A stretch of DNA of 64,000 nt from Patescibacteria group bacterium (lineage in GTDB: Bacteria; Patescibacteriota; Patescibacteriia; JAXHNJ01): NCBI GenBank assembly GCA_041649715.1, contig JBAZMP010000001.1, positions 309,287 through 373,286 of the forward strand, given 5' to 3'. Made by a program: the position numbers and the translations under genes. The notes beneath the pieces were generated by a model, which did not search any database, was not told the DNA's origin, and worked only from the letters and a program-made list of their open reading frames with translations. Shown piece by piece: positions 1 through 64,000 of the stretch. The first letter of the stretch is position 1. Every line of letters starts with the position of its first letter.

Positions 1-35
1 CAGAGTTAAGCCGAATGTCTCTTGGAAACGAGTGA

Positions 36-76
36 TTTTTTGGCTTGAATAAAAGCAGGAAAAATGCTAAGGTAGG
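36..76 (+). promoter_or_regulatory. Conserved ~40-bp upstream element, copy 1 (TTGAAT-17 bp-TAAGGT promoter-like) in front of dinD
   Basis: The sequence TTTTTTGGCTTGAATAAAAGCAGGAAAAATGCTAAGGTA is repeated almost identically at 1086..1126 in front of the next operon. It reads as a -35 TTGAAT, a 17-bp spacer, a TGn motif and a -10 TAAGGT. Confidence 0.45.
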
Positions 77-118
77 GGAGTAACATATACGAATTTCGGT
101 GGCTGGGAGAAAAAATAT

Positions 119-973
119 ATGGAAAAACAGATCATTGTCCGGCTGCATAAAAATTTCGAGGATTGCGCCCGCGAAAAAGACGGCGTGGAATTTTGGTATG
201 CCCGCGAATTGCAGGAATTGCTCAACTATGACAAGTGGGGCAATTTTGAGAATGTCATAAATAAGGCGAAAATAGCCTGCCGGAACGCGAAACAAGAGGT
301 CGCCGACCATTTTGCCGACGTCGGGAAAATGGTTGATTTGGGTTCCGGAAGCCAGCGTGAAGTGCCTGATATTATGCTGACGCGTTATGCCTGCTACCTG
401 ATCGCCCAGAATGGCGATCCGCGAAAAGACGAGATTGCTTTCGCTATGACCTATTTCGCGGTGCAGACGCACAAGCAGGAAATAGTCGAGCAGCGCCTGG
501 TCCAGTGGGAACGGGTGCGCGACCGGGGAAAGCTTTCTACTTCTGAAAAATCTCTTTCCGGCGTGCTTTTTGAGCGCGGAGTGGACAGCCAGGGGTTTGC
601 CCGGATCAGGAGCAAAGGTGATGCCGAGCTTTTTGGCGGATTAACAACTCAGGATATGAAGCAGAAATTAGGCGTGCCGAACAGCCGACCGCTGGCTGAT
701 TTTTTGCCCAGCGTAACCATTAAGGCCAAGGATTTGGCGAATGAAATAACTAGCCATAATATCCGGAAAGATACGGATTTGCGGGGGGAAGTTCCCATTA
801 CTTCAGAGCACGTGAAAAGCAACCGCAATATGCGCCAGATGCTCGGCAAGAGCGGCATTTACCCCGAAGACTTGCCGGCGGAGGAAGACGTGAAAAAGCT
901 TGAACGCAAGCTTAAGTCGGAAAATAAAAAATTGCCAAAGGCGGTTAAGAAGCTGAAAGATAGCAAAAAATAA
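119..973 (+). CDS. dinD: DNA-damage-inducible protein D (DinD)-like protein
   Basis: 284 aa. Strong collinear similarity to E. coli DinD as I recall it: ...GSGSQREVPDIMLTRYACYLIAQNGDPRKD... matches GSGAQRELEDVHLSRYACYLVVQNGDP. It also has FWYARELQELLNYDKWGNF and a basic C-terminus. Confidence 0.8.
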   Translation: MEKQIIVRLHKNFEDCAREKDGVEFWYARELQELLNYDKWGNFENVINKAKIACRNAKQEVADHFADVGKMVDLGSGSQREVPDIMLTRYACYLIAQNGDPRKDEIAFAMTYFAVQTHKQEIVEQRLVQWERVRDRGKLSTSEKSLSGVLFERGVDSQGFARIRSKGDAELFGGLTTQDMKQKLGVPNSRPLADFLPSVTIKAKDLANEITSHNIRKDTDLRGEVPITSEHVKSNRNMRQMLGKSGIYPEDLPAEEDVKKLERKLKSENKKLPKAVKKLKDSKK

Positions 974-1062
974 TCCCACGTTGAGACATTAGAAAAACAG
1001 CCCAAGCTCTAAAGTGCCGCTTAAAGATTGAATTTGTTAAATAGATAATAATAGGCTTTGTG

Positions 1063-1092
1063 GCGCCTCGCTGCGGCTCGGCGCCTTTTTTG
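1063..1092 (+). terminator. Intrinsic terminator after dinD
   Basis: GGCGCC-tcgctgcggctc-GGCGCC hairpin followed by TTTTTT. Confidence 0.5.
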
Positions 1093-1126
1093 GCTTGAAT
1101 AAAAGTAAGAAAAATGCTAAGGTAAA
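1086..1126 (+). promoter_or_regulatory. Conserved ~40-bp upstream element, copy 2 (TTGAAT-17 bp-TAAGGT) in front of the restriction-modification operon
   Basis: TTTTTTGGCTTGAATAAAAGTAAGAAAAATGCTAAGGTA matches copy 1 at 38 of 41 positions. Confidence 0.45.
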
Positions 1127-1213
1127 GGCATAAAATAACACAAATTTTGGTGGAAAATAGATTATAATACGGAGGTAAATTAAAAGAATTTTTGGGCAAT
1201 TAAATAAAAATAT

Positions 1214-3586
1214 ATGAATAGAAATGTAGTTGAAGAATATTTAAAAAAACAGAAAATAAAAGTCGTTGAGGAATTTGATTTTGAAAAAAAGAAAGTAAAA
1301 TATTCCGAAAAGATAAGAGGTTGGAAGATTGATAAATTTAGGGGCGATGAGGAAATCGTTAGAGCTTTTGTTCTTGCTAAACTTGTAAACGAATTGGGAT
1401 ATAAACCTGAGAATATTGAATTGGAAAAAGAATATGATATTGGTAGACCAAAGGTAAATAAACCCAGAATTGATATTATAGTTAAAGACGATAAAGACAA
1501 CGTTTTTTTGTATATTGAATTAAAAAGCCCCGCAGATTATGAAAAAGATAAGGATGAAGTAATTGAGAAACAACTTTTTAATCTTGCTTCACAAGAACAG
1601 GGCCAAGGTAAAAAAGTAAAATATCTCGTATTATATACAATTGAAATTGTTGAAACCCAGATAAAAGACAAATGTATTTTGATTGACTATGAAAAATTTA
1701 ATTCATTCAACACGTGGAAAGAAGTACGAAATTACGCAGATGAATTACCCGAAAGATATGAAAAAGCTCAAAAAGAACCATACGTAAAAGGTGGAAAAAA
1801 AGATTTAGAGACAAACTTTTCATATGAACAGCTTGATGGGCTGAGAAAAAATCTACATAATGTACTTTGGGGAGGTGGTGGAACAGATGACAACGATATT
1901 TTTTCGTCATTAGTAAATATTATTTTGGCAAAAATTCAAGATGAAAGCGAAAAAGAGGAAGGCGGAGAATATGACTTCCAAATTCGTTCATTTAAAGATG
2001 GCGAAAGTTTTGAAACCAACCAGCAACTTTTTATAAAAATAAATGATCTTTATATAAGAGCGTTAAAACAAAGATTAAATATTATTGACGAAAATGAGTT
2101 AAAAGAAAGCTTTGTAATTGATAAAAAGAAATTTTCTCTTGCAAAATTAAAATACACTATAATGCAAATCGAGAGATATTCATTTGTGGACGGGAAAAAC
2201 AGCTTTGACGGTAAAGATATTCTAGGAGACTTTTTCGAGGGTATTATTAGAGAAGGATTTAAACAAACAAAAGGTCAATTTTTTACGCATGTTAATATTG
2301 TAAGGTTTTTGCTTTGGGGGTTGCAACTTGATAAGCTAGCAATTGATAAAGTGAATAAAGATTTAGAAATTCCCTACCTAATAGATCCAAGCGCCGGTAG
2401 CGGCACTTTCCTGATTGAATATATGAAGTTTATTACCGAAAATCTCAAGAGAAGATTTAAAAGTAGACTAGCAAAAAAAAGAGACGTAGAGGACAAATTT
2501 AATCAATGGTTTATCCCTGACCACCGAGAAAATAAATGGGCACAACATTATATTTATGGCATAGAAACTAATTTTAATCTAGGTACTGCTACTAAAGTAA
2601 ATATGATTTTGCATGGGGATGGCTCAACTAATGTTTTTGTTAAAGACGGACTATTACCTTTTAATTATTACGACAAAGAAACCGCGCCGAACTATTTGAA
2701 GCAAAGCGAACAAGACAAAAACTACTTTAATAAAGAAGTAAATAAGCAATTTGACGTGATTATAACTAATCCTCCATTTAGTGTCACTTTGGATAATGAA
2801 ACAAAAGAGCATCTTACTAAAGAGTTTATTTTTGGAAGCACAAAAAACTCGGAAAATTTGTTTGTAGAAAGATGGTATCAATTATTAAAACCTAACGGAA
2901 GATTTGGGGTAGTTTTGCCAGAAAGTGTTTTTGATACAACAGAAAATAAATACATTCGTCTATTTATTTACAAATATTTTAAAATTAAAGCAGTAGTTTC
3001 TTTACCACAACTTACTTTTCAGCCGTTTACAAGTACTAAGACTAGTCTTTTATTCGCTCAAAAGAAAACTGATAAGGAAATTGAAGAATGGAATAAACTT
3101 TGGAGTAAATATAGTAGTGAATGGAGTGCTCTAAAAAATAAGTGTAAAAATTTATTATTGGTCTATTTAGAAAACAAAGACAAAAAGAAATTATCTTCAA
3201 TCAAAGATTTGTTAGAATCGGAGAAAAAAGAGATATTATTAAGAATGCTTAAAGATAATATTGAAGAAGATGATAAAAAATTATTAGCAAAAGAGCTGAT
3301 ATATAAATACAAAAGTGAATTAGTTGAACTTTGTGAATATGATAACGATACTAAAGATGTTTTTGGTTTTGTCAATACCTGGTGGGTTTTTAGTGAGGTA
3401 GCAAAAATACTCAATTACAAAATTTTTATGGCAGAAGTAGAAAATATTGGATATAAAAGGACTAAAAGAGCTGAAAAACCTATGCCAAACGAACTTTATC
3501 GCGTAAATGATAAAGGAGAAGTTTTAGTTGATGATGGCAGGATAGAAACTGCTTTAGATTATTTAAGAAAAGTGATATGGGATTAA
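1214..3586 (+). CDS. Restriction-modification bifunctional subunit: N-terminal HSDR_N-type PD-(D/E)xK nuclease domain fused to a gamma-class N6-adenine DNA methyltransferase (BcgI-A-like Type IIB, or a Type I M-like subunit)
   Basis: 790 aa. The N-terminal region has PRIDIIVKDDKDNVFLYIELKSP, a D..ExK nuclease motif. Methyltransferase motif I is LIDPSAGSGTFLIEY and motif IV is ITNPPFSV. The gene overlaps the downstream S gene by 10 nt and is extremely AT-rich. Confidence 0.75.
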   Translation: MNRNVVEEYLKKQKIKVVEEFDFEKKKVKYSEKIRGWKIDKFRGDEEIVRAFVLAKLVNELGYKPENIELEKEYDIGRPKVNKPRIDIIVKDDKDNVFLYIELKSPADYEKDKDEVIEKQLFNLASQEQGQGKKVKYLVLYTIEIVETQIKDKCILIDYEKFNSFNTWKEVRNYADELPERYEKAQKEPYVKGGKKDLETNFSYEQLDGLRKNLHNVLWGGGGTDDNDIFSSLVNIILAKIQDESEKEEGGEYDFQIRSFKDGESFETNQQLFIKINDLYIRALKQRLNIIDENELKESFVIDKKKFSLAKLKYTIMQIERYSFVDGKNSFDGKDILGDFFEGIIREGFKQTKGQFFTHVNIVRFLLWGLQLDKLAIDKVNKDLEIPYLIDPSAGSGTFLIEYMKFITENLKRRFKSRLAKKRDVEDKFNQWFIPDHRENKWAQHYIYGIETNFNLGTATKVNMILHGDGSTNVFVKDGLLPFNYYDKETAPNYLKQSEQDKNYFNKEVNKQFDVIITNPPFSVTLDNETKEHLTKEFIFGSTKNSENLFVERWYQLLKPNGRFGVVLPESVFDTTENKYIRLFIYKYFKIKAVVSLPQLTFQPFTSTKTSLLFAQKKTDKEIEEWNKLWSKYSSEWSALKNKCKNLLLVYLENKDKKKLSSIKDLLESEKKEILLRMLKDNIEEDDKKLLAKELIYKYKSELVELCEYDNDTKDVFGFVNTWWVFSEVAKILNYKIFMAEVENIGYKRTKRAEKPMPNELYRVNDKGEVLVDDGRIETALDYLRKVIWD

Positions 3587-4989
3587 ATAAATTTACAGTT
3601 GATTTTCAAAATATTGGTGAACAACAATTTTTAAGACCCAATTTTGGTTACAGGTATTTTTTTGATATTCAGAATGCGGAAATTTATCCTACAAAAGATA
3701 GTATTAAATTAAAATATGTCTTGAATGAGATGCCGATGAAGAAAGTAAGCAAGGGTGAATTAGAAGAGTCAGAAATTCTGATTGATATAGGAAATATTGA
3801 AAGAAGATTTAATAATTTAATAAATTTAGTAGAAGTAGATAGAATAGGTTCTGATAAAAATATAATGCAATATGGAGACATCATTATACCTAAATTGCAA
3901 CCACAAATGGGGAATATTTTTTTAAATTCTGGTCATAAAAGATTTATAGGATCTACCGAATTGCTTGAATATAAAATTAATGAAAATTATAATCCCATAT
4001 TCATTTATTACTTAATTACTTCTAATAAATTTCTTTTTGATCTAGCAAAATTGGAAAGTGGAAAAGCGCATAGAAGGGTAAATTCAGTAGATCTGTTAAA
4101 AATTAGAATTCCCTTAATATCTAAAGAATCGCAAGATTTAATTGTTGCTCAAATATGGCCGATTGAAAAGAAAATTAATGAACTAAAAAAACAAATTGAA
4201 CAACCTCAAAATGTTATTAATAAAGTTTTTGCAAGAGAATTTGGTTTTGATTTAGAAAAATATGAAAAGTTAAAGAAAGATAAGTTTTCCGAAGTAGATT
4301 TAAAAGATATTTTGAGACATAATTTTGTTAGAATAAGTTTTCATTTTCATCATAAAACTCTTATTGCCATTGAAAATAAATTAAAAAATAAGAATTATTG
4401 GGCGCCGGTTAATTCATTATTTAGTTTATTCGGTGGAAAAAGAATACCAAAGGGTAAGAGTTTTTCGAATATCGAAACGGACTATTATTATTTAAGACCT
4501 ACGGAAGTAAGTATTTGGGGTATTGATAAGATTAACGTTCCATTTATCCCTGTATCAATTTATGATCAGTTAAAGAGATATAAAATAGTAACGGATGAAT
4601 TTTGTATTTCAATTGTCGGTACTTTAGGGAAAACCGCGTTAATTAACACAGATATTTTAGATATAGGAAAAGATAATTTAATATTAAGTGAAAACTTTAT
4701 TAAACTAAAACCTAAAAAACATATAAATAGTTTATTTTATATTTACTTTTTTTATAGTTTTATTTTTGAAGCGCAAATTAATAGAGAATATACCATAACA
4801 TCAATAAAAAAATTAGGTATTGATAAATGGAATAATATAAAAATTCCATGTATTTCTATTATAAAACAGCAAAAAATTGTTGATGAAATCAAGGGTGAAT
4901 TAGACAAACAAGAAAAATTTTATAAGAAAATTGAAATGGAAAGAGATAAAATTGATGAGATTATTGAAAAAGTGATTATTCGTGAATAG
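3577..4989 (+). CDS. hsdS: Restriction-modification specificity subunit (HsdS / BcgI-B-like, two target-recognition domains)
   Basis: 470 aa. Two variable domains are separated by the conserved central coiled-coil spacer (LISKESQDLIVAQIWPIEKKINELKKQIEQ). The C-terminus has a matching repeat (IKQQKIVDEIKGELDKQEKFYKKIE). It is translationally coupled to the methyltransferase gene. Confidence 0.8.
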   Translation: MGLNKFTVDFQNIGEQQFLRPNFGYRYFFDIQNAEIYPTKDSIKLKYVLNEMPMKKVSKGELEESEILIDIGNIERRFNNLINLVEVDRIGSDKNIMQYGDIIIPKLQPQMGNIFLNSGHKRFIGSTELLEYKINENYNPIFIYYLITSNKFLFDLAKLESGKAHRRVNSVDLLKIRIPLISKESQDLIVAQIWPIEKKINELKKQIEQPQNVINKVFAREFGFDLEKYEKLKKDKFSEVDLKDILRHNFVRISFHFHHKTLIAIENKLKNKNYWAPVNSLFSLFGGKRIPKGKSFSNIETDYYYLRPTEVSIWGIDKINVPFIPVSIYDQLKRYKIVTDEFCISIVGTLGKTALINTDILDIGKDNLILSENFIKLKPKKHINSLFYIYFFYSFIFEAQINREYTITSIKKLGIDKWNNIKIPCISIIKQQKIVDEIKGELDKQEKFYKKIEMERDKIDEIIEKVIIRE

Positions 4990-5064
4990 ACTCATATTTA
5001 AGTCATTTTTACAATATCCATTGACCTAATTTATTTCAATTAATAATTATTAATTAAGAATATT

Positions 5065-5985
5065 ATGGCAAATCTCTATTGGAAAAAGAATAAAAAAATA
5101 TTAGCCGCTACCGAGACACCATTTAAAACAGAAGATGAACTTGAACGTTATCTATTAGATACCCGGGGGATTTTAAGCGAAATCAATATAATAAATAGGC
5201 AAATTAGGTCCAAAACGGTTTCAGGAATAGAAATTCCAGATATGATCGGAGTTGATAGCGAGGGTTCCATTGTTATTATTGAAAATAAAAATGTTCCGGT
5301 TGATGAAAGGATTATTTCTCAGGTACTTAATTATGCTCTTTGGGCAGAATCTAATCCAGATTCAATAAAGAATTTATGGCTTCAAGCTGATCAAGAAGGC
5401 GTGGAACCAGAATGGGACAATTTACAAATTCGCATAATGATAGTTGCCCCAGAAATAAAACCACATTTAGCAAAATTCATTTCAAAAATTGGATACCCAA
5501 TTGATTTATTAGAGATAAAAAAATTTAATATTAGTAAAGATGAATTTATTGTGTTAAATAAAATAGAACCAAATATAATTGATACAAAACCAGTACATGC
5601 AAAAAGAAATTATGATTATTCATATTATTCAACCAATCATAATAAGGAAAGTGTAAAAAAACTTGAAAAAGCTGTAAATAGCGTTGAAAATTATGTTAAT
5701 AAAAACAAATGGAAATTAGAAAAAAAATTTAACCAAGGTTATGTGGGCTTTAAATATGGTTTTCCCTTAGTTTTTGGCATACAGTGGTTAGGAACCAGAT
5801 CCTTCGGGTTTTTTTTCAAAATGCCTAAAGCAAAAATGAAAAAAATTATTGTTCCGGGCCTTGAATTTAAGGGTTATAATGATCGGTGGGATCAAGTAGA
5901 ATATAAAATTATTTCACCTACTTTTGACGTTAAAAAATTAAAACCAGTGTTTCTAGCTTCATACAATTATGTCAAAGGAGAATAA
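5065..5985 (+). CDS. PD-(D/E)xK nuclease-like protein of unknown function (restriction-endonuclease-like fold, possible NucS/DUF91-like core)
   Basis: 306 aa. IPDMIGVDSEGSIVIIENKN followed by QVLNYALWAE reads as D...ExK plus a QxxxY motif. The gene is AT-rich and sits inside the defense island. Confidence 0.45.
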   Translation: MANLYWKKNKKILAATETPFKTEDELERYLLDTRGILSEINIINRQIRSKTVSGIEIPDMIGVDSEGSIVIIENKNVPVDERIISQVLNYALWAESNPDSIKNLWLQADQEGVEPEWDNLQIRIMIVAPEIKPHLAKFISKIGYPIDLLEIKKFNISKDEFIVLNKIEPNIIDTKPVHAKRNYDYSYYSTNHNKESVKKLEKAVNSVENYVNKNKWKLEKKFNQGYVGFKYGFPLVFGIQWLGTRSFGFFFKMPKAKMKKIIVPGLEFKGYNDRWDQVEYKIISPTFDVKKLKPVFLASYNYVKGE

Positions 5986-6031
5986 CATTTTTTCTTTAAA
6001 AGTTGCGCTATAATATAATAAGATATGCAGC

Positions 6032-6598
6032 ATGAGTAATCTTGAAACATTTTTCGAACAATTCGAAGAATGGGTGCTAAAAGATATTAAAATAGTACTA
6101 GAATTAGTAAATAAAGAAGGTAATTCATTAGCCCCTGATAGAAGAGTGGTGGTTTGGCGGCGCCCGCTTGTCGCCGGAGTTATATTAATATGTTGCGCTA
6201 TCGATACATTAGCCGCATTTCGTTATGGCCGAACTAATAATAATGTGGGAACATATTTTATGCGCTTTGTTAGAGATTATTTTGCGCAAAGCCGTGACAC
6301 TAGATATAATGATGAGCAAATCTATAAGGGGTTACGTAATGCATTATTACACGGCTATTCTCTTGGATCAGATTTAGCATTAAGTCATACTAGCGCTTCA
6401 CGGCATTTGACGAAAGAAGCAAACAAAATAGTTATAGATGTATTTTCACTGCAGCAAGATTTAGAAAAAGTATATTCTATCTATAAAAGTGAATTGAAAA
6501 ATGGACAACATATTCCAGAATTTAATGATAGATGGAATTACGCACCTCTTATTCAATATTTTCCTGATATAGATTTAAAACTTAATAGCAGAAATTAA
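6032..6598 (+). CDS. Hypothetical protein (defense-island associated)
   Basis: 188-aa ORF with no recognisable motif. It follows the nuclease-like gene 46 nt downstream and is followed by a strong terminator. Confidence 0.5.
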   Translation: MSNLETFFEQFEEWVLKDIKIVLELVNKEGNSLAPDRRVVVWRRPLVAGVILICCAIDTLAAFRYGRTNNNVGTYFMRFVRDYFAQSRDTRYNDEQIYKGLRNALLHGYSLGSDLALSHTSASRHLTKEANKIVIDVFSLQQDLEKVYSIYKSELKNGQHIPEFNDRWNYAPLIQYFPDIDLKLNSRN

Positions 6599-6652
6599 AG
6601 TAATTCAAACATAAGCTCATTTTTCCCTCCCCACTGGCGGTTTTTGCCTAAC

Positions 6653-6687
6653 AAAAAAATCCTCAAAAAAGCTGACGAGGATTTTTG
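6653..6687 (+). terminator. Intrinsic terminator
   Basis: AAAAAATCCTC-aaaaaagctgac-GAGGATTTTTG hairpin. Confidence 0.6.
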
Positions 6688-6691
6688 ACTA

Positions 6692-6871
6692 TTAAATAGT
6701 CAAATCGTGAATAGGTACACTAGCTGCCCAACGTTTTATCCATTGAACAGAATCTATAGCATTTTGTTTTGAGGAATAACCCTCACTCCAAGCAACGAAT
6801 TCGTTGTTTGCAGCAACAAGACGCCATCGGTACTCATTTGCGTTATCACGATAGATTTCGAATCTAATCAT
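6692..6871 (-). CDS. YegP/UPF0339 (DUF1508) family small protein, absent from the ORF track because it is under 60 aa
   Basis: Reverse-strand translation gives MIRFEIYRDNANEYRWRLVAANNEFVAWSEGYSSKQNAIDSVQWIKRWAASVPIHDLTI (59 aa), the classic DUF1508 pattern FEIYkDkageyRfRLkA.NGEiia.SegY.sk. Confidence 0.7.
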   Translation of the reverse strand: MIRFEIYRDNANEYRWRLVAANNEFVAWSEGYSSKQNAIDSVQWIKRWAASVPIHDLTI

Positions 6872-7293
6872 GATTTTTTTCCTTTGTTAGACTATACTTA
6901 GGAGTCGACCTTTAATTTACTCCCAGGACAAAAACCAAATAATTTAGTTCCTATCAGGGGAGAATTAAAAGCGACTTAATCTAGATATAGAATAAGCGCC
7001 GGATTTTACCTCGCCAGCTTTTTCAAAGAGTTTTTAACAGCTACATACTAACGAATAATAATGTCTCTGTCAAGTAGGTTTATTATTTTAGCTAAAAAGC
7101 TTATAATAAATCCATGTCCAAATACTACAACTCTAAGCGCACCAAACATCTTTTTGACCCTACCTTTTTTAACGCTATTTGTTATAAGCACTAAATCCGA
7201 AATACGAAACTCTAAACAAATTCTAATTTCTCAAATCCGAAATTCGAAACTGAGGGTTTTAAAAGCCAAAGACGATAACGAAAAACAAGCGGT

Positions 7294-7405
7294 AGAGGGG
7301 GTCCGGGGGAAAAACTGAAAGCCAAACGGCCATACGGAACAACCTTACCCACCTCTCGCGGTTTTTTTCCCCCGGAACTTTTGCTACTTTTAGTTATAAA
7401 AGTAG
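7294..7405. repeat. Structured repeat family A, copy 1 (GGGGTCCGGGGG ... CCCCCGGAAC long hairpin plus a small 3' hairpin)
   Basis: GGGGGTCCGGGGGAAAAACTG...CGGTTTTTTTCCCCCGGAAC, then CTACTTTTAGTTATAAAAGTAG. Related copies lie at 10409..10530, 12596..12755 and 12866..12955. Confidence 0.7.
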
Positions 7406-7409
7406 AAAT

Positions 7410-7525
7410 ATATCAGTACAGACAAAAAAGTAAGTAGGGGATAATCAAAAAAGACTGTCTACCCTTCGAGGCTCAAGCCTGTCCTGAGTGGCATCGAAGG
7501 ACACCTCAGAGTGACAGTTTTATTT
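7410..7525. repeat. Structured repeat family B, copy 1 (AGTAGGGGATAA..CTGTCTACCCTTCGAGGCT-[variable]-CACCTCAGAGTGACAGTTTTA)
   Basis: The conserved 5' and 3' arms can pair (CTGTCTACCC with GGGTGACAG) around a variable core. Copies lie at 10141..10215, 10560..10640, 10700..10795 and 12757..12790. Confidence 0.65.
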
Positions 7526-7695
7526 TGATTCTTTTTCACCAAAAAAACAAACAATCAACCAAGACATTTTTTATCCGCCCGCTAGCCTTAGCGTGTTTTT
7601 TGTATGAAGAAGTTTATCCACCTTGACTTAGAAAGGTATATATATTAGTGTTAAGTTAGTACTAATTCAGTAAATTAGCACAATCTACTAATTTT

Positions 7696-8283
7696 ATGAA
7701 ATGGCTAGATTTTGAGCGAAAAATTAAGAGTAAAAATATTAAGCTGTTCACGCCGCTTGATGTGCAGAGATTTTTAGGCCGGTCTAAAATAGCCGCCCGT
7801 TTTTTGATCCATCGCCTGAAAAAAAATGGCTATATTGTGAGCCTCAAACGCGGTTTGTATAAGCTGTCCGATGAACAAATTCCGGATCTGTATCTGGCCA
7901 ATAATATTTACGCCCCCTCGTATGTTTCCCTGGAATTCGCCCTTTCGTACCACGGAGTCATTCCCGAAACTGTCTATGAGATAACTTCGGTTACCACCAA
8001 GGCCACCCGCCGGTTTGAGGCGCTGGGAAAAGTTTTTTCTTACCACAAAATAAAAAAACCGGCTTTTACCGGCTATGTCATCCAAAAACAGGGCGGGTTG
8101 GGTTTTCACGTCGCCGAACCAGAAAAGGCTTTCGTGGATGCGAATTATTTTCGGCTCTTGGACGGCCGAAAACCGCTGTCCCGCTTCAACAAGGATAAAA
8201 TTGATTTAAAAAAGGCCTTGTTTTATGCCGCTCTTTTCGGCAATCAGAAACTTAACAATATAATTAAAACAACGCTTCAATGA
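7696..8283 (+). CDS. abiEi: Type IV toxin-antitoxin system antitoxin AbiEi (winged-HTH transcriptional regulator)
   Basis: 195 aa. The N-terminus MKWLDFERKIKSK...FTPLDVQRFLGRSKIAARFLIHRLKKNGYIVSLKRGLYKL is typical of AbiEi. The gene overlaps the downstream gene by 4 nt (ATGA). Confidence 0.75.
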   Translation: MKWLDFERKIKSKNIKLFTPLDVQRFLGRSKIAARFLIHRLKKNGYIVSLKRGLYKLSDEQIPDLYLANNIYAPSYVSLEFALSYHGVIPETVYEITSVTTKATRRFEALGKVFSYHKIKKPAFTGYVIQKQGGLGFHVAEPEKAFVDANYFRLLDGRKPLSRFNKDKIDLKKALFYAALFGNQKLNNIIKTTLQ

Positions 8284-9023
8284 TTTCCCAGGAATTAATA
8301 AAAAAAATAGCCAGTCAGAATAAAACAGCGGATTTTCCCAATATTGTCCGCGAGTATTTTCAGCACCTTTTTTTATCCGAGCTCTATAGATTATCCGGCG
8401 CCGAGAATTTGCTTTTTAAGGGCGGGACCGCTTTGCGCATTATCTACGGCAGTCCGCGCTTTTCCGAGGATTTGGATTTTACCCTGATCGGCGTTGAAGG
8501 TTACCGGAAAAAGGAATTCGCGGAAAGCCTGTTTCTCAGCGTTTTGACCGAGATTGAAAAAATCGGCATTAAGGTGGAGATAAACCGGAAGTCGGATGAG
8601 ACCCGCGAGGGTTATTTTGGCGATGCGAACTATCAGGTTTATGATTATCCCGAAACGTCCGTGAGTATAAATATATCCTCAAGAGAGGGAAAAGATATTA
8701 AGGGCGAGATTGATTCCATCGCCAATGATTTCATACCGACTTATAATATTCTGCATCTGTCAAAAAATGTGTTGGTGGAAGAAAAAATAACGGCCGCGAT
8801 CACTCGGGCGAAACCCAGAGATTTTTACGATGTCTATTTTATCCTTAGAAAAAATTTGCTGGCGACAGAAAATAAAAAAATACTCCCTGACATCCTTGAT
8901 AAATTGAATAACACTGATATTAATTTTACCCAGGAATTAGGCATTTTCTTGCCGAAGGATCAGCAGCAAATAGTGAAAGATTTCAAGAATATTTTAACTT
9001 CTGAAATAAAGCGTTATATTTAG
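8280..9023 (+). CDS. abiEii: Type IV toxin-antitoxin system toxin AbiEii (DUF1814 nucleotidyltransferase)
   Basis: 247 aa. It has the nucleotidyltransferase motif LFKGGTALRIIYGSPRFSEDLDFTL (GS...DxD), and its size and operon partner are typical. Confidence 0.75.
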   Translation: MISQELIKKIASQNKTADFPNIVREYFQHLFLSELYRLSGAENLLFKGGTALRIIYGSPRFSEDLDFTLIGVEGYRKKEFAESLFLSVLTEIEKIGIKVEINRKSDETREGYFGDANYQVYDYPETSVSINISSREGKDIKGEIDSIANDFIPTYNILHLSKNVLVEEKITAAITRAKPRDFYDVYFILRKNLLATENKKILPDILDKLNNTDINFTQELGIFLPKDQQQIVKDFKNILTSEIKRYI

Positions 9024-9036
9024 CCTTAACATATTT

Positions 9037-10059
9037 ATGGAAACCAAAAATCCAATGAAAACCAAAAAGTGGCTCTGGTACGCCGCAGCGGCTCTTTTAT
9101 GTTTTATCGCCATCGCCGCTTTTGCCTGGAGCGCGGCCAATAAGAGCAAGAATACGAACGCGGTGGCCGTGGCCAATAAAAACGTAAATTCGGCTGCTAA
9201 TTCCAACGCCGCAGCTGGTCAGAACGCCAATAGCAGTCTGGCCAATACCAATACGAACACCAATAATAATACTAATGCCAGCGCCAATACCAACGCTAGC
9301 CAGATCGTGACCGCGGCCAAGACCATTGATGAAACAGCCATTACGCTGGTGCAAAAAAGTACCGGCCACTGCGAAGCCTTGGCTCCTTTGGACTGGTCTT
9401 TTGTCACCAATGCCGAAGGGAGCGGCGCGGATCTTTATTCCGCCGATAAATCCTTGAAAGCCGCCATGCACGCCGGCTGGGGGATCTCGGCCGTCTATAC
9501 CTACATGTATCCGACCGTGGATTCTTTTCTTTCCGCCTGGCTCGGTTATGCTTATACCGGTTCATTTACCAACGGAGGCATTACCTTGGCCGCCGCCCAG
9601 GATGTTTATGAAGGTTTTATCCAGCGGGAATTTACCACCTCAAACGGCCGCAAAGGGGTGGCGATATACAAGACCTACAATTTCGGCGACCCGACCATGT
9701 ACGTGGTTTCCGTTTATATCGCCGATACGGCCAGCGACAAGTGGGAGACCAGCGGCGCTCAGCCATTTTACGTCGCCCTGACCATCCGCTGCGTCACCCA
9801 GCTCCGGCCGGTAACTTCCAGCGTTGATCCTTACACTTCTGATCCGGGCAGTTCTTCTGACAATCCCGAAGTGGGCCTGTCTGACAAATGGACCGAAGCC
9901 ATTATGGGTTATGAAAATGTCTATTCCCCGACCACGGGGGAGCATTACGAAGCGCCCCTTACTTCCGAGTGGCAGGGCGGTCCGCAAGGAACCGGTTATT
10001 ACCGCAGCCTTCCCAATGGCGGTTATGAAAAACTTGAACCGGGGTTTGGAGAGTACTAG
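9037..10059 (+). CDS. Membrane-anchored extracytoplasmic protein of unknown function with an Asn-rich linker
   Basis: 340 aa. A basic N-terminus and one TM helix (WLWYAAAALLCFIAIAAFAW) are followed by an NTN/NAN low-complexity linker and a globular domain. GC content is markedly higher than in the neighbouring genes. Confidence 0.6.
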   Translation: METKNPMKTKKWLWYAAAALLCFIAIAAFAWSAANKSKNTNAVAVANKNVNSAANSNAAAGQNANSSLANTNTNTNNNTNASANTNASQIVTAAKTIDETAITLVQKSTGHCEALAPLDWSFVTNAEGSGADLYSADKSLKAAMHAGWGISAVYTYMYPTVDSFLSAWLGYAYTGSFTNGGITLAAAQDVYEGFIQREFTTSNGRKGVAIYKTYNFGDPTMYVVSVYIADTASDKWETSGAQPFYVALTIRCVTQLRPVTSSVDPYTSDPGSSSDNPEVGLSDKWTEAIMGYENVYSPTTGEHYEAPLTSEWQGGPQGTGYYRSLPNGGYEKLEPGFGEY

Positions 10060-10830
10060 GCAGATAATATTATTGTCATACTGAGGAGCCATGAGATCCT
10101 GAGTCGCATCGAAGGACGAATGGCGTCTCGAAGTATGACCGTTTAGACACATAAAAGCCTGTCTATCCTTCGAGGCTCGCATTGCTCGCACCTCAGGGTG
10201 ACAGTTTTAGTTTTATTTGAAATTCGGTGCATCGGATTTAATCGTCAGGCGGCGAAGCGTTGACGAGCCGCCACTAAGAAAAAGTTAGCAGTAATTTAAG
10301 CTTTCAGCAGGCTGGGGTCTCTGCCTACGGCAGACAGGTGGGGGCTTCATCGCCTTAAATATTTTACAGCGTTTTTTGCTATTAAAAATAACGAAAATTT
10401 AATGGGCGAGGGGGTCCGGGGGAAAAACTGAAAGCGAATGGGCTACGCGGTAAAACCAACCCCCTGTGCTCGCGGTTTTTTTCCCCCGGGGCTTTTGGTT
10501 CTTTTGGCCTCAAAAGAACAAGACAATCAGCCTTGCCCCCTAAAATAAAAATTTTCTAAAGGTAAAAACTCACCCTTCGAGGCTCCCATTCGACGCGGCT
10601 CATGCTCGCACCTCAGGGTGACAGTTTTATTATTTTGGTTTTTGGAGTCTGCCCTGAGTGGCAACGAAGGGGTTACAAAAGTTGAAATACTTCGGCACAG
10701 ACTAAAGATTGAGTAAGGGATAAACAGAAGAAACCGTCTACCCTTCGAGGCTTAGGCGTTGCCTTCGCACCTCAGGGTGACAATTTTAGTTTGCATTTAT
10801 CAACTTTATAAGATTAAAATAAAAGACCCT
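10060..10830. repeat. Non-coding island densely packed with structured repeat modules (families A and B, a TTAGCAG..GCTTTCAGCA module and an AGCCTTGCCCCC..AAAATAAAA module)
   Basis: Family A copy at 10409..10530. Family B arms at 10158..10215, 10571..10640 and 10735..10795. A CTGCCCTGAGTGGCAACGAAGGGGTTACAAAAGTTGAAA module at 10644..10690. No credible ORF. Confidence 0.7.
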
Positions 10831-10879
10831 TTTGTTCAAGCAGTGGGTCTTTAGGCATCTGCTAGCTTGCGGATGGGCG

Positions 10880-11188
10880 CTACGAGAGGAACTGGATCCA
10901 GCCATGGCGGGTGCGAAAATCGAATTTGATGAGATGATCGTGCGGTCCCTCCCGGTCAACCGAGTAGGCCTTTATTATCCAGCGTTCGCCGGAGACGTCT
11001 GCCCGCTCCATCCCTCGGATAGCGGCGTTAACGGCGGTTTGAGGCGCCATGGGCGGCATACCTCGTTTCCACGGCTTCGGCGTGATCTTGAATTCTACCC
11101 ATTTCTGTTCGTGATTCTGGCCCACGAACAGAGCGATGAGGGCGTCGAACTTCGACGGCCCGTCGAGGATCTCAATACGCTGTGCCAT
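10880..11188 (-). CDS. Hypothetical protein (GC-rich)
   Basis: 102-aa ORF with an excellent Shine-Dalgarno sequence AGGAGGT 6 nt upstream of the ATG on the minus strand. The overlapping plus-strand 178-aa ORF is Arg/Pro-rich junk. Confidence 0.5.
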   Translation of the reverse strand: MAQRIEILDGPSKFDALIALFVGQNHEQKWVEFKITPKPWKRGMPPMAPQTAVNAAIRGMERADVSGERWIIKAYSVDREGPHDHLIKFDFRTRHGWIQFLS

Positions 11189-11375
11189 CCGGCACCTCCT
11201 GGGAAAAGAGCGGATTTCCTTGGGCTAGGCGGAAATCACCGGCCTACTTATTCCCGTTTTTGCCCGCGGGAACGACCTGCTCATCCGAGACAGGAATTAC
11301 GGATATTACAAATTAGCATAGAGACAAAACTTAGTCAAGAGTTTTTATTTTTTTCAATTAGAGTATAATAAACTT

Positions 11376-11627
11376 ATGGAAACCTCTAAAATCGAATCTT
11401 TTGCGCAAGCCATGGCCAGAGCGGAAACACTGGAAAGGGAAGGCGGTTTAACTGACGAAGTGATGGCTATAAGGATGTGGGTCAAAGAAAAATATCCAAC
11501 GGAGTTTGCCGGATATCTTAAGAATAAAACCGATAAAGCCGGCAGCGCCGGCGAAACCATCCATTCCAATGTCTACGGGAAAAAAAGAATGGATGACCTG
11601 AAAAATAAAAGAGAAATTAAATTCTAA
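11376..11627 (+). CDS. Hypothetical small protein
   Basis: 83-aa ORF with a TATAAT box about 10 nt upstream. The protein is charged and helical. No motif recognised. Confidence 0.4.
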   Translation: METSKIESFAQAMARAETLEREGGLTDEVMAIRMWVKEKYPTEFAGYLKNKTDKAGSAGETIHSNVYGKKRMDDLKNKREIKF

Positions 11628-11637
11628 AAATATCCAT

Positions 11638-12531
11638 ATGCAAAAAAAATCCTGGCTTAGCCTCATTTATTTTCTGGTTTTTGGCTTATTAATAATTTTT
11701 ACTTTCTTATTCAAAAGCCGTTCTCTGCTGTATGTAGTAATTCCCATTTTTTTTGGTTTTATCGTGGTTTTGAGTTTGATAAATGTTGGAGGCAAGATGT
11801 TTTCTTTTTCCAAAGGTTTGATGACCATGAGTAAAACCGGGCCGGTTTTTACCTCTAAGGTCTGGTCTTGGCGGGAAGGGGAAACGATTGATTTCGCCGA
11901 TATTTTTCCGGGGTTGAAGGACGTGACCTCATTTTTCAGTGAAATGCCACTGCCGAAAATAAAACCGGAGAGAGTGGCGATTGGAGAAAAAGAGGGGGTG
12001 AATTATAATATTTACCGGCTTAATTTCACGAATATCGTAAAAGTTCCGGCCAGCCGCAAACCGGGCTTCCGGCCGCTGATAATCCACGGGGTTAAAGCGC
12101 CGGGAATGAGCGGGGGCTTGAATTCAAGTGTGAGCCAGAGCTTTAATATTTTGCAGGCCAGATTGACTTTTCCTGGATCTTTCCCCGGCCGTTTGATTAT
12201 CCAAAGAGTTGCCGGGCCGACCTTGGGCCGTGATATTGATCTGGAAAGCGTGGAATTTAACAAAAAAGTTCAGGTCTATACCAATCAGGCCAAAATCGCT
12301 TACCAGATTTTATCCCCGGATTTTATGGACTGGTATTTGAAACTGCCTGATCAGCCGGTTATCGCTTTTGACCAACAGATATGTTATTACACCCTGATCG
12401 GATTCAGTAATAAGGGTGAGGAAGAGATTACCGCCGATATTGAACAATTGATTGACCGCGTCCTGCATTCAGGGGCTTTAACCTTATCCCAAATCCCAAA
12501 TCCTAAATCCAAAACAAATCCCAATATCTAA
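11638..12531 (+). CDS. Hypothetical membrane protein (two N-terminal TM helices plus a globular domain)
   Basis: 297 aa. TM helices are LSLIYFLVFGLLIIFTFLF and VVIPIFFGFIVVLSLINV. The last roughly 12 codons (PNPKSKTNPNI) are encoded by an AAATCC-type repeat. Confidence 0.55.
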   Translation: MQKKSWLSLIYFLVFGLLIIFTFLFKSRSLLYVVIPIFFGFIVVLSLINVGGKMFSFSKGLMTMSKTGPVFTSKVWSWREGETIDFADIFPGLKDVTSFFSEMPLPKIKPERVAIGEKEGVNYNIYRLNFTNIVKVPASRKPGFRPLIIHGVKAPGMSGGLNSSVSQSFNILQARLTFPGSFPGRLIIQRVAGPTLGRDIDLESVEFNKKVQVYTNQAKIAYQILSPDFMDWYLKLPDQPVIAFDQQICYYTLIGFSNKGEEEITADIEQLIDRVLHSGALTLSQIPNPKSKTNPNI

Positions 12532-13175
12532 ATCTGAAATTCGAAACACGGCGGCGTCGTCTCATTTTATGGTGAACAAAAGTAATCAGAAAGCGTGGGG
12601 GCTCCGGGGGTTTTCCTCAGTCCGCAGGGGTTTTAGCGTCTATTTACGCAAATCTTGAACGAATTAAAACCCCCGGGGCTCTTTGGTACTTTCTGGCCCC
12701 AGAAAGTACAAGCAAACAGCCTTGCCCCCAAAAATAAAATTTTCAAAAAAGTAAAACTAACCCTTCGACGCGGCTCAGGGTGACAAGAGGAGAAAGGCGG
12801 CGAAACCAGGGGCGAGCCGCCTAGTGAATAAAAATTAGCAGATACTTTATGCTTTCAGCAAAACAGGGGTCCGGGGGGAATGCTCGACTTTGCGGCTTTT
12901 AGCATTTATATGAGTTTTAAGGGGGCAATCATTCCCCCCGGAACTTTTGCTACTGGAGCCTGCCCTGAGTGGCACCGAAGGGGTTACAAAAGTTGAAAGA
13001 TAGCATCTAAAAAAACAGCTAAAGTAAAACAAAATAATAAACCAAAAAATTACTCTCGCCCGTCTTACGCATAGGTCGATCTTTTTGGCTAATTTAAGCA
13101 GAAATAACAAAAAGACGTTAATTTTGACTAAATCGGCTAAAATCGCTATAATAAAGTTAAATACAGGAGGGGAAA
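12532..13175. repeat. Non-coding island of structured repeat modules (family A copies 3 and 4, a family B fragment, and others)
   Basis: GGGGGCTCCGGGGGTTTTCC...AAAACCCCCGGGGCTC at 12596..12680. GGGGTCCGGGGGGAATG...CATTCCCCCCGGAAC at 12866..12955. CTGCCCTGAGTGGCACCGAAGGGGTTACAAAAGTTGAAA at 12958..13000. Confidence 0.7.
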
Positions 13176-14480
13176 TTGAGTAAACAAATGCCGTATATTT
13201 TGTTATCAGACATCAAGCAATATTTAGGCCAAGAGGTGCTTCTTAAAGGCTGGGTTTTTAACGCCCGGTCTTCCGGAAGCCTCTTTTTTTTACAGCTGCG
13301 GGACGGCTTGGGAGAGGTTCAGGGAGTAGTTTCCAAAAAAGAAGTCAGCCCGGAGGTTTTTGACGCCGCAAAGAAGCTTCAGATAGAATCTTCCGTGGAA
13401 GTCACCGGGATTTTGAAAGAAGAGGCTAAATCGCCCTCGGGTTTTGAAATTCAGGTTAAGGATTTGAAAGTCATTCAGATAGCCTCCGATTACCCGATCG
13501 CCAAAAAAGAGCACGGCCCGGATTTTCTGATGGATAACCGGCATTTGTGGCTTCGTTCTTCCCGCCAGCGGGCGATTTTAAAAATAAGGGATTCGGTTAT
13601 TTGGGCCGCCCGCAAATTTTTTAAAGACAATAATTTTACGCTGACGGATTCGCCGATCCTGACGCCGACCGCCTGCGAAGGGACGACCACGCTTTTTAAA
13701 ACCAAATATTTTGAGGAAGACGCTTATCTCGCGCAGTCCGGACAATTATACATTGAAGCGACGGCCGCCGCCCTGGGCCGGGTTTATGATTTCGGGCCTA
13801 CATTCCGGGCGGAAAAATCCAAGACCCGTCGTCACCTGATGGAATTCTGGATGCTGGACGCGGAAGCGGCTTTTGTGGAGCATGAGGAAAACTTAAAGAT
13901 CCAGGAAAATCTGATCAGTTCCATTGTTAAATATGTTTTGGAAAATAATAAAAAAGAGCTGGCAGTTTTGGAAAGAGACATAAAACCTTTGGAAAAAATT
14001 AAGCCGCCTTTTTACCGCAAGAAATATGAAGAGGTTATTAAGGATCTGCAAAGCAAGGGAAGCCCGATAAAATCCGGGGATGATTTCGGCGGAGACGAGG
14101 AAACCCTGATTTCCAAGGATCTGGACAAACCGGTTTTTGTCACGCATTGGCCGAAAAGTATAAAACCTTTTTACATGAAACAGGATCCCCGAAATCCCAA
14201 ATTAGTTTTGAATGCTGATTGCCTCGCCCCGGAAAGTTTTGGCGAGATCATCGGCGGTTCGCAAAGGGAAGATGATTATGAAACTTTGAAAGCCAACATG
14301 GAAAAAGCGAAAATTCCCATCAAGGATTACCAGTGGTATTTGGATTTGCGCCAATACGGCACTTTTCCGCACTCCGGTTTTGGCTTGGGAATTGAAAGAA
14401 CCGTGGCCTGGATCTGCGGATTAAAGCATATCCGCGAGACGATACCGTTTCCAAGAATGCTGAATAGACTTAGGCCATAG
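13176..14480 (+). CDS. asnS: Asparagine--tRNA ligase
   Basis: 434 aa. Class II motif 2 is FRAEKSKTRRHLMEFWMLDAE and motif 3 is GFGLGIERTVAWICGLKHIRETIPFPR. It has an N-terminal OB anticodon-binding domain and the size typical of AsnRS. A TTG start sits 5 nt after AGGAGG. Confidence 0.85.
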   Translation: MSKQMPYILLSDIKQYLGQEVLLKGWVFNARSSGSLFFLQLRDGLGEVQGVVSKKEVSPEVFDAAKKLQIESSVEVTGILKEEAKSPSGFEIQVKDLKVIQIASDYPIAKKEHGPDFLMDNRHLWLRSSRQRAILKIRDSVIWAARKFFKDNNFTLTDSPILTPTACEGTTTLFKTKYFEEDAYLAQSGQLYIEATAAALGRVYDFGPTFRAEKSKTRRHLMEFWMLDAEAAFVEHEENLKIQENLISSIVKYVLENNKKELAVLERDIKPLEKIKPPFYRKKYEEVIKDLQSKGSPIKSGDDFGGDEETLISKDLDKPVFVTHWPKSIKPFYMKQDPRNPKLVLNADCLAPESFGEIIGGSQREDDYETLKANMEKAKIPIKDYQWYLDLRQYGTFPHSGFGLGIERTVAWICGLKHIRETIPFPRMLNRLRP

Positions 14481-14499
14481 TTGGTATTAATTTGTTATT

Positions 14500-14672
14500 T
14501 TTAAATCCTAAATTCTAAATCCGAAAATCTAAACAAATCTTAAATTCTAAATTCCAAATTCAAAACCGGTTTGGAACATTGGAAAATTAGGGCTTCGAAT
14601 TTGTTTCGGATTTAGGATTTCGCGCTTCGAATTTATCTGAATTTTGGTGCTTGTAATTTGGAATTTTGAAGA
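14500..14672. repeat. Long AT-rich palindromic hairpin of the AAATYC/GAATTT family (probable bidirectional terminator)
   Basis: AAATCCTAAATTCTAAATCCGAAAATCT...TTTCGGATTTAGGATTT. The two arms are near-perfect reverse complements across more than 60 nt. Confidence 0.65.
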
Positions 14673-14699
14673 ATTATATCGTATAGATTATTAATTACC

Positions 14700-15125
14700 A
14701 TGCCTGAAACAATTTTCAACCCCCCTGGTTATCAGAAAAATAATAAATCAAAGAAAATTGTGATCATTGTTCTTGTCATTCTTGTTTTGTTAGTCGCGGC
14801 TTTCTTTTTCGGCTATTTTTACCAGAAAAATAAGTGGAGTGTAAGCGACATATTTACTTTTGAATCAGATTGCGCCAAAGAAGGCGGGAGTATTTCCGTT
14901 ACTGGTAAGTTCAAGAAGTGCTGCGGGTCTTTAAAGCCAGTCCGCCCATATAGGATGATAGATACGGCGCAAGACACAAAACCACTTCTATTAACAGTTG
15001 ATTTCTATAAGGGAGACATTGCTTGTACCGGTCTTCCTGGCGGTATGGATTGCGTCCGTTGCGGGAATGGCAAATGCGGTAAAGGCGAGAATATCTGTAA
15101 TTGCCCGCAGGATTGCAAGGAATGA
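14700..15125 (+). CDS. Signal-anchored Cys-rich extracytoplasmic small protein
   Basis: 141 aa. A TM anchor ending in GYFY is followed by a domain with 11 Cys (CCGSLKP, CTGLPGGMDCVRCGNGKCGKGENICNCPQDC). Confidence 0.6.
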   Translation: MPETIFNPPGYQKNNKSKKIVIIVLVILVLLVAAFFFGYFYQKNKWSVSDIFTFESDCAKEGGSISVTGKFKKCCGSLKPVRPYRMIDTAQDTKPLLLTVDFYKGDIACTGLPGGMDCVRCGNGKCGKGENICNCPQDCKE

Positions 15126-15146
15126 GAATATTAGTATTAAAATAAT

Positions 15147-16421
15147 ATGGAAGATCAAACTCAACCCAATCCGACAAAGGAAAAACGCCCTCAAAAAACC
15201 AGCTTGCTGGCCATTCTTATTTTGATCGCCGTCCTGCTCGGGGCGATCATTATCGCCGGCTACTTCTATTTTGTTCCGGCGGACAGGGAGAATAAAAACA
15301 CCAATCAGGTGGCGGTCAGTTCCAATTCTAATGAAAATCAGAACACCAGCCAGCTTTTAGGCGGAGATGAAGATGAGCACGGCTGCAAAGGTTCGGCCGG
15401 CTATTCTTGGTGCGAAGCTAAGCAGAAATGCTTGAGAATTTGGGAGGAGGTCTGCCCAAGTAGCTTTAATAATTTGGGAAATAGCGCCCCCACTTTATCG
15501 GGCGAATTCTGGATGATTCAAAATTATACCGCTAAATTAAAGAGTATTAATATTGCCAATAAAGAGATTAAAGAATGGACGGAATATCCAAATCAACCTC
15601 AAAATAGCGAAAATGAAATACCGGCGCCAAAAGGTAATCACATGTTATATAATAAAAAAGATACTGACGGAAATTGGGCCTTGTATGTTTCTGAGACCAA
15701 TGGTAAAAATGAAAAACTTATTACGACTGGCGGGGTGTGTACAGATGGTCCGTGTTCCAAAGAAAATACTTATGGAGTGGGCAAAATTTCTCCGGATGGG
15801 CAATATGTTTCATTCAGAAAAGGAGAAAATAGCATTGTTAAAAATCTTGTCACTGATAAAGAAACCATTCTGCCCTTAAAACTGACTCTCGCTCCTGCGG
15901 CTTTTACTCCTCTTCAGACATATGTTTACACAGTTTCACAAAAGGAAAATGAGGTTAATTATTACCTGGAAATCGGCAAGTTATCAGATACTGAATTTCG
16001 CTTGATTAATCCCGCACTTTCCCTTTTTTATGCCATTGATTTTTCGCCGGACGAAAATTATTTTGCCATTAGTGGTAATCAGGGAGTTTGCATCTATGAG
16101 ACAAAGACCGGCCAGTTATTAGACAAAAAAGAGAGTAATGATATGTCAGGAATTTACGAAATAGTTTGGCTATCAAACAATAAGCTTATTTTGCGGACTC
16201 ATAATTCAGTTTTGCATCAATTTACTTTAATCGATCATAAAATTACCGAAGAAATAATATACAAAGCCGAATATTTAGACTCCCTTTTTAGAATAGATGA
16301 CAATAATGTTCTTTTGCGATCCGGCGGTAATGATTTGATAGTGATTAATACGACTACCGGAACTATAACCGAAGTTTATTCAAGTGACGATTATTTCGCT
16401 ATTTTAGGGTCAAAGGAATAA
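15147..16421 (+). CDS. Signal-anchored secreted protein with a Cys-rich module and TolB-like beta-propeller repeats
   Basis: 424 aa. The N-terminal leader KEKRPQKTSLLAILILIAVLLGAIIIAGYFYFVPADRENKN is shared with the next gene. Repeats such as SPDGQYVSF and FSPDENYFAISG are propeller-like. Confidence 0.6.
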   Translation: MEDQTQPNPTKEKRPQKTSLLAILILIAVLLGAIIIAGYFYFVPADRENKNTNQVAVSSNSNENQNTSQLLGGDEDEHGCKGSAGYSWCEAKQKCLRIWEEVCPSSFNNLGNSAPTLSGEFWMIQNYTAKLKSINIANKEIKEWTEYPNQPQNSENEIPAPKGNHMLYNKKDTDGNWALYVSETNGKNEKLITTGGVCTDGPCSKENTYGVGKISPDGQYVSFRKGENSIVKNLVTDKETILPLKLTLAPAAFTPLQTYVYTVSQKENEVNYYLEIGKLSDTEFRLINPALSLFYAIDFSPDENYFAISGNQGVCIYETKTGQLLDKKESNDMSGIYEIVWLSNNKLILRTHNSVLHQFTLIDHKITEEIIYKAEYLDSLFRIDDNNVLLRSGGNDLIVINTTTGTITEVYSSDDYFAILGSKE

Positions 16422-16447
16422 TTATATTAAATAGTCGAAAAAAATAA

Positions 16448-17311
16448 ATGCCAAACCAACCTCAAATTAATCCGCCAAAGGAAAAACGCCCTCAAAAAAC
16501 CAGCTTGCTGGCCATTCTTATTTTGGTCGCCGTTCTGCTCGGCGCGATCATTGTCGCCGGCTATTTCTATTTTGTTCCGGCGGACAGGGAAAACAAAAAT
16601 GCCAGCCAGGCGGCGGAAAACTCTAATATTAATGTAAATTTAAATAATAATGAAAATCAGAATAATAATTCAAATAATAGCGCTAGCGCAAATGAGGTAA
16701 AGACAGCCATTGGCTTGGTCAGCTTAAGCTGTGCCACGAAATCTGACTGTGTGTTAATTGGTAAAGAGAAAGATTATGATTGTTGCGGCATTGGTAGTTG
16801 CCTCGACTATTCTCAGGGGATTTGGGTGGCGGTGAATAATCGTTCTTTCCAAGAAATTATCGAGCGACATAATTGTAATATAGCCTGCCCTGATAATATG
16901 GAGGTATGTTTTTATAATGATTATTATGAAGTAGGATGCCAGAATAACCGCTGTCAAACGATAAAAGTAACTAAGACTACTGAAAATTCCGATTCAAATG
17001 AAATAAGTGTAATCGGCGGTCAGGTGAGTTTGAGTTGTTCTTCAAAGCAAGATTGTCGATTGATTGACAAAGAAAAGGACTATACCGTTTGTTGTTCTCA
17101 ATATTCTCAACCGGACTATACCAAAGGGATTTGGGTAGCGGTCAATAGTAGTTCTTTCCAAAAAATTGTTGGCTCTAACAGCGCCTGCAAATTGAAAGTC
17201 TGCCCGGATAATATGGAAGTATATTATAGCGGTAATGTTCCGTATGAAGTGGCATGCCAGAATAACCGCTGTCAAACGATAAAAATAAACAGGACTATTG
17301 TTGAGTATTAA
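16448..17311 (+). CDS. Signal-anchored secreted protein with a tandem duplicated 8-Cys domain
   Basis: 287 aa. The leader is about 92 percent identical at the DNA level to that of 15147..16421. There are two roughly 90-aa repeats (VSLSC..DC.LI.KEKDY..CC......GIWVAVN..SFQ.I......C....CPDNMEV.Y......EV.CQNNRCQTIK). Confidence 0.65.
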   Translation: MPNQPQINPPKEKRPQKTSLLAILILVAVLLGAIIVAGYFYFVPADRENKNASQAAENSNINVNLNNNENQNNNSNNSASANEVKTAIGLVSLSCATKSDCVLIGKEKDYDCCGIGSCLDYSQGIWVAVNNRSFQEIIERHNCNIACPDNMEVCFYNDYYEVGCQNNRCQTIKVTKTTENSDSNEISVIGGQVSLSCSSKQDCRLIDKEKDYTVCCSQYSQPDYTKGIWVAVNSSSFQKIVGSNSACKLKVCPDNMEVYYSGNVPYEVACQNNRCQTIKINRTIVEY

Positions 17312-17317
17312 AGAATA

Positions 17318-17368
17318 TGGACCGAATATTCACTTCGCAAACCTTAGACAAGGTAGACAAAAAATAAA
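17318..17368 (+). pseudogene. Remnant duplicate of the aspS 5' end (encodes MDRIFTSQTLDKVDKK then a stop)
   Basis: About 50 of 55 nt identical to 18660..18714, the true aspS start. Confidence 0.7.
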
Positions 17369-17376
17369 TAAAATTT

Positions 17377-18648
17377 ATGTTAAATCAAATTCAACAAAAT
17401 CAGCCTAACCAAAAGAAGCCGAAAAAAAGTCTCGCTCCAATATTAACTCTCGGTTTCATCGCCGCCCTTTTAATAGCGGCCATGTCTTTTGGGTACGTGA
17501 AATACATCAAGAATGGGAACGAGAATGCGAACAATTCAGTGGCCTGCACCATGGAGGCCAAGCTCTGTTCGGACGGCTCGGCCGTTGGCCGCGTGCCGCC
17601 TACTTGCGAGTTCGCGCCCTGCCCCAATGAAAATGGGAATTCAAATGTTAATTTAAATGCCAATGTCTCGGTCAATGCCAATGAAAATTTGAATACCAAC
17701 ACAGCGGTCAGCGAAGTAGAAAAATGGCAGAATTATCAACTGGAATACGATAAATTTGGCAAGCTCACTTCTTTTTCCTATAAGTATACCTATAATCAAC
17801 AGACAAAGATTGTTACTCCATTTGATATCGCATTATATCGCGGCTCGGTGACTCCTTATGGTGTTATTTTTTTTAAAGTCGGAGAAATGAGGCAAGCCAC
17901 GGGTACGAATATCGGAGAATTTAGCTATGAATACGGTATCAATCCGGATTTTCAATTGTTTAATTATCAGACCCAGTCTTTTAAATCATTGCCGGCTTTT
18001 TCTTTGAAACTGGCCGGAAGCCAATTTGAAAGAATTTACGCCCTGCATTTTTCCGCGACCGAACCAAAGATATTGGTTGAAATCGGAGAATACGATACCA
18101 GTAGCTCTCATTTCGAGCCGGGACTGGTAGAAAGCCAGCCGGTGAAGACCCACGGGGTGGTCTATGACGTCGTCACCAACCAGTATTTGACCGGCGACCC
18201 CTTGACGATCTATTTAGATCTGATCGGCCAAACCACGACATTGTGGAACGGTATGTCCTGGGATAGTCTGCACCAGATCGCGGTGGCGGCGCCGGGCGGG
18301 GAAGGATGTGGCGCTTATAATTCTTTGACAGTTGTCTACCTGGATCAAGAAAGAGCCGTGACCGTCGGCGGTGAAGGCAGTTTCAATTTTAAAAAAGAAA
18401 TATGCAACCCAAGTAACGGGGTAAGCCCTGATCGTAAATGGTTTGTTTTAGATGGATGCAATAACGAAAATAAATTCGACGTCAATCTCTTTAATTACGC
18501 CAGTTTTCCTGAGCCAATTCTAAAAAAACTCTCCATCTCGGTTTCGAATAATAATGTTTGTCATGTTTATGTGAAAGAATGGAATATCAGTCAGACCTAC
18601 CCGATCATTACTTTTAATGACGGCACGATTATTAATTTTAACGAATAA
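17377..18648 (+). CDS. Signal-anchored secreted protein of unknown function (Asn-rich linker)
   Basis: 423 aa. An N-terminal TM anchor is followed by NGNSNVNLNANVSVNANENLNTN and a large globular domain. The gene is flanked by the aspS-start direct repeats. Confidence 0.6.
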   Translation: MLNQIQQNQPNQKKPKKSLAPILTLGFIAALLIAAMSFGYVKYIKNGNENANNSVACTMEAKLCSDGSAVGRVPPTCEFAPCPNENGNSNVNLNANVSVNANENLNTNTAVSEVEKWQNYQLEYDKFGKLTSFSYKYTYNQQTKIVTPFDIALYRGSVTPYGVIFFKVGEMRQATGTNIGEFSYEYGINPDFQLFNYQTQSFKSLPAFSLKLAGSQFERIYALHFSATEPKILVEIGEYDTSSSHFEPGLVESQPVKTHGVVYDVVTNQYLTGDPLTIYLDLIGQTTTLWNGMSWDSLHQIAVAAPGGEGCGAYNSLTVVYLDQERAVTVGGEGSFNFKKEICNPSNGVSPDRKWFVLDGCNNENKFDVNLFNYASFPEPILKKLSISVSNNNVCHVYVKEWNISQTYPIITFNDGTIINFNE

Positions 18649-18659
18649 AATATAAAATA

Positions 18660-20039
18660 ATGGACCGCATTTTCACTTCGCAAACCTTAGACAAGGTCGA
18701 TAAAAAAATAAAGCTGGCCGGCTGGGTGCACCGGACGCGCCGGATGGGCTCGATCGTTTTTATTGACCTGCGCGACCGCGAAGGCCTGATCCAGGTGGTT
18801 TTTGACAAGCATTTTAAAGAAGCCCGGGAATTGCGGCCGGAATTTGTCATTGAGTTGGAGGGTAAAGTAGTCAAGCGCGAATTAAAAAATATCAATACGG
18901 ATTCGCCGACCGGCGAAATAGAGGTGCAGGCCACAAGCCTGAAAGTGCTGGCCAAAGCGAAGACTCCGCCTTTTGAAATTGAAAATGAAGAGCGGCAGGC
19001 CAGCGAGGAATTAAGGCTTAAATACCGCTATCTGGATCTGCGGCACGAAAGAATGAAAAAGAACCTGATCTTGCGCCACAAAGTGATCAAATTCATCCGC
19101 GACTGGCTTTCTACCTCCGGTTTTATGGAAATTGAAACGCCGCTTTTGACCAAGGGCACGCCGGAAGGGGCCAGAGAGTACATCGTCCCTTCCCGCAATT
19201 TTGCCGGCCAATTCTATGTCCTGCCGCAAAGCCCCCAGCAGTTCAAGCAATTGCTGATGGTGGCGGGCTTGGAAAAATATTTCCAGATCGCCAGATGCTT
19301 CCGCGATGAAGACGCCAGGGGAGACCGGCAGGCGGAATTTACCCAATTAGACTTGGAAATGTCCTTTGTCTCCCAGGAAGATATATTGAAGCTTTCCGAG
19401 GAATTGTTCATTCAGCTGGTCCAAAAAATCTGTCCGGAGAAAAAGATCGCCAAGATTCCTTTTCCGCGCTTAAGTTATGATGAGTCCATGAAAAAGTATA
19501 AAAGCGACAAGCCGGATCTGCGGAAGAATAAAAAAGACAATAACGAACTGGCTTTTGCCTGGGTTTTGAATCCTCCGCTTTTTGAAAAAAGCGTGACGGA
19601 AAAAAAGTGGGTTTCCACCCACCATCCTTTTACTATGCCGGTCGAGGATGATATTGAATTATTAGATAAAGAGCCAAAAAAAGTTAAAGCGCAATCCTAT
19701 GATATAGTTTTAAATGGTTTTGAAATCGGTACCGGGAGTGTCAGAATCCACGAGGCTTCCTTACAGTACAAAATATTCCAAATTTTGGGTCTGAACGAAA
19801 AAGAGATCCAGGAGCGCTTCGGCCATATGCTGGAGGCTTTTTCCTACGGCGTGCCGCCGCACGCGGGCATCGCCCCGGGTTTAGACAGGTTAGTCATGAT
19901 ATTGGCCGGCGAGCCGAATATCCGGGAAGTGATCGCTTTCCCCAAGACCGCCGATGCCCGAGATTTAATGATGGGAGCACCGTCGGAGTTACCTGAGAGT
20001 CAGGTTAAAGAGGCATATATTAAGAAACTGAAAAATTAA
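18660..20039 (+). CDS. aspS: Aspartate--tRNA ligase (short form lacking the bacterial GAD insertion)
   Basis: 459 aa. Motif 2 is FQIARCFRDEDARGDRQAEFTQLDLEMSF. The GSVRIHE motif is present. Motif 3 is PPHAGIAPGLDRLVMILAGEPNIREVIAFPKT. Confidence 0.85.
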   Translation: MDRIFTSQTLDKVDKKIKLAGWVHRTRRMGSIVFIDLRDREGLIQVVFDKHFKEARELRPEFVIELEGKVVKRELKNINTDSPTGEIEVQATSLKVLAKAKTPPFEIENEERQASEELRLKYRYLDLRHERMKKNLILRHKVIKFIRDWLSTSGFMEIETPLLTKGTPEGAREYIVPSRNFAGQFYVLPQSPQQFKQLLMVAGLEKYFQIARCFRDEDARGDRQAEFTQLDLEMSFVSQEDILKLSEELFIQLVQKICPEKKIAKIPFPRLSYDESMKKYKSDKPDLRKNKKDNNELAFAWVLNPPLFEKSVTEKKWVSTHHPFTMPVEDDIELLDKEPKKVKAQSYDIVLNGFEIGTGSVRIHEASLQYKIFQILGLNEKEIQERFGHMLEAFSYGVPPHAGIAPGLDRLVMILAGEPNIREVIAFPKTADARDLMMGAPSELPESQVKEAYIKKLKN

Positions 20040-20067
20040 ACAAAATAATTTTAGAATATTGCTAATT

Positions 20068-20195
20068 ATAAATTTCAAATTACAAATCTCAAGTTCCAAA
20101 TAAATTCCAATGACCAAAATTTCAAACTTTTTAAACTATCTGGTGTTTTGGTCATTTGATCATTGAAAGTTGGTGCTTGGAATTTGGAATTTGTT
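20068..20195. repeat. Long palindromic hairpin of the AAATYC family after aspS
   Basis: ATTCCAATGACCAAAATTTCAAAC...GTGTTTTGGTCATTTGA...TTGGAATTTGGAATTT. The arms are reverse complements. Confidence 0.6.
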
Positions 20196-20280
20196 TGACT
20201 AATATTTACAAAATAGTCGTGAACATCTCAAAATTACAGAAATATATTCTTATCACGGCCTACCTAAACCGCGGCAAAAA

Positions 20281-20542
20281 AATGAGCCGAAAAGGGTTTG
20301 AGAAATTTTATTATTCATATAAAAACAAGCCGAAAAGAGAGGATATTCAGAATATCATTACCAAGTCTTCGGAGCGCCTGATAGACAAGGAAATGCTCGT
20401 CGGCTACGGCCGGAGGACGCCCCACAAATGGTTTATCGACGAGATAAGCCTGACCGCCAAAGGCAAAAGAACAGCCAAGAAAATGTTAGGGGAACAGCAG
20501 CAGCTTCCTTTTAAAATTAACACAAAGGGAAAAAAGAAATGA
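20281..20542 (+). CDS. Hypothetical small basic protein; start uncertain (the track ORF starts at 20156 inside the hairpin)
   Basis: MSRKGFEKFYY... (87 aa). It overlaps the next gene by 4 nt (ATGA). The upstream in-frame ATG at 20156 lies within the palindrome and is less likely. Confidence 0.4.
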
Positions 20543-22032
20543 AAAAAATCATCATTATTTTCGGCTTATTATTGATCCTGGTGCCGATTAAAACTTCCGC
20601 CGACGGGATGATTGTGCCGATGCCAGATTATTACATGTATGAATCCGACCAGCGGGCGGTCATTTTGTACGAAGGCGGCACCCAGACGGAAACCATGGTC
20701 TTGTCGGTTAAGTTCCAGGGCAATGCCAAAGATTTTGCCTGGATAATTCCCGTGCCGAACCAGCCGGAGATAACCAAGGGATCGGATACTTTGTTTACGG
20801 CTGTTTCGGAGTTGACACAAGGCAATTATTATAATTATTACGGTGCGTCCGAACTGGGCTTGGGCTCGACCCGGAATGTCACTCAAGATGTAAGCGTGGT
20901 CGAGACCAAAAAAGTCGATTATTACGATATCACGACGCTGACCTCTACTGATAGCCAGGCCTTAGTTAAGTGGCTGAACGACAACGGTTATCCGTATCCC
21001 GCCGGCAGTGAATATATTTTTAACAGTTACATTACCAATAACTGGTACTTTGTCGCCTTGAAGATCGACACCACCGCCCTGGCCGGTACGGCCGCCACCA
21101 CTGATCTAAGGGAGGGCCACGCCACCCCGCTCAAATTGACGTTTAAGGCCAAAAATTTGGTTTACCCTTTAAAAATCTCTTCTGTCGTTACGGAATCTAT
21201 CACTAAAAAAACCAATACCAATACGAATAACAACCTGAATACCAACAGCCCCTATATTTTGGAGGATACAAGCACCGGTCCGGCCGTCGATAGCGCCATT
21301 TATCCTTACTATCCTTCGCAGGTGAGCGTGGAGCTTTATATTCTGGCCGACCATAAAAAGACACTGGCGAATTTCACCACCGCTTACGGCAATTGGGTGA
21401 AAAAAAGCGTTATCGAAGATTGGGCGGCGAATGACCAGGGCGATCCCTTGCTTTCCCCCTCCCGGGACAAATATTTTTTGACCAAGCTGACCCGGCAAAT
21501 GACCTATTTCCAGATGAGCGAGGATCTGTTCCCGCGGGACGCCAGCGACAATAAGAAAGTGATCAGCGGCAGTCAGTATGATTGGCTGAATCTTGAAGTT
21601 ATCCTTATGTTCCTTTTGGCGGTCAGCCTGTACACGGTTTTTATCTTTGCCATCGGTATTTTTTCGCCCCTGGGTCTGGCCTTTGTTATTTTTACGCTGG
21701 TCCAGTTTAAGGCAAAGAGTAGGGCCTGGCGGATAATCGCCTGGATCGTTCAGATAGGAGTGACGGCGGTATATTATCTGGTTGCGGCCGTGATCATTCT
21801 CGCCTTTTTAGGCAGTCCATACGGTCTGGCCGAACTGCCCCGCAGCCTGATTTCCGGCGGTTACAGTTCCAGCGAATTTCTTTCCTCTGATAGTCTGATC
21901 TGGCTCTTTACCTTTTTGCTGCCCCTGGCCGTTTTCCTGGCCCTGCCGGTTTTGACCCTGGTCTGGCAGTCAAGATACCGGAAAAATCGGGCCTTAAAAC
22001 CCGCGGCCATTAACAATTTAAATAAAAAATAA
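20539..22032 (+). CDS. Secreted protein with a C-terminal 4-TM membrane domain, unknown function
   Basis: 497 aa. Signal peptide MKKIIIIFGLLLILVPIKTSA, a large extracytoplasmic domain with a TNTNTNNNLNTN linker, and C-terminal hydrophobic helices. Confidence 0.6.
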   Translation: MKKIIIIFGLLLILVPIKTSADGMIVPMPDYYMYESDQRAVILYEGGTQTETMVLSVKFQGNAKDFAWIIPVPNQPEITKGSDTLFTAVSELTQGNYYNYYGASELGLGSTRNVTQDVSVVETKKVDYYDITTLTSTDSQALVKWLNDNGYPYPAGSEYIFNSYITNNWYFVALKIDTTALAGTAATTDLREGHATPLKLTFKAKNLVYPLKISSVVTESITKKTNTNTNNNLNTNSPYILEDTSTGPAVDSAIYPYYPSQVSVELYILADHKKTLANFTTAYGNWVKKSVIEDWAANDQGDPLLSPSRDKYFLTKLTRQMTYFQMSEDLFPRDASDNKKVISGSQYDWLNLEVILMFLLAVSLYTVFIFAIGIFSPLGLAFVIFTLVQFKAKSRAWRIIAWIVQIGVTAVYYLVAAVIILAFLGSPYGLAELPRSLISGGYSSSEFLSSDSLIWLFTFLLPLAVFLALPVLTLVWQSRYRKNRALKPAAINNLNKK

Positions 22033-22035
22033 TCT

Positions 22036-22572
22036 ATGGTCCAATATTACATCCCGGAAAAGAAGGCGGCCGAGGAAAAATCCAAAATGGAGAAAAAGAA
22101 AAAAGACGAAATATACTCCTGGAGCATTTTTTTCGGCGTGCTTCTGACGGTCGTTCTCATCACCCTTTATGAAAAAACAATGCTCGATCTGCCCCGTTTT
22201 TTCAACCCCTATTATCAGGATTGCCATCGGGCCAACCTGATCCTTTGTGAGACGATCAAGTATGAGGCGGCCCGTCTGTTCTTGTTTTTGGCGATAGTTG
22301 CCCCTCTTCTGGTCATCGCCTTGATTTTGTATCTGGCCGGCCGAAAAAAACCGGTCAAAAGCCAGTCCAAGATCCTGAAAAGGGCTTATTACATTTCGGT
22401 CCTGGTCGTGGCCTCTCATCTGTTTATCGCCTTCGCCCTTTTCCTTTTTCGCCATTACCGCGAGATCGGCGTTTATGTCATCTTGGGCTGTTTTGCCCTC
22501 ACGTTCATCATTCTGATCATTTGGCTGCAGCGGCGGCACAACCGGCCGAAAGAAGGCATTATTAATCAATAA
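22036..22572 (+). CDS. Hypothetical integral membrane protein
   Basis: 178 aa with four predicted TM helices. The overlapping minus-strand ORF is charged low-complexity and was rejected. Confidence 0.5.
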   Translation: MVQYYIPEKKAAEEKSKMEKKKKDEIYSWSIFFGVLLTVVLITLYEKTMLDLPRFFNPYYQDCHRANLILCETIKYEAARLFLFLAIVAPLLVIALILYLAGRKKPVKSQSKILKRAYYISVLVVASHLFIAFALFLFRHYREIGVYVILGCFALTFIILIIWLQRRHNRPKEGIINQ

Positions 22573-22585
22573 CTATCTCAAATCT

Positions 22586-23083
22586 ATGTCCATCCCCGCT
22601 AAAATTAAAAATTATCTGACAAAAAACAAGCTTAAATTCGAGATCTTAAAGCATAAAACGGTATTTACCGCCTACGATCTCGCCCAGACGACCAGAACCA
22701 AGCTGGCTGAAATCGGCAAGACGCTCTTTGTCAAAGCGGACAAAGATTATTATCTGGTGGTTTTGCCGGCTCACCGGCGGCTGAACATCCCCAAGCTGAA
22801 AGGTCTTTTAAAGGCGAAGAAGATCAGCATCGCAAGAGAAAATGAGATGAAGACCAAGCTTGGGATAAAACCCGGCGCCATCACCCCCTTTGGCAGCCTC
22901 TATAAGATCTCCATCGTCATGGACAAATCGCTGGCCAAGGCGCAGAAAGCCTTGTTCGGGGCGGGCAGTTTCACGGAAAGCCTAAGGTTTAAACTGAAGG
23001 ATTACATCAAGTTTGAAAAACCGATCACCGGTGACGTGGGGGAGGCCTCGGACCTTAAATTGCAGGTAAAAAAGAAAAAATAA
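22586..23083 (+). CDS. YbaK/ProX-family aminoacyl-tRNA deacylase-like protein
   Basis: 165 aa. It follows the YbaK pattern: an N-terminal L..N.I.F...H, KTLFVK.D.....VV.P, and GIKPGAITPFG. Confidence 0.5.
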   Translation: MSIPAKIKNYLTKNKLKFEILKHKTVFTAYDLAQTTRTKLAEIGKTLFVKADKDYYLVVLPAHRRLNIPKLKGLLKAKKISIARENEMKTKLGIKPGAITPFGSLYKISIVMDKSLAKAQKALFGAGSFTESLRFKLKDYIKFEKPITGDVGEASDLKLQVKKKK

Positions 23084-23302
23084 AGGGAAAAATGAGGGAA
23101 AAGTTGAAAATCTGCGGGGCCGGTTTTTCGAGCCTGCCCGCGCGCTACGGCCGGAGAGCCCGGGCGTATTTTAAAAAGACCTTGGCATGTACCAAGCCAT
23201 CCGCCTTAGCCGGCTGAACAAAAAATCCCGGCATCACTTCCGGCCTTAATAAGCTGCGTCGGCATCGTTTTTCCAAAATGGCCACGTTAAAAATATCTTG
23301 CC

Positions 23303-24010
23303 ATGTACAAAATTAAGATCGAACAATTTGAGGGGCCGCTGGACTTATTGCTTCAGCTAATAGAGGAGCAGAAACTGGAAATTACCCAGGTGTCCTTATC
23401 AACCGTTACCGAACAGTATATCGCGATTCTGGACCAGAATACGTCCATCCCGCCCGAAGAGCTGGCGGATTTTCTGGTGGTGGCGGCCAAGCTTTTGTTC
23501 ATTAAATCAAGGGCCTTGTTGCCCTATTTGTCGCCCGACGAGGAAGACTTAGGCAGCGAGCTTGAACAGCAGCTTAAGATGTACCGGCTTTTTTACGAGG
23601 CCTCCAGGGTCATCCATAAGATGATCCTCAAAAAAAGGTTCTGTTTTTACCGGGAGACCAGCCGTCTGATCATCCCCGTCTTCATTCCGCCGGAAAACAT
23701 CACCGTCCGGGATCTGGGACATTTTTTTCGGGCGATTTTACGTGAGATCGAGCCGATTATCGAGATTCCCAGACAGGCGATGCACCGGACCATTTCTATC
23801 CGCGAGAAGATCAGCCAGATCAAGGAATTTATCTTCCAAAGCGAAGGCCTCAATTTCAAGAATTTGATCAAAGAAGCCAAATCCCGGACGGAAATCATCG
23901 TTACCTTTCTGGCTTTGCTGGAGCTGGTCAAGCAGCGGGACATCGCCGTTTGCCAAAACAGTATTTTTTGTGATATTAACATTAAAAAAATTAATCCATC
24001 AATAACATGA
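23303..24010 (+). CDS. scpA: Segregation and condensation protein A
   Basis: 235 aa. The N-terminus MYKIKIEQFEGPLDLLLQLIEEQKLEITQVSL is the ScpA signature. The gene overlaps scpB by 4 nt. Confidence 0.8.
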   Translation: MYKIKIEQFEGPLDLLLQLIEEQKLEITQVSLSTVTEQYIAILDQNTSIPPEELADFLVVAAKLLFIKSRALLPYLSPDEEDLGSELEQQLKMYRLFYEASRVIHKMILKKRFCFYRETSRLIIPVFIPPENITVRDLGHFFRAILREIEPIIEIPRQAMHRTISIREKISQIKEFIFQSEGLNFKNLIKEAKSRTEIIVTFLALLELVKQRDIAVCQNSIFCDINIKKINPSIT

Positions 24011-24639
24011 GTTTAAAAACAAAAATCGAAAGCCTACTCTTTGTTTCTTTAAGGCCGCTTTCTTCAACCAAGATCGCCGAACTTTTGGCGGCCGAAAAAG
24101 GGGAAGTGGAGACCGCTCTTGAAGATCTAAAAACCGAGATGAACGGAAGCGAACGCGGAATAACGCTGATGCAACTGGGGACAAAATATCAGCTTTCGAC
24201 TTCTCCGGACAACTCAAAGATCGTCCGGCAGTATCTCAAAGACGAGCAAACCGGCGAACTGACCCGTCCGGCCCTGGAAACCCTGACCATCATCGCTTAC
24301 CGGGGGCCCATCACCAAGGCCGATCTGGATGTCATCAGGGGCGTCAACTGCGCTCTTATTCTGCGCAACCTGATGATCAAGGGCCTGATAGAAGCGATTG
24401 AAGACAAGGCGAAAATGACCCATTATTACCAGGTGACTTTTGATTTTTTGAAATTTCTGGGGTTGGCTGAAGCGAAAGAGCTGCCTGACTTTGAAAAACT
24501 TAATAAGGACGAGAATCTTTTTAAACTTCTCCATCCGGACTCATCGCTTCCCCAGGGCGGGCCGGAAGAAGCGGCAAAAAAACCTGAAAATAGCCCGCCA
24601 AATCCTGAAAGCCTTCCGGTCGATCCGGCTCAAACCTGA
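24007..24639 (+). CDS. scpB: Segregation and condensation protein B
   Basis: 210 aa. Winged-helix motifs IESLLFVS..PLS and LETLTIIAYRGPITKADLDVIRGVN. Confidence 0.8.
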   Translation: MSLKTKIESLLFVSLRPLSSTKIAELLAAEKGEVETALEDLKTEMNGSERGITLMQLGTKYQLSTSPDNSKIVRQYLKDEQTGELTRPALETLTIIAYRGPITKADLDVIRGVNCALILRNLMIKGLIEAIEDKAKMTHYYQVTFDFLKFLGLAEAKELPDFEKLNKDENLFKLLHPDSSLPQGGPEEAAKKPENSPPNPESLPVDPAQT

Positions 24640-24789
24640 TTTACAATCATTGAAAAATATTGTATATTAAAGACTGATTACGCCGCCTTTTTCCCAAGTT
24701 TTCTTAAGGACTTGACGAATAGACCTCTTTTAAAGCCATCATTCCGATCGACGGGGTGCGGCCGAGGGCGGCATTTTACGAATTTACCC

Positions 24790-25605
24790 ATGATTCAGAA
24801 AATCAAAGGCAAAAAATCTTCTGTTTCTCCCCTGGTCATTGCCAACTGGAAGATGAATCTTCTTTATCAGTCAACTGAAGAATTGATCATTGAATTGCGC
24901 GAAAAGCTGAAAAATTTCCACCACAAGTGCCATATTGTTGTTTGTCCCTCTTCCGTCTATCTGGACCGGGCCAGGCAATTACTGATCGCTTCAAAGATCG
25001 AGCTCGGGGCGCAGGACGCTTTTTGGGAGTTAACGGGCAATTACACCTCGCAGATTTCCGTCAATATGCTCAAGGAATTCTTCTGCCGGTACGTCATTAT
25101 CGGGCATTCCGAGCGTCGGCTTTACACCGGGGAAAACGACGAGATAGTCGACCGGAAAACGGTGACCGCCGTCCGGAACGGCCTGATCCCGATTGTCTGC
25201 GTCGGCGAGACACAGGAACAGCGGCGCGAAGGGGTCCAGGCCATGGTGATCGCCGACCAGGTGAAGAAAGCTCTGCGCTACGTCAATCCTCTGTTTCCGC
25301 ATGAGCGGATTATCATCGCTTATGAGCCGGTCTGGTCGATTTATCCCGGTCAGCCCTGTCATCCCGCCCAGGCGCGGGAAGTCGCCCTGATCGTCAGGCA
25401 GGCCCTGATCGACAGTTATCCCGAAAGCGTGGTTGATAATAACATAAAGATCGTTTACGGCGGCAGCGTCAACGAGACGAACGTAAATGATTATGCCGAC
25501 GGCAGTTTTTTCCAGGGTGTTTTGGTGGGCAACGCTTCGCTTCAAGCCGATAAACTTATAAAAATAATAAAAAATATCAGTCATAAAAAGATAGAAAGGA
25601 GATAA
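24790..25605 (+). CDS. tpiA: Triosephosphate isomerase
   Basis: PLVIANWKMN, IIGHSERR, AYEPVWSI and IVYGGSVN are present. The track ORF starts at 24712, but the in-frame ATG at 24790 gives a more typical N-terminus. Confidence 0.85.
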   Translation: MIQKIKGKKSSVSPLVIANWKMNLLYQSTEELIIELREKLKNFHHKCHIVVCPSSVYLDRARQLLIASKIELGAQDAFWELTGNYTSQISVNMLKEFFCRYVIIGHSERRLYTGENDEIVDRKTVTAVRNGLIPIVCVGETQEQRREGVQAMVIADQVKKALRYVNPLFPHERIIIAYEPVWSIYPGQPCHPAQAREVALIVRQALIDSYPESVVDNNIKIVYGGSVNETNVNDYADGSFFQGVLVGNASLQADKLIKIIKNISHKKIERR

Positions 25606-25611
25606 GCCGCC

Positions 25612-27533
<1,922 letters not shown>

Positions 27534-27558
27534 AATCTTTCGAAAGGAGGTGAATAAG

Positions 27559-27741
27559 TTGAAACTTACTTATCGTGTCTTGGCCGAGTCTTTGTGGTGG
27601 TTTGGTTTTATCTGCGCCATTTTTGGCGTGGTAACCGAAATCTCCGGCCAGCAAGTTTATCTTTCCTCGTATTTTTATCTGGAAATGGCGGTCGTCTCCT
27701 TTTTGGGCGGTATTCTGGTCGTGCTCAAGGAGCGGAAATAA
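27559..27741 (+). CDS. Hypothetical 2-TM small membrane protein
   Basis: A TTG start sits 5 nt after GGAGGTG. Two hydrophobic helices. Low support. Confidence 0.3.
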   Translation: MKLTYRVLAESLWWFGFICAIFGVVTEISGQQVYLSSYFYLEMAVVSFLGGILVVLKERK

Positions 27742-27919
27742 CCGGCTTTCCAAACTCAATTCATTAAAAAAGGTTCTTCCCAAAATGTATGGCCTGGAGG
27801 AAGTATTAAATCGTCTAATTTTTCGTATTAAAAGATAAATTTTAGTATTTTTTTACCGCCTTTGCCTTTTTAAAAAAACTGGTCAAGCCCGGCGGAAAAT
27901 TGCCTTAGATTCAAATTTA

Positions 27920-27997
27920 GCCGCCTTCGTCTAGCCCGGTCCAGGACGCGTCCCTCTCACGGACGAAACATGGGTTCGAATCCCGTAGGCGGTACCA
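27920..27997 (+). tRNA. tRNA-Glu (anticodon CUC) with encoded CCA
   Basis: GCCGCCTTCGTCTAGCCCGGTCCAGGACGCGTCCCTCTCACGGACGAAACATGGGTTCGAATCCCGTAGGCGGTACCA. The acceptor stem has 7 base pairs and the T-loop is GGTTCGAATCC. The anticodon loop CTCTCAC places CTC at positions 34-36. It closely resembles E. coli tRNA-Glu. Confidence 0.9.
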
Positions 27998-28029
27998 GAT
28001 ATAAGTATTATAAACAACTAATATAATAA

Positions 28030-28674
28030 ATGATTATGTTCGAAACAACACCAAAATCATCCGACCCGCTTGATATGTTCGAGGTGACACCAAAATCGCC
28101 CGCCCCGCCTAATCTGCCGGCCGAAAAAAATACGGCGGTCGGCTCGCGACTTCCCGAGGAGCTATTGGATGAAGTGATGGAAGGCGGCTCCGGCAAGGGC
28201 AAGAAGATAATCCTGGTTATTTTAGGCGTTATCATCCTGGCGGGGCTGGTTTTTGGCGGTTATATTTTATACAACAAATATTTCGGCGCCCCTTCTGAAA
28301 ATGAAAATATCAGTAATATCAGTAATCAGGCCGGAAACAAGAATATCACGATCCCACCGGCCGATATCCAGGCCCTGGCTCTCTGCTATTTAAAAGAACA
28401 TGCTGACGCCTCTTTCTATTTTCCCGCCGGACTGATAAGGGGAGATTACGAAAAGGCGGCGGCTAACGCGGCCGGCTGCGCAAGTTTCAGCGCCGATGAA
28501 TTGAGCGCCATCTTTTATTATTTTACCCTTGATCCGGATCAGGACGGCCTGAATTACGTCGTGGAGCAAAAATACGGCACGGACAACAGCAAGAAGGACA
28601 CGGACGGGGATTCCTACGGCGATCTTGTCGAGATAAACGGCGGCTATAATCCTTTAGGGCCGGGAAAATTATAA
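28030..28674 (+). CDS. Membrane-anchored protein of unknown function
   Basis: 214 aa. A Pro-rich N-terminus and one TM helix (IILVILGVIILAGLVFGGYILY) are followed by an extracytoplasmic domain ending in DTDGDSYGDLVEINGGYNP. Confidence 0.55.
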   Translation: MIMFETTPKSSDPLDMFEVTPKSPAPPNLPAEKNTAVGSRLPEELLDEVMEGGSGKGKKIILVILGVIILAGLVFGGYILYNKYFGAPSENENISNISNQAGNKNITIPPADIQALALCYLKEHADASFYFPAGLIRGDYEKAAANAAGCASFSADELSAIFYYFTLDPDQDGLNYVVEQKYGTDNSKKDTDGDSYGDLVEINGGYNPLGPGKL

Positions 28675-28739
28675 ATTTATGGGTGCCAGAAACCTTTATT
28701 TTCCGCTTGTTTTAAGGCAAAATTTAATTTATAATATAT

Positions 28740-29339
28740 ATGGCATCAAATAAAGAAGGAGGAAATCCCATGAAAAAATATATAATATTAGGCTTAATCG
28801 TTATCGTGGTGGTAGCCGGATTGCTGGCCTTGTTTTGGTTTTATCCGGGGATTTTCCCTTTTGGGCAGAACAAAAATTCCGCCTCCCAGAATACCAATTT
28901 AACCGCGAACACTAATGCGTCGGTCAATCAAAACACGAACACGCCAGCCGTAAATCTTAACATCAGTCTCAAGACGGGGAGCATTCAGGTAAATAAGGCC
29001 GTCACCTACAGAAACATTGAATTTAAGGTCTTGACCGCTGACAAGTCAAGCGTATTTGAAAAGATGGAGGCAGGCAGCGGCCAGACGCTGGTCGGACTGT
29101 ATCTGGAAAGGATAACCGGAGGCAACATTGTTGACATCTCTTCCTGGCTGAGAACAGAGATCAAGCTTAAAAACAGCCAAGGCCGGGAGTTTTCGCTTTT
29201 CGGCTATAATTTGCCCGGGGGAAGCGCCCCTTCCTATTCCGCCAGTTATCTGGTCTTTGAAACCGGCCAGAAAGATAGCGGCTTTTCCCTGAATTTCGGC
29301 ACGGGCGAGGCCTTTCAGACTATCGATTTAGGTTTTTAA
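28740..29339 (+). CDS. Membrane-anchored protein of unknown function with an Asn-rich linker
   Basis: 199 aa. A TM anchor is followed by NTNLTANTNASVNQNTNTPAVNLN and a beta-rich domain. Confidence 0.55.
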   Translation: MASNKEGGNPMKKYIILGLIVIVVVAGLLALFWFYPGIFPFGQNKNSASQNTNLTANTNASVNQNTNTPAVNLNISLKTGSIQVNKAVTYRNIEFKVLTADKSSVFEKMEAGSGQTLVGLYLERITGGNIVDISSWLRTEIKLKNSQGREFSLFGYNLPGGSAPSYSASYLVFETGQKDSGFSLNFGTGEAFQTIDLGF

Positions 29340-29399
29340 GTTAATCCTTTAAAACTATCCTTTTTTAGATACTTTGGATAGTTTTAAAATTAATTATTT

Positions 29400-30527
29400 A
29401 TGAAAATAGCGATTGTCACGCAAAGTTATTATCCGATCAAGGGAGGGGTGGCGGAGCATGTCCATGCTCTTTCCGGAGAGCTGGAAAAATTAGGGCATAA
29501 AGTCGTCATCATCACCGCCAATTTTACCGGTTTGGACGATAATTATGGACGTTGTGTCTATCGGATCGGCCGCGACTTGACGATTCCGATAAACGGCGCC
29601 TTCAACAACATGACGGTCGGTTTTTCCTTAAAAAAACAGTTGGAGGAAATTGAAAGCAAGGAAAAATTTGATCTTATCCATATCCATCAGCCGATTGACC
29701 CGATCCTGCCTTTAATGGCTTTGAAATATTTAAAAGCCCCCAAAGTCGGCACTTTCCATACCTACAGCGAGGGAAGCTATATTTTGGAGACTTTAAAGAA
29801 TCAGGCCAAGCCTTTTTTTGATCGTCTTTCCGGCTTGATCGCGGTCTCGTCTTCCGCGCGGGAATACATCACCCGGTATCTGCCCGGTGATTACCGGATA
29901 ATCCCCAACGGCGTGGACACCACCCGGTTTTCTCCCGAAGTGGAGCCCTTGGAAGGATATAAAAATAGCCGCGATTTCAAGATATTATTTGTGGGCAGAA
30001 TGGACCCCCGCAAGGGTTTTAAGTATTTGTTGAGGGCTTTCCCTCTGATCTATCAAAAGATCACCAATGTCCGCCTGATCGTGGTGGGCAATGGATTTTT
30101 GCGGACGTTTTACCATTTATCCCTGCCTTCCGTTCTGCGGCCCAGAGTGGATTACCGGGGTTTTGTTTCAAGGGCCGATCTGCCCCGGTATTATGCCTCC
30201 TGTGATGTTTACTGTTCGCCGGCCACCATGGGCGAAAGTTTCGGCATCGTTCTTTTGGAAGCGATGGCCTCGGGCAAGCCGGTCATCGCCTCGGATATCC
30301 GGGGTTATAATTCCATTCTGGAAGACGGCCGCCAGGGATATTTAGTGCCCAAAGAAAATCCCCTGGCTTTGGCGGAAAAAATCATTGATTTGGCCTGTGA
30401 CCAGAAAAAAAGAGAAATGATGGGGGCGGCTGGCCGGCAAAAAGCCCTGACCTTTGATTGGGGGAGGGTGGCGAAAGAGATTGAGGGACTATACCGGGAA
30501 GTTCTGGGGAAAAAGGGAAAGTCATAA
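29400..30527 (+). CDS. Family 4 glycosyltransferase (GT4)
   Basis: 375 aa. The N-terminus MKIAIVTQSYYPIKGGVAEHV..L.KLGH.V is typical, as is the C-terminal E(x7)E motif region ESFGIVLLEAMASGKPVIASD. Confidence 0.8.
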   Translation: MKIAIVTQSYYPIKGGVAEHVHALSGELEKLGHKVVIITANFTGLDDNYGRCVYRIGRDLTIPINGAFNNMTVGFSLKKQLEEIESKEKFDLIHIHQPIDPILPLMALKYLKAPKVGTFHTYSEGSYILETLKNQAKPFFDRLSGLIAVSSSAREYITRYLPGDYRIIPNGVDTTRFSPEVEPLEGYKNSRDFKILFVGRMDPRKGFKYLLRAFPLIYQKITNVRLIVVGNGFLRTFYHLSLPSVLRPRVDYRGFVSRADLPRYYASCDVYCSPATMGESFGIVLLEAMASGKPVIASDIRGYNSILEDGRQGYLVPKENPLALAEKIIDLACDQKKREMMGAAGRQKALTFDWGRVAKEIEGLYREVLGKKGKS

Positions 30528-30531
30528 AATT

Positions 30532-32424
30532 ATGGAGGAAGGGGTAAAAAATATAAAGAGAGCAAAAGGGGCTTTTCGTTTTTTTATCTTGGCCGGCCTA
30601 GTGATTGTTTTGCCGCTTTTTGTTTTTATTTTTATCAATCAGCCGCTAAAACCCACCCTGGTCGTGATCAAGGAGGAAAGCAGGTTGAAAGTTGATTCAC
30701 CGCTGGAGATCCAGTTTGACTGGCCGGTCGCCCGCCAAGTAAATATCACCATTGAACCGGCGGTAACGGGCGAGGTGGCTTATAAGAATATGATCATCGG
30801 CCAGCATTTTTCGCGGACCGTGGTTTTTACCCCGGAGCTTAACTTTTGGCCGGACACCACCTACCAAGTGAGGGTTTCAAATGTGAAATCCGTTTTGCCG
30901 AGCTTGTTGCCGGCCCGGGAATATGTCTATACTTTTACCACGGAAAGTGTGCCGAAAATCAAATCCCTGACCCCGGAAGTTGTTGGGGAAATAAGGGCAG
31001 ACCAAGAATTCAAAATAACCCTGGATAAAAAACCGGCCAACCTGGCAGAATACGAATATCGTTTTTTGCCGGCTGTTGATTATGACACTCTGTTAAGCGA
31101 AGAGGGAAAAACCGTCACTTTAAAGCCTAAAAGCTTGCTTTCCCAGGGCCAGACTTATCAGTTATCTGTTTGGCAGAAAAAAATCCGGAATTTTTATCAG
31201 AAAAATGAGGCGGGTTTCCGGGCCGAGCCGGAAAGTATTTGGACCGGCAATTTTGCCGTCCGGGAGGCTCCCTTTCTTTCGGGCTTTTCCCCGAAAGGAG
31301 AAAATGTCGGCTTAAACGCCGAGATCACCGCGGTTTTTAACGAGCCGGTGGAAACTGCTTCTTTCAAAGAGAGCCTTTCCATCACGCCGGCTTTATCAGG
31401 CGATTGGCGGACCGAAGATCAAAAAACCTTTGTTTTGAAAGAAGCGACACTCGCCAAAGACACCGACTATAAAGTTTTGATCCGCCGGGGCTTAAAGACT
31501 CTCAAGGGCGGATATTTCACCGAAGACGCCACGCATACTTTTAAAACGATCGGCCCGGTGGAAATCGCTCGTTTTTCTCCGGCTGATGGCGCCGCCGGCG
31601 TTTCCGTCAGTCATTCTTTTTCCGTCACTTTTAACCAGGCAGTGGATAAAACATCGGCCCAAAGTCATTTTTCCCTTGAGCCGGCGGCTGCCGGAGATTT
31701 TTTGTGGTCAGGGGAGACATTGACTTTTAAGCCAAAGGCTTCCTTAGCTTTTAATACGACCTATCATCTCACGATATCCAAGGGAGTGAAAAGCTTGTCG
31801 GGTTTTGATTCGGAAGAAGACTATAAAACAAACTTTACCACCGAGCTTTCCCTGACGAAATTGGCCGTTCCCTTCCACCGGCAGGAGCATAATTTAAGCT
31901 GCGAGACCGCCACCCTGGTCATGGCCTTGGCCTACCGAGGGGTGAGCGTTTCGGAGGCCGCGATTATAGATTATATCGGCTTTGACCCCACGCCGAAATC
32001 AGGGGGCGTCTGGGGTAATCCTAACGTCGCTTTTGTCGGCGACATTGACGGCCACCAGCCTTCGACCGGCTACGGAGTCTATTGGGATCCGATCACCAGA
32101 GCCGCCGATCAATACCGGAGCGCTTATGATTTTACCGGCTGGAATATCTCCGATTTGACCGCGGAGATCAAGAAAGGCAATCCGGTGATCGTCTGGGGCA
32201 CGGCCGGTTCCGGAGCCAGGATTGACTGGAAGACGCCCGCCGGCGGCAACGTGGTGGCCGTCAGCGGCGAGCACACCCGGGTGGTTGTCGGTTTTATCGG
32301 TTCGGCCGAAAATCCGAGCAAAATCATTACTTTAGACCCGCTTTCCGGGGAAAAGTATTTTACCTTGAGCAGTTTTCTTTGGAACTGGGGGCTTTTGGGC
32401 CGAAGCGGCGTGGTGGTCGAATAG
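30532..32424 (+). CDS. Membrane-anchored multidomain protein with a C-terminal YvpB/C39-like cysteine peptidase domain
   Basis: 630 aa. An N-terminal TM helix is followed by repeated beta-sandwich-like segments. The C-terminal domain LAVPFHRQEHNLSCETATLVMALAYRGVSVSE ... GEHTRVVVGF matches the Peptidase_C39_2 (YvpB) pattern VP...Q....CE..S..M. Confidence 0.6.
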   Translation: MEEGVKNIKRAKGAFRFFILAGLVIVLPLFVFIFINQPLKPTLVVIKEESRLKVDSPLEIQFDWPVARQVNITIEPAVTGEVAYKNMIIGQHFSRTVVFTPELNFWPDTTYQVRVSNVKSVLPSLLPAREYVYTFTTESVPKIKSLTPEVVGEIRADQEFKITLDKKPANLAEYEYRFLPAVDYDTLLSEEGKTVTLKPKSLLSQGQTYQLSVWQKKIRNFYQKNEAGFRAEPESIWTGNFAVREAPFLSGFSPKGENVGLNAEITAVFNEPVETASFKESLSITPALSGDWRTEDQKTFVLKEATLAKDTDYKVLIRRGLKTLKGGYFTEDATHTFKTIGPVEIARFSPADGAAGVSVSHSFSVTFNQAVDKTSAQSHFSLEPAAAGDFLWSGETLTFKPKASLAFNTTYHLTISKGVKSLSGFDSEEDYKTNFTTELSLTKLAVPFHRQEHNLSCETATLVMALAYRGVSVSEAAIIDYIGFDPTPKSGGVWGNPNVAFVGDIDGHQPSTGYGVYWDPITRAADQYRSAYDFTGWNISDLTAEIKKGNPVIVWGTAGSGARIDWKTPAGGNVVAVSGEHTRVVVGFIGSAENPSKIITLDPLSGEKYFTLSSFLWNWGLLGRSGVVVE

Positions 32425-32446
32425 GAGATTTTGTTCTATAATAAGA

Positions 32447-33421
32447 GTGATTAAATATAAACTGATGTCCCATTGTGTTCTCATTTTCGAAAAAGAAACC
32501 ATCCGGGAAGCAGGCTTGGAGGATATCCACAAGGATGATCTGATCTGGGCGGATTTTCAAGATCCGACGGAAAAGGATTTAAAATTTGTTGCCGAACTGA
32601 TCGGGACCGGCATCCCGGAGATAAAAGAATGGTTTAAGCCCTCGCAAAGGCCGACTCTGTTCCAGCAGGATGATTACTCGGCCATTTTTTTAGGTTTCCC
32701 CGTGGCTAGCAATAAATCTATCCACGCTCATCCTTTGTTAATATTTGTTTCTAAAGACCGGAACGATATCATAACCCTGCATCGCGGCCCGTGCCTGGCT
32801 CTTGAAAAAGTCCATTCCTACAATGAATTGCGTAATTTGCGGGTTTTTAAGGGCGGTATTACTAACGTGCTTTTAGCCATCCTGGAAGAAGTGGTGGACA
32901 GTTTTTTTGATAACGTGGAAAAGATCAGCGACGATTTGGAAAATATTGAAGGCCATATGTTTGACTATAAAAACAGCCGGAACGTGATGAACCTAACTTT
33001 TACAGTAAAAAAAAGCCTGATCTATCTGAACCGGGCCCTGATCGCTGACCGCGAGGTCGTCATGGGGATAGAAAGGCAGTATGTAAAATTTTTCGACGAG
33101 GAACGACTAGGGGATTTCCGCGATCTATCCCTGAAGATCGTCCAGCTGATCGAAATGATGACCACCTACCGGGATATCATCACTTCGACCATTGAGATTC
33201 ATCTCTCGGCCATTTCCAATAACCTGAACGTGACCATGAAGAAAGTCACCTCCTGGGGCGCTCTAATCTTGGTGCCCAGTCTGATCGCCGGTATTTTTGG
33301 CATGAATTTCGAATACATCCCCATTTTGCATGAAAGAACTGGTTTCTATATATCCATAATATTAATGGTGTCATCGGTATATGTTCTGGCGCGGTATTTT
33401 CAAAAGAAAGACTGGCTGTAA
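32447..33421 (+). CDS. corA: Magnesium/cobalt transporter CorA
   Basis: 324 aa. The C-terminus has two TM helices with the GMN signature (IFGMNFEYIP) and the typical cytoplasmic domain. Confidence 0.8.
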   Translation: MIKYKLMSHCVLIFEKETIREAGLEDIHKDDLIWADFQDPTEKDLKFVAELIGTGIPEIKEWFKPSQRPTLFQQDDYSAIFLGFPVASNKSIHAHPLLIFVSKDRNDIITLHRGPCLALEKVHSYNELRNLRVFKGGITNVLLAILEEVVDSFFDNVEKISDDLENIEGHMFDYKNSRNVMNLTFTVKKSLIYLNRALIADREVVMGIERQYVKFFDEERLGDFRDLSLKIVQLIEMMTTYRDIITSTIEIHLSAISNNLNVTMKKVTSWGALILVPSLIAGIFGMNFEYIPILHERTGFYISIILMVSSVYVLARYFQKKDWL

Positions 33422-33426
33422 AAAAA

Positions 33427-34230
33427 ATGAAGAAGAAAATAATAATATTGTTATTAATCCTAACACTCGCCTGTCTTTTTTATTTCGGCCGGCACCAGAT
33501 CGCGGAATTATGGGAGAATTTCGTGGCCGAACCCCTGCCAGAACCGACTCCTCTGGAAAATATCAATACAAGGATAAATCAAAATACTAACGCAGCGGTC
33601 AATCAGAATCAAAATATTAACTTGTCGGTGAATAATAACCTTAACGCCGCGCCGCCCGTTTTACCGTCTGAATTCAATCTAGTCGTGCCTTTTACCACTC
33701 AGTCGCCGTTTGCGGAATGGACCGAGCAGGATAACGAATCCTGCGAAGAAGCGGCGATTTTGACCGTCCATTATTACTGGCAAAAAAAGACTTTTACCAA
33801 ACAAATTGCCAAAGAGGAGCTGCAAAAGATTGTGGATTATGAAATGGCGCATCTGGGTTTTTACAAAGATACGGATGCGGAAGAAACGGCCCAGTTGGCC
33901 AAGGATATGTGGGGCTACAAGCGCGTGGACGTGGTTTGGGATCCGACGCTTGAGGATATAAAACAGCAGGTCTATGCCGGCCGACCGGTGATCTTGCCGA
34001 CCGCGGGAAGAGAGTTAAAAAACCCGAATTTCAAAACGCCGGGGCCCATATACCACATGGTGGTGGTGCGCGGCTGGACCAAGGGTATGATCATTACCAA
34101 TGATCCGGGCACGCGCAAAGGTGAAAATTACCAATATTCCCCTGATATTTTAATGAATGCGGTGCATGACTGGAACGACGGGGATATAATGAATGGAAAA
34201 AAGGCGATGATTGTGATTTATCCGAATTAA
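33427..34230 (+). CDS. Signal-anchored YvpB/C39-like peptidase-domain protein
   Basis: 267 aa. A TM anchor and Asn-rich linker are followed by LVVPFTTQSPFAEWTEQDNESCEEAAILTVHYYWQ ... YHMVVVRGW, which matches the Cys and His regions. Confidence 0.55.
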   Translation: MKKKIIILLLILTLACLFYFGRHQIAELWENFVAEPLPEPTPLENINTRINQNTNAAVNQNQNINLSVNNNLNAAPPVLPSEFNLVVPFTTQSPFAEWTEQDNESCEEAAILTVHYYWQKKTFTKQIAKEELQKIVDYEMAHLGFYKDTDAEETAQLAKDMWGYKRVDVVWDPTLEDIKQQVYAGRPVILPTAGRELKNPNFKTPGPIYHMVVVRGWTKGMIITNDPGTRKGENYQYSPDILMNAVHDWNDGDIMNGKKAMIVIYPN

Positions 34231-34248
34231 TCTTTAATATCCTCAATT

Positions 34249-34701
34249 ATGCCGGAGAAAGAAAGAGATTTCTTAGTCCGTAAGCCGATTAGAGTGAGTA
34301 TCATTATGAATGTTGATGTAAGTGATTGGGCCCTTAAAGACAAGCTGCCCGAAGGCTATATATGCGGTGGTGGCGTATTTAGTTTTCCCGCCGGGTATCG
34401 GGAATCCTACATTGTCAATGGAAAAGAATATAATTGTGAGGGTAATTTGAGCTTAGAGGAGCAAAGGGCTGATATTACACATGACCTGACGGAAGGAGGC
34501 TTTTCTCTTCAGGAAGCGGAAGAGTATATGGTCAATCTTAAGACCGTAGAATGGTCAGTCAGCTATTTGAATTACGATGCTTCGCAAAAGTGGCTGGAAC
34601 TACATCCGGAATTTGAAGATGAAGCCATGAAAATCTTAAAAGAAGCTATCAATGAGCTTAAAGCGGAAGGAAATGAACAAGGGAGACGGGTCAGAAGGTG
34701 A
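34249..34701 (+). CDS. Hypothetical acidic protein
   Basis: 150-aa ORF with no motif recognised. It is flanked by an imperfect direct repeat of about 26 bp. Confidence 0.45.
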   Translation: MPEKERDFLVRKPIRVSIIMNVDVSDWALKDKLPEGYICGGGVFSFPAGYRESYIVNGKEYNCEGNLSLEEQRADITHDLTEGGFSLQEAEEYMVNLKTVEWSVSYLNYDASQKWLELHPEFEDEAMKILKEAINELKAEGNEQGRRVRR

Positions 34702-34724
34702 TGCTTGTGATTTATCCGAACGAT

Positions 34725-34862
34725 TGAAATAAATTCCAATATCCAAATTCAAAACACGCCCCAGAGGCGTTTTTTTGTATTAAAAAAATGGATCGTTAGA
34801 GTTTTGGATTTCGAATTTGGAATTTGGGTATTGTTTGGAACTTGGAATTTGTGATTTGGTAT
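34725..34862. repeat. AAATYC-family palindromic hairpin with a nested canonical terminator (ACGCCCCAGAGGCGTTTTTTT)
   Basis: ATTCCAATATCCAAATTCAAAAC ... GTTTTGGATTTCGAATTTGGAATTTGG. The inner GC hairpin plus T-tract lies at 34752..34776. Confidence 0.6.
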
Positions 34863-35002
34863 TTAGCGGCTAAATAGCGGCACAGTCAAGAATAGGGGAT
34901 AACCTTCCCTTTAAAATTTGACTCTCAAAAAGGGCGATGATATAATGTGGATAAGTATGTAATTGCATACTTTTCATACTTAATAAAATCAAGCAAAAAA
35001 CC

Positions 35003-35356
35003 ATGAAAAAAATCGCTTTAATCGCCACAATGGCTATCGCTTGCGTCTTGCCTCTTGCCGTTTTGGCCCAAACGCCGCTTTCTATTGAGAATGTCGGCAG
35101 TACCCTGGGTCTTGGCACGGCTGATCTCAAGGCCAGCGTTTTAAACATCCTCCAGTGGGTCCTGGGTCTGCTTGGCTTAATCGCGGTGATTATGATCATT
35201 ATCGGCGGCATAACACTGCTGGTGCCGACGAGCGCCGAAGCGGGAGAGAAAGCGAAAAAGATAATTACGGGGGCGGTCATCGGTTTGGTCGTTATCTTGC
35301 TCGCCTGGGCCATTATTATCTTTGTCATCAACACGACCACTAACGTGACGGTTTAA
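35003..35356 (+). CDS. Small secreted 2-TM protein: a candidate TrbC/VirB2-like pilin, or a hydrophobic bacteriocin-like peptide
   Basis: 117 aa. Signal peptide MKKIALIATMAIACVLPLAVLAQT, then two long hydrophobic helices separated by the basic loop PTSAEAGEKAKKIITG. The overlapping minus-strand ORF was rejected. Confidence 0.45.
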   Translation: MKKIALIATMAIACVLPLAVLAQTPLSIENVGSTLGLGTADLKASVLNILQWVLGLLGLIAVIMIIIGGITLLVPTSAEAGEKAKKIITGAVIGLVVILLAWAIIIFVINTTTNVTV

Positions 35357-35372
35357 AAATTAATATAAATAT

Positions 35373-35627
35373 ATGGTATCGACTAAGCAGCCGGAAATCT
35401 TCGGCACCGTGACCGTCGGAGAGCGCGGCCAGATCGTCATCCCCGCCCATCTGCGCGAGAAACTGCGCCTGAAAAAAGGCGACCAGCTGATGGTTTTCTG
35501 CCATTTAAACCAGATAATCGGTCTGGTCCGCTCAAATGAGATGTACGAATTTTTGAACCGGATCACCAACCGGATGGTCAAACAGGTGGATAAATTTAAA
35601 GAAGCCATTAAAAAACAGGGATTATAA
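35373..35627 (+). CDS. AbrB/MazE/SpoVT-family DNA-binding protein
   Basis: 84 aa. VTVGERGQIVIPAHLREKLRLKKGDQLMV is the swapped-hairpin AbrB-type motif. Confidence 0.7.
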   Translation: MVSTKQPEIFGTVTVGERGQIVIPAHLREKLRLKKGDQLMVFCHLNQIIGLVRSNEMYEFLNRITNRMVKQVDKFKEAIKKQGL

Positions 35628-35630
35628 CGA

Positions 35631-36440
35631 ATGGAAAATATCATCGAAGTCAAGAATCTAACCAAAAAATTCAAGGATCTGACCGCCGTGGATAGCATCT
35701 CTTTTAACGTCAAAAAGGGGGAGGTCTTCGGTTTTTTAGGGCCGAATGGGGCCGGTAAATCCACGACCATCCGGATGCTGACCACCTTGATGCGGCCGAC
35801 TTCCGGCCAGGCGACCGTGGCCGGACACGACGTTTCCAGCCAGCCGGATCTGGTGCGCGAGCACATCGGTTTAGTGGCGGAAAAAATCATCCTCTATGAT
35901 CGGCTGACGGCAATGGAAAATCTGATGTTTTTCGGTAACCTTTATCATTTACCAAAAAATGTCATTAAAGAAAGAGCGGCTAAGTGGCTGAAAGCCCTGG
36001 ATATGGATAAATGGGAAAAAAAGCAGACCGGTACTTTTTCCACGGGCATGAAGCAAAGAGTGAATATCGTCCGGGCCCTTTTGACCGAGCCGGAAGTGAT
36101 GTTTCTGGATGAGCCGACTTTGGGCCTGGATCCGCAGACGTCCCGCTCCATCCGGGATTTTATTAAAGATTTGCATGCCCACGGGGTGACGGTTATTTTG
36201 ACCACCCATATTATGCCCGAAGCGGACGAACTTTCCGATACCATTGCGATTATTGACCGCGGCCGGATTATCGCCTTAGACACTCCTTCTGACCTAAAAG
36301 CTCGCTGTAATAAGCCGAATGCTACCCTGGAAGACGTTTTTCTTTCTTTGACCGGCCGGGTCATGCGCGAGGAAACCCATAATAATATACCTTCGGCCCG
36401 AGGCCGCCATTTCATGGGTGGCCGGTCCCGGATCAGATAA
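35631..36440 (+). CDS. ABC transporter ATP-binding protein
   Basis: 269 aa. Walker A GPNGAGKST, signature FSTGMKQR, Walker B VMFLDEPTLGLD and a His-loop TTH. Confidence 0.85.
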   Translation: MENIIEVKNLTKKFKDLTAVDSISFNVKKGEVFGFLGPNGAGKSTTIRMLTTLMRPTSGQATVAGHDVSSQPDLVREHIGLVAEKIILYDRLTAMENLMFFGNLYHLPKNVIKERAAKWLKALDMDKWEKKQTGTFSTGMKQRVNIVRALLTEPEVMFLDEPTLGLDPQTSRSIRDFIKDLHAHGVTVILTTHIMPEADELSDTIAIIDRGRIIALDTPSDLKARCNKPNATLEDVFLSLTGRVMREETHNNIPSARGRHFMGGRSRIR

Positions 36441-36458
36441 TTAACTCCTTATATTAAT

Positions 36459-37670
36459 ATGAAAAAGTTCGGACAAATTTTCATTGACAGCTTCCGGATG
36501 GCCCGCAAAGACCTGCTGGATTTTTCCCGCGACCGGATGCAGCTGGTTTTTTTCATGATCATGCCCGTTTTTATGATGATCATGACGGGTTTTATTTTTC
36601 CCTCGCAAAGCTCTTTGAAGGATATCTCTCTGGGCCTGGCCAATCAGGACAAGGGACAGATGGGGGTAATCCTGACCAAAGTGCTGACCGAGATGAAGAC
36701 TTCAAGCGGCGCCGCGATCTTTAAGATTAAGACATATGCCGATGTGGACGGCCTGAAGCAGGGGATCCGGGCCCAAGCCATAAATGGCGGCGTCTTTATC
36801 GGTTCTGATTTTTCAAGTCTCGTCCAGAACAATCAGCAAGCCACGGTTTCCCTCGTTCCGGATCAATCAAATCCACAAATTTCCCAGATTCTCACCCAGA
36901 TCTTGGAGCGGGTTATTGCCGGTACGGGGAATAGCGTCGCCCAGGCCAAGGTGGGCGAAATGTTAAAACTGACCGCCACCGCCAATCCGAGCCTGTCGCA
37001 GGTTGACCCGGAAGCCATCATTAGTCCGATCCAAACCACTTTGGATAATTTGATTCCCGGCGAGACGAATTATTTTCAGTTTATCGCCCCGGGGATAATG
37101 GCCTTGATCGTGATGATGTCGGTGATGGCGGGCTTAGCCGCTTCCGTGTCCCGGGAACGGGAATCTGGCACTCTGGACGGTTTGCTCATCGCGCCGGTTT
37201 CGCGGCTTTCCATAATCTTGGGCAAATCACTTTCTCAAACCGTCCGCGGCATGGTCCAGGGTCTGGTGGTTCTGTTTTTGGCCATTCTTATCTTTGGCGT
37301 GCACGTCTACGGCAACTGGCTGATCATGATTTTACTGATGTTCCTTGGGGTGTTTGCTTTCATGGGTGTTGGCATCCTTGTTTCCGCGATGGCCACCGCC
37401 CAGGAAACGGCCATGACCATCATGATGACCCTGCAGTTTCCCATGATGTTCTTATCCGGCACTTTTTTCCCGATTCAGCAGATGCCTCACTTCATGCAAT
37501 ATATTTCGAAAGTGATACCGCTAACTTATGAATCTACGGCCCTGCGCAAGGTCATTGTCCTAAGCGCGGGATTTAGCGCCGTCTGGACCGAGATAGTAAT
37601 ACTTTTTGTTTTCGGGGCGGTGATGCTGGCGATTGCCGTGCCGATGTTTCGGAGGATGGTGACAAGGTAA
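36459..37670 (+). CDS. ABC-2 type transporter permease
   Basis: 403 aa. An N-terminal TM helix and large extracytoplasmic loop are followed by 5 C-terminal TM helices, the typical ABC-2 architecture. It lies downstream of the ATPase. Confidence 0.75.
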   Translation: MKKFGQIFIDSFRMARKDLLDFSRDRMQLVFFMIMPVFMMIMTGFIFPSQSSLKDISLGLANQDKGQMGVILTKVLTEMKTSSGAAIFKIKTYADVDGLKQGIRAQAINGGVFIGSDFSSLVQNNQQATVSLVPDQSNPQISQILTQILERVIAGTGNSVAQAKVGEMLKLTATANPSLSQVDPEAIISPIQTTLDNLIPGETNYFQFIAPGIMALIVMMSVMAGLAASVSRERESGTLDGLLIAPVSRLSIILGKSLSQTVRGMVQGLVVLFLAILIFGVHVYGNWLIMILLMFLGVFAFMGVGILVSAMATAQETAMTIMMTLQFPMMFLSGTFFPIQQMPHFMQYISKVIPLTYESTALRKVIVLSAGFSAVWTEIVILFVFGAVMLAIAVPMFRRMVTR

Positions 37671-37671
37671 A

Positions 37672-37845
37672 CAAACTAAATTCTAAATCCGAAATCCTAA
37701 ATTCTAAACAAATCATAATATCTAAATCACAAATTCGAAACCCCATTAGAAATTCTATTTTTAAATAGGAAACCGGTTTGGGACATTGGAAAATTATTGC
37801 TTCGAATTTGTTTAGGATTTAGAAATTGAGATTTGGAATTTTATC
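37672..37845. repeat. AAATYC-family long palindromic hairpin
   Basis: AAATTCTAAATCCGAAATCCTAAATTCTAAACAAATC ... GATTTGTTTAGGATTTAGAAATT. The arms are complementary. Confidence 0.65.
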
Positions 37846-37928
37846 CTTGATATTAATTAGAAAAAAGGGGGAGATAATGGAATTTTGCTCTTTTTTTTGG
37901 TATACTTAAAAGGAAAGGAATAAAAATT

Positions 37929-40199
37929 ATGGATAATGAATCAATTAAGCCCAAGCCTCCGGTTAAAAAGGCCAATTTTACCATTTGGATCGTTTTGGGA
38001 GCGATCATAGTCATTGTTTTAGCTTTTGGCGGTTATTATCTGTACAGCCAAAGAGCCGGCAACAAAAATACCAATACAGTCAGCCAAACGAATATCAATG
38101 CCAATATCAACGAGAGCGAGAATCTGAATAATAATCTGAACTTGAATGTCAATCAGGCGGTTAACGGCAATACCAATACCTCGGTGGCCAAAACCGGCTG
38201 GCAGCTTATTACCTATCAGCGGGCGGACCACGGTTTCACTTTCCAGCTACCGGAAAATTGGACGACCTGGGGCGGCTGGAACGGCTTTCGCGAAACAGAC
38301 CCTTTGGCTGGCGCTCATTTGGCGGATAATGACAAATATCTGGACTTGACTCTCAATTATTTTGTAAATACCGAGCCGTCTTTTGAAACCTGGCTGGCGA
38401 AACGCAAAGAAGCCATAAGCAAGGACGAAACGATTATCAATGAACAGATAAAAACGATTAACGGCTCTGAGGCGGCCGTAATAGACACCCAATACGATTA
38501 TGTCATTAGCGGAGGCGGAATATATTTAAAAGTCTACGCTTTCGTACCGCGCGGCGATAAGATTTATAAACTTGAAGCAAGTGGGAAAAAGGATTTTTTT
38601 GAAAGCCAAAGCCAAGGTGTTGACGGAATAATTGAGTCTTTTAAATTTATCGACGTAAAACCAATCGCAGAGATCAATACAATTTCTTACGGGCAGAAGA
38701 TATCCTCAAACCTTGCCTATAACCTTGAAGTTGATTGGCTGGCCGAACCCTTGAGTATCAATATGAAAGAACCTTCCCTGTTAAAATCCGATAGCGGCGT
38801 TATGAACCGGGATTACTATCAAGTCGGAACGATCACTAACGGCCGCTATAAAGACAAGAAGCTGCTCGATATTTTTGAAACACCGGATGGGCCGGCTTTT
38901 TATCCTGACTTGTATCGGGTGGTATACGACGAGGAGAGTCGGACATTCACGTATCTGGAAAAACTTTCGGCCACCCTTTCCGATTACGTCAAGGAGAATT
39001 TTGCTTACGACACGGGTTCCACAATCAGCTCTTTGTCTGGAATGCCCGCCGAAATTTCCATTCCTGATTCACAGATAAAACTGGCGGCCGAAGCTTATTC
39101 TTTAAACGGACGCTTTTCCTCCTATGAAAATTTAGAGCTATTATTTACGGATACGACAGCGGGAAAAGTATATTTTGACTCGGTGAAAAAATGTTTTCTG
39201 ATCGAGACACCAGACAGTTTGGTCAAGCTCTATTATCTTAAACTGGACTTTGTCAGCAATTTCACGCCGCCGGAATATTCTTCATCCACGATTTCTCTCA
39301 TCCCAGCGGTTACTTGGACGGATGGCAGCAAAGTGACGAAAGAATACACGTACAGTGAGCCCACCGGCTGTGGGTCAAGCTATTGTCAGTCATTGTTTAC
39401 CGCCGAAGAACTCGGCGGGGCTGACGTGCTCCAAGTCGCCGGCAAGACATCGGCCGGAGATAACGTCTATGAATATAAGGATAAAAACGCCCAATTGCTG
39501 CAGGATACCTACAAAGAATACGGAGTGCCATATCAGGGCGAAAAGGTCGGTTACGAGCAATTTATAAGCGGTCACCCGGTTTTTTACTGGCCGGACCCGT
39601 TTGGCCGATATTTGCGGTTTAAGAAGTCTGAATTTTTGCCCATGGTTGAGTGTGCAAAACCCGTGATCTATCTTTATCCGGAAAAAACGGAAAAAATAAG
39701 GGTGGAAGTGGCGCCGAACGGCGGTTTCTCTGAAACGATCCCGACCTATCCAGATGACGGTTGGCTGGTAACGGCTTCTCCGGCCGGCGAGCTATTAGCC
39801 GAAGATGGCGGAATATACCCATATCTTTTCTGGGAAGGTTTTGGCTTCAACTACAAAATTCCGGACAGAGGTTTTATCGTGGCTAAAAAAGATGTCGGTG
39901 TTTTCCTCTCGGAAAAATTAATAGCCTTGGGCTTGAATGAAAAAGAGGTCGGCGAGTTCAAGGATTTCTGGCTGCCCAAGATGTCAGAAAAACCCTATTA
40001 TTTTATCACTTTCGTCGATCAGAATGTCTTTAACGAACTTGCGCCCTTGAAAGTGACGCCGCAACCCGACCGGATCATCCGGGTTTTTATGGATTATAAA
40101 CCATTGGACGCCCCGATAAGCGTGGAGCCTCTGGAGATTTCGACGCCGGAAAGATCCGGTTTCACCGTGGTGGAGTGGGGCGGTGCCCTGCACCGATAA
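37929..40199 (+). CDS. Large membrane-anchored extracytoplasmic protein of unknown function
   Basis: 756 aa. A TM anchor ending in GGYYLY is followed by an NTNTVSQTNINANINESENLNNNLNLNVN linker and no recognisable catalytic motif. Confidence 0.6.
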   Translation: MDNESIKPKPPVKKANFTIWIVLGAIIVIVLAFGGYYLYSQRAGNKNTNTVSQTNINANINESENLNNNLNLNVNQAVNGNTNTSVAKTGWQLITYQRADHGFTFQLPENWTTWGGWNGFRETDPLAGAHLADNDKYLDLTLNYFVNTEPSFETWLAKRKEAISKDETIINEQIKTINGSEAAVIDTQYDYVISGGGIYLKVYAFVPRGDKIYKLEASGKKDFFESQSQGVDGIIESFKFIDVKPIAEINTISYGQKISSNLAYNLEVDWLAEPLSINMKEPSLLKSDSGVMNRDYYQVGTITNGRYKDKKLLDIFETPDGPAFYPDLYRVVYDEESRTFTYLEKLSATLSDYVKENFAYDTGSTISSLSGMPAEISIPDSQIKLAAEAYSLNGRFSSYENLELLFTDTTAGKVYFDSVKKCFLIETPDSLVKLYYLKLDFVSNFTPPEYSSSTISLIPAVTWTDGSKVTKEYTYSEPTGCGSSYCQSLFTAEELGGADVLQVAGKTSAGDNVYEYKDKNAQLLQDTYKEYGVPYQGEKVGYEQFISGHPVFYWPDPFGRYLRFKKSEFLPMVECAKPVIYLYPEKTEKIRVEVAPNGGFSETIPTYPDDGWLVTASPAGELLAEDGGIYPYLFWEGFGFNYKIPDRGFIVAKKDVGVFLSEKLIALGLNEKEVGEFKDFWLPKMSEKPYYFITFVDQNVFNELAPLKVTPQPDRIIRVFMDYKPLDAPISVEPLEISTPERSGFTVVEWGGALHR

Positions 40200-40200
40200 A

Positions 40201-41067
40201 ATGAAAAAGTTCTGGCCGATAATACTGCTCGCGCTTTTTTTGAGTGGCTGCGGAAAATGCGTTTCGGTTAACAGAGTCGGTCCGGTAAGCGGTGATGGCA
40301 TTACGCACCGTTCATTTTTGCTGGACCGGGATTTTTTCAGCCGCGCTTACTATTCGGGCCGCGCCACTACGGTCAAGGAAAAAGTAACCGCCGGCATTAT
40401 TCCGCATCATTTGCTGGCCGCCTATTTAATCGGAGATTTTTTTAGAGGTTTGCAAGCTTATAATCAACCTTCCACGGTTGTTTTAATCGGCCCTAACCAT
40501 GCGAATTTCGGCCGGAGCCAGATTATTTCCTCACAAGGCTTCTGGCGGACGCCCTATGGCTATTTGGACCCGGATTTTAGGATCATAAACGCTCTGGTCA
40601 AAAAAGATATCGTAACGGTGGAAGAAGGGGTTTTTATCTCGGAACACTCTATTTCCGCGGAGGTGGCCTTCATAAAAAAGAGTTTTCCGCGGGCAAAAAT
40701 TGTGCCGATAATATTAAAGAACAGCACGTCCGAGCAAAAAGCCGAGCAGCTGGCGGCCGCCTTATCAAAAATATTGCCGCGCGACGCTTTAGTGGTTGCC
40801 AGTCTGGATTTTTCCCATTACGTCAGTCCGGCCGAAGCCAGGCGACAAAACAAGGTTAATATAGAGATTTTAAAAAGAAACGACCCGGCGGAAGTGGCCG
40901 ACATGTTCGTCGATTCCCGCCCGACTGCCCAGACTTTAATGTATTATTTGAAAGAAAAAGGATTCCATAAGCCTTTGATCTTATCCGATTCTAATACCGC
41001 CGAAGTGATCGGTAATCCCGATCTTGCCGAGGTAACGAGTTATATCACGGCTTATTACTACCGATGA
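40201..41067 (+). CDS. MEMO1-family protein (AmmeMemoRadiSam system protein B), lipoprotein
   Basis: Lipobox LLALFLSGC. Motifs GIIPHH, LIGPNH, SEHSISAEVAFIKKSF and ASLDFSHY match MEMO1. The start was moved to 40201 from the track's 40183. Confidence 0.65.
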   Translation: MKKFWPIILLALFLSGCGKCVSVNRVGPVSGDGITHRSFLLDRDFFSRAYYSGRATTVKEKVTAGIIPHHLLAAYLIGDFFRGLQAYNQPSTVVLIGPNHANFGRSQIISSQGFWRTPYGYLDPDFRIINALVKKDIVTVEEGVFISEHSISAEVAFIKKSFPRAKIVPIILKNSTSEQKAEQLAAALSKILPRDALVVASLDFSHYVSPAEARRQNKVNIEILKRNDPAEVADMFVDSRPTAQTLMYYLKEKGFHKPLILSDSNTAEVIGNPDLAEVTSYITAYYYR

Positions 41068-41092
41068 TGAATTAAAGCAGGGGAAATGGCTA

Positions 41093-41119
41093 TTAGCACT
41101 CTTGACCCGAGAGTGCTAA
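41093..41119 (+). promoter_or_regulatory. CIRCE operator (HrcA binding site), overlapping a TTGACC-18 bp-TATAAT promoter
   Basis: TTAGCACTC-ttgacccga-GAGTGCTAA is a perfect 9-N9-9 inverted repeat. The -10 TATAAT sits at 41126..41131, only 8 nt before the hrcA ATG, so the mRNA is possibly leaderless. Confidence 0.9.
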
Positions 41120-41139
41120 TTAAGATATAATAGTATTGT

Positions 41140-41847
41140 ATGGTTTTAGATGAGAGAAAAAGCGCTTTACTTAGCGCAATTATCAAGGAACACATAAAAA
41201 GCGGCTTGGCCGTTGGTTCTAAAATACTTGTGGATAAGTACGGTTTTCATCTGTCGCCGGCCACGATCCGCCATGAAATGACGGTTTTGGAAAAAAAAGG
41301 CTATATTTTTCAGCCTCATACATCCGCCGGCCGGATCCCAACGGAAGCTGGCTGGCAGTTTTATCTGAATAATTCCCTTAAAGATAAAAGCTTATCCGCC
41401 AAGGAAAAAGGCGATTTGGACGCCGTCTTTAAAACTTTTGAAGAGTCGGAACTCAAGGTAAAAAACTTAGCGAAAAAACTGGCGGAGATCAGCCGCGAAG
41501 CAGTGATTGTCGGTTTTAATCCTGACTACATTTATTATACCGGCCTTTCCCAGCTTTTTCGCCAGCCGGAATTTACCGAATATCATCTGATTTTCCATCT
41601 CTCGGAAGTTATCGATCATCTTGAGGAAGTGATAACCCGCTTGTTCAAAGAAGTGGCGGAAAATGATTTTAAAATTTTGGTGGGGCAGCAGAATCCGTTC
41701 GGTCCGGAGTGCGGAGCGATAGTTTCCAAATTCAAAAATAAAAAGGGAGAAGCGGGCATCTTCACGCTGTTGGGTCCGGCCAGGATGGCCTACGAGAACA
41801 ATCTGGCTCTCCTAAAATATTCTCATTCATTATTAAGCACTATTTAA
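41140..41847 (+). CDS. hrcA: Heat-inducible transcription repressor HrcA (short form)
   Basis: 235 aa. The N-terminal wHTH RKSALLSAIIKEHIKSGLAVGSKIL ... ATIRHEMTVLEKKGYIFQPHTSAGRIPTEAGWQ is HrcA-like. Confidence 0.8.
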   Translation: MVLDERKSALLSAIIKEHIKSGLAVGSKILVDKYGFHLSPATIRHEMTVLEKKGYIFQPHTSAGRIPTEAGWQFYLNNSLKDKSLSAKEKGDLDAVFKTFEESELKVKNLAKKLAEISREAVIVGFNPDYIYYTGLSQLFRQPEFTEYHLIFHLSEVIDHLEEVITRLFKEVAENDFKILVGQQNPFGPECGAIVSKFKNKKGEAGIFTLLGPARMAYENNLALLKYSHSLLSTI

Positions 41848-41859
41848 GGAAACTTATTC

Positions 41860-42372
41860 ATGGATAAACAGAGTGAACAAAAATCCTCTTTCGCTAAAGC
41901 TTCAGAGGACAAGAAAGAAGATCATGACAGCGTTGAATTTTGGAAAGCCAAGGCGGAAGAACATCTAAATGGCTGGAAGCGGGCGAAAGCGGATTACCTC
42001 AATTTAAAAAAGGATGCGCAGAAAGAAAAAGAAGATCTGATCAAATTTTCCAACGCCGCTTTGGTGATAGAGATACTGCCGATTTATGATCATTTAAAAC
42101 TGGCTTTTTATCATCTGCCGAAAGAGCTGGAAAATAGCAATTGGGTAAAAGGCATTTCCGGCATAAAAAAACAGACCCAGGATTTTTTGGAAAGTCTAGG
42201 AATCAAGGAAATTAAAACAATCGGCGAAAAATTCGATCCCAACTTTCATGAAGCCGTTGTCCACGAAAAAAAGGAAGGTTTTAAAACGGACATAATTTTT
42301 GAAGAGATAAAGCCGGGGTATATGATGGAAGGCAAGGTGCTTTATCCGGCGAAGGTGAAAGTGGCTAAATAA
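41860..42372 (+). CDS. grpE: Nucleotide exchange factor GrpE
   Basis: 170 aa. WKRAKADYLNLKKDAQKEKEDLIKFSNAALVIEILPIYDHLKLA. Confidence 0.85.
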   Translation: MDKQSEQKSSFAKASEDKKEDHDSVEFWKAKAEEHLNGWKRAKADYLNLKKDAQKEKEDLIKFSNAALVIEILPIYDHLKLAFYHLPKELENSNWVKGISGIKKQTQDFLESLGIKEIKTIGEKFDPNFHEAVVHEKKEGFKTDIIFEEIKPGYMMEGKVLYPAKVKVAK

Positions 42373-42434
42373 ATCGAGATTCGAGATTGGTGATTCGTGA
42401 TTCGTATCCGAATCCCGGATCTCGAATCACGAAC
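42373..42434. repeat. Palindromic hairpin of the GATTCG/CGAATC family
   Basis: CGAGATTCGAGATTGGTGATTCGTGATTCG ... CGAATCACGAAC. Confidence 0.55.
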
Positions 42435-42465
42435 ATATAATAATTAACAGAAGGAGAACAAAACT

Positions 42466-42882
42466 ATGGCAATTATCAGATATCGGCCCTTTTGGCCGGA
42501 ATTCGACGAAGATTTTTTTAACCTGCCGGACAAGATGATGGGTTTCACTCCCGCCGTGGATATTTATGAGGACAAAGACAATGTCATTGTGGAATCACCC
42601 TTAGCCGGACTTGACCCGGAGAAAGTGAATATTGAGATTGAGGATAATGTTCTGAAGATATCCGGAGCCAGCGAAAAAAAGAGCGAGGTAGACGAAAAGA
42701 ATTATTACCGCAAGGAAATCCGCGCCGGCTCTTTTTACCGGGCGGTCGCCCTGCCTAAGGCGGTGGAAGGCTCTAAAGCCGAAGCGACTTTCGACAAAGG
42801 AATCCTTAAAGTCGTGATCCCGAAAAAAGAAGAAGCCCGGCCGAAAAAAATCGCGATTAAAGCCAAGAAAGCGGCTAAATAA
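42466..42882 (+). CDS. Hsp20/alpha-crystallin family small heat-shock protein
   Basis: 138 aa. PAVDIYEDKDNVIVESPLAGLDPEKVNIEIEDNVLKISG ... ILKVVIPKK. Confidence 0.85.
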   Translation: MAIIRYRPFWPEFDEDFFNLPDKMMGFTPAVDIYEDKDNVIVESPLAGLDPEKVNIEIEDNVLKISGASEKKSEVDEKNYYRKEIRAGSFYRAVALPKAVEGSKAEATFDKGILKVVIPKKEEARPKKIAIKAKKAAK

Positions 42883-42982
42883 CGAGATACCGGACCCCGT
42901 GAAGGTTTGCCTTCACATGGCTTTCCGGGCGGGAAGAGGAAAATCTCGTCTTTCCACCTGGAAGATAATTAATCATAAAAAT

Positions 42983-43336
42983 ATGAACGGTTTCGATAAC
43001 AAATTTAATCAACAGTCCAATCCCGGTTTCCGGCAGATGAAATTAAACGGCCGCTGCCCGATTTGTCAGGCAATGTATGATTTCCAGAAGCTGCAAATAT
43101 TAGGCGAGCAGGACCAGTCGATTTTGGTGTATTTGGAATGTCCGGTCTGCCGTGCGGCCATTCTTTCTATTTTGTCCATGGATCCGCGCGGCTTGTCCGC
43201 CCAAGGCATGGTCACGGATCTGACCTCAGAGGAAGTGATGGACTTGAACGACTACGAGCCGGTGGATACAGATGATGTCTTGACTCTGCATGAATCATTG
43301 GAGGAAGACAAGCCGGCTGACAATTTTTTGGGATAA
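42983..43336 (+). CDS. Zinc-ribbon protein of unknown function (heat-shock operon member)
   Basis: CPICQAMYDF ... CPVCRAAIL gives two CxxC pairs. The start was moved to 42983 because the track ORF start at 42899 overlaps a terminator-like hairpin. Confidence 0.45.
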   Translation: MNGFDNKFNQQSNPGFRQMKLNGRCPICQAMYDFQKLQILGEQDQSILVYLECPVCRAAILSILSMDPRGLSAQGMVTDLTSEEVMDLNDYEPVDTDDVLTLHESLEEDKPADNFLG

Positions 43337-43342
43337 GGCTAA

Positions 43343-43435
43343 CGTGATTCGAAACTCGAGACTCGTGATTCAACCGAATCCCAAATCACGAATTACCAAT
43401 CACAAATCAATCACCAATCTTGAATCCCGAAATCA
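43343..43435. repeat. Hairpin-rich low-complexity repeat (CGAATC/AAATCA units)
   Basis: CGTGATTCGAAACTCGAGACTCGTGATTCAACCGAATCCCAAATCACGAATTACCAATCACAAATCAATCACC. Confidence 0.5.
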
Positions 43436-43483
43436 AAATAATTAACAAATTAACTAACGAATATTAAATAAAGGAAAAACAAT

Positions 43484-45394
43484 ATGTCAAAAATTCTAGG
43501 TATCGATTTAGGCACAACCAATTCCGCCATGGCGATTATTGAAGGCGGCGAGCCGAAAGTCTTGGAAAACTCCGAAGGCAACCGGACCACGCCGTCGGTC
43601 GTCGCCATTTCAAAAAAAGGCGAACGGATGGTCGGCCAGGTCGCCAAACGTCAGGCCGTGATTAACCCCACCAACACCCTTTATTCCCTGAAACGCTTGA
43701 TCGGCCGCCATTTTTCCGATGAAGAAGTGCAGAGAGATATAAAGGTTTTGCCTTTCAAAATCAAGCAGTCAGGCGAAGGCGTTAAAATAGAAATGGCGGG
43801 CAAGGATTACACCCCGCAGGAGATCTCCGCCATGGTTTTGGCGAAATTGAAAGCGGACGCAGAGAATAAATTAGGCGAGAAGATCACCGAAGCGGTCATT
43901 ACCGTGCCGGCTTATTTCGACGATTCGCAAAGACAGGCGACCAAAGACGCCGGCCGGATCGCCGGTTTTGAAGTCAAGAGAATCATCAATGAACCGACGG
44001 CCGCCGCCCTGGCCTATGGCTTTAATAAAAAGAAAGACGAGAAGATCGCGGTCTACGATCTGGGGGGCGGGACTTACGATATTTCCATTTTGGAAGTGTC
44101 GCAGGATACCGTGGAAGTGAAATCGACCAACGGCGACACCCATCTGGGCGGTGATGACTTCGACCAGAGGATCATCCAGTGGCTTGTTTCCGAGTTCAAA
44201 AAAGACCAAGGCATTGATTTATCCAATGATATCATGGCTTTGCAACGCCTGAAAGAAGCGGCGGAAAAAGCCAAGCATGAGCTTTCCACTGTGACCGAAA
44301 CGGAAATTAACCAGCCGTTCATCACCACCGACGCTTCAGGGCCCAAACATTTGCAGCTGAAAATGACCCGGGCCAAGCTGGAAAGTCTGGTCGGCGATCT
44401 GGTGGAAGCGACTAAGGCGCCCATGCAGAAAGCTTTGGATGACGCCGGTTTGAAAACTTCGGACATTAATGAAGTGATTTTAGTCGGCGGCATGACTCGT
44501 ATGCCCATGGTTCAAGCGACTGTCGAAAAATTCTTCGGCAAAAAGCCGAATATGACCGTTAACCCGGATGAAGTGGTGGCGGTCGGCGCCGCGGTGCAAG
44601 CCGGTGTGCTGCAAGGTGATGTCAAAGACATCTTGCTGCTTGATGTGACGCCTTTAACCTTAGGTTTGGAAACTTTGGGTAGCGTCATGACGCCATTAAT
44701 CAATCGTAATACAACCATTCCCACGGCCAAGACGCAGGTCTTTTCCACGGCCGCGGATAATCAGACCAGTGTGGAAATTCATGTTTTGCAGGGAGAAAGA
44801 CCGATGGCCGGAGACAACAAGACTTTAGGCAGATTCATGTTGTCTGGAATTCCGCCGGCGCCCCGCGGCATGCCGCAGATTGAAGTGACTTTTGACATTG
44901 ATGCTAACGGCATCTTGAATGTCAAAGCCAAAGACAAAGCCACGGGCAAGGAACAGGGGATCACTATTACCGCTTCCACGACATTGTCCAAAGACGAAGT
45001 GGAAAAGATGAAAAAAGAAGCGGAAATCCACGCGGCCGAAGACTTGAAGAAAAAAGAACTGGTGGATTTGCAAAACCAGGCCGAATCCCTAATCTTCATG
45101 TCCGAAAAAGCTTTGAAAGACGCGGGAGCCAAAGTGCCCGACAAAGATAAGAAAGAAATTGAAAGCAAGATTGAAGCCGTCAAAAAAGTCCAGAAATCCG
45201 AAAACAAAGATGAGATCAAGAAAGCCGTTGACGAATTGAACCAGGCCATTCAAAAGATCGGCCAGGCCATGTATGGTCAGCAAGGACCCCAGGCGGGAGC
45301 GCCAGGCGGTAAGGCCGGCCCGCAACCCGGTTCCCAAGAGCCAAAAGACGATAAAGGCCCGGTAGATGCGCAGTATGAAGAGGTAAAGAAATAA
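43484..45394 (+). CDS. dnaK: Chaperone DnaK (Hsp70)
   Basis: 636 aa. [18 protein letters not shown], the EKAK substrate-binding domain and an acidic C-terminal tail. Confidence 0.95.
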
Positions 45395-45411
45395 CGACTT
45401 AAATAAACTCA

Positions 45412-45440
45412 AGGGGCGGAAATACTCCGCCCCGTTGGGT
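45412..45440 (+). terminator. Intrinsic terminator after dnaK
   Basis: GGGGCGGAAATACTCCGCCCC followed by a T-rich run. Confidence 0.55.
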
Positions 45441-45735
45441 GTTTAAGAATATGAGCGACTTGGATCTTAGTGAAATTAGTAAAACAGTTCCAAAAAATTG
45501 GGATACTTCTTCAATGTCTTCAGAGCCCAAGCCCGAGATTACCACCGATAGAGATTATAACCAATTATACATGGATAATTTAGACCTGAAGCGTGAAATA
45601 AAAAATCTTGAAAAAGAACTTGGGGAACAGAAAGACAGATATAAAAGACTGAAAAATTATCTTATTGAAATTGTTATAGGAGTAATAATAGTTATTATTG
45701 GCGCTTTTTTAATAAGCATATTAAATATTAATTAA
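45439..45735 (+). CDS. Hypothetical coiled-coil protein with a C-terminal TM helix
   Basis: 98 aa. The C-terminus is IEIVIGVIIVIIGAFLISIL. Confidence 0.4.
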   Translation: MFKNMSDLDLSEISKTVPKNWDTSSMSSEPKPEITTDRDYNQLYMDNLDLKREIKNLEKELGEQKDRYKRLKNYLIEIVIGVIIVIIGAFLISILNIN

Positions 45736-45743
45736 TATAATTT

Positions 45744-46037
45744 ATGAACGGAGAATCACAACAAAAAGTTAACATCAAGGCCAATGATGAGACCATGATA
45801 GGCGCTTACGCCAATAACATGATGGTGGCGCATTCCAAAGAGGAATTTGTTATGGATTTTATTCATCTTTTTCCGCCCCAAGGGTTGCTCGTTTCCCGAG
45901 TTATTACATCTCCTGGTCACATGAAACGGATTATCTCTGCCTTACAGGACAATTTAAAGAAGTACGAAGAAAAATTCGGAAAGGTTGAGCAGGCCGAAGC
46001 GCCTAAACAAGAAGGAGTAGGGTTTGAAACAAGGTAA
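45744..46037 (+). CDS. DUF3467 family protein, copy 1
   Basis: 97 aa. YANNMMVAHSKEEFVMDFIHLFPPQGLLVSRVITSPGHMKR fits the DUF3467 pattern. It is about 85 percent identical to 48453..48743. Confidence 0.65.
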   Translation: MNGESQQKVNIKANDETMIGAYANNMMVAHSKEEFVMDFIHLFPPQGLLVSRVITSPGHMKRIISALQDNLKKYEEKFGKVEQAEAPKQEGVGFETR

Positions 46038-46258
46038 ATCTAATGTTTACCCCCGGCGAAATCGCGGACGGGCTACGCCTAGCCGTCATTCCGAACTTGG
46101 TTCGGAATCTCCCACTAGAATACGCGTAATTAATAACGGAGATCCTGAAACGAGTTCAGGATGACGGGTGGGGGAATAGGCGGAAAAATTTATTTGAAAA
46201 ATAAAAGAAGCCCAAACTCCGTTGAGTCGGGCTTCACCGTAAGTTCGAAATGATCTTT

Positions 46259-46651
46259 CTACTTCCTAATCCGAGTGTCGCTACTATAAGATTGAATACC
46301 GTAGATGGGATCGCGGAGATTCGTTTTCAGTTCGATTCTGCAATCCCAGCCGGGGAAACTCTTACGGTGGTGCGAAATGACGGCTTTTGCCTCTTGAAAG
46401 GCTCTGCGCCAGAATGGCCGCATGATTTTCTTGTCAGCTTCCGGCGTGGGTTTCCAGTTGTACTCGTGCTCAGGGCTGGTTATTTTTGCCGGCACCAGGT
46501 CATTTTTTTTCAGACCGGGGAAATCCACCTTGATCTTGCCGTAGACACTAATCGCGCCCACTCTCACTAGGCGATCATCAGCCAAATGAGGCGGGGTTAA
46601 GGTGTAAGCGACTTCTATTTCAACTTTCTGCGCACTAACCGTAATGTCCAT
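46259..46651 (-). CDS. Hypothetical protein
   Basis: 130-aa ORF on the minus strand, convergent with DUF3467 copy 1. No motif recognised. Confidence 0.45.
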   Translation of the reverse strand: MDITVSAQKVEIEVAYTLTPPHLADDRLVRVGAISVYGKIKVDFPGLKKNDLVPAKITSPEHEYNWKPTPEADKKIMRPFWRRAFQEAKAVISHHRKSFPGWDCRIELKTNLRDPIYGIQSYSSDTRIRK

Positions 46652-46749
46652 AGTCAGACCCCCAAAGGTTAAGTTTTCACGTTTTCTCCAATTCAGTTTT
46701 TCAACTTAACATATTAATATTATACTGTCAAGCCTAAAAAGCCGGCCAA

Positions 46750-47178
46750 ATGGCGGAAAAATATATGAAACACGTCAAAGCAATTATCATAGAGAACAAT
46801 AAAATTCTTTTGCTGAAAAGAAACAGAGAAGGCCGGATTTATTGGGTTTTTCCCGGCGGACAGGTGGAAAGTGGAGAGACGGATGAGCAGGCTTTGAAGA
46901 GGGAAGTCAAAGAAGAGGTTGGAGTAGACGTTTCCGTCGGGAAGCTGATTTTTCAGACGAAATATAAATTGCCAAAAAAAGAGACTAAAGAAGATGAATA
47001 TTTTTATCTTTGCCGCTACATCGGCGGTGAAATCGGTACAGGCCAGGGGCCGGAATATCAGCCCAATTCCGGCTATGTCGGCACTTATGAACCGCAGTGG
47101 GTGGCAATAAAAGACTTAAGGAAAATGAAAGTATTACCGGAAGAAGTGAAAAATCTGGTGCCGGAAAAATTTCTTTGA
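46750..47178 (+). CDS. NUDIX hydrolase
   Basis: 142 aa. The Nudix box is GGQVESGETDEQALKREVKEEVGV. Confidence 0.85.
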   Translation: MAEKYMKHVKAIIIENNKILLLKRNREGRIYWVFPGGQVESGETDEQALKREVKEEVGVDVSVGKLIFQTKYKLPKKETKEDEYFYLCRYIGGEIGTGQGPEYQPNSGYVGTYEPQWVAIKDLRKMKVLPEEVKNLVPEKFL

Positions 47179-47188
47179 AAATAAAAAA

Positions 47189-47208
47189 GGGCTGTCGAAT
47201 GACAGCCC
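47189..47208. terminator. Bidirectional terminator hairpin
   Basis: GGGCTGTCGAATGACAGCCC lies between convergent genes. Confidence 0.55.
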
Positions 47209-47250
47209 GTGGTTTCTCAAAATTTCGAGGTAAAATGTACTCTGCTATTC

Positions 47251-47466
47251 CTAGCTCTCGAGTTTAGCGCGGAGATTCAGTAGTTTCCCGCGGACTCCCA
47301 GAAGTTTTTCTTCTTTCTTTTTAACCTCGTCATAATGATCAGCGAGAGAAACGGGGAGATGCCGAGCTCTGTTCAACCCATCCTCGGCCCCTGCGAGCTC
47401 TTTTTGGGCTCGGTCTTGCTCAAGCATGATGTCAATCAAGGCTTTGACCGCTTCCATGGCCTTCAT
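47251..47466 (-). CDS. Hypothetical small coiled-coil protein
   Basis: 71 aa. The Shine-Dalgarno sequence GAGGAGG sits 6 nt upstream on the minus strand. Confidence 0.5.
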   Translation of the reverse strand: MKAMEAVKALIDIMLEQDRAQKELAGAEDGLNRARHLPVSLADHYDEVKKKEEKLLGVRGKLLNLRAKLES

Positions 47467-47653
47467 TCTAAGCCTCCTCTCAAGGTTTATTGTTTTTGTC
47501 CCGTCTGCTAGTTATAAAAGGACAGATGATTAGTCTATATCTTATTAGAGGAAATTATCTTTGTCAAGTTTATAAATGAGGCGGAAAAATTTCTTTGAAA
47601 AATAAAAAGGAAGCGACGTGGGTCGCTTCCGAAAATGTGCTCTTGTTGAATTT

Positions 47654-47920
47654 TCAGCTCATGATCCGGTACTTGGAACCGTCCGGCCGAACGATGTAAA
47701 TGCGGTCCTGGATACCCATTGAAGATTGTCCGCCGGAGGTGGCGGACGGTTGGGTTTTCTCCAACCCGGCGAGCTGCTTTTTAGCGGCGGCAATGGCCTT
47801 TTTCTCCGTCGGGTAGGAACCCGGAATCGGATAATCCTCATTTGAGAAAGTATCGTACCCCTCCAGATGCCATCTTCCTGCTTCCGACTTTTTCTTCGCC
47901 GCAGGACGTTTCTTTTCCAC
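47654..47920 (-). CDS. Hypothetical small basic protein
   Basis: 88 aa. A GTG start sits 7 nt after AAAGGAGGT, and the terminator hairpin GGAAGCGACGTGGGTCGCTTCC lies downstream. Confidence 0.5.
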   Translation of the reverse strand: MEKKRPAAKKKSEAGRWHLEGYDTFSNEDYPIPGSYPTEKKAIAAAKKQLAGLEKTQPSATSGGQSSMGIQDRIYIVRPDGSKYRIMS

Positions 47921-48030
47921 TAAGGACCTCCTTTGTTTAACGAGAAAAGTACCAGACGGATTGATTAAAACAAGTTAGCATTAATGTTTTTTATTGTCAA
48001 GCCCTCTTTTTCCGGCGCGGATGGGCGAAT

Positions 48031-48060
48031 AAAAAAAGAGCGGCTTTAAAAAAGCCGCTC
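48031..48060 (-). terminator. Intrinsic terminator for the 48080..48337 gene
   Basis: GAGCGGCTTTaaaaaAAGCCGCTC, with a T-tract on the minus strand. Confidence 0.6.
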
Positions 48061-48079
48061 GGCAATGAACAATATTGTT

Positions 48080-48337
48080 TTAATGAAAGATACGGCACTC
48101 TCCTTGGTTGAAATCATCAAAGGGTTTGTCGCTGAAGTCTATTATCCCTCTGGCACTCCATTTTACGCGGATTGAATCACGTTGTGAAGGATTGGTCAGA
48201 TTGACGATGACGATTCCGCCGGCCTCCTGGTCTAGGCGGCCGATCACCAGATAAACGATAGAGGGTTTTTCCGGGATCTTGACTTCAATCTTCTCGCCAC
48301 CGTTAAGAGCAAAAAATTCCCGGCTGCTTAAGCTCAT
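48080..48337 (-). CDS. Hypothetical small protein
   Basis: 85-aa ORF. GGAGG sits upstream on the minus strand (AAAGGAGGAATCAACC ATG) and a terminator lies downstream. Confidence 0.5.
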   Translation of the reverse strand: MSLSSREFFALNGGEKIEVKIPEKPSIVYLVIGRLDQEAGGIVIVNLTNPSQRDSIRVKWSARGIIDFSDKPFDDFNQGECRIFH

Positions 48338-48452
48338 GGTTGATTCCTCCTTTTAAACATTTTCTCAAAACAACATCCCGATAATTCCAGTATTAGTCCG
48401 GATTCATTATTTTGTCAAGTCATTTATATTAATTAACTAAGTATTTAAACCT

Positions 48453-48743
48453 ATGAACGGACAGCAACAACAAGTAAACATCAAGGCCAGTGACGAGGTC
48501 ATAAAAGGCGTTTACGCCAACAATATGATGGTGGCACATTCAAAGGAGGAATTTGTTATGGATTTCATTCATCTTTTCCCGCCTCAAGGATTATTGGTTT
48601 CTCGCGTCATTACTTCTCCCGGTCACATGAAAAGAATCCTGGCTGCTCTGGCCGATAACCTGAAAAAGTACGAGGAAAAATTCGGCAAGATTGAAACGGC
48701 CGAAGCGCCTAAGCAAGAAGGCATTGGTTTCGCGACCAAATAA
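48453..48743 (+). CDS. DUF3467 family protein, copy 2
   Basis: 96 aa. It is a paralog of 45744..46037. Confidence 0.65.
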   Translation: MNGQQQQVNIKASDEVIKGVYANNMMVAHSKEEFVMDFIHLFPPQGLLVSRVITSPGHMKRILAALADNLKKYEEKFGKIETAEAPKQEGIGFATK

Positions 48744-48786
48744 AAAACTCCCCTAGCGTGTAAGGGAGTTTCGGAAAAATTCAAAT

Positions 48787-49215
48787 CTACTTGCTTTTTT
48801 GCGCGAGCAGACGGGGCGCGAAACGAGCTAAAGCGCTCATCAAACTGACGGCAAGGATCAGGTGGAAATAATGGTAATCGTATTGGGGATCTGGCGCGAA
48901 AAGCGATCTTTTGGGGTTTTCGATGAGGAAAAAGGGCAGCAGGGAAGCCAAGGATAAAAGCACGATCACCCAAGAGCAGCACTCGTCGCCGTAGGGAAGC
49001 AGAATGTAGCAGAGAGCGGCCAAAGCCGTCAGGGGAACGAGGCAGTACAAAAGGGAAAAAGGAAACTGGAAGTACTGCCAGTAATAGATGGAGAAAGCCG
49101 CGACAAAAATCAGTAATGCCATTAAGATCAGCCAGTCGTTTTTTCTCAAGAGGTTCCCCCTCTCTTTTGAAGAACAAAGACACAAGAAAAACAATTTAGT
49201 GAGGGCGGCACTCAA
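48787..49215 (-). CDS. Hypothetical 4-TM membrane protein; start uncertain (non-ATG start in the track)
   Basis: Hydrophobic helices. It is the first of three tandem minus-strand small membrane proteins. Confidence 0.4.
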   Translation of the reverse strand: MSAALTKLFFLCLCSSKERGNLLRKNDWLILMALLIFVAAFSIYYWQYFQFPFSLLYCLVPLTALAALCYILLPYGDECCSWVIVLLSLASLLPFFLIENPKRSLFAPDPQYDYHYFHLILAVSLMSALARFAPRLLAQKSK

Positions 49216-49216
49216 A

Positions 49217-49639
49217 TTAAGAATTCTTTGATTTCAGATATTGCTCAGCGATCTGACGGCCGTGATTGAAGGCGACCTCCATTTCGTTTCGGATAAGAAG
49301 ATTCATAAACCAGGCGGCGCCATGTCCGAGACTGATGACAAAGATCCATAGCCCGCCATAGGTAAGAAAAACCTTGGAATCGAATTTATGGAAGTAGAGG
49401 GTGCCAAAACCCAGGAGGATAAGAGAGGCGATCAAGTCGGAGTAGAAGACATACAGCGAGCGCTGGCCATGGGAAAGGTAGAAATAAGCGGCCGCCGCGG
49501 TGATGGGGATGAGGAAAGAAAGTAAAGAAAGGGAAGAGAGGCGGTTATCGGTCGCCACGAGAACGAACCAGGTAACATAAGCAGACATAGCCGCTAGAGC
49601 GATAATAATCGCCAGCATGAACCATTTCATCTGTTTCAT
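49217..49639 (-). CDS. Hypothetical 4-TM membrane protein
   Basis: 140 aa. Its architecture is similar to its neighbours. Confidence 0.5.
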   Translation of the reverse strand: MKQMKWFMLAIIIALAAMSAYVTWFVLVATDNRLSSLSLLSFLIPITAAAAYFYLSHGQRSLYVFYSDLIASLILLGFGTLYFHKFDSKVFLTYGGLWIFVISLGHGAAWFMNLLIRNEMEVAFNHGRQIAEQYLKSKNS

Positions 49640-49794
49640 CTCGCACGCTCCTTGTTAAAGGACAAAGGAATCCGAGAAGAAGTTTAATGCCATAAAATTA
49701 GCAAAGGTTAGATTTTTTGTCAATAAATCCCGTTAGAAAAGCGATTTCTATCGGGATAAAAAATCCCCTGATGGCAGGGGATTAGACGTTAAGT

Positions 49795-50241
49795 TCACTT
49801 ATCTTCCGGATCATCGTTGATCCAGGGAAATTGTTTTCGGAGTTCTTCTATCCTGGCTTCTTCCTTTTCCTCCAGATATATCCGGAAGTTATCGTACAAA
49901 GCCCGGGTGGCCCAGCCGAGCAGACCAGAAATGAAAAGGCAGCCGAAAACCAGCGTGGAATATTCCAAGAGATGTTTCCTCGCGAACGGATCCAAGATGA
50001 CATCGGGAGTAAGTATCAGTGTTCCTAGCGTCAAGATAAAAATCAGCCGCAGAGTTTCCACGGGATGCCAGCGGCGCAGCAGAGTGAGCAGATAAGGAAC
50101 CAGAGCGATAACGAGGAATGCGGCAAAGGGCAGTATGAATCTTTTTTCCATGCGCAGACCGCTGATGACCGAGGCAACCACAATAAGAATCAGACCGAAA
50201 GAGGCCATGGCCGCCAAAACTTTGGCCGATTTGATGACCAT
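49795..50241 (-). CDS. Hypothetical 4-TM membrane protein
   Basis: 148 aa. GGAGGAG sits upstream on the minus strand. Confidence 0.5.
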   Translation of the reverse strand: MVIKSAKVLAAMASFGLILIVVASVISGLRMEKRFILPFAAFLVIALVPYLLTLLRRWHPVETLRLIFILTLGTLILTPDVILDPFARKHLLEYSTLVFGCLFISGLLGWATRALYDNFRIYLEEKEEARIEELRKQFPWINDDPEDK

Positions 50242-50564
50242 CGGTTAGCTCCTCCTTTTGTTTGAAAGAACGATTAGACCGTCAAATTCAAACCCACCTT
50301 AACAAATAATATTTGCTTTGTCAATAACTTGCCTGCCTATAAAAAAATTGCTCTTCGAATTTTTCCCGGAAAGACACGGTGATTCCTTCAGACATGATCA
50401 GTTCTCCTTTTGATTTTTACTTTCGTGATTTAAGATGAATAAGGACAAAACTGCGCCAATAAATTACCCCGTCAGCCGAATGTTGTCGAGCAGAACAGCT
50501 GTTTTATAGTTGATTGTACCCTCAAAATATGGTAATATTTAAACATTAAATTTAATGACAGAAA

Positions 50565-51749
50565 ATGCAACAAAATAAAATAGCCGAAAGTAAAAATGAG
50601 GGTAAAAAAGAAATAAAGTTGACCCGAGGCCAGACGATCAAGTCGATGGTGCTGGGCGTTCTGACCTTGGGGGCAGGATTTTTGGCGTGGTTCGCCATTG
50701 CCCGCATCTTAAATAACGGTTTGCGGTTTGACAGCGCGAATATCTGGTTATTTATTTTTGATGTTATTTTTCCGGTTTTAGCTTTTTGCCTCTGGGTGGC
50801 TTTTATCGGAATAGACGCCATTTTTATTCGGAAAAAAATCTGGGTTTATCCCCTTGCCTTGCTGTCAATTATACCCTTGTTTATGTTTTTTCCTCTTAAT
50901 ATTTATGCCCTTATCGCTTTTACCATCATTGTTTTAGCCTATTTGTATTTTATACGTGGTGCCAGGCGGGAGCGCAGGGATCGGATAAAATTTCATTTAA
51001 TCAATTGCCTAAAAGTTCATTTAGGCTTGACCCTTATTTTTTGTATCGCCGCCATCTCTCTGCTTTTTTACAGTCACATGGCCGAAAAGCAGAAAAACGG
51101 CCAAACAAACACCAATGATGTGGTGGCTTCAAGCACGGCTGATTTGGTCAATCTATTTTTGGAAAGTCAATTCAGCAACTATAATCCGGACCAGACTTTA
51201 GATGAATTCATTTTACAGTCCGGCCAGCAGTTCATCGAACAACTCGGACCCCAGCTGGGCGAGGGAGTAAAAGTCGAATCGAGCTTCCAAACCGAGAATT
51301 TAATCAACAAGATTGAAGAAGCGATAAACAGGGGTGAAATTAAAAGAGATGATCTGCCGGCGGAATTATTACAAAAATTGGATGAGGGCCGGTTAACCGC
51401 CAGTGACGTGGTGGATGCCCAATTGACTTCGCTCTTTACGGACCAGCTGGCGGCTGGCCGGGATGATTTTTTAAAACAGCTTGGCGTCGAGGCGAAAGGT
51501 ACGGATAAGATATCCGAGGTGGTGAAAAAGATCGTCAGTCATTTGCTGAGCGAGGGTTTACTGCCGTTTGTGACCTGGTTGCCGCCTTTTTTGGCGATTT
51601 CCTTGTTTTTTACCCTGGCGATTTTTGATTTTCTCTACGTCATTTTCGTCAAGATCATCGCTCTTCTAATATATCTCGTTTTGTTAATTTCTAAGTTTAT
51701 TATTGTAAAGAAGGAGACTAAAGAAGTGGAAGTGGCGGAGCTTTCTTAA
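50565..51749 (+). CDS. Hypothetical polytopic membrane protein
   Basis: 394 aa. About 5 TM helices in the N-terminal half and 2 at the C-terminus, with an acidic helical middle region. Confidence 0.55.
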   Translation: MQQNKIAESKNEGKKEIKLTRGQTIKSMVLGVLTLGAGFLAWFAIARILNNGLRFDSANIWLFIFDVIFPVLAFCLWVAFIGIDAIFIRKKIWVYPLALLSIIPLFMFFPLNIYALIAFTIIVLAYLYFIRGARRERRDRIKFHLINCLKVHLGLTLIFCIAAISLLFYSHMAEKQKNGQTNTNDVVASSTADLVNLFLESQFSNYNPDQTLDEFILQSGQQFIEQLGPQLGEGVKVESSFQTENLINKIEEAINRGEIKRDDLPAELLQKLDEGRLTASDVVDAQLTSLFTDQLAAGRDDFLKQLGVEAKGTDKISEVVKKIVSHLLSEGLLPFVTWLPPFLAISLFFTLAIFDFLYVIFVKIIALLIYLVLLISKFIIVKKETKEVEVAELS

Positions 51750-51758
51750 GTATATTTT

Positions 51759-52892
51759 ATGGCTAAGGATTATTACAATCTGCTGGGTGTGGAAAAATCC
51801 GCTTCCGAAGAGGAAATCAAGCGGGCTTTTCGGCGCCTCGCCCACCAGCATCACCCGGACAAGAGCGGCGGTAATGAGGCTAAATTCAAAGAAATCAACG
51901 AGGCTTATCAGGTTTTGGGCAACAAGGAAAAACGGCAGCAGTATGATCAATACGGCACGACCTTTGATGACGCCGCCCGCGGCGGCGCCGGCGGCTGGCA
52001 GGATTTTTCTAGGGGGGCCGGCGGTTTTAATTGGTCGGATTTTTTCCGCCAAGGGCAGGCGGGCGGTACCCAGGAACAGGAGCAGGAATTTGATTTTGGA
52101 AATATCGGCGATATTTTTGGCGATATCTTTGGCTTTAGCGGCGGGAGGCAGACAAGAACCAGAAAAACCAAAGCTCGCGACATTACCGTGAGCCTAAACA
52201 TTGATTTCAAGGAGGCGGTTTTTGGGGCGGAAAAATTAATTGATCTTCATAAATCCGTAGCCTGTCCGCGTTGCGGCGGAACAGGAGCCGAGCCCGGCGC
52301 CAAAGTGGAAACCTGCCCGACCTGCCATGGTGCCGGCCAGGTACAAAGGATCCAAAATAGTTTTTTTGGCCAGATCCGCAGTTATGGCGTCTGCCCGGCC
52401 TGCCACGGACAGGGAAGTGTCATGAGCAAGAAATGCGCGGAGTGTAAAGGCAAGGGAACGATAAAAGATACGAAAAGAATAAAAGTAAAAATTCCCGCCG
52501 GCATTGACTCCGGTCAGACGATCCGGCTGACGGGGGAAGGGGAGGCGGCCGGTTTGGCCGGCCGTCCGGGCGATTTATTTCTTCAGGTTGAAGTAAATCC
52601 GGACTCATACTTTAGGCGGGAAGGGGAGGATATTTACACCGAAAAAGAAATCACGTTTTCCCAAGCCGCTTTAGGAGCGACCGCCGAAATTGAGACCGTG
52701 GATGGACCAGTTAAATTGAAAATTCCCGGCGGCACCCAGTCGGAAAAGTTATTTCGTTTAAAGGATAAAGGGGTGCCGCACTTGCAAGGCCGCGGGAGAG
52801 GGGATCATTACGTCAAGATTATTGTAAAAACGCCAACTCATATAAACCGGCGGGCCAGGGGATTACTAGAGGAGTTATCTGGCGAAGAATAA
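51759..52892 (+). CDS. dnaJ: Chaperone DnaJ
   Basis: 377 aa. J-domain DYYNLLGVEKSASEEEIKRAFRRLAHQHHPDK, a G/F-rich region and four CxxCxGxG zinc-finger repeats. Confidence 0.95.
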   Translation: MAKDYYNLLGVEKSASEEEIKRAFRRLAHQHHPDKSGGNEAKFKEINEAYQVLGNKEKRQQYDQYGTTFDDAARGGAGGWQDFSRGAGGFNWSDFFRQGQAGGTQEQEQEFDFGNIGDIFGDIFGFSGGRQTRTRKTKARDITVSLNIDFKEAVFGAEKLIDLHKSVACPRCGGTGAEPGAKVETCPTCHGAGQVQRIQNSFFGQIRSYGVCPACHGQGSVMSKKCAECKGKGTIKDTKRIKVKIPAGIDSGQTIRLTGEGEAAGLAGRPGDLFLQVEVNPDSYFRREGEDIYTEKEITFSQAALGATAEIETVDGPVKLKIPGGTQSEKLFRLKDKGVPHLQGRGRGDHYVKIIVKTPTHINRRARGLLEELSGEE

Positions 52893-52953
52893 ATATTGCT
52901 TATTCTCGTAAATTATGCTATAATATAAGAGCTGGATAAATAAAAACAAACAA

Positions 52954-53511
52954 ATGCCTTTTATTTTAGGCAATGTCATCACTAACGTATCGAGTTCGGC
53001 CTCAAGTTACGTGGCCAACATAAACTGGGGACAGCCCACTTGGGATCTGTTTATTGTCCTCTTTTTTATTATCGCTGGCTTCCTGTATGGCTTATCTTTG
53101 GGACGGGACCGCATTATCGTGATAATTGTCTCTATTTACATGGCTCTTGCGGTCATTAACACGCCACCGGTCATGTCGGTCTTGCGCGAACTGACCATGT
53201 GGAAAATGTCCACATTTTTGGTTGTTTTTATCGCCTTGTTTTTCCTTTTGTCACGCTCGGCCCTGATGAAAACTTTCGGCGCCGAGGCCCAGGGTTCCTG
53301 GTGGCAGGTGATCTTATTCAGCGTGGTCCATGTCGGTCTGTTGGTGAGCGTAGTCCTGTCTTTTTTGCCGGCCGAGGCGGTGGCCAAGCTTTCTCCCTTA
53401 ACCCGGACTTTATTCGTTTATGATTATGCGCGGTTCGCCTGGATTGTCGGACCAATCCTTTTATTGATATTTCTCAAAAGCAAAGAGAAAAAGATAAAAT
53501 ACGATATCTAA
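52954..53511 (+). CDS. Hypothetical membrane protein
   Basis: 185 aa with 5 predicted TM helices. Confidence 0.5.
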   Translation: MPFILGNVITNVSSSASSYVANINWGQPTWDLFIVLFFIIAGFLYGLSLGRDRIIVIIVSIYMALAVINTPPVMSVLRELTMWKMSTFLVVFIALFFLLSRSALMKTFGAEAQGSWWQVILFSVVHVGLLVSVVLSFLPAEAVAKLSPLTRTLFVYDYARFAWIVGPILLLIFLKSKEKKIKYDI

Positions 53512-53563
53512 GTTTACGCGAATATAAAAAAGATCGTATCCCAGGGTCTTTTTTTGTTTGGGC

Positions 53564-53592
53564 TTGACAAATTCGCCCAGTTATGATAATCT
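53564..53592 (+). promoter_or_regulatory. Candidate sigma70-like promoter (TTGACA -35; weak -10)
   Basis: TTGACA, a 17-nt spacer, then TAATCT, with a TATGAT just upstream, about 120 nt before the 53711 gene. The -10 is poor. Confidence 0.3.
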
Positions 53593-53710
53593 ACCTGGTC
53601 ATCTCAATGTACTTCTGTGCTCATATAATTATATATAATTATAAAATAAATTCATCCAGGCCTCATTTTAGCAGGACAACGCATCTACATCATAGGAGCT
53701 CTGATCAGCT

Positions 53711-54034
53711 ATGGAGGGGAAGGCTGCCCAACAGGACAAGCTGTCTTACGTTCTGATTGACCCGACCGATAAGGGTTTGATCATTTATGGTCCGGTCGCG
53801 CGTTTTCCGGGCGACAAAATCTGCGCCGAGATTAAGCGGCGGCTGTCGGAAAAAGGTTTTTGGTTCGATGAATCAAAAACCATGGTCTTTATCAGTTTGA
53901 CGCCTCTTTCAGAGGAGCGCTTGGCAAGCTTCATTGATTTAAGAATCAATGCCAGGGAGGTTGTCATCTCATATTCGTATCTCCGCCAAAAAAGCGCCAA
54001 GTGGGTCAATCTGAACGGCAATCACGAGGGCTAG
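53711..54034 (+). CDS. Hypothetical protein
   Basis: 107-aa ORF. No motif recognised. Confidence 0.45.
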   Translation: MEGKAAQQDKLSYVLIDPTDKGLIIYGPVARFPGDKICAEIKRRLSEKGFWFDESKTMVFISLTPLSEERLASFIDLRINAREVVISYSYLRQKSAKWVNLNGNHEG

Positions 54035-54038
54035 TCCG

Positions 54039-54938
54039 CTAGCCCTTTTTTATTTGGGGTGGTTTATTTGCCGGTAAAAATATGGTGGCGACCAGACTTC
54101 TTTCCTTGCCGTATTTTTCATAGTTTTTTAGAGCCAAGCGTTTGGAAAAAGAGACAAGTTTTTTAGGCATTAATTTAGAATTTTTCTGGTATATTTTAGC
54201 AAAGAAATTCCTATTTTTTAGGGTTTCTATAAATCCGTCGGAATAGAAAACTAGCAAATCCCCTTTGGTTAATTTTATTTTACCCTGGCCAATGAACGGT
54301 TCAGCCGACTTTTCTCCGGTCAAGGCGCCGTAGGAAACTAATCTAGAATTAAATATTTTATTAGGCCGGTTTCTGTGTTTGGTTCTGATCAGGTAGCGAT
54401 AGGCGGGCAGTGAATAATTCAAATTTTTTGTTTTCAGGTGTTTCTTTTCAAAATCAGTGAACTTTTTCATATCGTCTTCCGTCTGAAATTTCAAGCGGCC
54501 GTTTTTATCAAAAATAGCCAGACCGCCATCGCAGATATAGCCGTAATACAAGACATCGTATTTTATCAGACCGCCGCTCGCCACACAGCCGAAATAGTCA
54601 TTGACGAGATAGTCGACATTTTTTATTTTTTTCCGGTTATAATTTCTAATCAATCCGTTTATTTTGATAAAAATTTTTTTGATGTCATTAGTGTTTCGGC
54701 CAAGTCGAATAAAATTTTTGCAGAAAATATCGGCGACAGCTTTGGCGCCGCTGGGATTAGGATAATATTTTAATATCTTCCTGATATTTCTGCTATCTTT
54801 TGGGAAATCCTTCGGTAATTTCGGGTCGCGCGTAATACCGTCCGCCACGCAAAAAATATGGTGGTGGGCGGCCACGGCGTCTTCGGACGGAATTAGTTGG
54901 CCGTATTTAATATTCGGTAGTTGAATTTTTATTATCAT
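54039..54938 (-). CDS. PP2C-like (SpoIIE-type) protein phosphatase-fold protein
   Basis: 299 aa. AAHHHIFCVADGIT, GCVASGG...YICDGGLAIF and LVFYSDGFIETL resemble the PP2C metal-binding motifs, though the usual GGH is absent. Confidence 0.45.
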   Translation of the reverse strand: MIIKIQLPNIKYGQLIPSEDAVAAHHHIFCVADGITRDPKLPKDFPKDSRNIRKILKYYPNPSGAKAVADIFCKNFIRLGRNTNDIKKIFIKINGLIRNYNRKKIKNVDYLVNDYFGCVASGGLIKYDVLYYGYICDGGLAIFDKNGRLKFQTEDDMKKFTDFEKKHLKTKNLNYSLPAYRYLIRTKHRNRPNKIFNSRLVSYGALTGEKSAEPFIGQGKIKLTKGDLLVFYSDGFIETLKNRNFFAKIYQKNSKLMPKKLVSFSKRLALKNYEKYGKERSLVATIFLPANKPPQIKKG

Positions 54939-54943
54939 ATTTT

Positions 54944-55924
54944 TTATTTCCGGCTGTTTTGGGCCGGAGTTTTTAAATTCAGCGTTTTAACGATTGAGCT
55001 TATAGATGAGGTAATAACGAGCTTTTGTCGCAGTTTTGAAGCGTCGGGTTGACCCGAAACATACCAGGCCAGATGTTTGCGCAGTTCCACTAGGCCGTAT
55101 TCACCCTTACTCTGAAAGGCTAATTCCGCGTGGCGGAGCATTACTTTCTTGATTTGTTCCCAGTGAAATTCTTGGTAGCGGCCGGCCCCCAAATAATCTT
55201 TTATCTGTTGGAATAGCCAAGGCCGGCCGCGCACGCCGCGGGCCAAGCCTAAGCCGTCAGCCTTGGTTTTTTCTAACATGATTTTAGCTTCTTCGGGTTT
55301 ATTTATTCCGCCGTTGGCCAAGACCGGAACACTGACCATGGTTTTTGCTTTTTTTATCATTTCATAATCAACAGGTCCGGCAAACTCCTGTTCGTAAGAG
55401 CGGCCGTGGATCATAATAGCGGCAACCGGGAGGGCGTTTATCCTCTTTATAAAATCAATGGCGGTTATTTTTCCGCCCCTATCATTGATTGAAGTCCTTA
55501 TCTTGACGGAAACAGGCAAAGAGGTGCCTTTTAGCGTGTGTATTATTATTTCGTAACATTTGTCCAGGTTTTTCATCAATGTCACGCCGCCGCCATGGGC
55601 CACGACCTTTTTGGCCGGGCAGCCGAAGTTGATGTCAATTCCCGAGGCCCCCGAATTTTCTACTTGCGCGGCGGCGGCCGTAAACTTTTCCGGCCTTTTT
55701 CCGAAGAGTTGAATAACCAGGGGTCTTTCCTTTTTATTGAATTTTAGCAGTTCTAGAGTTTTTTTCCCGCCGTAGAATAAACCGTCAGCCGAGGTCATTT
55801 CCGAATATAAAACATCCGCCCCGTATTCCCGGCAGATCTGACGGAAAGCGGAATCGGTGATGCCGGCCATGGGGGCCAGAGCTAGGATTGGCTTGCCTGA
55901 TTTTTGCCAGAAGTTTTTCGCCAT
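54944..55924 (-). CDS. dus: tRNA-dihydrouridine synthase
   Basis: 326 aa. ILALAPMAGITDSAFRQICREYGADVLYSEMTSADGL, with a TIM barrel and the catalytic Cys region. Confidence 0.85.
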   Translation of the reverse strand: MAKNFWQKSGKPILALAPMAGITDSAFRQICREYGADVLYSEMTSADGLFYGGKKTLELLKFNKKERPLVIQLFGKRPEKFTAAAAQVENSGASGIDINFGCPAKKVVAHGGGVTLMKNLDKCYEIIIHTLKGTSLPVSVKIRTSINDRGGKITAIDFIKRINALPVAAIMIHGRSYEQEFAGPVDYEMIKKAKTMVSVPVLANGGINKPEEAKIMLEKTKADGLGLARGVRGRPWLFQQIKDYLGAGRYQEFHWEQIKKVMLRHAELAFQSKGEYGLVELRKHLAWYVSGQPDASKLRQKLVITSSISSIVKTLNLKTPAQNSRK

Positions 55925-55968
55925 CTAATCATTCTAGTTTAAAAATTTAGACAAAGCAAATCCCCCAT

Positions 55969-56193
55969 CTACGCGCCGTAAATGGGGGACTGGGTAATTA
56001 AAATTCTACTTACCCTTACGAAAGGACGATTAAATGCCCAACAGGGCAATGCAGAAAAGGCCTAGGCAGGAGACGATCGTGCTGGCCAGGGTAATACCGC
56101 CAGCGATTTCTCCCATGACATGTGTGTCTTTCTTGCCCTTGCCTTCAGGATTATTTCCCTCGGGTGGGATGGGCTTTGTTTGGTTTTTTTCCA
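55969..56193 (-). CDS. Possible small tail-anchored membrane protein, not in the ORF track
   Basis: Minus-strand translation gives MEKNQTKPIPPEGNNPEGKGKKDTHVMGEIAGGITLASTIVSCLGLFCIALLWAFNRPFVRVSRILITQSPIYGA (74 aa), in the gap between dus and the Clp-like gene. A weak Shine-Dalgarno sequence AAAGGAAAA is present. Support is low. Confidence 0.3.
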
Positions 56194-56260
56194 TTTTTGT
56201 TTTCCTTTTTGTTTTTGTTTTTCCGAAAAGTTATTTTTCGGATATATTATTTCGACCTTT

Positions 56261-57208
56261 TTATTTTTTTGTTTGAGGGAGTCGGAAACTGTCGTGCGCC
56301 CAGTCGTCAGTTACCGATTGAACGTCTTGTTCCGTAACTATCGCTTTTTGTTTTTCGTATTTTTGGGGATTCGTGATGCTATCCAGCCTTACCTTAGCGG
56401 CGGTTTCGTCCATCAGGTCAATCGCTTTATCCGGAAAAGTGCGACCGGAGAAGACGGAGGCGGAAAGATTGACGCAGGCGGCCAGCGCTTGATCAGAGAT
56501 TTTAACGGAATGATGGCGTTGGTAGCGGTGCCTTAATCCTTTCAATATTTCCAAAGTTTGCTGGGGGGATGGTTCATCGACAAACACCGGCTGAAATCTT
56601 CTTTCTAGTGTTCTGTCCTTAGCGATGGATTTTTCATAATCTTGCAGGGTAGTGGCCCCGATGGCCTGCAGCTCTCCGCGCGCCAAAGCCGGTTTTAAGA
56701 TATCAGCCGCGTCAATGGCTCCGGTGGCTTCGCCCGCTTCGGCTAATGAATGGAGTTCGTCAATAAAAATAATAATATTTCTTTTGGAAGCGATTATTTC
56801 GTCCACCACCATTTTTAATCTTTTTTCAAATTCGCCGCGGTACTTTGTGCCGGCGACCAGACCGGAAAGGTCAAGGGCGAGAAGCCTTTTATCTTTTAAG
56901 GGTTCGGGTACCTCGCCCCTTACGATCTCGTTAGCCAGTTCTTCAACAATCGCGGTTTTGCCCACGCCCGACTTGCCGATTAACACAGGATTATTTTTCG
57001 TCCGTCGGGTCAAAATCTGGATGACTCTTTGGATTTCGTGGCTGCGGCCGACCACTGGGTCAAGTTTACAGGCCCTGGCCAGGTCAGTTAAATCCTTGGA
57101 GTATAGGGCCAAAGTGTTGGTACGCGCCGTTACTTTTTGGCTGCGCTGGTAAAGGAATATGACAACCACGAGGCCGAGTAAACCGATGATATATATGTAG
57201 ATATTCAT
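56261..57208 (-). CDS. Membrane-anchored ClpB/ClpC-like AAA+ ATPase consisting of the D1 domain only
   Basis: 315 aa. An N-terminal TM helix ([18 protein letters not shown]) runs directly into [53 protein letters not shown] (Clp D1 Walker A), then FIDELH (Walker B) and a sensor region. There is no N-domain, M-domain or D2. Confidence 0.6.
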
Positions 57209-57214
57209 AATTTT

Positions 57215-57501
57215 TTATAGGCCGGTATTAAACTCCAGATCGTTATTTCCCGCGTTGGCATTCAGGGGATCTGTTTGATTAGTCGCGGCGTTATTATTCA
57301 GCTGCCTGTTAAGGTTTGATAAATTGGAGGGTTGATTGACATTTAAAGAGTCAGTTTTGGCGGAATTATTCATGATCAAGGTGTAGGCGCCGGCGAAAAC
57401 GATGACACCAACCGTGAGAAAGCAGGTGGCGAGCATAAAGCCCAAAGAAAGCCGGGTTTGAAGATTGGTTTTTGTCGCAATCTGAACTTCGCTTTTTTTC
57501 A
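57215..57501 (-). CDS. Small signal-anchored Asn-rich protein (start trimmed to MKKSEVQ)
   Basis: A TM anchor ending in GAYTLI is followed by NNSAKTDSLNVNQPSNLSNLNRQLNNN. It is tightly packed between the CorA-like and Clp-like genes. Confidence 0.4.
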
Positions 57502-57507
57502 TATCCT

Positions 57508-58434
57508 TTATAAAAACTTTTTTTTCTTGAAAAATTGCCAGCTGACCAAGGTGGCGAACAAGAGAACAACGAGAATAATCCAAAAGCCCCAGCGGAAATG
57601 GAGGAAGGGGGTGTCTTTAGCGTTAATGGCAAAAATGGAGGCGATCAAGGTGAGAATGAAAATAATCACCGAGATGCTGGTAAAGGTTTTCATGATGTCG
57701 TTCAAACGGTTTGAGATCAATGATTCATTCGTTTCGTGCAGCGCCTCGATTGATTCCTTGAAGCTTTCCAGATGATCCCAGATTTCCTTACTTAGTTCAA
57801 TCAGATCGTTATAATAAATCGACATTTTTTGGTTTCTGGAGAAGCCCGTGTCTTTTATGATTATACTGAGCTTTTTCAGGGTATTTTTATGAGCCTGCAT
57901 AATTTGACGGAAATCGGTGATATTGCGCCGAATGATTAGAATTTCAGAGACCATCTTTTTTTCCGAGCCGCTGAAAATCTCCCTTTCGATGCTCCTGATG
58001 TCGAGACTGACATGATCGAGCATCGGATAGCAGTAACAGAGGAGTTTGTCCAGGATCTGGTAAAGCAGGAAGACGGAGCCTTCGGACAATATTTCGTATT
58101 TGACTTTTTCCTCGGTCTGGCAGGATTGAAAAAGCCCTCTTAGGGGCGCTAAATTATTATTGTGGACAGTGACAAAATAATCTTCTCCGATAAAGAAATC
58201 TATTTCCGAGGGCTCGATTTCGCGCGTTTTTCGGTTATAAACCGGGAATAAGAGAACCAGAAAAATATATTTTGGATACTTTTCGATTTTTGGCCTTTGG
58301 CCGTAAATCAAACAATCCTCTAGATCAAGAGGATGGAAAGGGAAGTTATTCCTTAGGAAATCAATCTCGCCTTTTTCCGGATTGACAATATTAATCCAGC
58401 GTAAATTTTTCGTCCTAATTTCCGCTAAACTCAT
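57508..58434 (-). CDS. CorA-family divalent cation transporter-like protein with a non-canonical AIN in place of GMN
   Basis: 308 aa. The N-terminus is CorA-like (FPFHPLDLEDCLIYGQRPKIEKYPKYIFLVL). Two C-terminal TM helices carry FAINAKDTPF where YGMNF is expected. Confidence 0.55.
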   Translation of the reverse strand: MSLAEIRTKNLRWINIVNPEKGEIDFLRNNFPFHPLDLEDCLIYGQRPKIEKYPKYIFLVLLFPVYNRKTREIEPSEIDFFIGEDYFVTVHNNNLAPLRGLFQSCQTEEKVKYEILSEGSVFLLYQILDKLLCYCYPMLDHVSLDIRSIEREIFSGSEKKMVSEILIIRRNITDFRQIMQAHKNTLKKLSIIIKDTGFSRNQKMSIYYNDLIELSKEIWDHLESFKESIEALHETNESLISNRLNDIMKTFTSISVIIFILTLIASIFAINAKDTPFLHFRWGFWIILVVLLFATLVSWQFFKKKKFL

Positions 58435-58566
58435 GTGATTTTTTGTTTTTGTTTTATTTAACTTCTGCTTTTATTGTAGCACACTTTTCCTGTTTTGTAA
58501 AGGGTGTCGTCTTTAAGAAAAGTCCCCTTCGATTCTCTCAAAGGGGACATCTGCATCATGTGCATA

Positions 58567-59445
58567 TTACTTTTGGTCAAAGCCCGACGGGATTTTTACC
58601 GCGTCGACGCTTTTTCGCATCCCGGGGTTAGTCAGGAATATTTCCGGGATGAGATCGCGGCCGTCTCTGCCATAGAGCCGGCCGTTGCCGGTGACCACGA
58701 ACTCATAGCCTCCGGAATTTCTTCCGTTGACGTTTCCGCTCACGGAATACTGGCCCGGTAGAAAATCATAGGGGCACGCTCGGTTAGGCGGGACGATGAC
58801 TTCACGGGGGACGACGTCGTAAACCAACTTCGACTCATACCTCATTCCGTTGTCGTCTTCCCACTTGTTGACCACATTGCGCGGCGAACCATTTTTTTCC
58901 AGCCAGGAAAGCCGGATAGGGACACCCCACTTGTTGATGAAGGTAACCCGCGTCGCCTGATAGGTGAGTGGATGGGCGAACGAACGGTTCAGCCGTTCCG
59001 CGCCGTAGGGCGTGATATCCACGATTCGGGGCAGAAGAATATTTTCCATTCCGCGATTCGTGTCAAATGTCTTTCCTCCTCCGCCGGGGATTAGAAGAAA
59101 GCCGATCCGGGCGTTGTATTGCGTGTTTGCCGGCAGGTCCACTCTCACTTTTTTGCCCGGCCCAACTTCGATCCGGTACCAGGCCGTCCGGTACAAAAAA
59201 GGATTGGCTTGGTTCGGGTCAAAGTACCGCAGTACCCGGAATTCAAACTGGGCAAAAACGGGTTCTGTCGCCCAATTTTGGAATTCGACCGGGAACCAAG
59301 GTTCGGCGTACTGTTGCCGGATGTCTTGGGCCCTGGTTTCCGCCGAAACGGAATATACCGGCGTGGCCAACTGCTGGAATACGCTTCCGCAGCCCGCATT
59401 TGCGCTCATCAAAAGTATGATGAAAAGAACATGCGCCTTTTTCAT
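58567..59445 (-). CDS. Secreted lipoprotein of unknown function
   Basis: 292 aa. Signal and lipobox MKKAHVLFIILLMSANAGC, followed by a beta-rich domain. Confidence 0.55.
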   Translation of the reverse strand: MKKAHVLFIILLMSANAGCGSVFQQLATPVYSVSAETRAQDIRQQYAEPWFPVEFQNWATEPVFAQFEFRVLRYFDPNQANPFLYRTAWYRIEVGPGKKVRVDLPANTQYNARIGFLLIPGGGGKTFDTNRGMENILLPRIVDITPYGAERLNRSFAHPLTYQATRVTFINKWGVPIRLSWLEKNGSPRNVVNKWEDDNGMRYESKLVYDVVPREVIVPPNRACPYDFLPGQYSVSGNVNGRNSGGYEFVVTGNGRLYGRDGRDLIPEIFLTNPGMRKSVDAVKIPSGFDQK

Positions 59446-59572
59446 GACCAGACCTCCTGTGTTTTCGCCTTTTTTCGTATTCTATTTCCGCAACTCGTTA
59501 TGCTAGCATATTTTTACTCTCTTGTCAAGAGGCGAAATTTATGGTATACTATAAACATAATCAAGCGATTTT

Positions 59573-60115
59573 ATGGTCAATCTTTCGGTCGGACAAATTG
59601 AACAAGAAAAAAAAGAGCCTGTTTTGAAAGAACCGGCGAAAGATTTTGAAGTCAAAAAAGAGACGGAGGTTTTTCCGGAAAAATCGGTCGAAAGGGCCGT
59701 GGAAGTCCGAACTGAGAAGGAAGCCGCTAAAAAAGAAGAACAGCCGCCGGCGATAATAGAGAAAGAAGCGGCCGGCCAACCCTCATCATCCGTGGGGGTG
59801 ACGGCGCCTAAGGTCGCAAAGACCCCGGTCATAAGGGAAATTGAAGGGATTATGGAAGAAGATCTGGCTGAGATTTATAACCGCCTGGACGAAAAGCAAA
59901 AGATAGTTTTTAAGGTGGAGGGGGAGAAAACGGCGACGAAAATAGGGGAGCTGCTTCAATCGGTTAAGACAAAGGCCAGGCAGATTTTAGAGCTGATAAA
60001 GCGCTGGCTGAAGGTTATTCCTGGCTATAACAGGTTTTTTTTGGAGCAGGAAGCAAAAATAAAGACAGACAAAATTTTGCGCCTAAAAGACAAAGAACAA
60101 AAAGGGGGAGATTAA
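59573..60115 (+). CDS. Hypothetical Lys/Glu-rich protein
   Basis: 180 aa. Its stop lies 2 nt before the TTG start of the downstream ATPase, so the two genes are probably an operon. Confidence 0.45.
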   Translation: MVNLSVGQIEQEKKEPVLKEPAKDFEVKKETEVFPEKSVERAVEVRTEKEAAKKEEQPPAIIEKEAAGQPSSSVGVTAPKVAKTPVIREIEGIMEEDLAEIYNRLDEKQKIVFKVEGEKTATKIGELLQSVKTKARQILELIKRWLKVIPGYNRFFLEQEAKIKTDKILRLKDKEQKGGD

Positions 60116-60117
60116 GC

Positions 60118-62697
60118 TTGTTTCATCTTCTACAAACATTATTGATTTCGAACCAAACAGCTCTGCCGGCCTTGACTAATTTAGGGGGCAAGCAGGCCGG
60201 TTTTTGGCAAAATCCCATACTGGTGGCCGTTTTATATTTTATCGCGGTATTGTTATTTTTGGCGGCGCTCATGTTTTTGGTTCGATATCTTCTGACGCGG
60301 CGCCAGGCCAGACCGGCCTCTTTAAGAAAAATCATCCTTTTAGTGACGCTGCCCAAGGAAGTCGGGAGTAAAGAAAAGCAGCCGGAAAAACCACTCAGGG
60401 AACTTATTGATGAAGCGGAAGCGATGTTTTCTTCTTTGGGCGGTATGCGGGCGCAGCGAGGCTTGGAAGTTTTTTTTACCGGGCGCACTGATCATTTTTC
60501 TCTGGAGATCGCCGCCTATGACGGTTTGATCTCATTTTACGTGGTTGTCCCGGCTTTTTTGCGGACTTACACCGAAGAGCAGATTCATTCCCAGTATCCG
60601 AAAGCGAACATCGAAGAAGTTGAGGATTATAATATTTTTACACCGGAAAGCCAGATCGTGGCCACTTCCCTCCGATTCAAAAAATCCTATATTTTTCCCA
60701 TCAAGACCTACCGTTTGATGGATGTCGATCCCTTAAGCTCGTTGACTAACGTTTTGTCAAAGATCCCGAAAGGAGAAGGGGCGGTTATCCAGTATATTGT
60801 TCGTTCGGCTAAAGCCCAATGGCACGGCCGCGGGGCCGGCGTGGCAAAAAAAATGCACGAAGGCAAAAATTTGAAGGAGGCGCAGGGCGTTCACGGCGTA
60901 AACGCGATCTTTTCGAATTTCGCCAGCATTTTTTTTCCCAAGAAGAAAAAAGAAGAAATGGATTTGCGGCCTAATTTTCGGGTATCCCCGCGCGATGAGG
61001 AAATCGCCAAAAGTTTGGAAGAGAAGACTTCCCGGGCGGGCATGGATGTAAATATACGCCTTATCGTCTCGGCTAAAACGAAAGAACGGGCCCTCGCGCT
61101 GAACCGGGAGATTGTTAATGCTTTTAGCCAGTATAACCTATACGAATACGGTAACGGTTTAGTCAAACGAAACCTCTGGACGCCCTGGAGCCAAAATAAG
61201 TTAGTGATGAGTTATATCTACCGGATGTATAACGAGCGTCATAAATTAATACTTAATTCCGAAGAAATGGCCAGCTTATTTCATTTTCCTCTGGAAAGCA
61301 CCGAAACCCCGAACATCCGCTGGCTGCTCGCCCGCAAGGCGCCCGCGCCGGTTAATCTTCCGTCAGAAGGCATAATCCTGGGGCAAAATATTTTCCGCGG
61401 AGAAAAGAAGCTTGTCCGCCTTAAGCGGGATGACCGTCGCCGGCACGTCTACATGATCGGGATGACCGGCTCGGGTAAATCAGTTCTCATGCAGGAAATG
61501 GTCAAGCAGGATATTCGGAATGGGGACGGTGTCTGCGTGATCGATCCGCATGGCGGACTAGTCGAGGACATTCTGGCCTGTATTCCTAAAGAAAGGGCGG
61601 AAGATGTCGTGCTGTTTGAACCATCTGACGTGGAAAGACCGGTGGGTTTGAATATGCTGGAAGCGACCAGCCCGGAAGAAGCGGATTTTGCCGTTCAGGA
61701 AATGATCGCCATTTTTTACAAGCTTTTTCCGCCGGAGATGATCGGTCCTATGTTTGAGCATAATATGCGCAATGTGATGCTGACCCTAATGGCCGATAAA
61801 GAATATCCCGGCACGATCGCCGATATTCCCCGTATGTTCACCGACAAGGCCTACCAGGAGTACAAATTGAAAAAGGTCACGGATCCGGTCGTGCGGTCAT
61901 TCTGGGAAAAAGAGATGGCGAAAACGACGGATTTCCACAAATCAGAAATGCTGGGCTACTTAATTTCTAAAGTCGGCCGTTTTGTGGAGAACCAGATGAT
62001 GCGCAATATAATCGGTCAGCCGCACTCGGGTTTTAATTTTCGGGAGGTGATGGATAAGCAGAAGGTTTTACTCGTAAATCTCTCCAAAGGAAAAACGGGC
62101 GAAGTTAACAGCAATTTGCTCGGCTTAATCCTTGTTTCCAAACTGCAGATGGCCGCTTTAGCCCGGGCGGATATGCCCGAGAGCGAAAGAAAGGACTTTT
62201 ATCTTTATATCGACGAATTCCAGAATTTCATCACTCCATCCATCGCGACCATTCTGTCTGAGGCAAGGAAATACAAATTGAATTTGATCATGGCTCATCA
62301 ATATCTGGGTCAATTGACGCAGGGGCAAAATAATAATATTCGCGACGCGGTTTTGGGGAACGTCGGCACGCTTATCGCTTTCCGTATCGGCGTTGAAGAC
62401 GCAGAAATTATCGCCCGTCAGCTGGATCCCGTTTTTTCCGAATACGACGTGGTGAATATCGCTCGTTTTAACGCGTATATAAAACTTTTAATTGATAATG
62501 CCACGGCTAAGGCTTTTAATATTGCTACTTTTCCTCCCACTATCGGCAATCCTTTAATTAGCAAAAAAATCAGGGAACTTTCTCGTTTGAAATATGGACG
62601 ATCAAGAATACAGGTTGAGGCAGAATTGATGGAGCGGACAAAATTGGGCGAAGTGATAAAAACACCGTTCCCGAGTTCAGGCGAGAAGAATATTTAG
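60118..62697 (+). CDS. VirB4/TrbE-like (AAA_10/DUF87 superfamily) P-loop ATPase, membrane-anchored
   Basis: 859 aa. A TTG start sits after AAAGGGGGAG. The N-terminus has a TM helix. Walker A is GMTGSGKS, Walker B is LYIDEFQNF, and the conserved EARKYKLNLIMAHQYLGQL motif is as in the VirB4/TraG families. Confidence 0.55.
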   Translation: MFHLLQTLLISNQTALPALTNLGGKQAGFWQNPILVAVLYFIAVLLFLAALMFLVRYLLTRRQARPASLRKIILLVTLPKEVGSKEKQPEKPLRELIDEAEAMFSSLGGMRAQRGLEVFFTGRTDHFSLEIAAYDGLISFYVVVPAFLRTYTEEQIHSQYPKANIEEVEDYNIFTPESQIVATSLRFKKSYIFPIKTYRLMDVDPLSSLTNVLSKIPKGEGAVIQYIVRSAKAQWHGRGAGVAKKMHEGKNLKEAQGVHGVNAIFSNFASIFFPKKKKEEMDLRPNFRVSPRDEEIAKSLEEKTSRAGMDVNIRLIVSAKTKERALALNREIVNAFSQYNLYEYGNGLVKRNLWTPWSQNKLVMSYIYRMYNERHKLILNSEEMASLFHFPLESTETPNIRWLLARKAPAPVNLPSEGIILGQNIFRGEKKLVRLKRDDRRRHVYMIGMTGSGKSVLMQEMVKQDIRNGDGVCVIDPHGGLVEDILACIPKERAEDVVLFEPSDVERPVGLNMLEATSPEEADFAVQEMIAIFYKLFPPEMIGPMFEHNMRNVMLTLMADKEYPGTIADIPRMFTDKAYQEYKLKKVTDPVVRSFWEKEMAKTTDFHKSEMLGYLISKVGRFVENQMMRNIIGQPHSGFNFREVMDKQKVLLVNLSKGKTGEVNSNLLGLILVSKLQMAALARADMPESERKDFYLYIDEFQNFITPSIATILSEARKYKLNLIMAHQYLGQLTQGQNNNIRDAVLGNVGTLIAFRIGVEDAEIIARQLDPVFSEYDVVNIARFNAYIKLLIDNATAKAFNIATFPPTIGNPLISKKIRELSRLKYGRSRIQVEAELMERTKLGEVIKTPFPSSGEKNI

Positions 62698-62733
62698 ATT
62701 GTCCGGAATAAAAATAAGTGCTATCATAAAAAC

Positions 62734-63264
62734 ATGGATAGTCTTTTTTTTATTCTATATTTTTGCCTTATTATCGTTATTGTTGGTACAGCTGCCTGGG
62801 CCGGAATAAAAGCCGCCCCCTGGGTGCCGACACGCCAAAAAGATATTAAACGGATGCTTGAGTTGGCCAGAATAAAACCGTCGGATTTAGTTTACGATCT
62901 GGGGGCGGGAGACGGTCGCTTAGTCGTCGCCGTGGCTAAAGAATATCCGTCTAAAGTGGTCGGCTTTGAATTATCCGTGCTTCCGTATTTGGTCGCTCGC
63001 CTAAGAGTGAGGCTGGCCGGTTTTGGTCCGCGTACAAAAATTTTGTTCAAAGATTTCTATCATTATGATGTTTCGGGAGCGGATGTCATCTTATGTTTCT
63101 TGACCCCTAAGGCGATGAGCCGTCTCAGCCCTAAATTCAGCCGTGAATTAAAAAGCGGGGCCAGGATAATAAGCTATGCCTTCAAAATTAAGGATTGGCC
63201 GATTGCTGAAATAAGCAAGCCTCAGGCGAAAGATACCCCCATATTCCTGCATGTTAAAAAGTAG
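62734..63264 (+). CDS. Small class I SAM-dependent methyltransferase with an N-terminal TM helix
   Basis: 176 aa. Motif I is VYDLGAGDGRLVVAVAKEY. Confidence 0.6.
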   Translation: MDSLFFILYFCLIIVIVGTAAWAGIKAAPWVPTRQKDIKRMLELARIKPSDLVYDLGAGDGRLVVAVAKEYPSKVVGFELSVLPYLVARLRVRLAGFGPRTKILFKDFYHYDVSGADVILCFLTPKAMSRLSPKFSRELKSGARIISYAFKIKDWPIAEISKPQAKDTPIFLHVKK

Positions 63265-63444
63265 CTTGACGAATTTTTGAGGCTATGTTATTATTCTTTG
63301 GCGACTAAAAATAAAAAAAACAAACTATAAACAAACAATATAAACAAAACCTAAAATTAAAAATAAAACAATTTGTAACGAAAACACAAAAATACAAATC
63401 AGTAAAAAACAAAAGACTAAAAAATAAAATAAAGGAAAATAAAA

Positions 63445-63990
63445 ATGCCAAAACAAAATAAGCTCCAATTAATAAAAAAATTGATTGATTCGGCGGTAGA
63501 CAGCATTAATCAGGCCAAATCCCTTTTAGCCGAATTAACCGGACAGGCGGTATCTTCGGAAGCGGAAGAGAAAGCGCGGGAAGTGGGCAGCGTTGACCTC
63601 TCCACTGACAACACAAAAATAATTGAAGGGGTTTTTGACGGGCAGAATATGATCGGCCCGGACGGCAAGCAGTATTCCATCCCCGCCAATTATGCCTCAA
63701 AATCAAAACTCGTCGAAGGTGACATCTTAAAATTGACCATCATGCCCGATGGTTCTTTTGTTTACAAGCAGATCGGTCCGGTGGAAAGAAAAAGACTCGT
63801 CGGAACCCTCATCAAGGACGAAAGTACCGAGGATTTCAAGGTTTTGTCCGAAAACAAGACTTATGGGTTGCTTTTGGCGAGTGTTACCTATTTCAAGGGT
63901 GATGTCGGTGATGAAGTGGTGATTTTAGTGCCGGAGAAAGGGGAAAGCAGCTGGGCGGCGGTTGAAAATATCATAAAAAAGTCGTTATAA
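63445..63990 (+). CDS. Hypothetical protein
   Basis: 181-aa ORF preceded by an A-rich leader. No motif recognised. Confidence 0.45.
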   Translation: MPKQNKLQLIKKLIDSAVDSINQAKSLLAELTGQAVSSEAEEKAREVGSVDLSTDNTKIIEGVFDGQNMIGPDGKQYSIPANYASKSKLVEGDILKLTIMPDGSFVYKQIGPVERKRLVGTLIKDESTEDFKVLSENKTYGLLLASVTYFKGDVGDEVVILVPEKGESSWAAVENIIKKSL

Positions 63991-64000
63991 CTTTTTCGTA

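Follow-up and report, generated by a model that had tools for sequence, protein, structure and literature searches.

How the CPR/Patescibacteria, with their tiny genomes, gain new genes and put them to the test is poorly understood. The locus described here raises this question on a small scale: does a short motif, repeated beside GC-rich hairpins, mark the joints at which small genes are exchanged, or does it serve transcription termination, protein binding or DNA uptake instead? The locus lies on a 382-kb metagenomic Patescibacteria contig, from which a 64-kb stretch was analysed (hereafter, the window), and is flanked by hrcA, grpE, hsp20, dnaK, dnaJ and dus. Nearly all genes from 1 to 53 kb of the window are encoded on the plus strand, and the small genes of reverse orientation form an island between dnaK (43484-45394) and dnaJ (51759-52892). 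Within this island two DUF3467 paralogs (79% nucleotide and 83.5% amino acid identity) bracket the reverse genes that bear the motif (Table 1). The related genomes L141, L148 and L151 hold DUF3467 as a single copy.

Motif copies and the anatomy of their junctions

The repeated unit, about 29 bases long, contains CGGAAAAATTT(C/A)TTTGAAAA, which is found at 47162 and at 47582, with a third copy at 46181 (in the 64-kb window). The first two positions had already been reported in the initial annotation and are exact matches to CGGAAAAATTTCTTTGAAAA (47162-47181 and 47582-47601); the 71-aa minus-strand gene that it had placed between them is indeed enclosed by these copies (B and C, Table 1). The third copy (46181-46200, of the same CGGAAAAATTTCTTTGAAAA type with one mismatch) was absent from its list. 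With at most one mismatch allowed, the window contains three matches, against 0.00 expected from 100 dinucleotide-preserving shuffles, and the repeat is thus not a product of chance. All three copies fall inside 1.5 kb of the 64 kb, with none elsewhere in the window. Another assembly, made independently (Logan SRR8542065, L103), agrees with the window at 7653 of 7653 bases, so the arrangement is not an assembly artefact.

Table 1. Features of the motif-bearing part of the island, in order of position (window coordinates).
Feature	Position	Strand	Remarks
DUF3467 paralog 1	45744-46037	+	left border of the island
GC-rich long-hairpin spacer	46036-46177		from DUF3467 paralog 1 to motif copy A; same kind of element inserted into the motif in related genomes
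Motif copy A	46178-46206		AGGCGGAAAAATTTATTTGAAAAATAAAA; on the minus strand, T-rich tail 3' of hairpin A
Hairpin A	46207-46235	-	predicted intrinsic terminator of W130; MFE -22.5 kcal/mol, z -2.6
W130	46259-46651	-	130 aa; without family match
W130 promoter (inferred)	46703-46731	-	TTGACA-17-TAAGTT; direct reading
NUDIX (MutT-like) gene	46750-47178	+	last six codons and stop inside copy B (...VPEKFL*)
Partial motif-like stretch	46751-46767		GGCGGAAAAATATATG; at the nudix start; weak evidence, probably nudix ribosome-binding site and spacer
Motif copy B	47159-47188		TGCCGGAAAAATTTCTTTGAAAATAAAAAA
Hairpin B	47189-47208	-	predicted terminator of W71; z -4.0
W71	47251-47466	-	71 aa; ORFan; GGAGG ribosome-binding site
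W71 promoter-like site	47539-47567	-	TTGACA-17-TAAGAT; on the minus strand, 11-12 nt downstream of motif copy C
Motif copy C	47579-47608		AGGCGGAAAAATTTCTTTGAAAAATAAAAA
Hairpin C	47609-47630	-	GGAAGCGAC..GTCGCTTCC family; predicted terminator of W88; z -4.2
W88	47654-47920	-	88 aa; widespread uncharacterised small-protein family
W88 promoter (inferred)	47972-48000	-	TTGACA-17-TAACTT; direct reading
W85 terminator	48038-48060	-	different tail, without motif
W85	48080-48337	-	85 aa
W85 promoter-like site	48389-48418	-	
DUF3467 paralog 2	48453-48743	+	right border of the motif-bearing part of the island

Each copy is abutted by a different GC hairpin, which folds as a strong stem-loop and is located 18-43 nt beyond the point where a small gene on the minus strand stops (W130, W71 and W88 for A, B and C). 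On the minus strand every hairpin runs directly into TTTT(T)ATTTTTCAAAGAAATTTTTCCGCC, the reverse-complemented motif, so that the order within a copy is GC hairpin followed by TTTTTATTTTTCAAAGAAATTTTTCCGCC; on the plus strand no T-tract follows hairpins A, B or C. Since the hairpins stand past the stops of minus-strand genes and the T-tract exists on the minus strand only, the motif is the tail of three predicted minus-strand intrinsic terminators. The earlier description of a different GC hairpin terminator after each copy is therefore right as to the difference between the hairpins and has to be turned around as to the strand, termination being predicted for the minus and not the plus strand. 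In a similar manner, copy B does overlap the 3' end of the nudix gene, which the motif had been said to form, but the converging nudix reading frame simply reads into the terminator tail of W71; as two of the three plus-strand reading frames of the motif hold a stop (direct reading), a nudix stop codon inside it is unremarkable.

The genes on the upstream side of these terminators would each form a transcription unit of their own: W130, W71 and W88 have promoter-like sites of the TTGACA-N17-TAxxxT type and ribosome-binding sites that read GGAGG. At copy C the hairpin, the motif and the promoter-like site of W71 are joined in one compact junction; copies A and B have no promoter in the module and face the 3' ends of converging forward genes (DUF3467 paralog 1 and nudix). 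None of the small proteins of the window belongs to a Pfam, PHROG, NCBIfam or PADLOC family, and W71 had no homologue besides itself. A phage origin of the window's small genes was rejected, as they had neither a PHROG nor a phage-genome match, and the defence-system models applied to the window yielded only a generic match to nudix.

Three further candidate explanations or markers were considered. That nudix is a cassette which entered the motif and left a target duplication of 11 bp (at 46752 and 47160) was rejected as a weak case: GGCGGAAAAAT also occurs in three coding regions elsewhere in the window, and at 46752 it occupies the position expected for a ribosome-binding site and spacer. 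Nudix as the ancestral resident of the slot is not supported, the NUDIX protein of L148 being only 25% identical. As for base composition, the reverse genes (47-54% GC, vs 44% for the window) resemble dnaK and dnaJ, so it is not diagnostic.

Perfect-stem intrinsic terminators are nearly absent from the long plus-strand run of the window and cluster at the minus-strand genes of 47-50 kb and 54-58 kb. At gathering score, Rfam recovered only a tRNA in the window, with nothing near threshold in 45.4-48.5 kb; a sub-threshold match to the L20 leader (48026-48111, minus strand; 28.6 bits vs a gathering score of 58.7), which overlaps the W85 terminator, is most likely due to chance.

The dnaK-dnaJ slot in related genomes

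Eight further copies were recovered from related genomes (L072, L131/L143 and L144), bringing the alignment to 11 copies in four genomes. Its 22-base core, GGCGGAAAAATTTCTTTGAAAA, is nearly invariant (100% identical in six of the 11 copies, four genomes), while the adjacent hairpins vary and, together with the neighbouring ORFs, drift; the hairpin stems remain complementary across the 11 copies (by eye). The ORFs that flank the copies in the related genomes are mostly unrelated. The tie between motif, hairpin and variable small-gene content, as put forward in the initial annotation, is thereby upheld, as related genomes keep the junction beside unrelated ORFs.

In L072, a Patescibacteria MAG whose DnaK is 88% identical to that of the window (83% at the DNA level), entirely different genes follow dnaK. 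Over approximately 3.2 kb this genome carries four recognisable copies of motif plus hairpin, a degenerate copy with a hairpin and another degenerate copy without one; the copies with a hairpin are each found at the 3' end of a reverse small gene, and the one without lies just upstream of a forward CYTH gene. When the islands of the window and L072 were compared all against all, the shared DNA consisted only of the junction modules (83-100% identical) and the dnaK terminator, and no ORF matched at E<=1e-3. The motif is 89-100% identical between genomes in which the dnaK DNA is 83% identical and the other island DNA is unalignable; it is far better conserved than neutral or even coding DNA.

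Such conservation bears directly on the reading that the copies are passive relics of a locally duplicated or gene-converted terminator, with termination as their only function and a slot that merely tolerates insertions. This would account for the functional-looking terminator attached to every full copy, for the clustering of the copies within 1.5 kb and for the fact that many of the hairpins belong to one family (GGAAGCGAC..GTCGCTTCC). Passive relics, however, should diverge faster than coding DNA, contrary to what the comparison with dnaK revealed, and the best-conserved portion (CAAAGAAATTTTTCCGCC) is the one expected beyond the point of termination; we consider this origin improbable.

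The motif contributes the conserved AT-rich part to a composite junction module. The series seen at copy C (hairpin, motif, TCA, TTGACAAAGA, TAAGATA) is recognisable at copy 2 of L072, where it separates unrelated ORFs, and a sigma70-like promoter sequence is present at copy C, at L072 copies 2-4 and at the junctions of L141 (absent at A and B). W88 and its junction were encountered in three neighbourhoods (window, L143 and L144): homologues of this gene are present in L131/L143 (91%) and L144 (83%), with motif and hairpin behind them. Its surroundings differ, as L143 also carries a W85 homologue, but has a different gene instead of W71 and a further cassette instead of DUF3467 paralog 2, and in L144 a solitary W88 unit has a forward gene on either side. 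Between the window and L143, homology stops at 47579, precisely where the motif has its left edge. For the 47.2-47.6 kb segment, which the initial annotation had singled out for comparative genomics, the breakpoints of homology between genomes coincide with the motif.

A break at the motif edge, a conserved core beside a variable hairpin (superficially attC-like) and an array of small ORFs of unknown function are features that a site-specific recombinase site, integron-like or belonging to another dedicated cassette system, would also display. Against it, the called genes up to ~10 kb away in both directions have no listed integrase, transposase or recombinase domain (precomputed Pfam; window and L141), the hairpin is not enclosed by an inverse-core/core pair (RYYYAAC...GTTRRRY; direct reading), and the cassettes have their own promoters and are interspersed with forward genes. 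We hold a recombinase site to be very improbable. Of the recurring insertion or exchange mechanism suggested at the outset, the variable cassettes beside motif and hairpin stand, with no sign of dedicated insertion machinery.

In the more distant L141 (DnaK 83% identical) the same slot is filled by five reverse small genes in three transcription units, with a diverged junction (AAAGTTTTTTGAAAAT..AAAAAG plus a hairpin, adjoining a TTGACA promoter) repeated three times. Other relatives have the order dnaK-DUF3467-X-dnaJ, where X is NUDIX or HEPN and the motif is missing, from which it follows that the slot is variable across the clade. The forward gene after dnaK/DUF3467 also differs among genomes (NUDIX in the window, CYTH in L072, an unrelated NUDIX in L148 and HEPN in L151); NUDIX, CYTH and HEPN domains are typical of conflict and stress systems.

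In four of the 11 copies a hairpin element interrupts the motif, always at an identical position (TTTGAAAA^AAATAAAAAG; L072, ~3160-3190 and ~2040-2110; L143, ~230-340; L144, ~595-630). L072 copy 4 and L143 copy 2 share the same insert (93-100% identical) with different flanking genes, a pattern reminiscent of a hot spot for insertion or of a junction that was co-transferred. The GC-rich element between DUF3467 paralog 1 and copy A (46036-46180) folds at -56 kcal/mol (z -3.9). Similar GC-rich intergenic elements with long hairpins occur at 7275-7530, 10150-10800 and 12945-13000 of the window and at 3746-3810 of L072, one window copy being 91% identical to an element of L072; the elements have no Rfam match and may constitute a MITE-like or structured-RNA family of the clade.

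More distant homologues of W88 are situated in other contexts, without the motif. One of them (L152, Logan SRR16971109, 2818-3081; 64% identical, 60% GC) has as neighbours packed, co-directional small genes (STIV_B116-like, AlkB-like 2OG-Fe(II) oxygenase, Thg1 and DUF6166), a run that looks like a phage or mobile element. Separately, a reverse small gene in the corresponding island of L141 (12652-12909) matches phrog_8472 (E 2.6e-10) and the precomputed Pfam family Phage_T4_Y07B.

Distribution of the motif and comparison with known systems

A GTDB-wide exact scan (185,579 species-representative genomes) returned 101 loci, all of them single matches in unrelated taxa except for L072, where three exact copies lie together within 8 kb directly after dnaK; the exact search matched no further contig of this MAG. 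Among the 35 matches of a JGI metagenome scan, one belonged to a related contig (L131) and the rest were due to chance, many of the latter being GAAAAATTTTTTTGAAAA stretches that precede TTGACA promoters of unrelated bacteria. The restriction of the motif to the variable dnaK-dnaJ island, with no genome-wide sign of it, rests on the 64-kb window and on the exact search of one related MAG. A frequent, generic terminator leader, which the initial annotation had named as the finding that would speak against its proposal, was rejected on this basis: the other canonical perfect-stem terminators of the window have unrelated tails (terminator scan), and a multi-copy locus was seen in one relative only, at dnaK.

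This distribution also bears on the idea that a naturally competent bacterium uses the motif as a signal for DNA uptake and keeps it in terminators, in the manner of Neisseria/Haemophilus. In favour of this idea, its layout (a GC core, then phased A/T tracts by terminators) resembles that of the 29-bp Haemophilus USS. Uptake sequences, however, are found roughly once per kilobase throughout a genome, and here there are three copies in 64 kb, all within 1.5 kb, with the exact copies of the related MAG confined to one locus; an uptake function seems extremely improbable.

The near-invariance of the 22-mer invites another explanation, namely that a protein binds GGCGGAAAAATTTCTTTGAAAA, for example as an operator, as a nucleoid-protein site or as a UP-like element, and that the small genes are co-regulated or insulated in this way, gene turnover being unrelated to it. 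The six fully identical copies amid drifting hairpins and ORFs agree with this, as do the alternating GAAA/TTTC half-sites of the 22-mer (GAAA-AA-TTTC-TTT-GAAA, by direct reading) and the fact that a TTGACA promoter comes after the motif at copy C and at copies 2 and 3 of L072; it may also resemble the A/T-tract pattern of UP elements. UP elements are A/T-rich and occupy a fixed place (-40 to -60) upstream of the -35 hexamer, whereas the distance from the motif to TTGACA varies from 0 to ~200 nt, or there is no promoter at all. About half of the copies have no promoter after them and point towards GC-rich elements or towards a converging gene at its 3' end, a hairpin element of 28-110 nt lies between the 22-mer and the terminator in four of the 11 copies, and the motif is not regularly accompanied by any candidate gene for a DNA-binding protein. 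On balance, a protein site that has nothing to do with gene turnover appears unlikely.

The island bears its closest likeness to arrays known from phages. In T4-type phages, PeSLs (promoter-early stem-loops) unite a sigma70-like promoter with a stem-loop and an AT-rich region, lie beside ORFans in hyperplastic parts of the genome and are proposed to undergo exchange within the AT-rich region (Arbiol et al. 2010, PMC2839356; Comeau et al. 2014, PMC4122927). Both systems have a composite intergenic unit of terminator stem-loop and AT-rich stretch, joined in some of the island copies by a sigma70-like promoter sequence, both are concentrated in a hypervariable region where they flank small ORFans, and in both the same module is met between unrelated genes of related genomes; moreover, the zone proposed for PeSL exchange (AT-rich) corresponds to the best-conserved part of the island module. 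The two also differ. The island resides in a cellular Patescibacteria chromosome (hrcA-grpE-dnaK...dnaJ region) and not in a phage; its core is an AT-rich motif of 22-29 nt by the hairpin, accompanied by a promoter in some copies only and at variable distance; there are three copies in the genome window, compared to ~50 per phage; and neither mini-circles nor exchange events were observed at the island.

The small genes also recall phage morons, since each comes with a promoter-like site and a predicted intrinsic terminator of its own, has a strong ribosome-binding site and is oriented against local transcription, but they lack a prophage context, and the small proteins of the window have no PHROG or phage-genome match. 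Morons are independent promoter-ORF-terminator units inserted between genes and are not defined by a shared junction motif. Judged by these analogies, the island appears to behave like PeSL or moron arrays, yet it is not a member of that phage family.

Like an integron, the island is an array of small ORFs, most of them unknown, and every ORF has at its end a structured site whose flank is conserved. Integron cassettes are promoterless and co-oriented, and attC sites are imperfect palindromes (R''-L''...L'-R') with a GTTRRRY core; the island, in contrast, has no intI within ~10 kb (precomputed Pfam), its units have their own promoters, gene orientation is mixed (forward nudix and CYTH), and the 11 aligned copies show neither flank symmetry nor a GTT core (direct reading). 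REP/BIME and MITE-like elements are likewise short repeated intergenic sequences with hairpins at gene ends, and true GC-rich hairpin elements do exist in the island system, where they insert into the motif; the motif itself, however, has no terminal inverted repeats, is not dispersed in the window and is tied to one island. The literature that was searched contained no description of such arrays in CPR genomes.

Junction modules as possible patches for cassette exchange

We propose, with confidence evenly poised for and against, that the PeSL-like or moron-like junction modules are homology patches for the shuffling of gene cassettes, the mechanism put forward for the PeSLs of T4-type phages; the exchange itself is inferred. 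Read along the minus strand, a module comprises the terminator hairpin, then TTTTTATTTTT-CAAAGAAATTTTTCCGCC and, in some copies, a TTGACA...TAAGAT promoter. Modules of this build separate self-contained promoter-ORF-terminator units, packed in reverse orientation in the slot between dnaK/DUF3467 and dnaJ of one Patescibacteria clade, and could act as short patches of homology. Homologous recombination between them, either within a genome or with DNA imported from relatives, may then delete, duplicate or swap units, and a swapped unit would arrive together with its own terminator and promoter.

Several observations weigh against the homology-patch reading. The patch is ~22-55 bases long, which is marginal for RecA-type recombination; its best-conserved part is the 22-mer, and neither the promoter nor the hairpin; and the W85/W88 junction (48038-48060), located in the same array, is without the motif. 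Complete identity of the 22-mer across species suggests sequence-specific selection, for which a pure homology patch has no need. No recombination products (motif-bounded indel polymorphism or a circular intermediate) were observed, the two assemblies of the strain being identical and thus uninformative.

A bolder and more speculative form of the proposal, which we regard as possible but doubtful, makes the locus a cellular counterpart of PeSLs: a hot spot in the heat-shock cluster of ultra-small Patescibacteria, where strictly conserved junctions would let homologous recombination swap self-expressing ORFans within and between genomes (some of these genes being common to phage-like elements) and where the 22-mer is perhaps also bound by a dedicated protein.

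If the hot spot does exchange small genes that are ready to be expressed, modular shuffling of the kind known from T4-type phages would also operate in cellular genomes, and the hot spot would point to strain-specific accessory genes (NUDIX, HEPN, CYTH and ORFans). If the 22-mer is a protein-binding site instead, it would define a small regulon in organisms with almost no known regulation.

Elsewhere in the window, low-complexity arrays of the AAATCC/GAAATTC type occupy intergenic positions (7185-7259, 12483-12557, 14502-14634, 34730-34755, 37677-37841, 42374-42449 and 43343-43447) and include inverted copies that flank the hsp20 region upstream of dnaK. A tandem duplication of 39 nt (28035-28112, 77% identical), at the start of the ORF at 28030-28674, was the sole repeat in a scan of 27.5-34.5 kb.

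Follow-up and report, generated by a model that had tools for sequence, protein, structure and literature searches.

A run of co-oriented genes on the minus strand of the 64-kb window (the whole stretch of DNA that was analysed) encodes a CorA-like protein (58434-57508), a small membrane protein (57502-57215) and an AAA+ ATPase (57208-56261), and these ORFs were verified at their coordinates. The underlying observation, a CorA homolog with AIN in its signature loop, a small transmembrane (TM) protein and an ATPase made of a TM helix and a D1 module only, is thus confirmed. An initial annotation had described a three-gene operon with gaps of 6 nt; the three genes and their coordinates hold, but the gaps are actually 5 nt (AGGAT) between the CorA-like and the small gene and 6 nt between the small gene and the ATPase gene, and a fourth co-oriented ORF of 54 aa (56194-56030) had been overlooked. 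The features of the locus are:

58567..59445, minus strand: upstream lipoprotein gene with lipobox ...NAGC, a neighbour conserved by position
58522..58548, minus strand: terminator-like hairpin closing the upstream lipoprotein gene (11-bp stem, 6 GC pairs, then a T-run)
58473..58501, minus strand: promoter-like site TTTACA-17-TACAAT with TG extension (consensus match only, 10/12 positions)
57508..58434, minus strand: CorA-family (2-TM-GxN) protein, 308 aa (Pfam CorA, E=1e-53, profile positions 3-292 of 292)
57622..57630, minus strand: AIN (GCC ATT AAC) in place of the GMN selectivity motif, by alignment to T. maritima CorA
57215..57502, minus strand: small single-pass membrane protein, 95 aa from ATG, no Pfam match
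56261..57208, minus strand: membrane-anchored D1-only ClpC-type AAA+ ATPase, 315 aa (Pfam AAA and AAA_lid_9)
57143..57202, minus strand: N-terminal TM anchor of the ATPase, residues ~3-22 (AF2 helix 3-27)
56954..56977, minus strand: Walker A GKSGVGKT, residues 78-85 (read from the sequence; 120/120 homologs)
56825..56845, minus strand: D1 pore-1 loop KYRGEFE, residues 122-128 (invariant in the homolog alignment; 119/120 homologs)
56750..56767, minus strand: Walker B FIDELH, residues 148-153 (from the sequence; 119 of the best 120 homologs)
56030..56194, minus strand: tail-anchored protein, 54 aa, with a cytoplasmic N-terminal part of ~30 aa and a C-terminal TM helix
55959..55991, minus strand: terminator-like hairpin (15-bp stem) between the 54-aa ORF and dus

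The promoter-like site sits 39 nt upstream of the CorA-like start, and the hairpin at 58522..58548 is, as far as sequence signals go, the 5' boundary of a four-gene unit. Bounded by the promoter-like site and the terminator-like hairpins, the four genes are predicted to belong to the same unit, and the upstream lipoprotein gene is probably a separate transcript. A lipobox protein occupies this upstream position in every related locus; BLAST among the lipobox proteins of the related loci detected no similarity, and the window lipoprotein is 33% identical to its counterpart in the related locus L094. The sole CIRCE element of the window lies at 41093..41119, upstream of hrcA, and none was found near the operon, which rules out its membership in the HrcA heat-shock regulon.

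The D1-only ATPase

The ATPase had initially been annotated as a ClpB/ClpC D1 domain carrying Walker A and Walker B motifs, and both Pfam and the ClpC alignment agree with this assignment, as residues 27-286 align with residues 157-415 of B. subtilis ClpC (E=2e-95) at ~60% identity to the ClpC D1 of B. subtilis and S. aureus. All elements of the class I Hsp100 D1 module (Walker A/B, Tyr pore loop, Arg finger, AAA_lid_9) are present, with sensor-1 and the Arg-finger motif found in 119 and 116 of the 120 homologs, respectively. The two tandem AAA+ modules that define class I Hsp100 proteins were not found in the 315-aa ATPase, and a second Walker A is absent from it and from all 120 homologs. 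Pfam matched no Clp_N domain in the ATPase, whose alignment begins only at ClpC residue 157, and no M-domain is present, the alignment stopping at residue 415 where the M-domain starts. The ~30 residues that follow the ClpC-aligned part correspond to the terminal portion of the D1 small domain (C-terminal 'VTxxDVxxVxxEW'), and the AF2 model of the ATPase (pLDDT 83.6) contains no coiled-coil. When the window was searched by tblastn with a full-length Hsp100, the match was limited to residues 248-506 of the query and no remnants of the N-, M- or D2-domains were detected. The earlier description of a TM helix joined to D1, lacking N-domain, middle domain and D2, is thus borne out by the single Walker A and the lack of remnants. 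Since the ATPase has no D2 ring, it also lacks the (I/L)GF loop that docks ClpP, and no match to Peptidase_M41, the peptidase of FtsH, was found in the protein, which stops after the AAA lid. NCBIfam offers no dedicated curated family: only full-length ClpB/ClpA/ClpV models match the ATPase, at positions ~147-434 alone and with scores of 331-394 bits, far under their cutoffs of 885-1232.

A 19-aa hydrophobic stretch is found at the N-terminus of 115 of the 120 homologs, with K+R counts of 0.18 ahead of the TM helix as against 3.1 in the 12 aa that follow, and this positive-inside bias gives an N-out topology with the ATPase domain in the cytoplasm (C-in). Residues 26-29, which follow the helix, form a low-confidence or disordered linker in the AF2 model, and the alignment and AF2 together indicate that only ~10-15 residues link the TM helix to the AAA fold, so that any ATPase ring would lie directly beneath the membrane.

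We found at least 120 homologs of the ATPase (303-367 aa, 60-82% identity), all of them in Patescibacteria. Length and TM anchor are kept in at least 115 of the 120, and dN/dS relative to L094 is ~0.05, compared with 0.12 for the housekeeping gene dus. These comparisons establish a genuine family of conserved length that is subject to strong purifying selection and retains every ATPase and substrate-threading motif. The possibility, raised with the initial annotation, that the ATPase gene is a truncated clpB/clpC pseudogene fragment is scarcely credible, as is the idea of a mobile or defence island. Annotation pipelines do name the homologs ClpC or ClpA, and PADLOC returned weak matches to generic AAA and CorA entries (CorA-like, 1.4e-6 over the TM region; IetA/TRIP13 AAA, 1e-4 to 6e-6). 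However, a pseudogene is ruled out by the conserved length and TM anchor, the low dN/dS and the absence of flanking Clp-domain remnants, and a defence system by the lack of any PADLOC family matched above the generic level; moreover, the GC content of the operon is that of the surrounding genome, and on the chromosome the operon stays syntenic with cysS, dus and dnaJ.

Wider scans of genome and metagenome contigs yielded only 7 further D1-only loci; because D1 is ~60% identical across phyla, full-length ClpC of Firmicutes and gut-metagenome origin dominated their results. Two TM-D1-only subfamilies that are more distant, P0249 and P0251, have DnaE or CdaA/RNase Y as neighbours and no CorA, and P0251 (374 aa) still harbours a short ClpC-like coiled-coil remnant. 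In a neighbour-joining tree built on the D1 core the TM-D1-only subfamilies group exclusively together, though with a bootstrap of only 9/30, and a single origin of all of them is a possibility rather than an established result. Neither a TM-anchored D1-only Clp protein nor a CorA-Clp pairing was described in the full-text literature searched; neither this ATPase family nor the CorA family next to it has a dedicated model or literature.

A protein consisting of D1 alone, lacking both the loop that docks ClpP and D2 as the main motor, might instead be a subunit or adaptor of another membrane AAA+ machine (e.g. FtsH), or part of a split ClpC with a separate D2 ring, that feeds membrane substrates to a protease. 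ClpC D1 and FtsH are both members of the classic AAA clade, and heteromeric FtsH/FtsHi/Ycf2 motors reportedly provide a precedent for mixed membrane AAA rings. Nonetheless, we regard this role as decidedly improbable: Pfam scans of 30 of the larger ORFs in the 64-kb window revealed no ClpP, ClpX, FtsH, Lon or full-length ClpB, no D2-like gene was found in the window, and the genes called in those related loci that were inspected include neither a D2-like nor an FtsH gene. Conservation is, furthermore, complete for the Arg finger and the inter-subunit motifs, as a homo-oligomeric ring would predict.

The CorA-like protein and the small membrane proteins

The initial annotation of a CorA homolog with a cytoplasmic funnel domain is supported by the Pfam match and by an end-to-end alignment with T. 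maritima CorA (PDB 3jcf; E=1.6e-32 for PDB CorA), which together identify the CorA fold of a cytoplasmic alpha/beta funnel domain and two C-terminal TM helices. TIGR00383 scores 181 bits, under its equivalog cutoff of 200.75. The segment IASIFAINAKDTPFLHFRWGF of the CorA-like protein aligns over a 21-residue segment of T. maritima CorA (3jcf) with AIN over GMN, so the G-x-N signature at the end of TM1 has Gly replaced by Ala and Asn retained. Among the 120 closest CorA homologs, GMN is found in 51, AIN in 2 and a further 31 tripeptides in the rest, amounting to 33 tripeptides in all at the filter position of this family, and in many members the Asn of the filter is changed to G, R, K, E, D or Q. 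The non-GMN group has also lost the TM1 Pro and the Met of MPEL, and at least 11 independent departures from the otherwise near-universal GMN were counted in the ATPase-linked CorA family. Comparison with L094 (pN 0.129, pS 0.768) indicates that the CorA-like protein is under purifying selection despite its decayed filter. Since the GxN filter, the TM1 proline and the MPEL Met are repeatedly lost, most members are probably no longer a classical Mg2+ channel; the CorA-like partner may be a scaffold, a sensor or a differently specific channel whose assembly or turnover is controlled by the ATPase. The earlier proposal that the AIN loop alters selectivity or gating therefore survives in part: AIN does replace GMN, but the 33 drifting tripeptides argue against AIN as a specific new selectivity motif.

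The 95-aa protein combines a Thr/Lys-rich N-terminal tail of ~17-20 aa, a single TM helix and an Asn-rich C-tail that varies. Of 18 related loci, 14 have a counterpart of 46-95 aa at this place, and comparison with the one in L094 gives 44% identity, dN/dS 0.17 and a conserved core, SLGFMLAT...FAG.YTLI. This upstream small TM protein is retained in L003, L095 and L127, where CorA is lost, and thus stays beside the ATPase more consistently than CorA does. Conservation of the tail-anchored ORF extends to 5 loci: in L003, L006, L088 and L094 an ORF downstream of the ATPase encodes a homolog of the 54-aa protein with the motif E(I/V)AGG.(T)L(A/G)(S/A)(T/A)(I/V), and the L094 homolog is 57% identical to the window protein with dN/dS 0.31.

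Gene linkage and proposed function

The order of the CorA and ATPase genes is conserved in relatives, contrary to the lack of conservation that would have refuted the initial annotation: CorA lies immediately upstream of the ATPase in 9 of the 14 loci sampled from the ATPase side (the window, L001, L005, L086, L087, L088, L096, L130 and L133), and sampling from the CorA side placed the ATPase immediately downstream in 3/3. The lists of the best 120 ATPase and the best 120 CorA homologs have 21 identical longest-contig sizes in common, including contigs of 2.2-3.9 kb, and in L086 and L087 the pair is kept despite rearrangement of both flanks. At 5 of the 14 loci (L003, L085, L095, L127 and L006) CorA is lost or truncated beside a retained ATPase; it is also missing beside P0249 and P0251, which excludes an obligate partnership. 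In L089 and L090 the ATPase gene overlaps or directly adjoins cysS, with junctions as tight as the others, and in genomes packed this tightly a short gap is by itself no proof of functional linkage. Moreover, the region encoding a VirD4-like protein, the lipoprotein, CorA, D1, CysS, Dus and DnaJ is syntenic across loci, and so co-occurrence may partly reflect gene order inherited within one lineage. The suggestion that an unfoldase is coupled to an ion-channel-like protein is hence upheld as adjacency, whereas the losses and the cysS junctions leave the coupling itself not established.

These same observations would suit a locus with no functional coupling at all, in which a stand-alone minimised membrane-tethered Hsp100 chaperone and an independent cation channel of relaxed or shifted selectivity are neighbours through synteny and tight packing. 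Retention of the ATPase where CorA is lost, the distant subfamilies next to other genes, the equally tight cysS junctions and the synteny of the entire region all fit this explanation, as does AIN, which by keeping Asn and a small first residue stays close to the GVN/GIN of ZntB-type members (PMC6972854). Against it, the pair persists where both flanks have changed and in every CorA-side sample, small TM proteins are interleaved between the CorA and ATPase genes, and the repeated GMN changes and TM1 Pro loss under purifying selection suggest a changed role. We consider the absence of coupling a serious possibility, albeit a somewhat doubtful one.

The best explanation, which we advance tentatively and with not quite even confidence, is that the four genes form a Patescibacteria-specific membrane module, a protease-independent membrane-proximal unfoldase with co-encoded partners. 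The ATPase is a ClpC derivative pared to one complete D1 module (large and lid subdomain), with a TM helix in place of the N-domain, the M-domain excised and the D2 with its ClpP-docking loop gone. It would assemble into a hexameric ring that operates close to the membrane as an unfoldase or extractase, like FtsH minus its peptidase or like Msp1/ATAD1, and would tug the short cytoplasmic tails of membrane proteins. Its likeliest clients or partners would be the N-in 95-aa protein with its beta-strand-like Thr/Lys tail, the 54-aa tail-anchored protein and a CorA pentamer. There is precedent both for a TM-anchored single-ring extractase, in Msp1 (PMC7018516), and for AAA+ control of a Mg2+ transporter, in YqgP/FtsH/MgtE (PMC7231995).

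Hexamer formation and substrate threading by an isolated D1 ring are predictions. In both ClpA and ClpB the principal motor is D2, with D1 the weaker of the two, which counts against a D1-only unfoldase. The CorA funnel extends roughly 70-100 Å into the cytoplasm in solved structures, and a coaxial model with the AAA ring capping this funnel is ruled out by geometry, as the linker of ~10-15 residues is too short; any contact would have to be lateral, within or at the membrane. A more elaborate scheme would make the D1-only protein a bacterial Msp1/ATAD1 counterpart, a peptidase-free homo-hexamer built solely from a ClpC D1 ring that extracts both small proteins from the membrane. The CorA pentamer, with its filter decayed but its cytoplasmic domain conserved, would have become a sensor or scaffold that no longer conducts and whose state of assembly the motor determines. 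We deem this unlikely; if true, it would mark the first case in nature of an Hsp100 motor with a single D1 ring, and a new membrane proteostasis route in ultra-small bacteria.

Hsp100 unfoldases are textbook double-ring machines, and the D1 ring alone as a motor has normally been addressed with engineered truncations only. A D1-only, M-domain-less and membrane-anchored Hsp100 under strong selection across a Patescibacteria lineage therefore offers a minimal system for D1 mechanics, and for CPR biology it hints at membrane-protein quality control in tiny genomes without a dedicated peptidase fusion. Likewise, a CorA clade that repeatedly drops the supposedly indispensable GMN yet is conserved constitutes a natural experiment on the CorA scaffold. 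The labels 'ClpC' and 'magnesium transporter' that these two families carry are probably misleading.

Comparison with known systems

The ATPase resembles the D1 ring of ClpC/ClpB in its Walker A/B motifs, KYRGEFE pore loop, Arg finger, sensor and AAA_lid_9. However, ClpC and ClpB are double AAA+ proteins of 810-870 aa, whereas the ATPase has ~315 aa and is membrane-anchored, with a TM helix instead of Clp_N and with the M-domain and the D2 ring (which in ClpC carries the ClpP-binding loop) all missing.

Msp1/ATAD1 (PMC7018516) shares with the ATPase one N-terminal TM anchor and a single cytosolic classic-clade AAA ring with no peptidase, and the gene for a tail-anchored protein next to the ATPase adds to the likeness. 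Msp1/ATAD1 is a eukaryotic, meiotic-clade AAA protein, whereas the ATPase is a bacterial Clp D1, homologous to it only in the AAA fold, so that the analogy is functional only and extraction by the ATPase is a prediction.

FtsH is likewise a membrane-tethered AAA ring close to the bilayer, and the small proteins MgtR and MgtS serve as FtsH adaptors acting on Mg2+ transporters. As FtsH works with a rhomboid adaptor on a Mg2+ transporter (YqgP-FtsH-MgtE, PMC7231995), so the ATPase is genetically tied to a Mg2+-transporter-family protein and to small hydrophobic proteins, its tie to CorA being one of gene order alone. Unlike FtsH with its M41 peptidase, the ATPase has no M41 domain, one TM helix, no periplasmic domain and an AAA module of the Clp D1 type.

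Finally, the CorA-like protein shares the funnel domain, the stalk helix and the two C-terminal TM helices with CorA/ZntB (2-TM-GxN, MIT superfamily; PMC6972854), as well as a basic C-terminus, KKKK(F/W)L, reminiscent of CorA. It differs from them by AIN in place of GMN, and its non-GMN relatives by the loss of the TM1 Pro and the MPEL Met.

The gene cluster and its transcription signals

ORF listing and direct strand reading bore out the three co-oriented minus-strand genes (CorA family, small anchored protein, ATPase) of the initial annotation, and consensus scans found promoter- and terminator-like sites around these and a fourth ORF:

58548-58522, minus, terminator-like hairpin between the upstream lipoprotein gene and CorA
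58501-58473, minus, promoter-like site in the same interval
58434-57508, minus, CorA-family protein, 308 aa
57502-57215, minus, 95-aa protein, ATG start 5 nt past the CorA stop
57208-56261, minus, ATPase, 315 aa, 6 nt beyond the 95-aa gene
56194-56030, minus, 54-aa protein with a C-terminal TM helix, 66 nt downstream of the ATPase
55991-55959, minus, 15-bp terminator-like hairpin past the 54-aa ORF, ahead of dus

Since the hairpins and the promoter-like site bracket the interval from CorA to the 54-aa ORF, the transcription unit likely comprises four genes; the cluster has the GC content of the surrounding genome. Past the ATPase stop and ahead of the 54-aa ORF, at 56222-56242, is a palindromic hairpin (TCCGAAAAGTTATTTTTCGGA) that lacks a coding-strand (minus) T-run and could be a within-operon mRNA processing or attenuation element. 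No CIRCE was found near the CorA/ATPase operon; a perfect CIRCE operator (TTAGCACTC-N9-GAGTGCTAA, 41093-41119 (+), none expected by chance) stands just upstream of hrcA (41140-41847), followed by dnaK (43484-45394) and dnaJ (51759-52892).

Elsewhere, the window holds a low-GC island (1214-5985 (+), GC 0.27-0.29 vs about 0.45 elsewhere), probably horizontally acquired, that encodes an N6 DNA methylase / Eco57I-like restriction-modification protein (790 aa) and two ORFs (470 and 306 aa) with no Pfam match. It also holds two class II (Asp/Lys/Asn-type) aminoacyl-tRNA synthetase paralogs within 6 kb (13176-14480 (+) and 18660-20039 (+)), both with an OB anticodon-binding domain, and a 656-aa protein (30454-32424 (+)) with two bacterial Ig-like (Big_5) domains and a C-terminal Peptidase_C39-like domain.

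Domain make-up, integrity and breadth of the ATPase

Pfam matches to the ATPase are limited to AAA and AAA_lid_9, and in a search of solved structures residues 27-286 aligned to B. subtilis ClpC 157-415 (E=2e-95), the span from the post-N-domain linker up to the M-domain start; the NCBIfam ClpB, ClpA and ClpV models matched only in their D1 portion, with scores far under cutoff. A search of 5.8 billion proteins returned at least 120 homologs of 303-367 aa (60-82% identity), and the organism-named ones (about a dozen) are all Patescibacteria or Kerfeldbacteria, with no other phyla among them. An N-terminal hydrophobic 19-mer is present in 115/120, while Walker A, the KYRGEFE pore loop, Walker B, sensor-1, RRFQP and the Arg-finger motif each occur in 116-120 of the 120 and a second Walker A in none, upholding the proposed design of a TM helix on D1 only. 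Lys+Arg averages 0.18 before the hydrophobic segment vs 3.1 in the 12 residues after it (n=120), a bias that indicates N-out topology with a cytoplasmic ATPase. From the alignment and known ClpC/ClpB sequences, we take the C-terminal 'VTxxDVxxVxxEW' to be the element that ends the D1 small domain in ClpC, and on this basis the protein is an entire AAA+ module from which the M-domain has been neatly removed. In an AlphaFold2 model (pLDDT 83.6), residues 3-27 form a helix and 26-29 a low-confidence linker, ahead of the alpha/beta and lid subdomains.

That the gene is instead a truncated pseudogene of a full-length Clp was refuted. Compared with L094, the closest relative with DNA for such a comparison, the ATPase is under purifying selection (pN 0.119, pS 0.733, dN/dS ~0.05; the neighbouring dus is looser, 0.12), its homologs keep their length, and tblastn with a full-length CPR Hsp100 (L016, 907 aa) gave a sole window match at 57115-56345, via query residues 248-506, with no N-, M- or D2-domain remnants in the window.

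When 1.84 billion cluster representatives were searched exhaustively with HMMER, more divergent TM-D1-only proteins came to light, namely P0249 (310 aa, 54% identity), P0254 (315 aa, Buchananbacteria), P0297 (328 aa, 48% identity) and P0251 (374 aa; locus L093 5001-6125), the last of which carries a coiled-coil insert of ~55 aa at the ClpC M-domain position and has the appearance of a transitional form between ClpC and the 315-aa protein. All TM-D1-only sequences fall into one exclusive clade of a neighbour-joining tree of the D1 core, but because its bootstrap is 9/30 a single origin is suggested rather than established. Ordinary 888-907-aa proteins occur in other CPR lineages (Andersenbacteria, Saccharibacteria, Giovannonibacteria).

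The CorA-like protein and other membrane neighbours

Gene order was compared across 14 ATPase-side loci, a modest and phylogenetically clustered sample (the window, L001, L003, L005, L006, L085-L088, L095, L096, L127, L130 and L133). An intact same-strand CorA-family gene lies immediately upstream of the ATPase in 9/14, is truncated to 243 aa in one (L006) and is missing from four (L003, L085 and the closely related L095 and L127). The ATPase directly follows CorA in all three CorA-side loci, two of them with canonical GMN, and L094 repeats the full window arrangement (lipoprotein, CorA, 88-aa ORF, ATPase, 52-aa ORF, dus). Among the best 120 homologs of each protein, 21 ATPase/CorA pairs have the same longest-contig size in both tables, and six of these contigs, at 2.2-3.9 kb, are too short for the two genes to be anything but adjacent. 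No CorA was found near the distant P0249 and P0251, whose neighbours are DnaE or CdaA/YbbR/RNase Y (in L093 the P0251 gene is placed between cdaA-ybbR and the RNase Y gene), and the ATPase-cysS junction of L089 and L090, where the genes overlap or abut, is as tight as that with CorA. Since CorA is mostly upstream but missing beside some ATPases, and cysS is equally close, the CorA link is conserved and real in the window's subclade, but the ATPase can do without it, and in genomes this compact a short gap between genes says little on its own. The pairing first proposed thus stands as an order kept in relatives, not as a constant association. Independent genes in a compact, syntenic genome, a reading we regard as somewhat improbable, would account for the truncation or loss of CorA in 5/14 loci, its absence beside P0249 and P0251 and the tight cysS junctions, but the ATPase/CorA pair is kept where both flanks have changed (L086, L087).

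A lipoprotein gene (signal peptide and lipobox Cys) stands directly upstream of the cluster in every related locus (window 58567-59445 (-); L001 4370-4918; L085 4010-4801; L086 3404-3913; L088 2899-3696; L089 2949-3521; L090 3013-3552; L091 3291-3860; L094 24-1016), with two in tandem in L095 and L127. No BLAST similarity was found among those of different loci save window vs L094 (33% identity, dN/dS 0.43); it is a slot of conserved position for a fast-evolving surface lipoprotein. Transcribed divergently from this cluster are a conserved protein of ~175-180 aa with no Pfam match (59573-60115 (+)) and an 859-aa VirD4/TraG-like type IV coupling protein (60118-62697 (+); DUF8128 listed in relatives), a pair repeated in L001, L085, L086 and L088-L091.

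Between CorA and the ATPase, 14/18 subclade loci encode a single-pass protein with a Thr/Lys/Gln-rich N-terminal tail of ~17-25 aa, often alternating in pattern, and then one TM helix, and it is kept in all three examinable CorA-less loci (L003, L095, L127). The 95-aa protein and its L094 counterpart (dN/dS 0.17) share the tail and TM core (SLGFMLAT...FAG.YTLI), not the Asn-rich C-tail. The downstream tail-anchored ORF (54 aa in the window, dN/dS 0.31 vs L094) recurs in L003, L006, L088 and L094 with a common motif, E(I/V)AGG.TL(A/G)(S/A)T(I/V), and in every locus where it was seen, a small sample, CorA is degenerate, truncated or missing. In L087 (6006-6470) and L095 (3943-4404) it is replaced after the ATPase by ~153-aa proteins with an N-terminal TM helix, alike by eye and with no Pfam match, and in L092 a 369-aa single-pass protein follows a distant TM-D1-only gene by 16 nt; thus, single-pass membrane proteins tend to stand immediately downstream of TM-D1-only genes.

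The window CorA-like protein can be aligned with T. maritima CorA over its full length, and AIN, as claimed, falls exactly on GMN. GMN is found in 51 of its 120 closest homologs (about two dozen organism-named, almost all Patescibacteria), and one of 32 other tripeptides (GIG, AVR, SIN, SIG, GVN, GLM and others) in the remaining 69, position 1 being small, position 2 hydrophobic and Asn giving way to G, R, K, E, D or Q. The TM1 proline is conserved in 98% of the GMN group vs 28% of the non-GMN group, where the MPEL-loop Met is also lost; the cytoplasmic HPLxLED...QRP segment, the stalk and the F-W past the loop are conserved regardless. In a neighbour-joining tree the window protein falls within a single large non-GMN clade, further losses are scattered and parsimony counts at least 11 filter changes; the window and L094 (motif SIG) proteins diverge similarly to dus (pN 0.129, pS 0.768, saturated). 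Judged by these comparisons, the protein is maintained and its filter is not. Because GxN is the signature of the CorA family (PMC6972854), a classical Mg2+ channel function is unlikely for most of them; with its Asn retained, the window's AIN protein might still pass a cation of some kind.

A putative membrane-proximal unfoldase and its known counterparts

Some ~10-15 residues separate the TM anchor from the start of the AAA fold, so that any ring would have to be close under the membrane, in the manner of FtsH or Msp1; the CorA funnel projects much further into the cytoplasm, which rules out an ATPase ring coaxial under it. That the pore loops and Arg fingers are intact favours a homo-oligomer that threads, whereas the absence of D2 would preclude ClpP docking and that of the M- and N-domains would deprive known ClpC/ClpB regulators (MecA, DnaK) of their known mode of action. 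The most economical model would be a peptidase-free, membrane-proximal unfoldase or extractase acting on short cytoplasmic tails, for which the co-encoded small proteins would be adaptors or clients and the CorA-like pentamer a partner or client particular to this lineage, a proposal we advance tentatively, with slightly less than even confidence. As a precedent, small membrane peptides direct FtsH to MgtC and MgtA. Others are the degradation of MgtE by FtsH, licensed by YqgP (PMC7231995), and Msp1, with the same TM and single-ring design (PMC7018516). No curated family in NCBIfam or PADLOC covers the ATPase, and a TM-anchored D1-only ATPase is not described in the literature searched. Homology ties the ATPase to ClpC/ClpB D1, but four defining Hsp100 features (D2, N-domain, M-domain and ClpP docking) are missing from it, and its likeness to Msp1 and FtsH is one of topology only.

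Follow-up and report, generated by a model that had tools for sequence, protein, structure and literature searches.

The locus lies in a window of 64 kb, the whole stretch of DNA that we analysed, which comes from a Patescibacteria (CPR) genome of 608 kb; this origin had been supposed in an earlier, sequence-only reading of the DNA and is borne out. Two co-directional ORFs on the + strand encode a Lys/Glu-rich protein of 180 aa, here called the partner (59573..60115, ATG start), and an ATPase of 859 aa (60118..62697, TTG start). Going by their homologs, both genes are real: there are more than 1,886 full-length homologs of the ATPase (56-68% identity; 55-68% among those that were aligned) and at least 212 of the partner. 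The TAA stop codon of the partner gene (60113-60115) ends 2 nt before the ATPase TTG, and a Shine-Dalgarno-like GGGGGAG (60104..60110, + strand), read from the sequence, lies 7 nt 5' of this TTG; its position within the partner's last codons suggests that translation of the ATPase is coupled to that of the partner. Stop and start overlap by 4 nt in 13 orthologous loci, a count that is approximate since it uses longest-ORF start calls. Judging from this arrangement, the two genes are probably translationally coupled. In the divergent intergenic region 5' of the partner gene there is a promoter-like TTGTCA followed, after 17 nt, by a TG-extended TATACT (59522..59550, + strand); this is a consensus match only (10 of 12 hexamer positions, plus the TG before the -10), and the number of promoter-like sites in the region does not exceed the shuffle expectation.

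The N-terminal half of the partner is rich in Lys, Glu, and Pro and poorly conserved (Glu and Lys each make up 16% of the protein), while its helical C-terminal part of ~90 aa shows strong conservation, with the pattern IE.ILEE.L...F..KGEE.A.KI...WLK.IPGVN.FFLEQEAKIKTDKI. The protein has no TM segment and no Pfam family. The association with the ATPase that the sequence-only reading proposed is a true, conserved one; of 75 orthologous loci, 58 have a partner homolog immediately upstream in the same orientation, and most gaps measure -4 to +30 nt. In the 17 other loci this position is taken by small acidic ORFs that are unrelated to the partner by hhalign, and no partner-like ORF was found upstream of the homolog on a Bacillus plasmid (see below). 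The partner is a Patescibacteria-specific protein.

The surrounding gene order is conserved as cysS-(CorA)-partner-ATPase-orf181-dnaX. The downstream neighbor, orf181 (181 aa; 63445..63990, + strand), is strongly conserved in its C-terminal two-thirds, with the pattern EGVFDGQ.M.GPDGK.Y.VP.NYASKSKLVEGD.LKLTI..DGSF.YKQIGP, and carries a weak MazE/AbrB-like signal. In 55 of 72 loci it follows the ATPase in the same orientation, at a distance of 400 nt or less in 35. A search with orf181 gives at least 8,000 matches; among the 120 listed, nearly all are from Patescibacteria/CPR and none has a Pfam family. Searches with the partner and orf181 gave nothing above threshold in Pfam, NCBIfam, or PADLOC and nothing significant against PDB profiles, the best matches being DotY (E 0.2) and a designed helical protein (E 0.74). 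It is possible that orf181 is a third component of the ATPase system, a membership that is uncertain; it may instead belong with dnaX. Between the ATPase and orf181 is a TM-anchored, SAM-methyltransferase-like gene (176 aa; 62734..63264, + strand) that is found near the ATPase in just 10 of 82 loci. It is a lineage-specific insertion and probably stands outside the ATPase system.

The ATPase gene itself is carried by at least 600 species-representative genomes, its chromosomal position is alike across the 80 orthologous loci examined, and the GC content of the locus equals that of its flanks. It is an orphan, vertically inherited core gene of the Patescibacteria, and it belongs to a large family that was already annotated before this analysis.

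The features that the sequence-only reading listed for the 859-aa ORF (a TM helix, Walker A, Walker B, and an ARKY motif) are all present in this DUF8128 / type IV coupling-protein-like ATPase. A single N-terminal TM helix spans residues ~33-57 (60214..60288, + strand), with a Kyte-Doolittle peak of 3.0; in the structure model the helix extends over residues 33-69. An Arg/Lys cluster follows the hydrophobic helix, which by the positive-inside rule places its C-terminal side in the cytoplasm, so that the N-terminal tail is predicted to be outside and the remainder of the protein cytoplasmic. Residues 62-432 (60301..61413, + strand) form an N-terminal domain assigned to Pfam DUF8128 (PF26449). 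This assignment is the precomputed annotation of the identical protein, shared by all 120 homologs among the matches listed; our own Pfam profile scan of the ATPase did not return it. In the AF2 model (pLDDT 78), the domain has a VirB4-NTD-like fold, and the best 13 matches in a Foldseek search are all TrwK chains.

The C-terminal part is a RecA-like nucleotide-binding core interrupted by a helical insert. The first half of the core (61414..61671, + strand) includes Walker A, GMTGSGKS (residues 448-455; nt 61459-61482), and the second half (62056..62547, + strand) includes Walker B, YLYIDEFQNF (residues 695-704, with YLYIDE at nt 62200-62217), the ARKY...AHQ motif, and a TraG-D_C region; residues 715-733, around the ARKY motif, read EARKYKLNLIMAHQYLGQL. 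The catalytic residues K454, D699, E700, R717, and Q728 are invariant among 45 homologs. According to the secondary structure of the model, residues 519-646 (61672..62055, + strand) are all helical and stand at the position of the all-alpha domain (AAD) of TrwB, and the TrwB_AAD_bind alignment in Pfam covers residues 436-757; from its position in the model, we infer that the insert is the AAD equivalent. It is the best-conserved segment of the protein: its mean pairwise identity is 82%, compared to 69-73% in the nucleotide-binding core, and 44% of its columns are invariant. The ATPase thus combines a membrane anchor with a RecA-like core bearing an all-alpha insert, as coupling proteins (T4CPs) do, and deviates from them in having one TM helix and an extra N-terminal domain of 370 aa.

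Profile searches point to the same family. Three T4CP models in Pfam pass their cut-offs: TrwB_AAD_bind (49.0 bits vs 20.5, E 5.5e-13), T4SS-DNA_transf (41.2 vs 20.1, E 1.3e-10), and TraG-D_C (28.5 vs 22, E 1.6e-6). The DUF87 model passes as well (28.6 vs 23.2), across residues 441-529 only. The best NCBIfam matches are TraD and the VirD4-like CD1115, although neither reaches its cut-off and all equivalog cut-offs there lie far above the scores obtained. In the PDB, the nearest sequence is that of TrwB, and the motor superposes on TrwB (TM 0.62-0.64, ~415 columns) and on Cagbeta. As the earlier reading had proposed, and as the T4CP models bear out, the ATPase is a membrane-anchored member of the type IV secretion ATPase superfamily. 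The narrow CPR family profile fails to recognize F TraD or pCF10 PcfC, so that this is a deep, separate clade. The family HMM does not discriminate between T4CPs and VirB4s when applied to F TraD/TraC, pCF10 PcfC/PrgJ, and pCW3 TcpA/TcpF; the profile is too narrow, and only Bacillus and haloarchaeal relatives scored.

Two other ATPase families were considered and rejected. The FtsK_SpoIIIE model reaches 15.1 bits against a cut-off of 24 and aligns to the P-loop only, and pCW3 TcpA scores 9.9 bits with the family motor profile; the NCBIfam HerA model gives 13.6 against 970, and a NurA-like neighbor was not found. The best homology is therefore neither to FtsK/HerA nor to DUF87 ATPases of non-secretion contexts, the outcomes that the sequence-only reading had weighed against itself. 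A domain scan of long DUF8128 proteins (1.3-2.0 kaa) gave no informative extra domains.

Outside the CPR, relatives of the ATPase are found on plasmids of Bacillus, Clostridium, and haloarchaea, with 24-29% identity and both domains detectable. By hhalign, the family profile matches a protein of 886 aa, encoded on a B. subtilis plasmid of 24.7 kb, with a probability of 99.9 (E 7.5e-36) over 652 columns that include the N-domain; its gene is followed by Replic_Relax, TcpC, TcpE, and an AAA_10 VirB4 (E 3e-116). On a haloarchaeal plasmid, two adjacent genes beside an AAA_10-like VirB4 encode the motor and the N-domain, the latter as a 355-aa ORF that matches the NTD profile with E 7e-24. The Bacillus and haloarchaeal homologs, at about 25% identity, thus hold the coupling-protein slot of conjugation modules, next to a separate VirB4. 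Among the motor-only plasmid relatives, those with a T4SS-type name are all of T4CP type and none is a VirB4; several have only generic ATP-binding names.

We searched the window for parts of a T4SS, running Pfam on ~35 of the larger ORFs, all of them outside 14.5-29.4 kb, and comparing every ORF of at least 40 aa with 12 reference proteins by phmmer. In the part examined, these scans detected no VirB4, VirB6, or relaxase; a survey of the recurrent neighbors, the gene families conserved within ±6-10 kb of the gene in 82 orthologous loci, turned up neither a T4SS channel gene nor a relaxase. The VirB6-like genes and relaxases that the sequence-only reading had suggested looking for in the rest of the genome did not appear in either search; within the regions so covered, the ATPase is not linked to a relaxase/T4SS cluster and has no VirB3/VirB6/VirB8-type companions. 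The pilin-like gene that the same reading pointed out does encode a VirB2-type T4SS pilin (117 aa; 35003..35356, + strand), with a signal peptide, two hydrophobic helices, and a match to PF18895 (E 3.4e-11, 43.5 bits vs a cut-off of 26.6); it is present in a single copy in the window. Possibly this pilin, 25 kb from the ATPase, is a distant component of the same secretion apparatus. A foreign-looking low-GC island occupies 1-7 kb of the window.

As these searches gave no T4SS channel gene or relaxase, what ties the ATPase to a T4SS is homology, together with the genome-wide co-occurrence that others have reported. In a recent survey (Quinonero-Coronel et al, 2025; PMC12102498), VirD4-like genes are described in nearly all Patescibacteria, far from virB4, and exaptation is considered possible: 5,713 VirD4-like T4CPs occur in 2,918 of 3,035 genomes, almost all distant from virB4, and VirB4 occurs in 2,417. 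The Patescibacteria VirB4 forms its own monophyletic clade, usually near dnaA with TrsD/VirB3/VirB6. Speaking against such a link, the survey states, citing Wang 2023, that in the one genetically tractable Patescibacterium, S. epibionticum, a distant t4cp homolog, which may or may not be of the DUF8128 type, was reported to be non-essential and the T4SS genes essential. Wang et al. observed a T4SS cluster without a coupling protein (PMC10633639).

Taken together, we think it probable that the 859-aa protein is a T4CP ATPase of the VirD4/TrwB superfamily, with a VirB4-like N-domain and one or more small partners, that serves the relaxase-less T4SS of Patescibacteria. Its architecture is unusual, consisting, from N to C terminus, of the TM anchor, the cytoplasmic DUF8128 domain with its VirB4-NTD-like fold, and the RecA-like motor with the all-helical insert positioned as in TrwB. 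In this reading it shares a transcript with the Patescibacteria-specific 180-aa partner; in most genomes a second Patescibacteria-specific protein, orf181 in the window, is encoded directly after it. The ATPase may form a membrane-associated ring, in which the N-domain, by analogy with VirB4, would provide self-association and docking contacts; the helical insert would bind a single, universally conserved cargo or adaptor. The partner, and possibly orf181, could act as auxiliary subunits of a coupling complex, in the manner of CagZ/CagF with Cagbeta, TraM with TraD, and DotM/N/Y/Z with DotL. ATP hydrolysis would then pass a protein or nucleic-acid substrate to the chromosomal, relaxase-less Patescibacteria T4SS, whose genes lie elsewhere in the genome. 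On this view, the ATPase gene descends from a coupling protein that belonged to a conjugation module of monoderm/archaeal type, and has since become a vertically inherited core gene.

The alternative that survives best, though we regard it as unlikely, is that the ATPase was exapted and with its two small partners forms an independent, membrane-associated nucleic-acid or protein pump, of the kind represented by FtsK, Streptomyces TraB, and the archaeal Ced ATPases, for tasks such as DNA/RNA import or export or a chromosome-related function. The strictly housekeeping neighborhood, beside dnaX and cysS, is consistent with this, as is the constant separation from virB4 in the survey, whose authors raise exaptation themselves (PMC12102498); the dispensability of t4cp in a species that needs its T4SS suggests that uncoupling is feasible. 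The hyper-conserved insert would fit a universal ligand such as nucleic acid, and there are weak NCBIfam matches to Ced DNA-import ATPases (CedD 1e-4, CedB 0.004) and HerA structures among the Foldseek matches. However, the N-domain has the fold of VirB4, in which it is known for docking into the inner-membrane complex of the T4SS (PMC12857230), the closest non-CPR relatives lie inside conjugation modules that include a VirB4, the survey shows T4CP as well as VirB4 to be near-universal among Patescibacteria (PMC12102498), and the FtsK_SpoIIIE and HerA models stay below their thresholds.

The sequence-only reading had assigned the protein to VirB4/TrbE, as the ATPase that would energize a type IV secretion or pilus system. 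What stands of the likeness is the fold of the N-domain alone. In favor of the assignment, the protein has the size (~860 aa) and the NTD+CTD architecture of a VirB4 and aligns with TrwK/VirB4 over its full length in Foldseek (E 1e-13, ~930 columns), and a VirB2-type pilin lies within the window. The family models, in contrast, fail (AAA_10 at 11.7 bits vs 27.5, no match to CagE_TrbE_VirB (PF03135), TIGR00929 at 27.5 vs 643.1), and the motor is closer to the T4CPs. An hhalign comparison with a Bacillus plasmid VirB4 gives a probability of 1.6%, the plasmid relatives coexist with a separate VirB4, and the Patescibacteria VirB4 clade usually sits near dnaA (PMC12102498), unlike the present gene. 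This assignment is largely refuted, and we consider it very improbable.

Two further explanations are disfavored and seem scarcely credible to us. That the ATPase and the adjacent methyltransferase form a MADS-like anti-phage defense locus is suggested by PADLOC matches to mad8 (ATPase; E 2.3e-19, 68 bits) and mad2 (the 176-aa methyltransferase; E 7.5e-15), but the mad8 profile also weakly matches an unrelated AAA protein, the mad2 match is confined to the methyltransferase core (profile positions 265-396 of 492) and is judged a generic resemblance, no further mad component of a mad1-mad8 operon is found among nine neighboring genes, the methyltransferase adjoins the ATPase in only ~10 of 82 loci, and the ATPase is a vertically inherited core gene rather than one of a variable island. 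A decayed conjugative or mobilizable element that left its T4CP behind would agree with the plasmid-borne nearest non-CPR relatives and with the low-GC island elsewhere in the window, but is disfavored by synteny and purifying selection, given the intact catalytic motifs, the identity among aligned homologs, the fixed position and wide carriage of the gene, and a GC content that does not differ from that of the flanks; nor did the vicinity show any integrase, relaxase, or repeats.

The ATPase most likely functions as a substrate receptor and motor with small auxiliary subunits, which either feeds the dispersed type IV system of the CPR or works by itself. Patescibacteria account for much of bacterial diversity and are host-dependent; the one species tested needs its relaxase-less T4SS. 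A near-universal, strongly conserved T4CP relative with dedicated small partners is the obvious candidate for the missing substrate receptor of that system, and the DUF8128 ATPase offers a practical handle for finding the cargo. A bolder proposal, which we hold to be rather improbable, is that this ATPase is a surviving coupling protein of VirB4 architecture, close to the common ancestor of VirB4 and VirD4, that in Patescibacteria, with the partner and orf181 as phylum-specific subunits, forms a T4SS-independent or T4SS-gating core machine moving one universal cargo across the membrane. If true, the cargo might be host-derived nucleic acid or a key effector, and such a machine would help to explain the exchange of macromolecules between these auxotrophic epibionts and their hosts. 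The joining of a VirB4-like N-domain to a VirD4-like motor is also relevant to the divergence of the two signature ATPases of type IV secretion; Bacillus plasmids have the same pairing, and in haloarchaeal plasmids it is divided between two genes.

Among known systems, the gene is almost certainly counted with the orphan T4CPs of Quinonero-Coronel et al.; the sections of that report consulted (PMC12102498) do not describe the DUF8128/VirB4-like N-domain, the upstream partner, the synteny with orf181 and dnaX, or the hyper-conserved insert. The two-domain architecture is shared with the DUF8128 proteins of Bacillus, Clostridium, and haloarchaea (named 'DUF87 domain-containing' or 'T4SS DNA-binding domain-containing'). 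These plasmid genes, unlike the CPR gene, open conjugation modules that also contain a relaxase-family gene and a separate VirB4; the TM helix is absent from the Bacillus protein, which ends in a long acidic C-terminal tail, the haloarchaeal NTD and motor are split into two genes, and these plasmids have no homolog of the CPR partner.

Auxiliary proteins generally work with T4CPs (PMC12857230), and the coupling complexes DotL-DotM/N/Y/Z, Cagbeta-CagZ/CagF, and TraD-TraM provide a model for the partner and orf181, although neither has detectable homology to DotM/N/Y/Z, CagZ/CagF, or TraM, the match of orf181 to DotY being non-significant. Compared to the VirB4 of R388, TrwK, the CPR ATPase has no sequence membership in the VirB4 families, its motor is nearer to the T4CPs, and it is not encoded with VirB3/VirB6/VirB8. 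With the VirD4-type T4CPs (R388 TrwB, F TraD, H. pylori Cagbeta, and pCF10 PcfC) it shares the membrane-anchored P-loop ATPase with its Walker A and B motifs, the helical insert in the RecA-like core, the TraG-D_C region, and passing scores for the T4CP models in Pfam. It differs from them as a chromosomal core gene without nearby relaxase or T4SS genes, and in having one TM helix where they have two. Between anchor and motor it carries the VirB4-NTD-like domain of ~370 aa, whereas soluble TrwB lacks just 70 N-terminal residues. Finally, the helical insert is the most conserved region of the CPR ATPase, in contrast to the VirD4-type T4CPs, where it is the most variable.

The ATPase gene (60118-62697, +) encodes 859 aa from a TTG start and follows the gene for its 180-aa partner (59573-60115, +); the ORF listing confirms exactly the coordinates that the sequence-only reading had given for the pair. 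Its account of the two proteins holds as well: the TM helix, Walker A, Walker B, and ARKY motif are all present in the ATPase translation, and the partner is indeed rich in Lys and Glu (16% each). The single hydrophobic helix spans residues ~33-57 and is followed by an Arg/Lys cluster; Walker A is GMTGSGKS (residues 448-455), Walker B is YLYIDEFQNF (residues 695-704), and the ARKY motif region (residues 715-733) reads EARKYKLNLIMAHQYLGQL. K454, D699, E700, R717, and Q728 are invariant among 45 homologs, indicating that the catalytic residues are intact. Reading through the partner sequence, we found no hydrophobic segment. Only 2 nt separate the TAA stop of the partner from the TTG start of the ATPase, and a GGGGGAG site lies 7 nt 5' of that start; judged from the sequence, the two genes look like an operon with translational coupling. 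Just 5' of the partner is a promoter-like TTGTCA-17-TGgTATACT, a consensus match only, in a region where such matches do not exceed the shuffle expectation.

The sequence-only reading had taken the ATPase for a VirB4/TrbE protein, an identity that we abandon. Two of the Pfam profiles it had named, T4SS-DNA_transf (E 1.3e-10) and DUF87 (E 1.9e-6), score above gathering on the ATPase, as do TrwB_AAD_bind (E 5.5e-13, residues 436-757) and TraG-D_C (E 1.6e-6); the others it had named did not hold up, AAA_10 (11.7 bits) falling under the gathering score and CagE_TrbE_VirB giving no match. FtsK_SpoIIIE (15.1 bits) is also below gathering. The top NCBIfam matches are coupling proteins, SXT TraD and VirD4-like CD1115; no match reaches its curated cut-off and all are far below. 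The best sequence match in the PDB is TrwB, the coupling protein of R388. We are highly confident that the family is of the coupling-protein type. We reject VirB4 proper because its family models and hhalign fail and because plasmid relatives encode a distinct VirB4, and we reject an FtsK/HerA translocase because those matches are sub-threshold and restricted to the P-loop.

An AlphaFold2 model built from 45 homologs (mean pLDDT 83) was searched against the PDB with Foldseek. The C-terminal motor superposes on TrwB with a TM-score of 0.62-0.64, normalised to TrwB, over ~415 columns; Cagbeta can also be superposed on it, and HerA scores lower. The best E-values of the whole model go to full-length TrwK/VirB4, with ~930 columns aligned. 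The N-domain is DUF8128 (PF26449), as annotated for an identical database protein and its homologs. In the predicted structure, DUF8128 appears to match TrwK through the TrwK N-terminal domain, because no other ATPases are among the matches and the full-length alignment is collinear. From N to C, the protein therefore consists of a TM anchor, a VirB4-NTD-like domain, and a T4CP-like motor. Several database proteins carry DUF8128 within much longer chains of 1,267-2,006 aa (P0351, P0352, P0354, P0358, P0363, P0369, P0372, P0386); the C-terminal extensions of five of them (P0351, P0352, P0358, P0363, P0386) match no Pfam family at E<=1e-4.

Relatives on plasmids show where such a protein sits in a conjugation module. 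By tblastn, the ATPase matches 336 plasmid records, 32 of which cover at least 80% of the query including the N-domain, at 23-29% identity, in Bacillus and related genera, Clostridium, and haloarchaea. The Sulfolobus, Moraxella, and most Streptomyces plasmid records match the motor only. These motor-only relatives bear T4SS-type names (VirD4, TraM-recognition, T4SS DNA-binding) or, in several cases, only a generic ATP-binding label; the name VirB4 appears on none of them. On a 24.7-kb B. subtilis plasmid, an 886-aa homolog aligns with the family profile at a hhalign probability of 99.9 (E 7.5e-36, 652 columns) and is followed by genes for a Replic_Relax protein, TcpC, a TcpE-family protein, and an 848-aa AAA_10 VirB4 (E 3e-116), to which the family profile shows no similarity by hhalign. 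This Bacillus homolog (L003:7830-10490, NZ_CP032854) is without the N-terminal TM helix and ends in a highly acidic tail of ~150 aa; the 1.8 kb 5' of it contains no convincing ORFs, and MOB-suite types the plasmid as non-mobilizable despite its Replic_Relax, TcpC, TcpE, and VirB4 genes. On the Haladaptatus plasmid NZ_CP085339, a 355-aa ORF (L004:7878-8945) matches the N-domain profile (E 7e-24), a 932-aa T4CP-like motor (L004:9029-11827) lies directly 3', and a 1,072-aa AAA_10-like protein adjoins the pair. In haloarchaeal plasmids, then, N-domain and motor are two polypeptides, so that what CPR and Bacillus have as a fusion is naturally split. In both kinds of element, the family takes the place of the coupling protein, with a distinct VirB4 beside it. 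The CPR family profile, which is narrow, detects none of F TraD/TraC, pCF10 PcfC/PrgJ, or pCW3 TcpA/TcpF; the family thus forms a deep, separate clade, and T4CPs are its only above-threshold broad-family affiliation.

In Patescibacteria, the family is widespread. Over their full length, the best 120 homologs share 56-68% identity with the ATPase, and all those with a named source come from this group (Kerfeld-, Uhr-, Falkow-, Magasanik-, Doudnabacteria, and others); the ATPase is found in at least 600 species-representative genomes, and the N-domain alone in 2,103 representative clusters (E<=1e-3). Around it, the window carries genes for chaperones and housekeeping functions, including HrcA-GrpE-Hsp20-DnaK (41-45 kb), DnaJ (51759), Dus, two CorA genes, and a ClpB-like AAA protein. 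We compared 82 orthologous loci. A same-strand partner homolog lies directly 5' of the ATPase in 58 of the 75 loci with enough flank, with gaps mostly of -4 to +30 nt; a homolog of orf181, a 181-aa gene, is found 3' in 55 of 72, dnaX 3' in 51 of 80, and cysS 5' in 43 of 80. Among the annotated conserved families flanking the 82 loci, a set that leaves out rarer neighbors, there is no T4SS channel gene or relaxase. Nor is there one in the window, which is 64 kb of a 608-kb contig, by Pfam on ~35 larger ORFs (profile scans outside 14.5-29.4 kb) or by phmmer with 12 reference T4SS proteins on all ORFs of at least 40 aa. The locus and its flanks do not differ in GC content. The ATPase is a vertically inherited core gene, not mobile-element cargo. 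Many 'binchicken' MAGs with the cassette (L019, L021, L022, L024, L050, L058, and others) are titled 'uncultured Gammaproteobacteria' or 'Candidatus Saccharibacteria', labels that look like placeholders or mis-assignments.

The partner, NCBI locus tag WC528_01935, has a charged, variable N-terminal half with proline and ~90 strongly conserved C-terminal residues. It has at least 212 homologs, those with an organism name all from Patescibacteria; the homologs match no Pfam family, and a profile search gave no significant PDB match. At 17 of 75 loci (including L009, L036, L050, L053, L057-L061, L063, L065, L067, L069, L074, and L075), another small acidic ORF with no detectable homology to the partner takes its position; those of L053, L067, and L074 have in common the motif NPYL.D.FHDTLV.ELY, suggesting that the accessory protein was replaced in a lineage-specific manner. 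Downstream, orf181 (63445-63990) usually lies between the ATPase and dnaX (L001-L084). It has at least 8,000 matches; the 120 listed are nearly all labeled Patescibacteria, with a few MAGs under other phylum labels, and include no Pfam family. Its very conserved core motif is EGVFDGQ.M.GPDGK.Y.VP.NYASKSKLVEGD.LKLTI. Its only leads are a weak MazE/AbrB-like signal and, in a profile search, a non-significant match (E 0.2) to DotY, a Dot/Icm coupling-complex subunit, which we treat as a lead and not a result.

The pilin-like gene noticed earlier at 35003 proved to be a single VirB2-type T4SS pilin (35003-35356; PF18895, E 3.4e-11) with a signal peptide and two hydrophobic helices, 25 kb from the ATPase. 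Peptidase_C39_2 genes (30454-34230) lie on one side of it and an ABC-2 transporter (35631-37670) on the other; no further T4SS gene adjoins it.

Elsewhere in the window, positions 1-10100 form a low-GC island (GC 0.27-0.29 at 2-6 kb vs ~0.46 elsewhere) that looks like a foreign defense island, with a Bro-N protein (119-973), a 790-aa HSDR_N + N6_Mtase/Eco57I fusion resembling type IIG/I RM enzymes (1214-3586), three unannotated ORFs (3577-6598), and a 195-aa ORF (7696-8283) followed by an AbiEii toxin (8280-9023). The CorA-family Mg2+ transporter paralogs lie at 32447-33421 and 57508-58434; the counterpart of the latter is divergent from and adjoins the partner-ATPase operon in 20 of 82 loci. 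A 315-aa protein (56261-57208, -) joins an N-terminal hydrophobic helix to a single ClpB-D1-like module (AAA + AAA_lid_9), a membrane-anchored 'half ClpB' that is syntenic in L001 and L002. So too is a 394-aa ORF 5' of dnaJ (50565-51749) which, like a 756-aa ORF (37929-40199), has no Pfam match at E<=1e-3.

The literature fits a coupling-protein reading. One study (PMC12102498) counts 2,918 of 3,035 Patescibacteria genomes with VirD4-like genes, nearly always distant from virB4, and 2,417 with VirB4. Southlakia epibionticum has an essential T4SS cluster without a recognisable coupling protein or relaxase (PMC10633639); its distant t4cp homolog is reported as non-essential, leading the authors to consider exaptation (PMC12102498). 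Given the family, architecture, operon, synteny, plasmid slot, and literature, we lean toward a coupling-protein-type receptor/motor with auxiliary partners, probably serving a dispersed T4SS. The ATPase would form a membrane-associated ring; its VirB4-like N-domain may serve in self-association and docking, the roles of VirB4 NTDs (PMC12857230), the helical insert may bind a conserved cargo or adaptor, and the small partners could be auxiliary coupling-complex subunits, a concept reviewed in the same article (PMC12857230). That the ATPase is instead a stand-alone translocase strikes us as rather unlikely.

A MADS-like defense role is raised by PADLOC, which matches the ATPase to mad8 (2.3e-19) and the adjoining methyltransferase to mad2 (7.5e-15). 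The mad8 profile, however, also matches an unrelated AAA protein. The methyltransferase-like gene (62734-63264; 176 aa, SAM-dependent type, anchored by an N-terminal TM helix) separates the ATPase from orf181 here, but the insertion is seen in only ~10 of 82 loci and is confined to this genome's nearest lineages. We reject this role because nine neighboring genes include no other mad component and the methyltransferase is not conserved in the cassette. A decayed mobile element is contradicted by synteny, purifying selection, and GC content.

Some of this was already known: public databases hold the family as 'type IV secretion system DNA-binding domain-containing protein', Pfam has defined DUF8128, and a 2025 paper reported that Patescibacteria T4CPs are orphans (PMC12102498). 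We found no mention of DUF8128 in the literature searched. Within that literature, and as far as we can judge, the new elements are the predicted VirB4-NTD-like fold of DUF8128, the conserved partner with cysS...dnaX synteny, the connection to relatives in conjugation modules, fused in Bacillus and split in haloarchaea, and a hyper-conserved helical insert.

This all-helical insert, residues 519-646, is the most conserved segment of the ATPase among 45 homologs, all of them close (55-68% identity), with a mean pairwise identity of 82% and 44% invariant columns. The corresponding values are 69-73% and 31-34% for the two halves of the nucleotide-binding core, 50% and 8% for the N-domain, and 22-26% and 0-3% for the TM helix and N-tail. 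Its position is that of the TrwB all-alpha domain. Such extreme constraint suggests, from sequence conservation, a single, universally conserved ligand. In classical coupling proteins, the all-alpha domain is the variable, substrate-specific part; in contrast, the helical insert here is extremely constrained.
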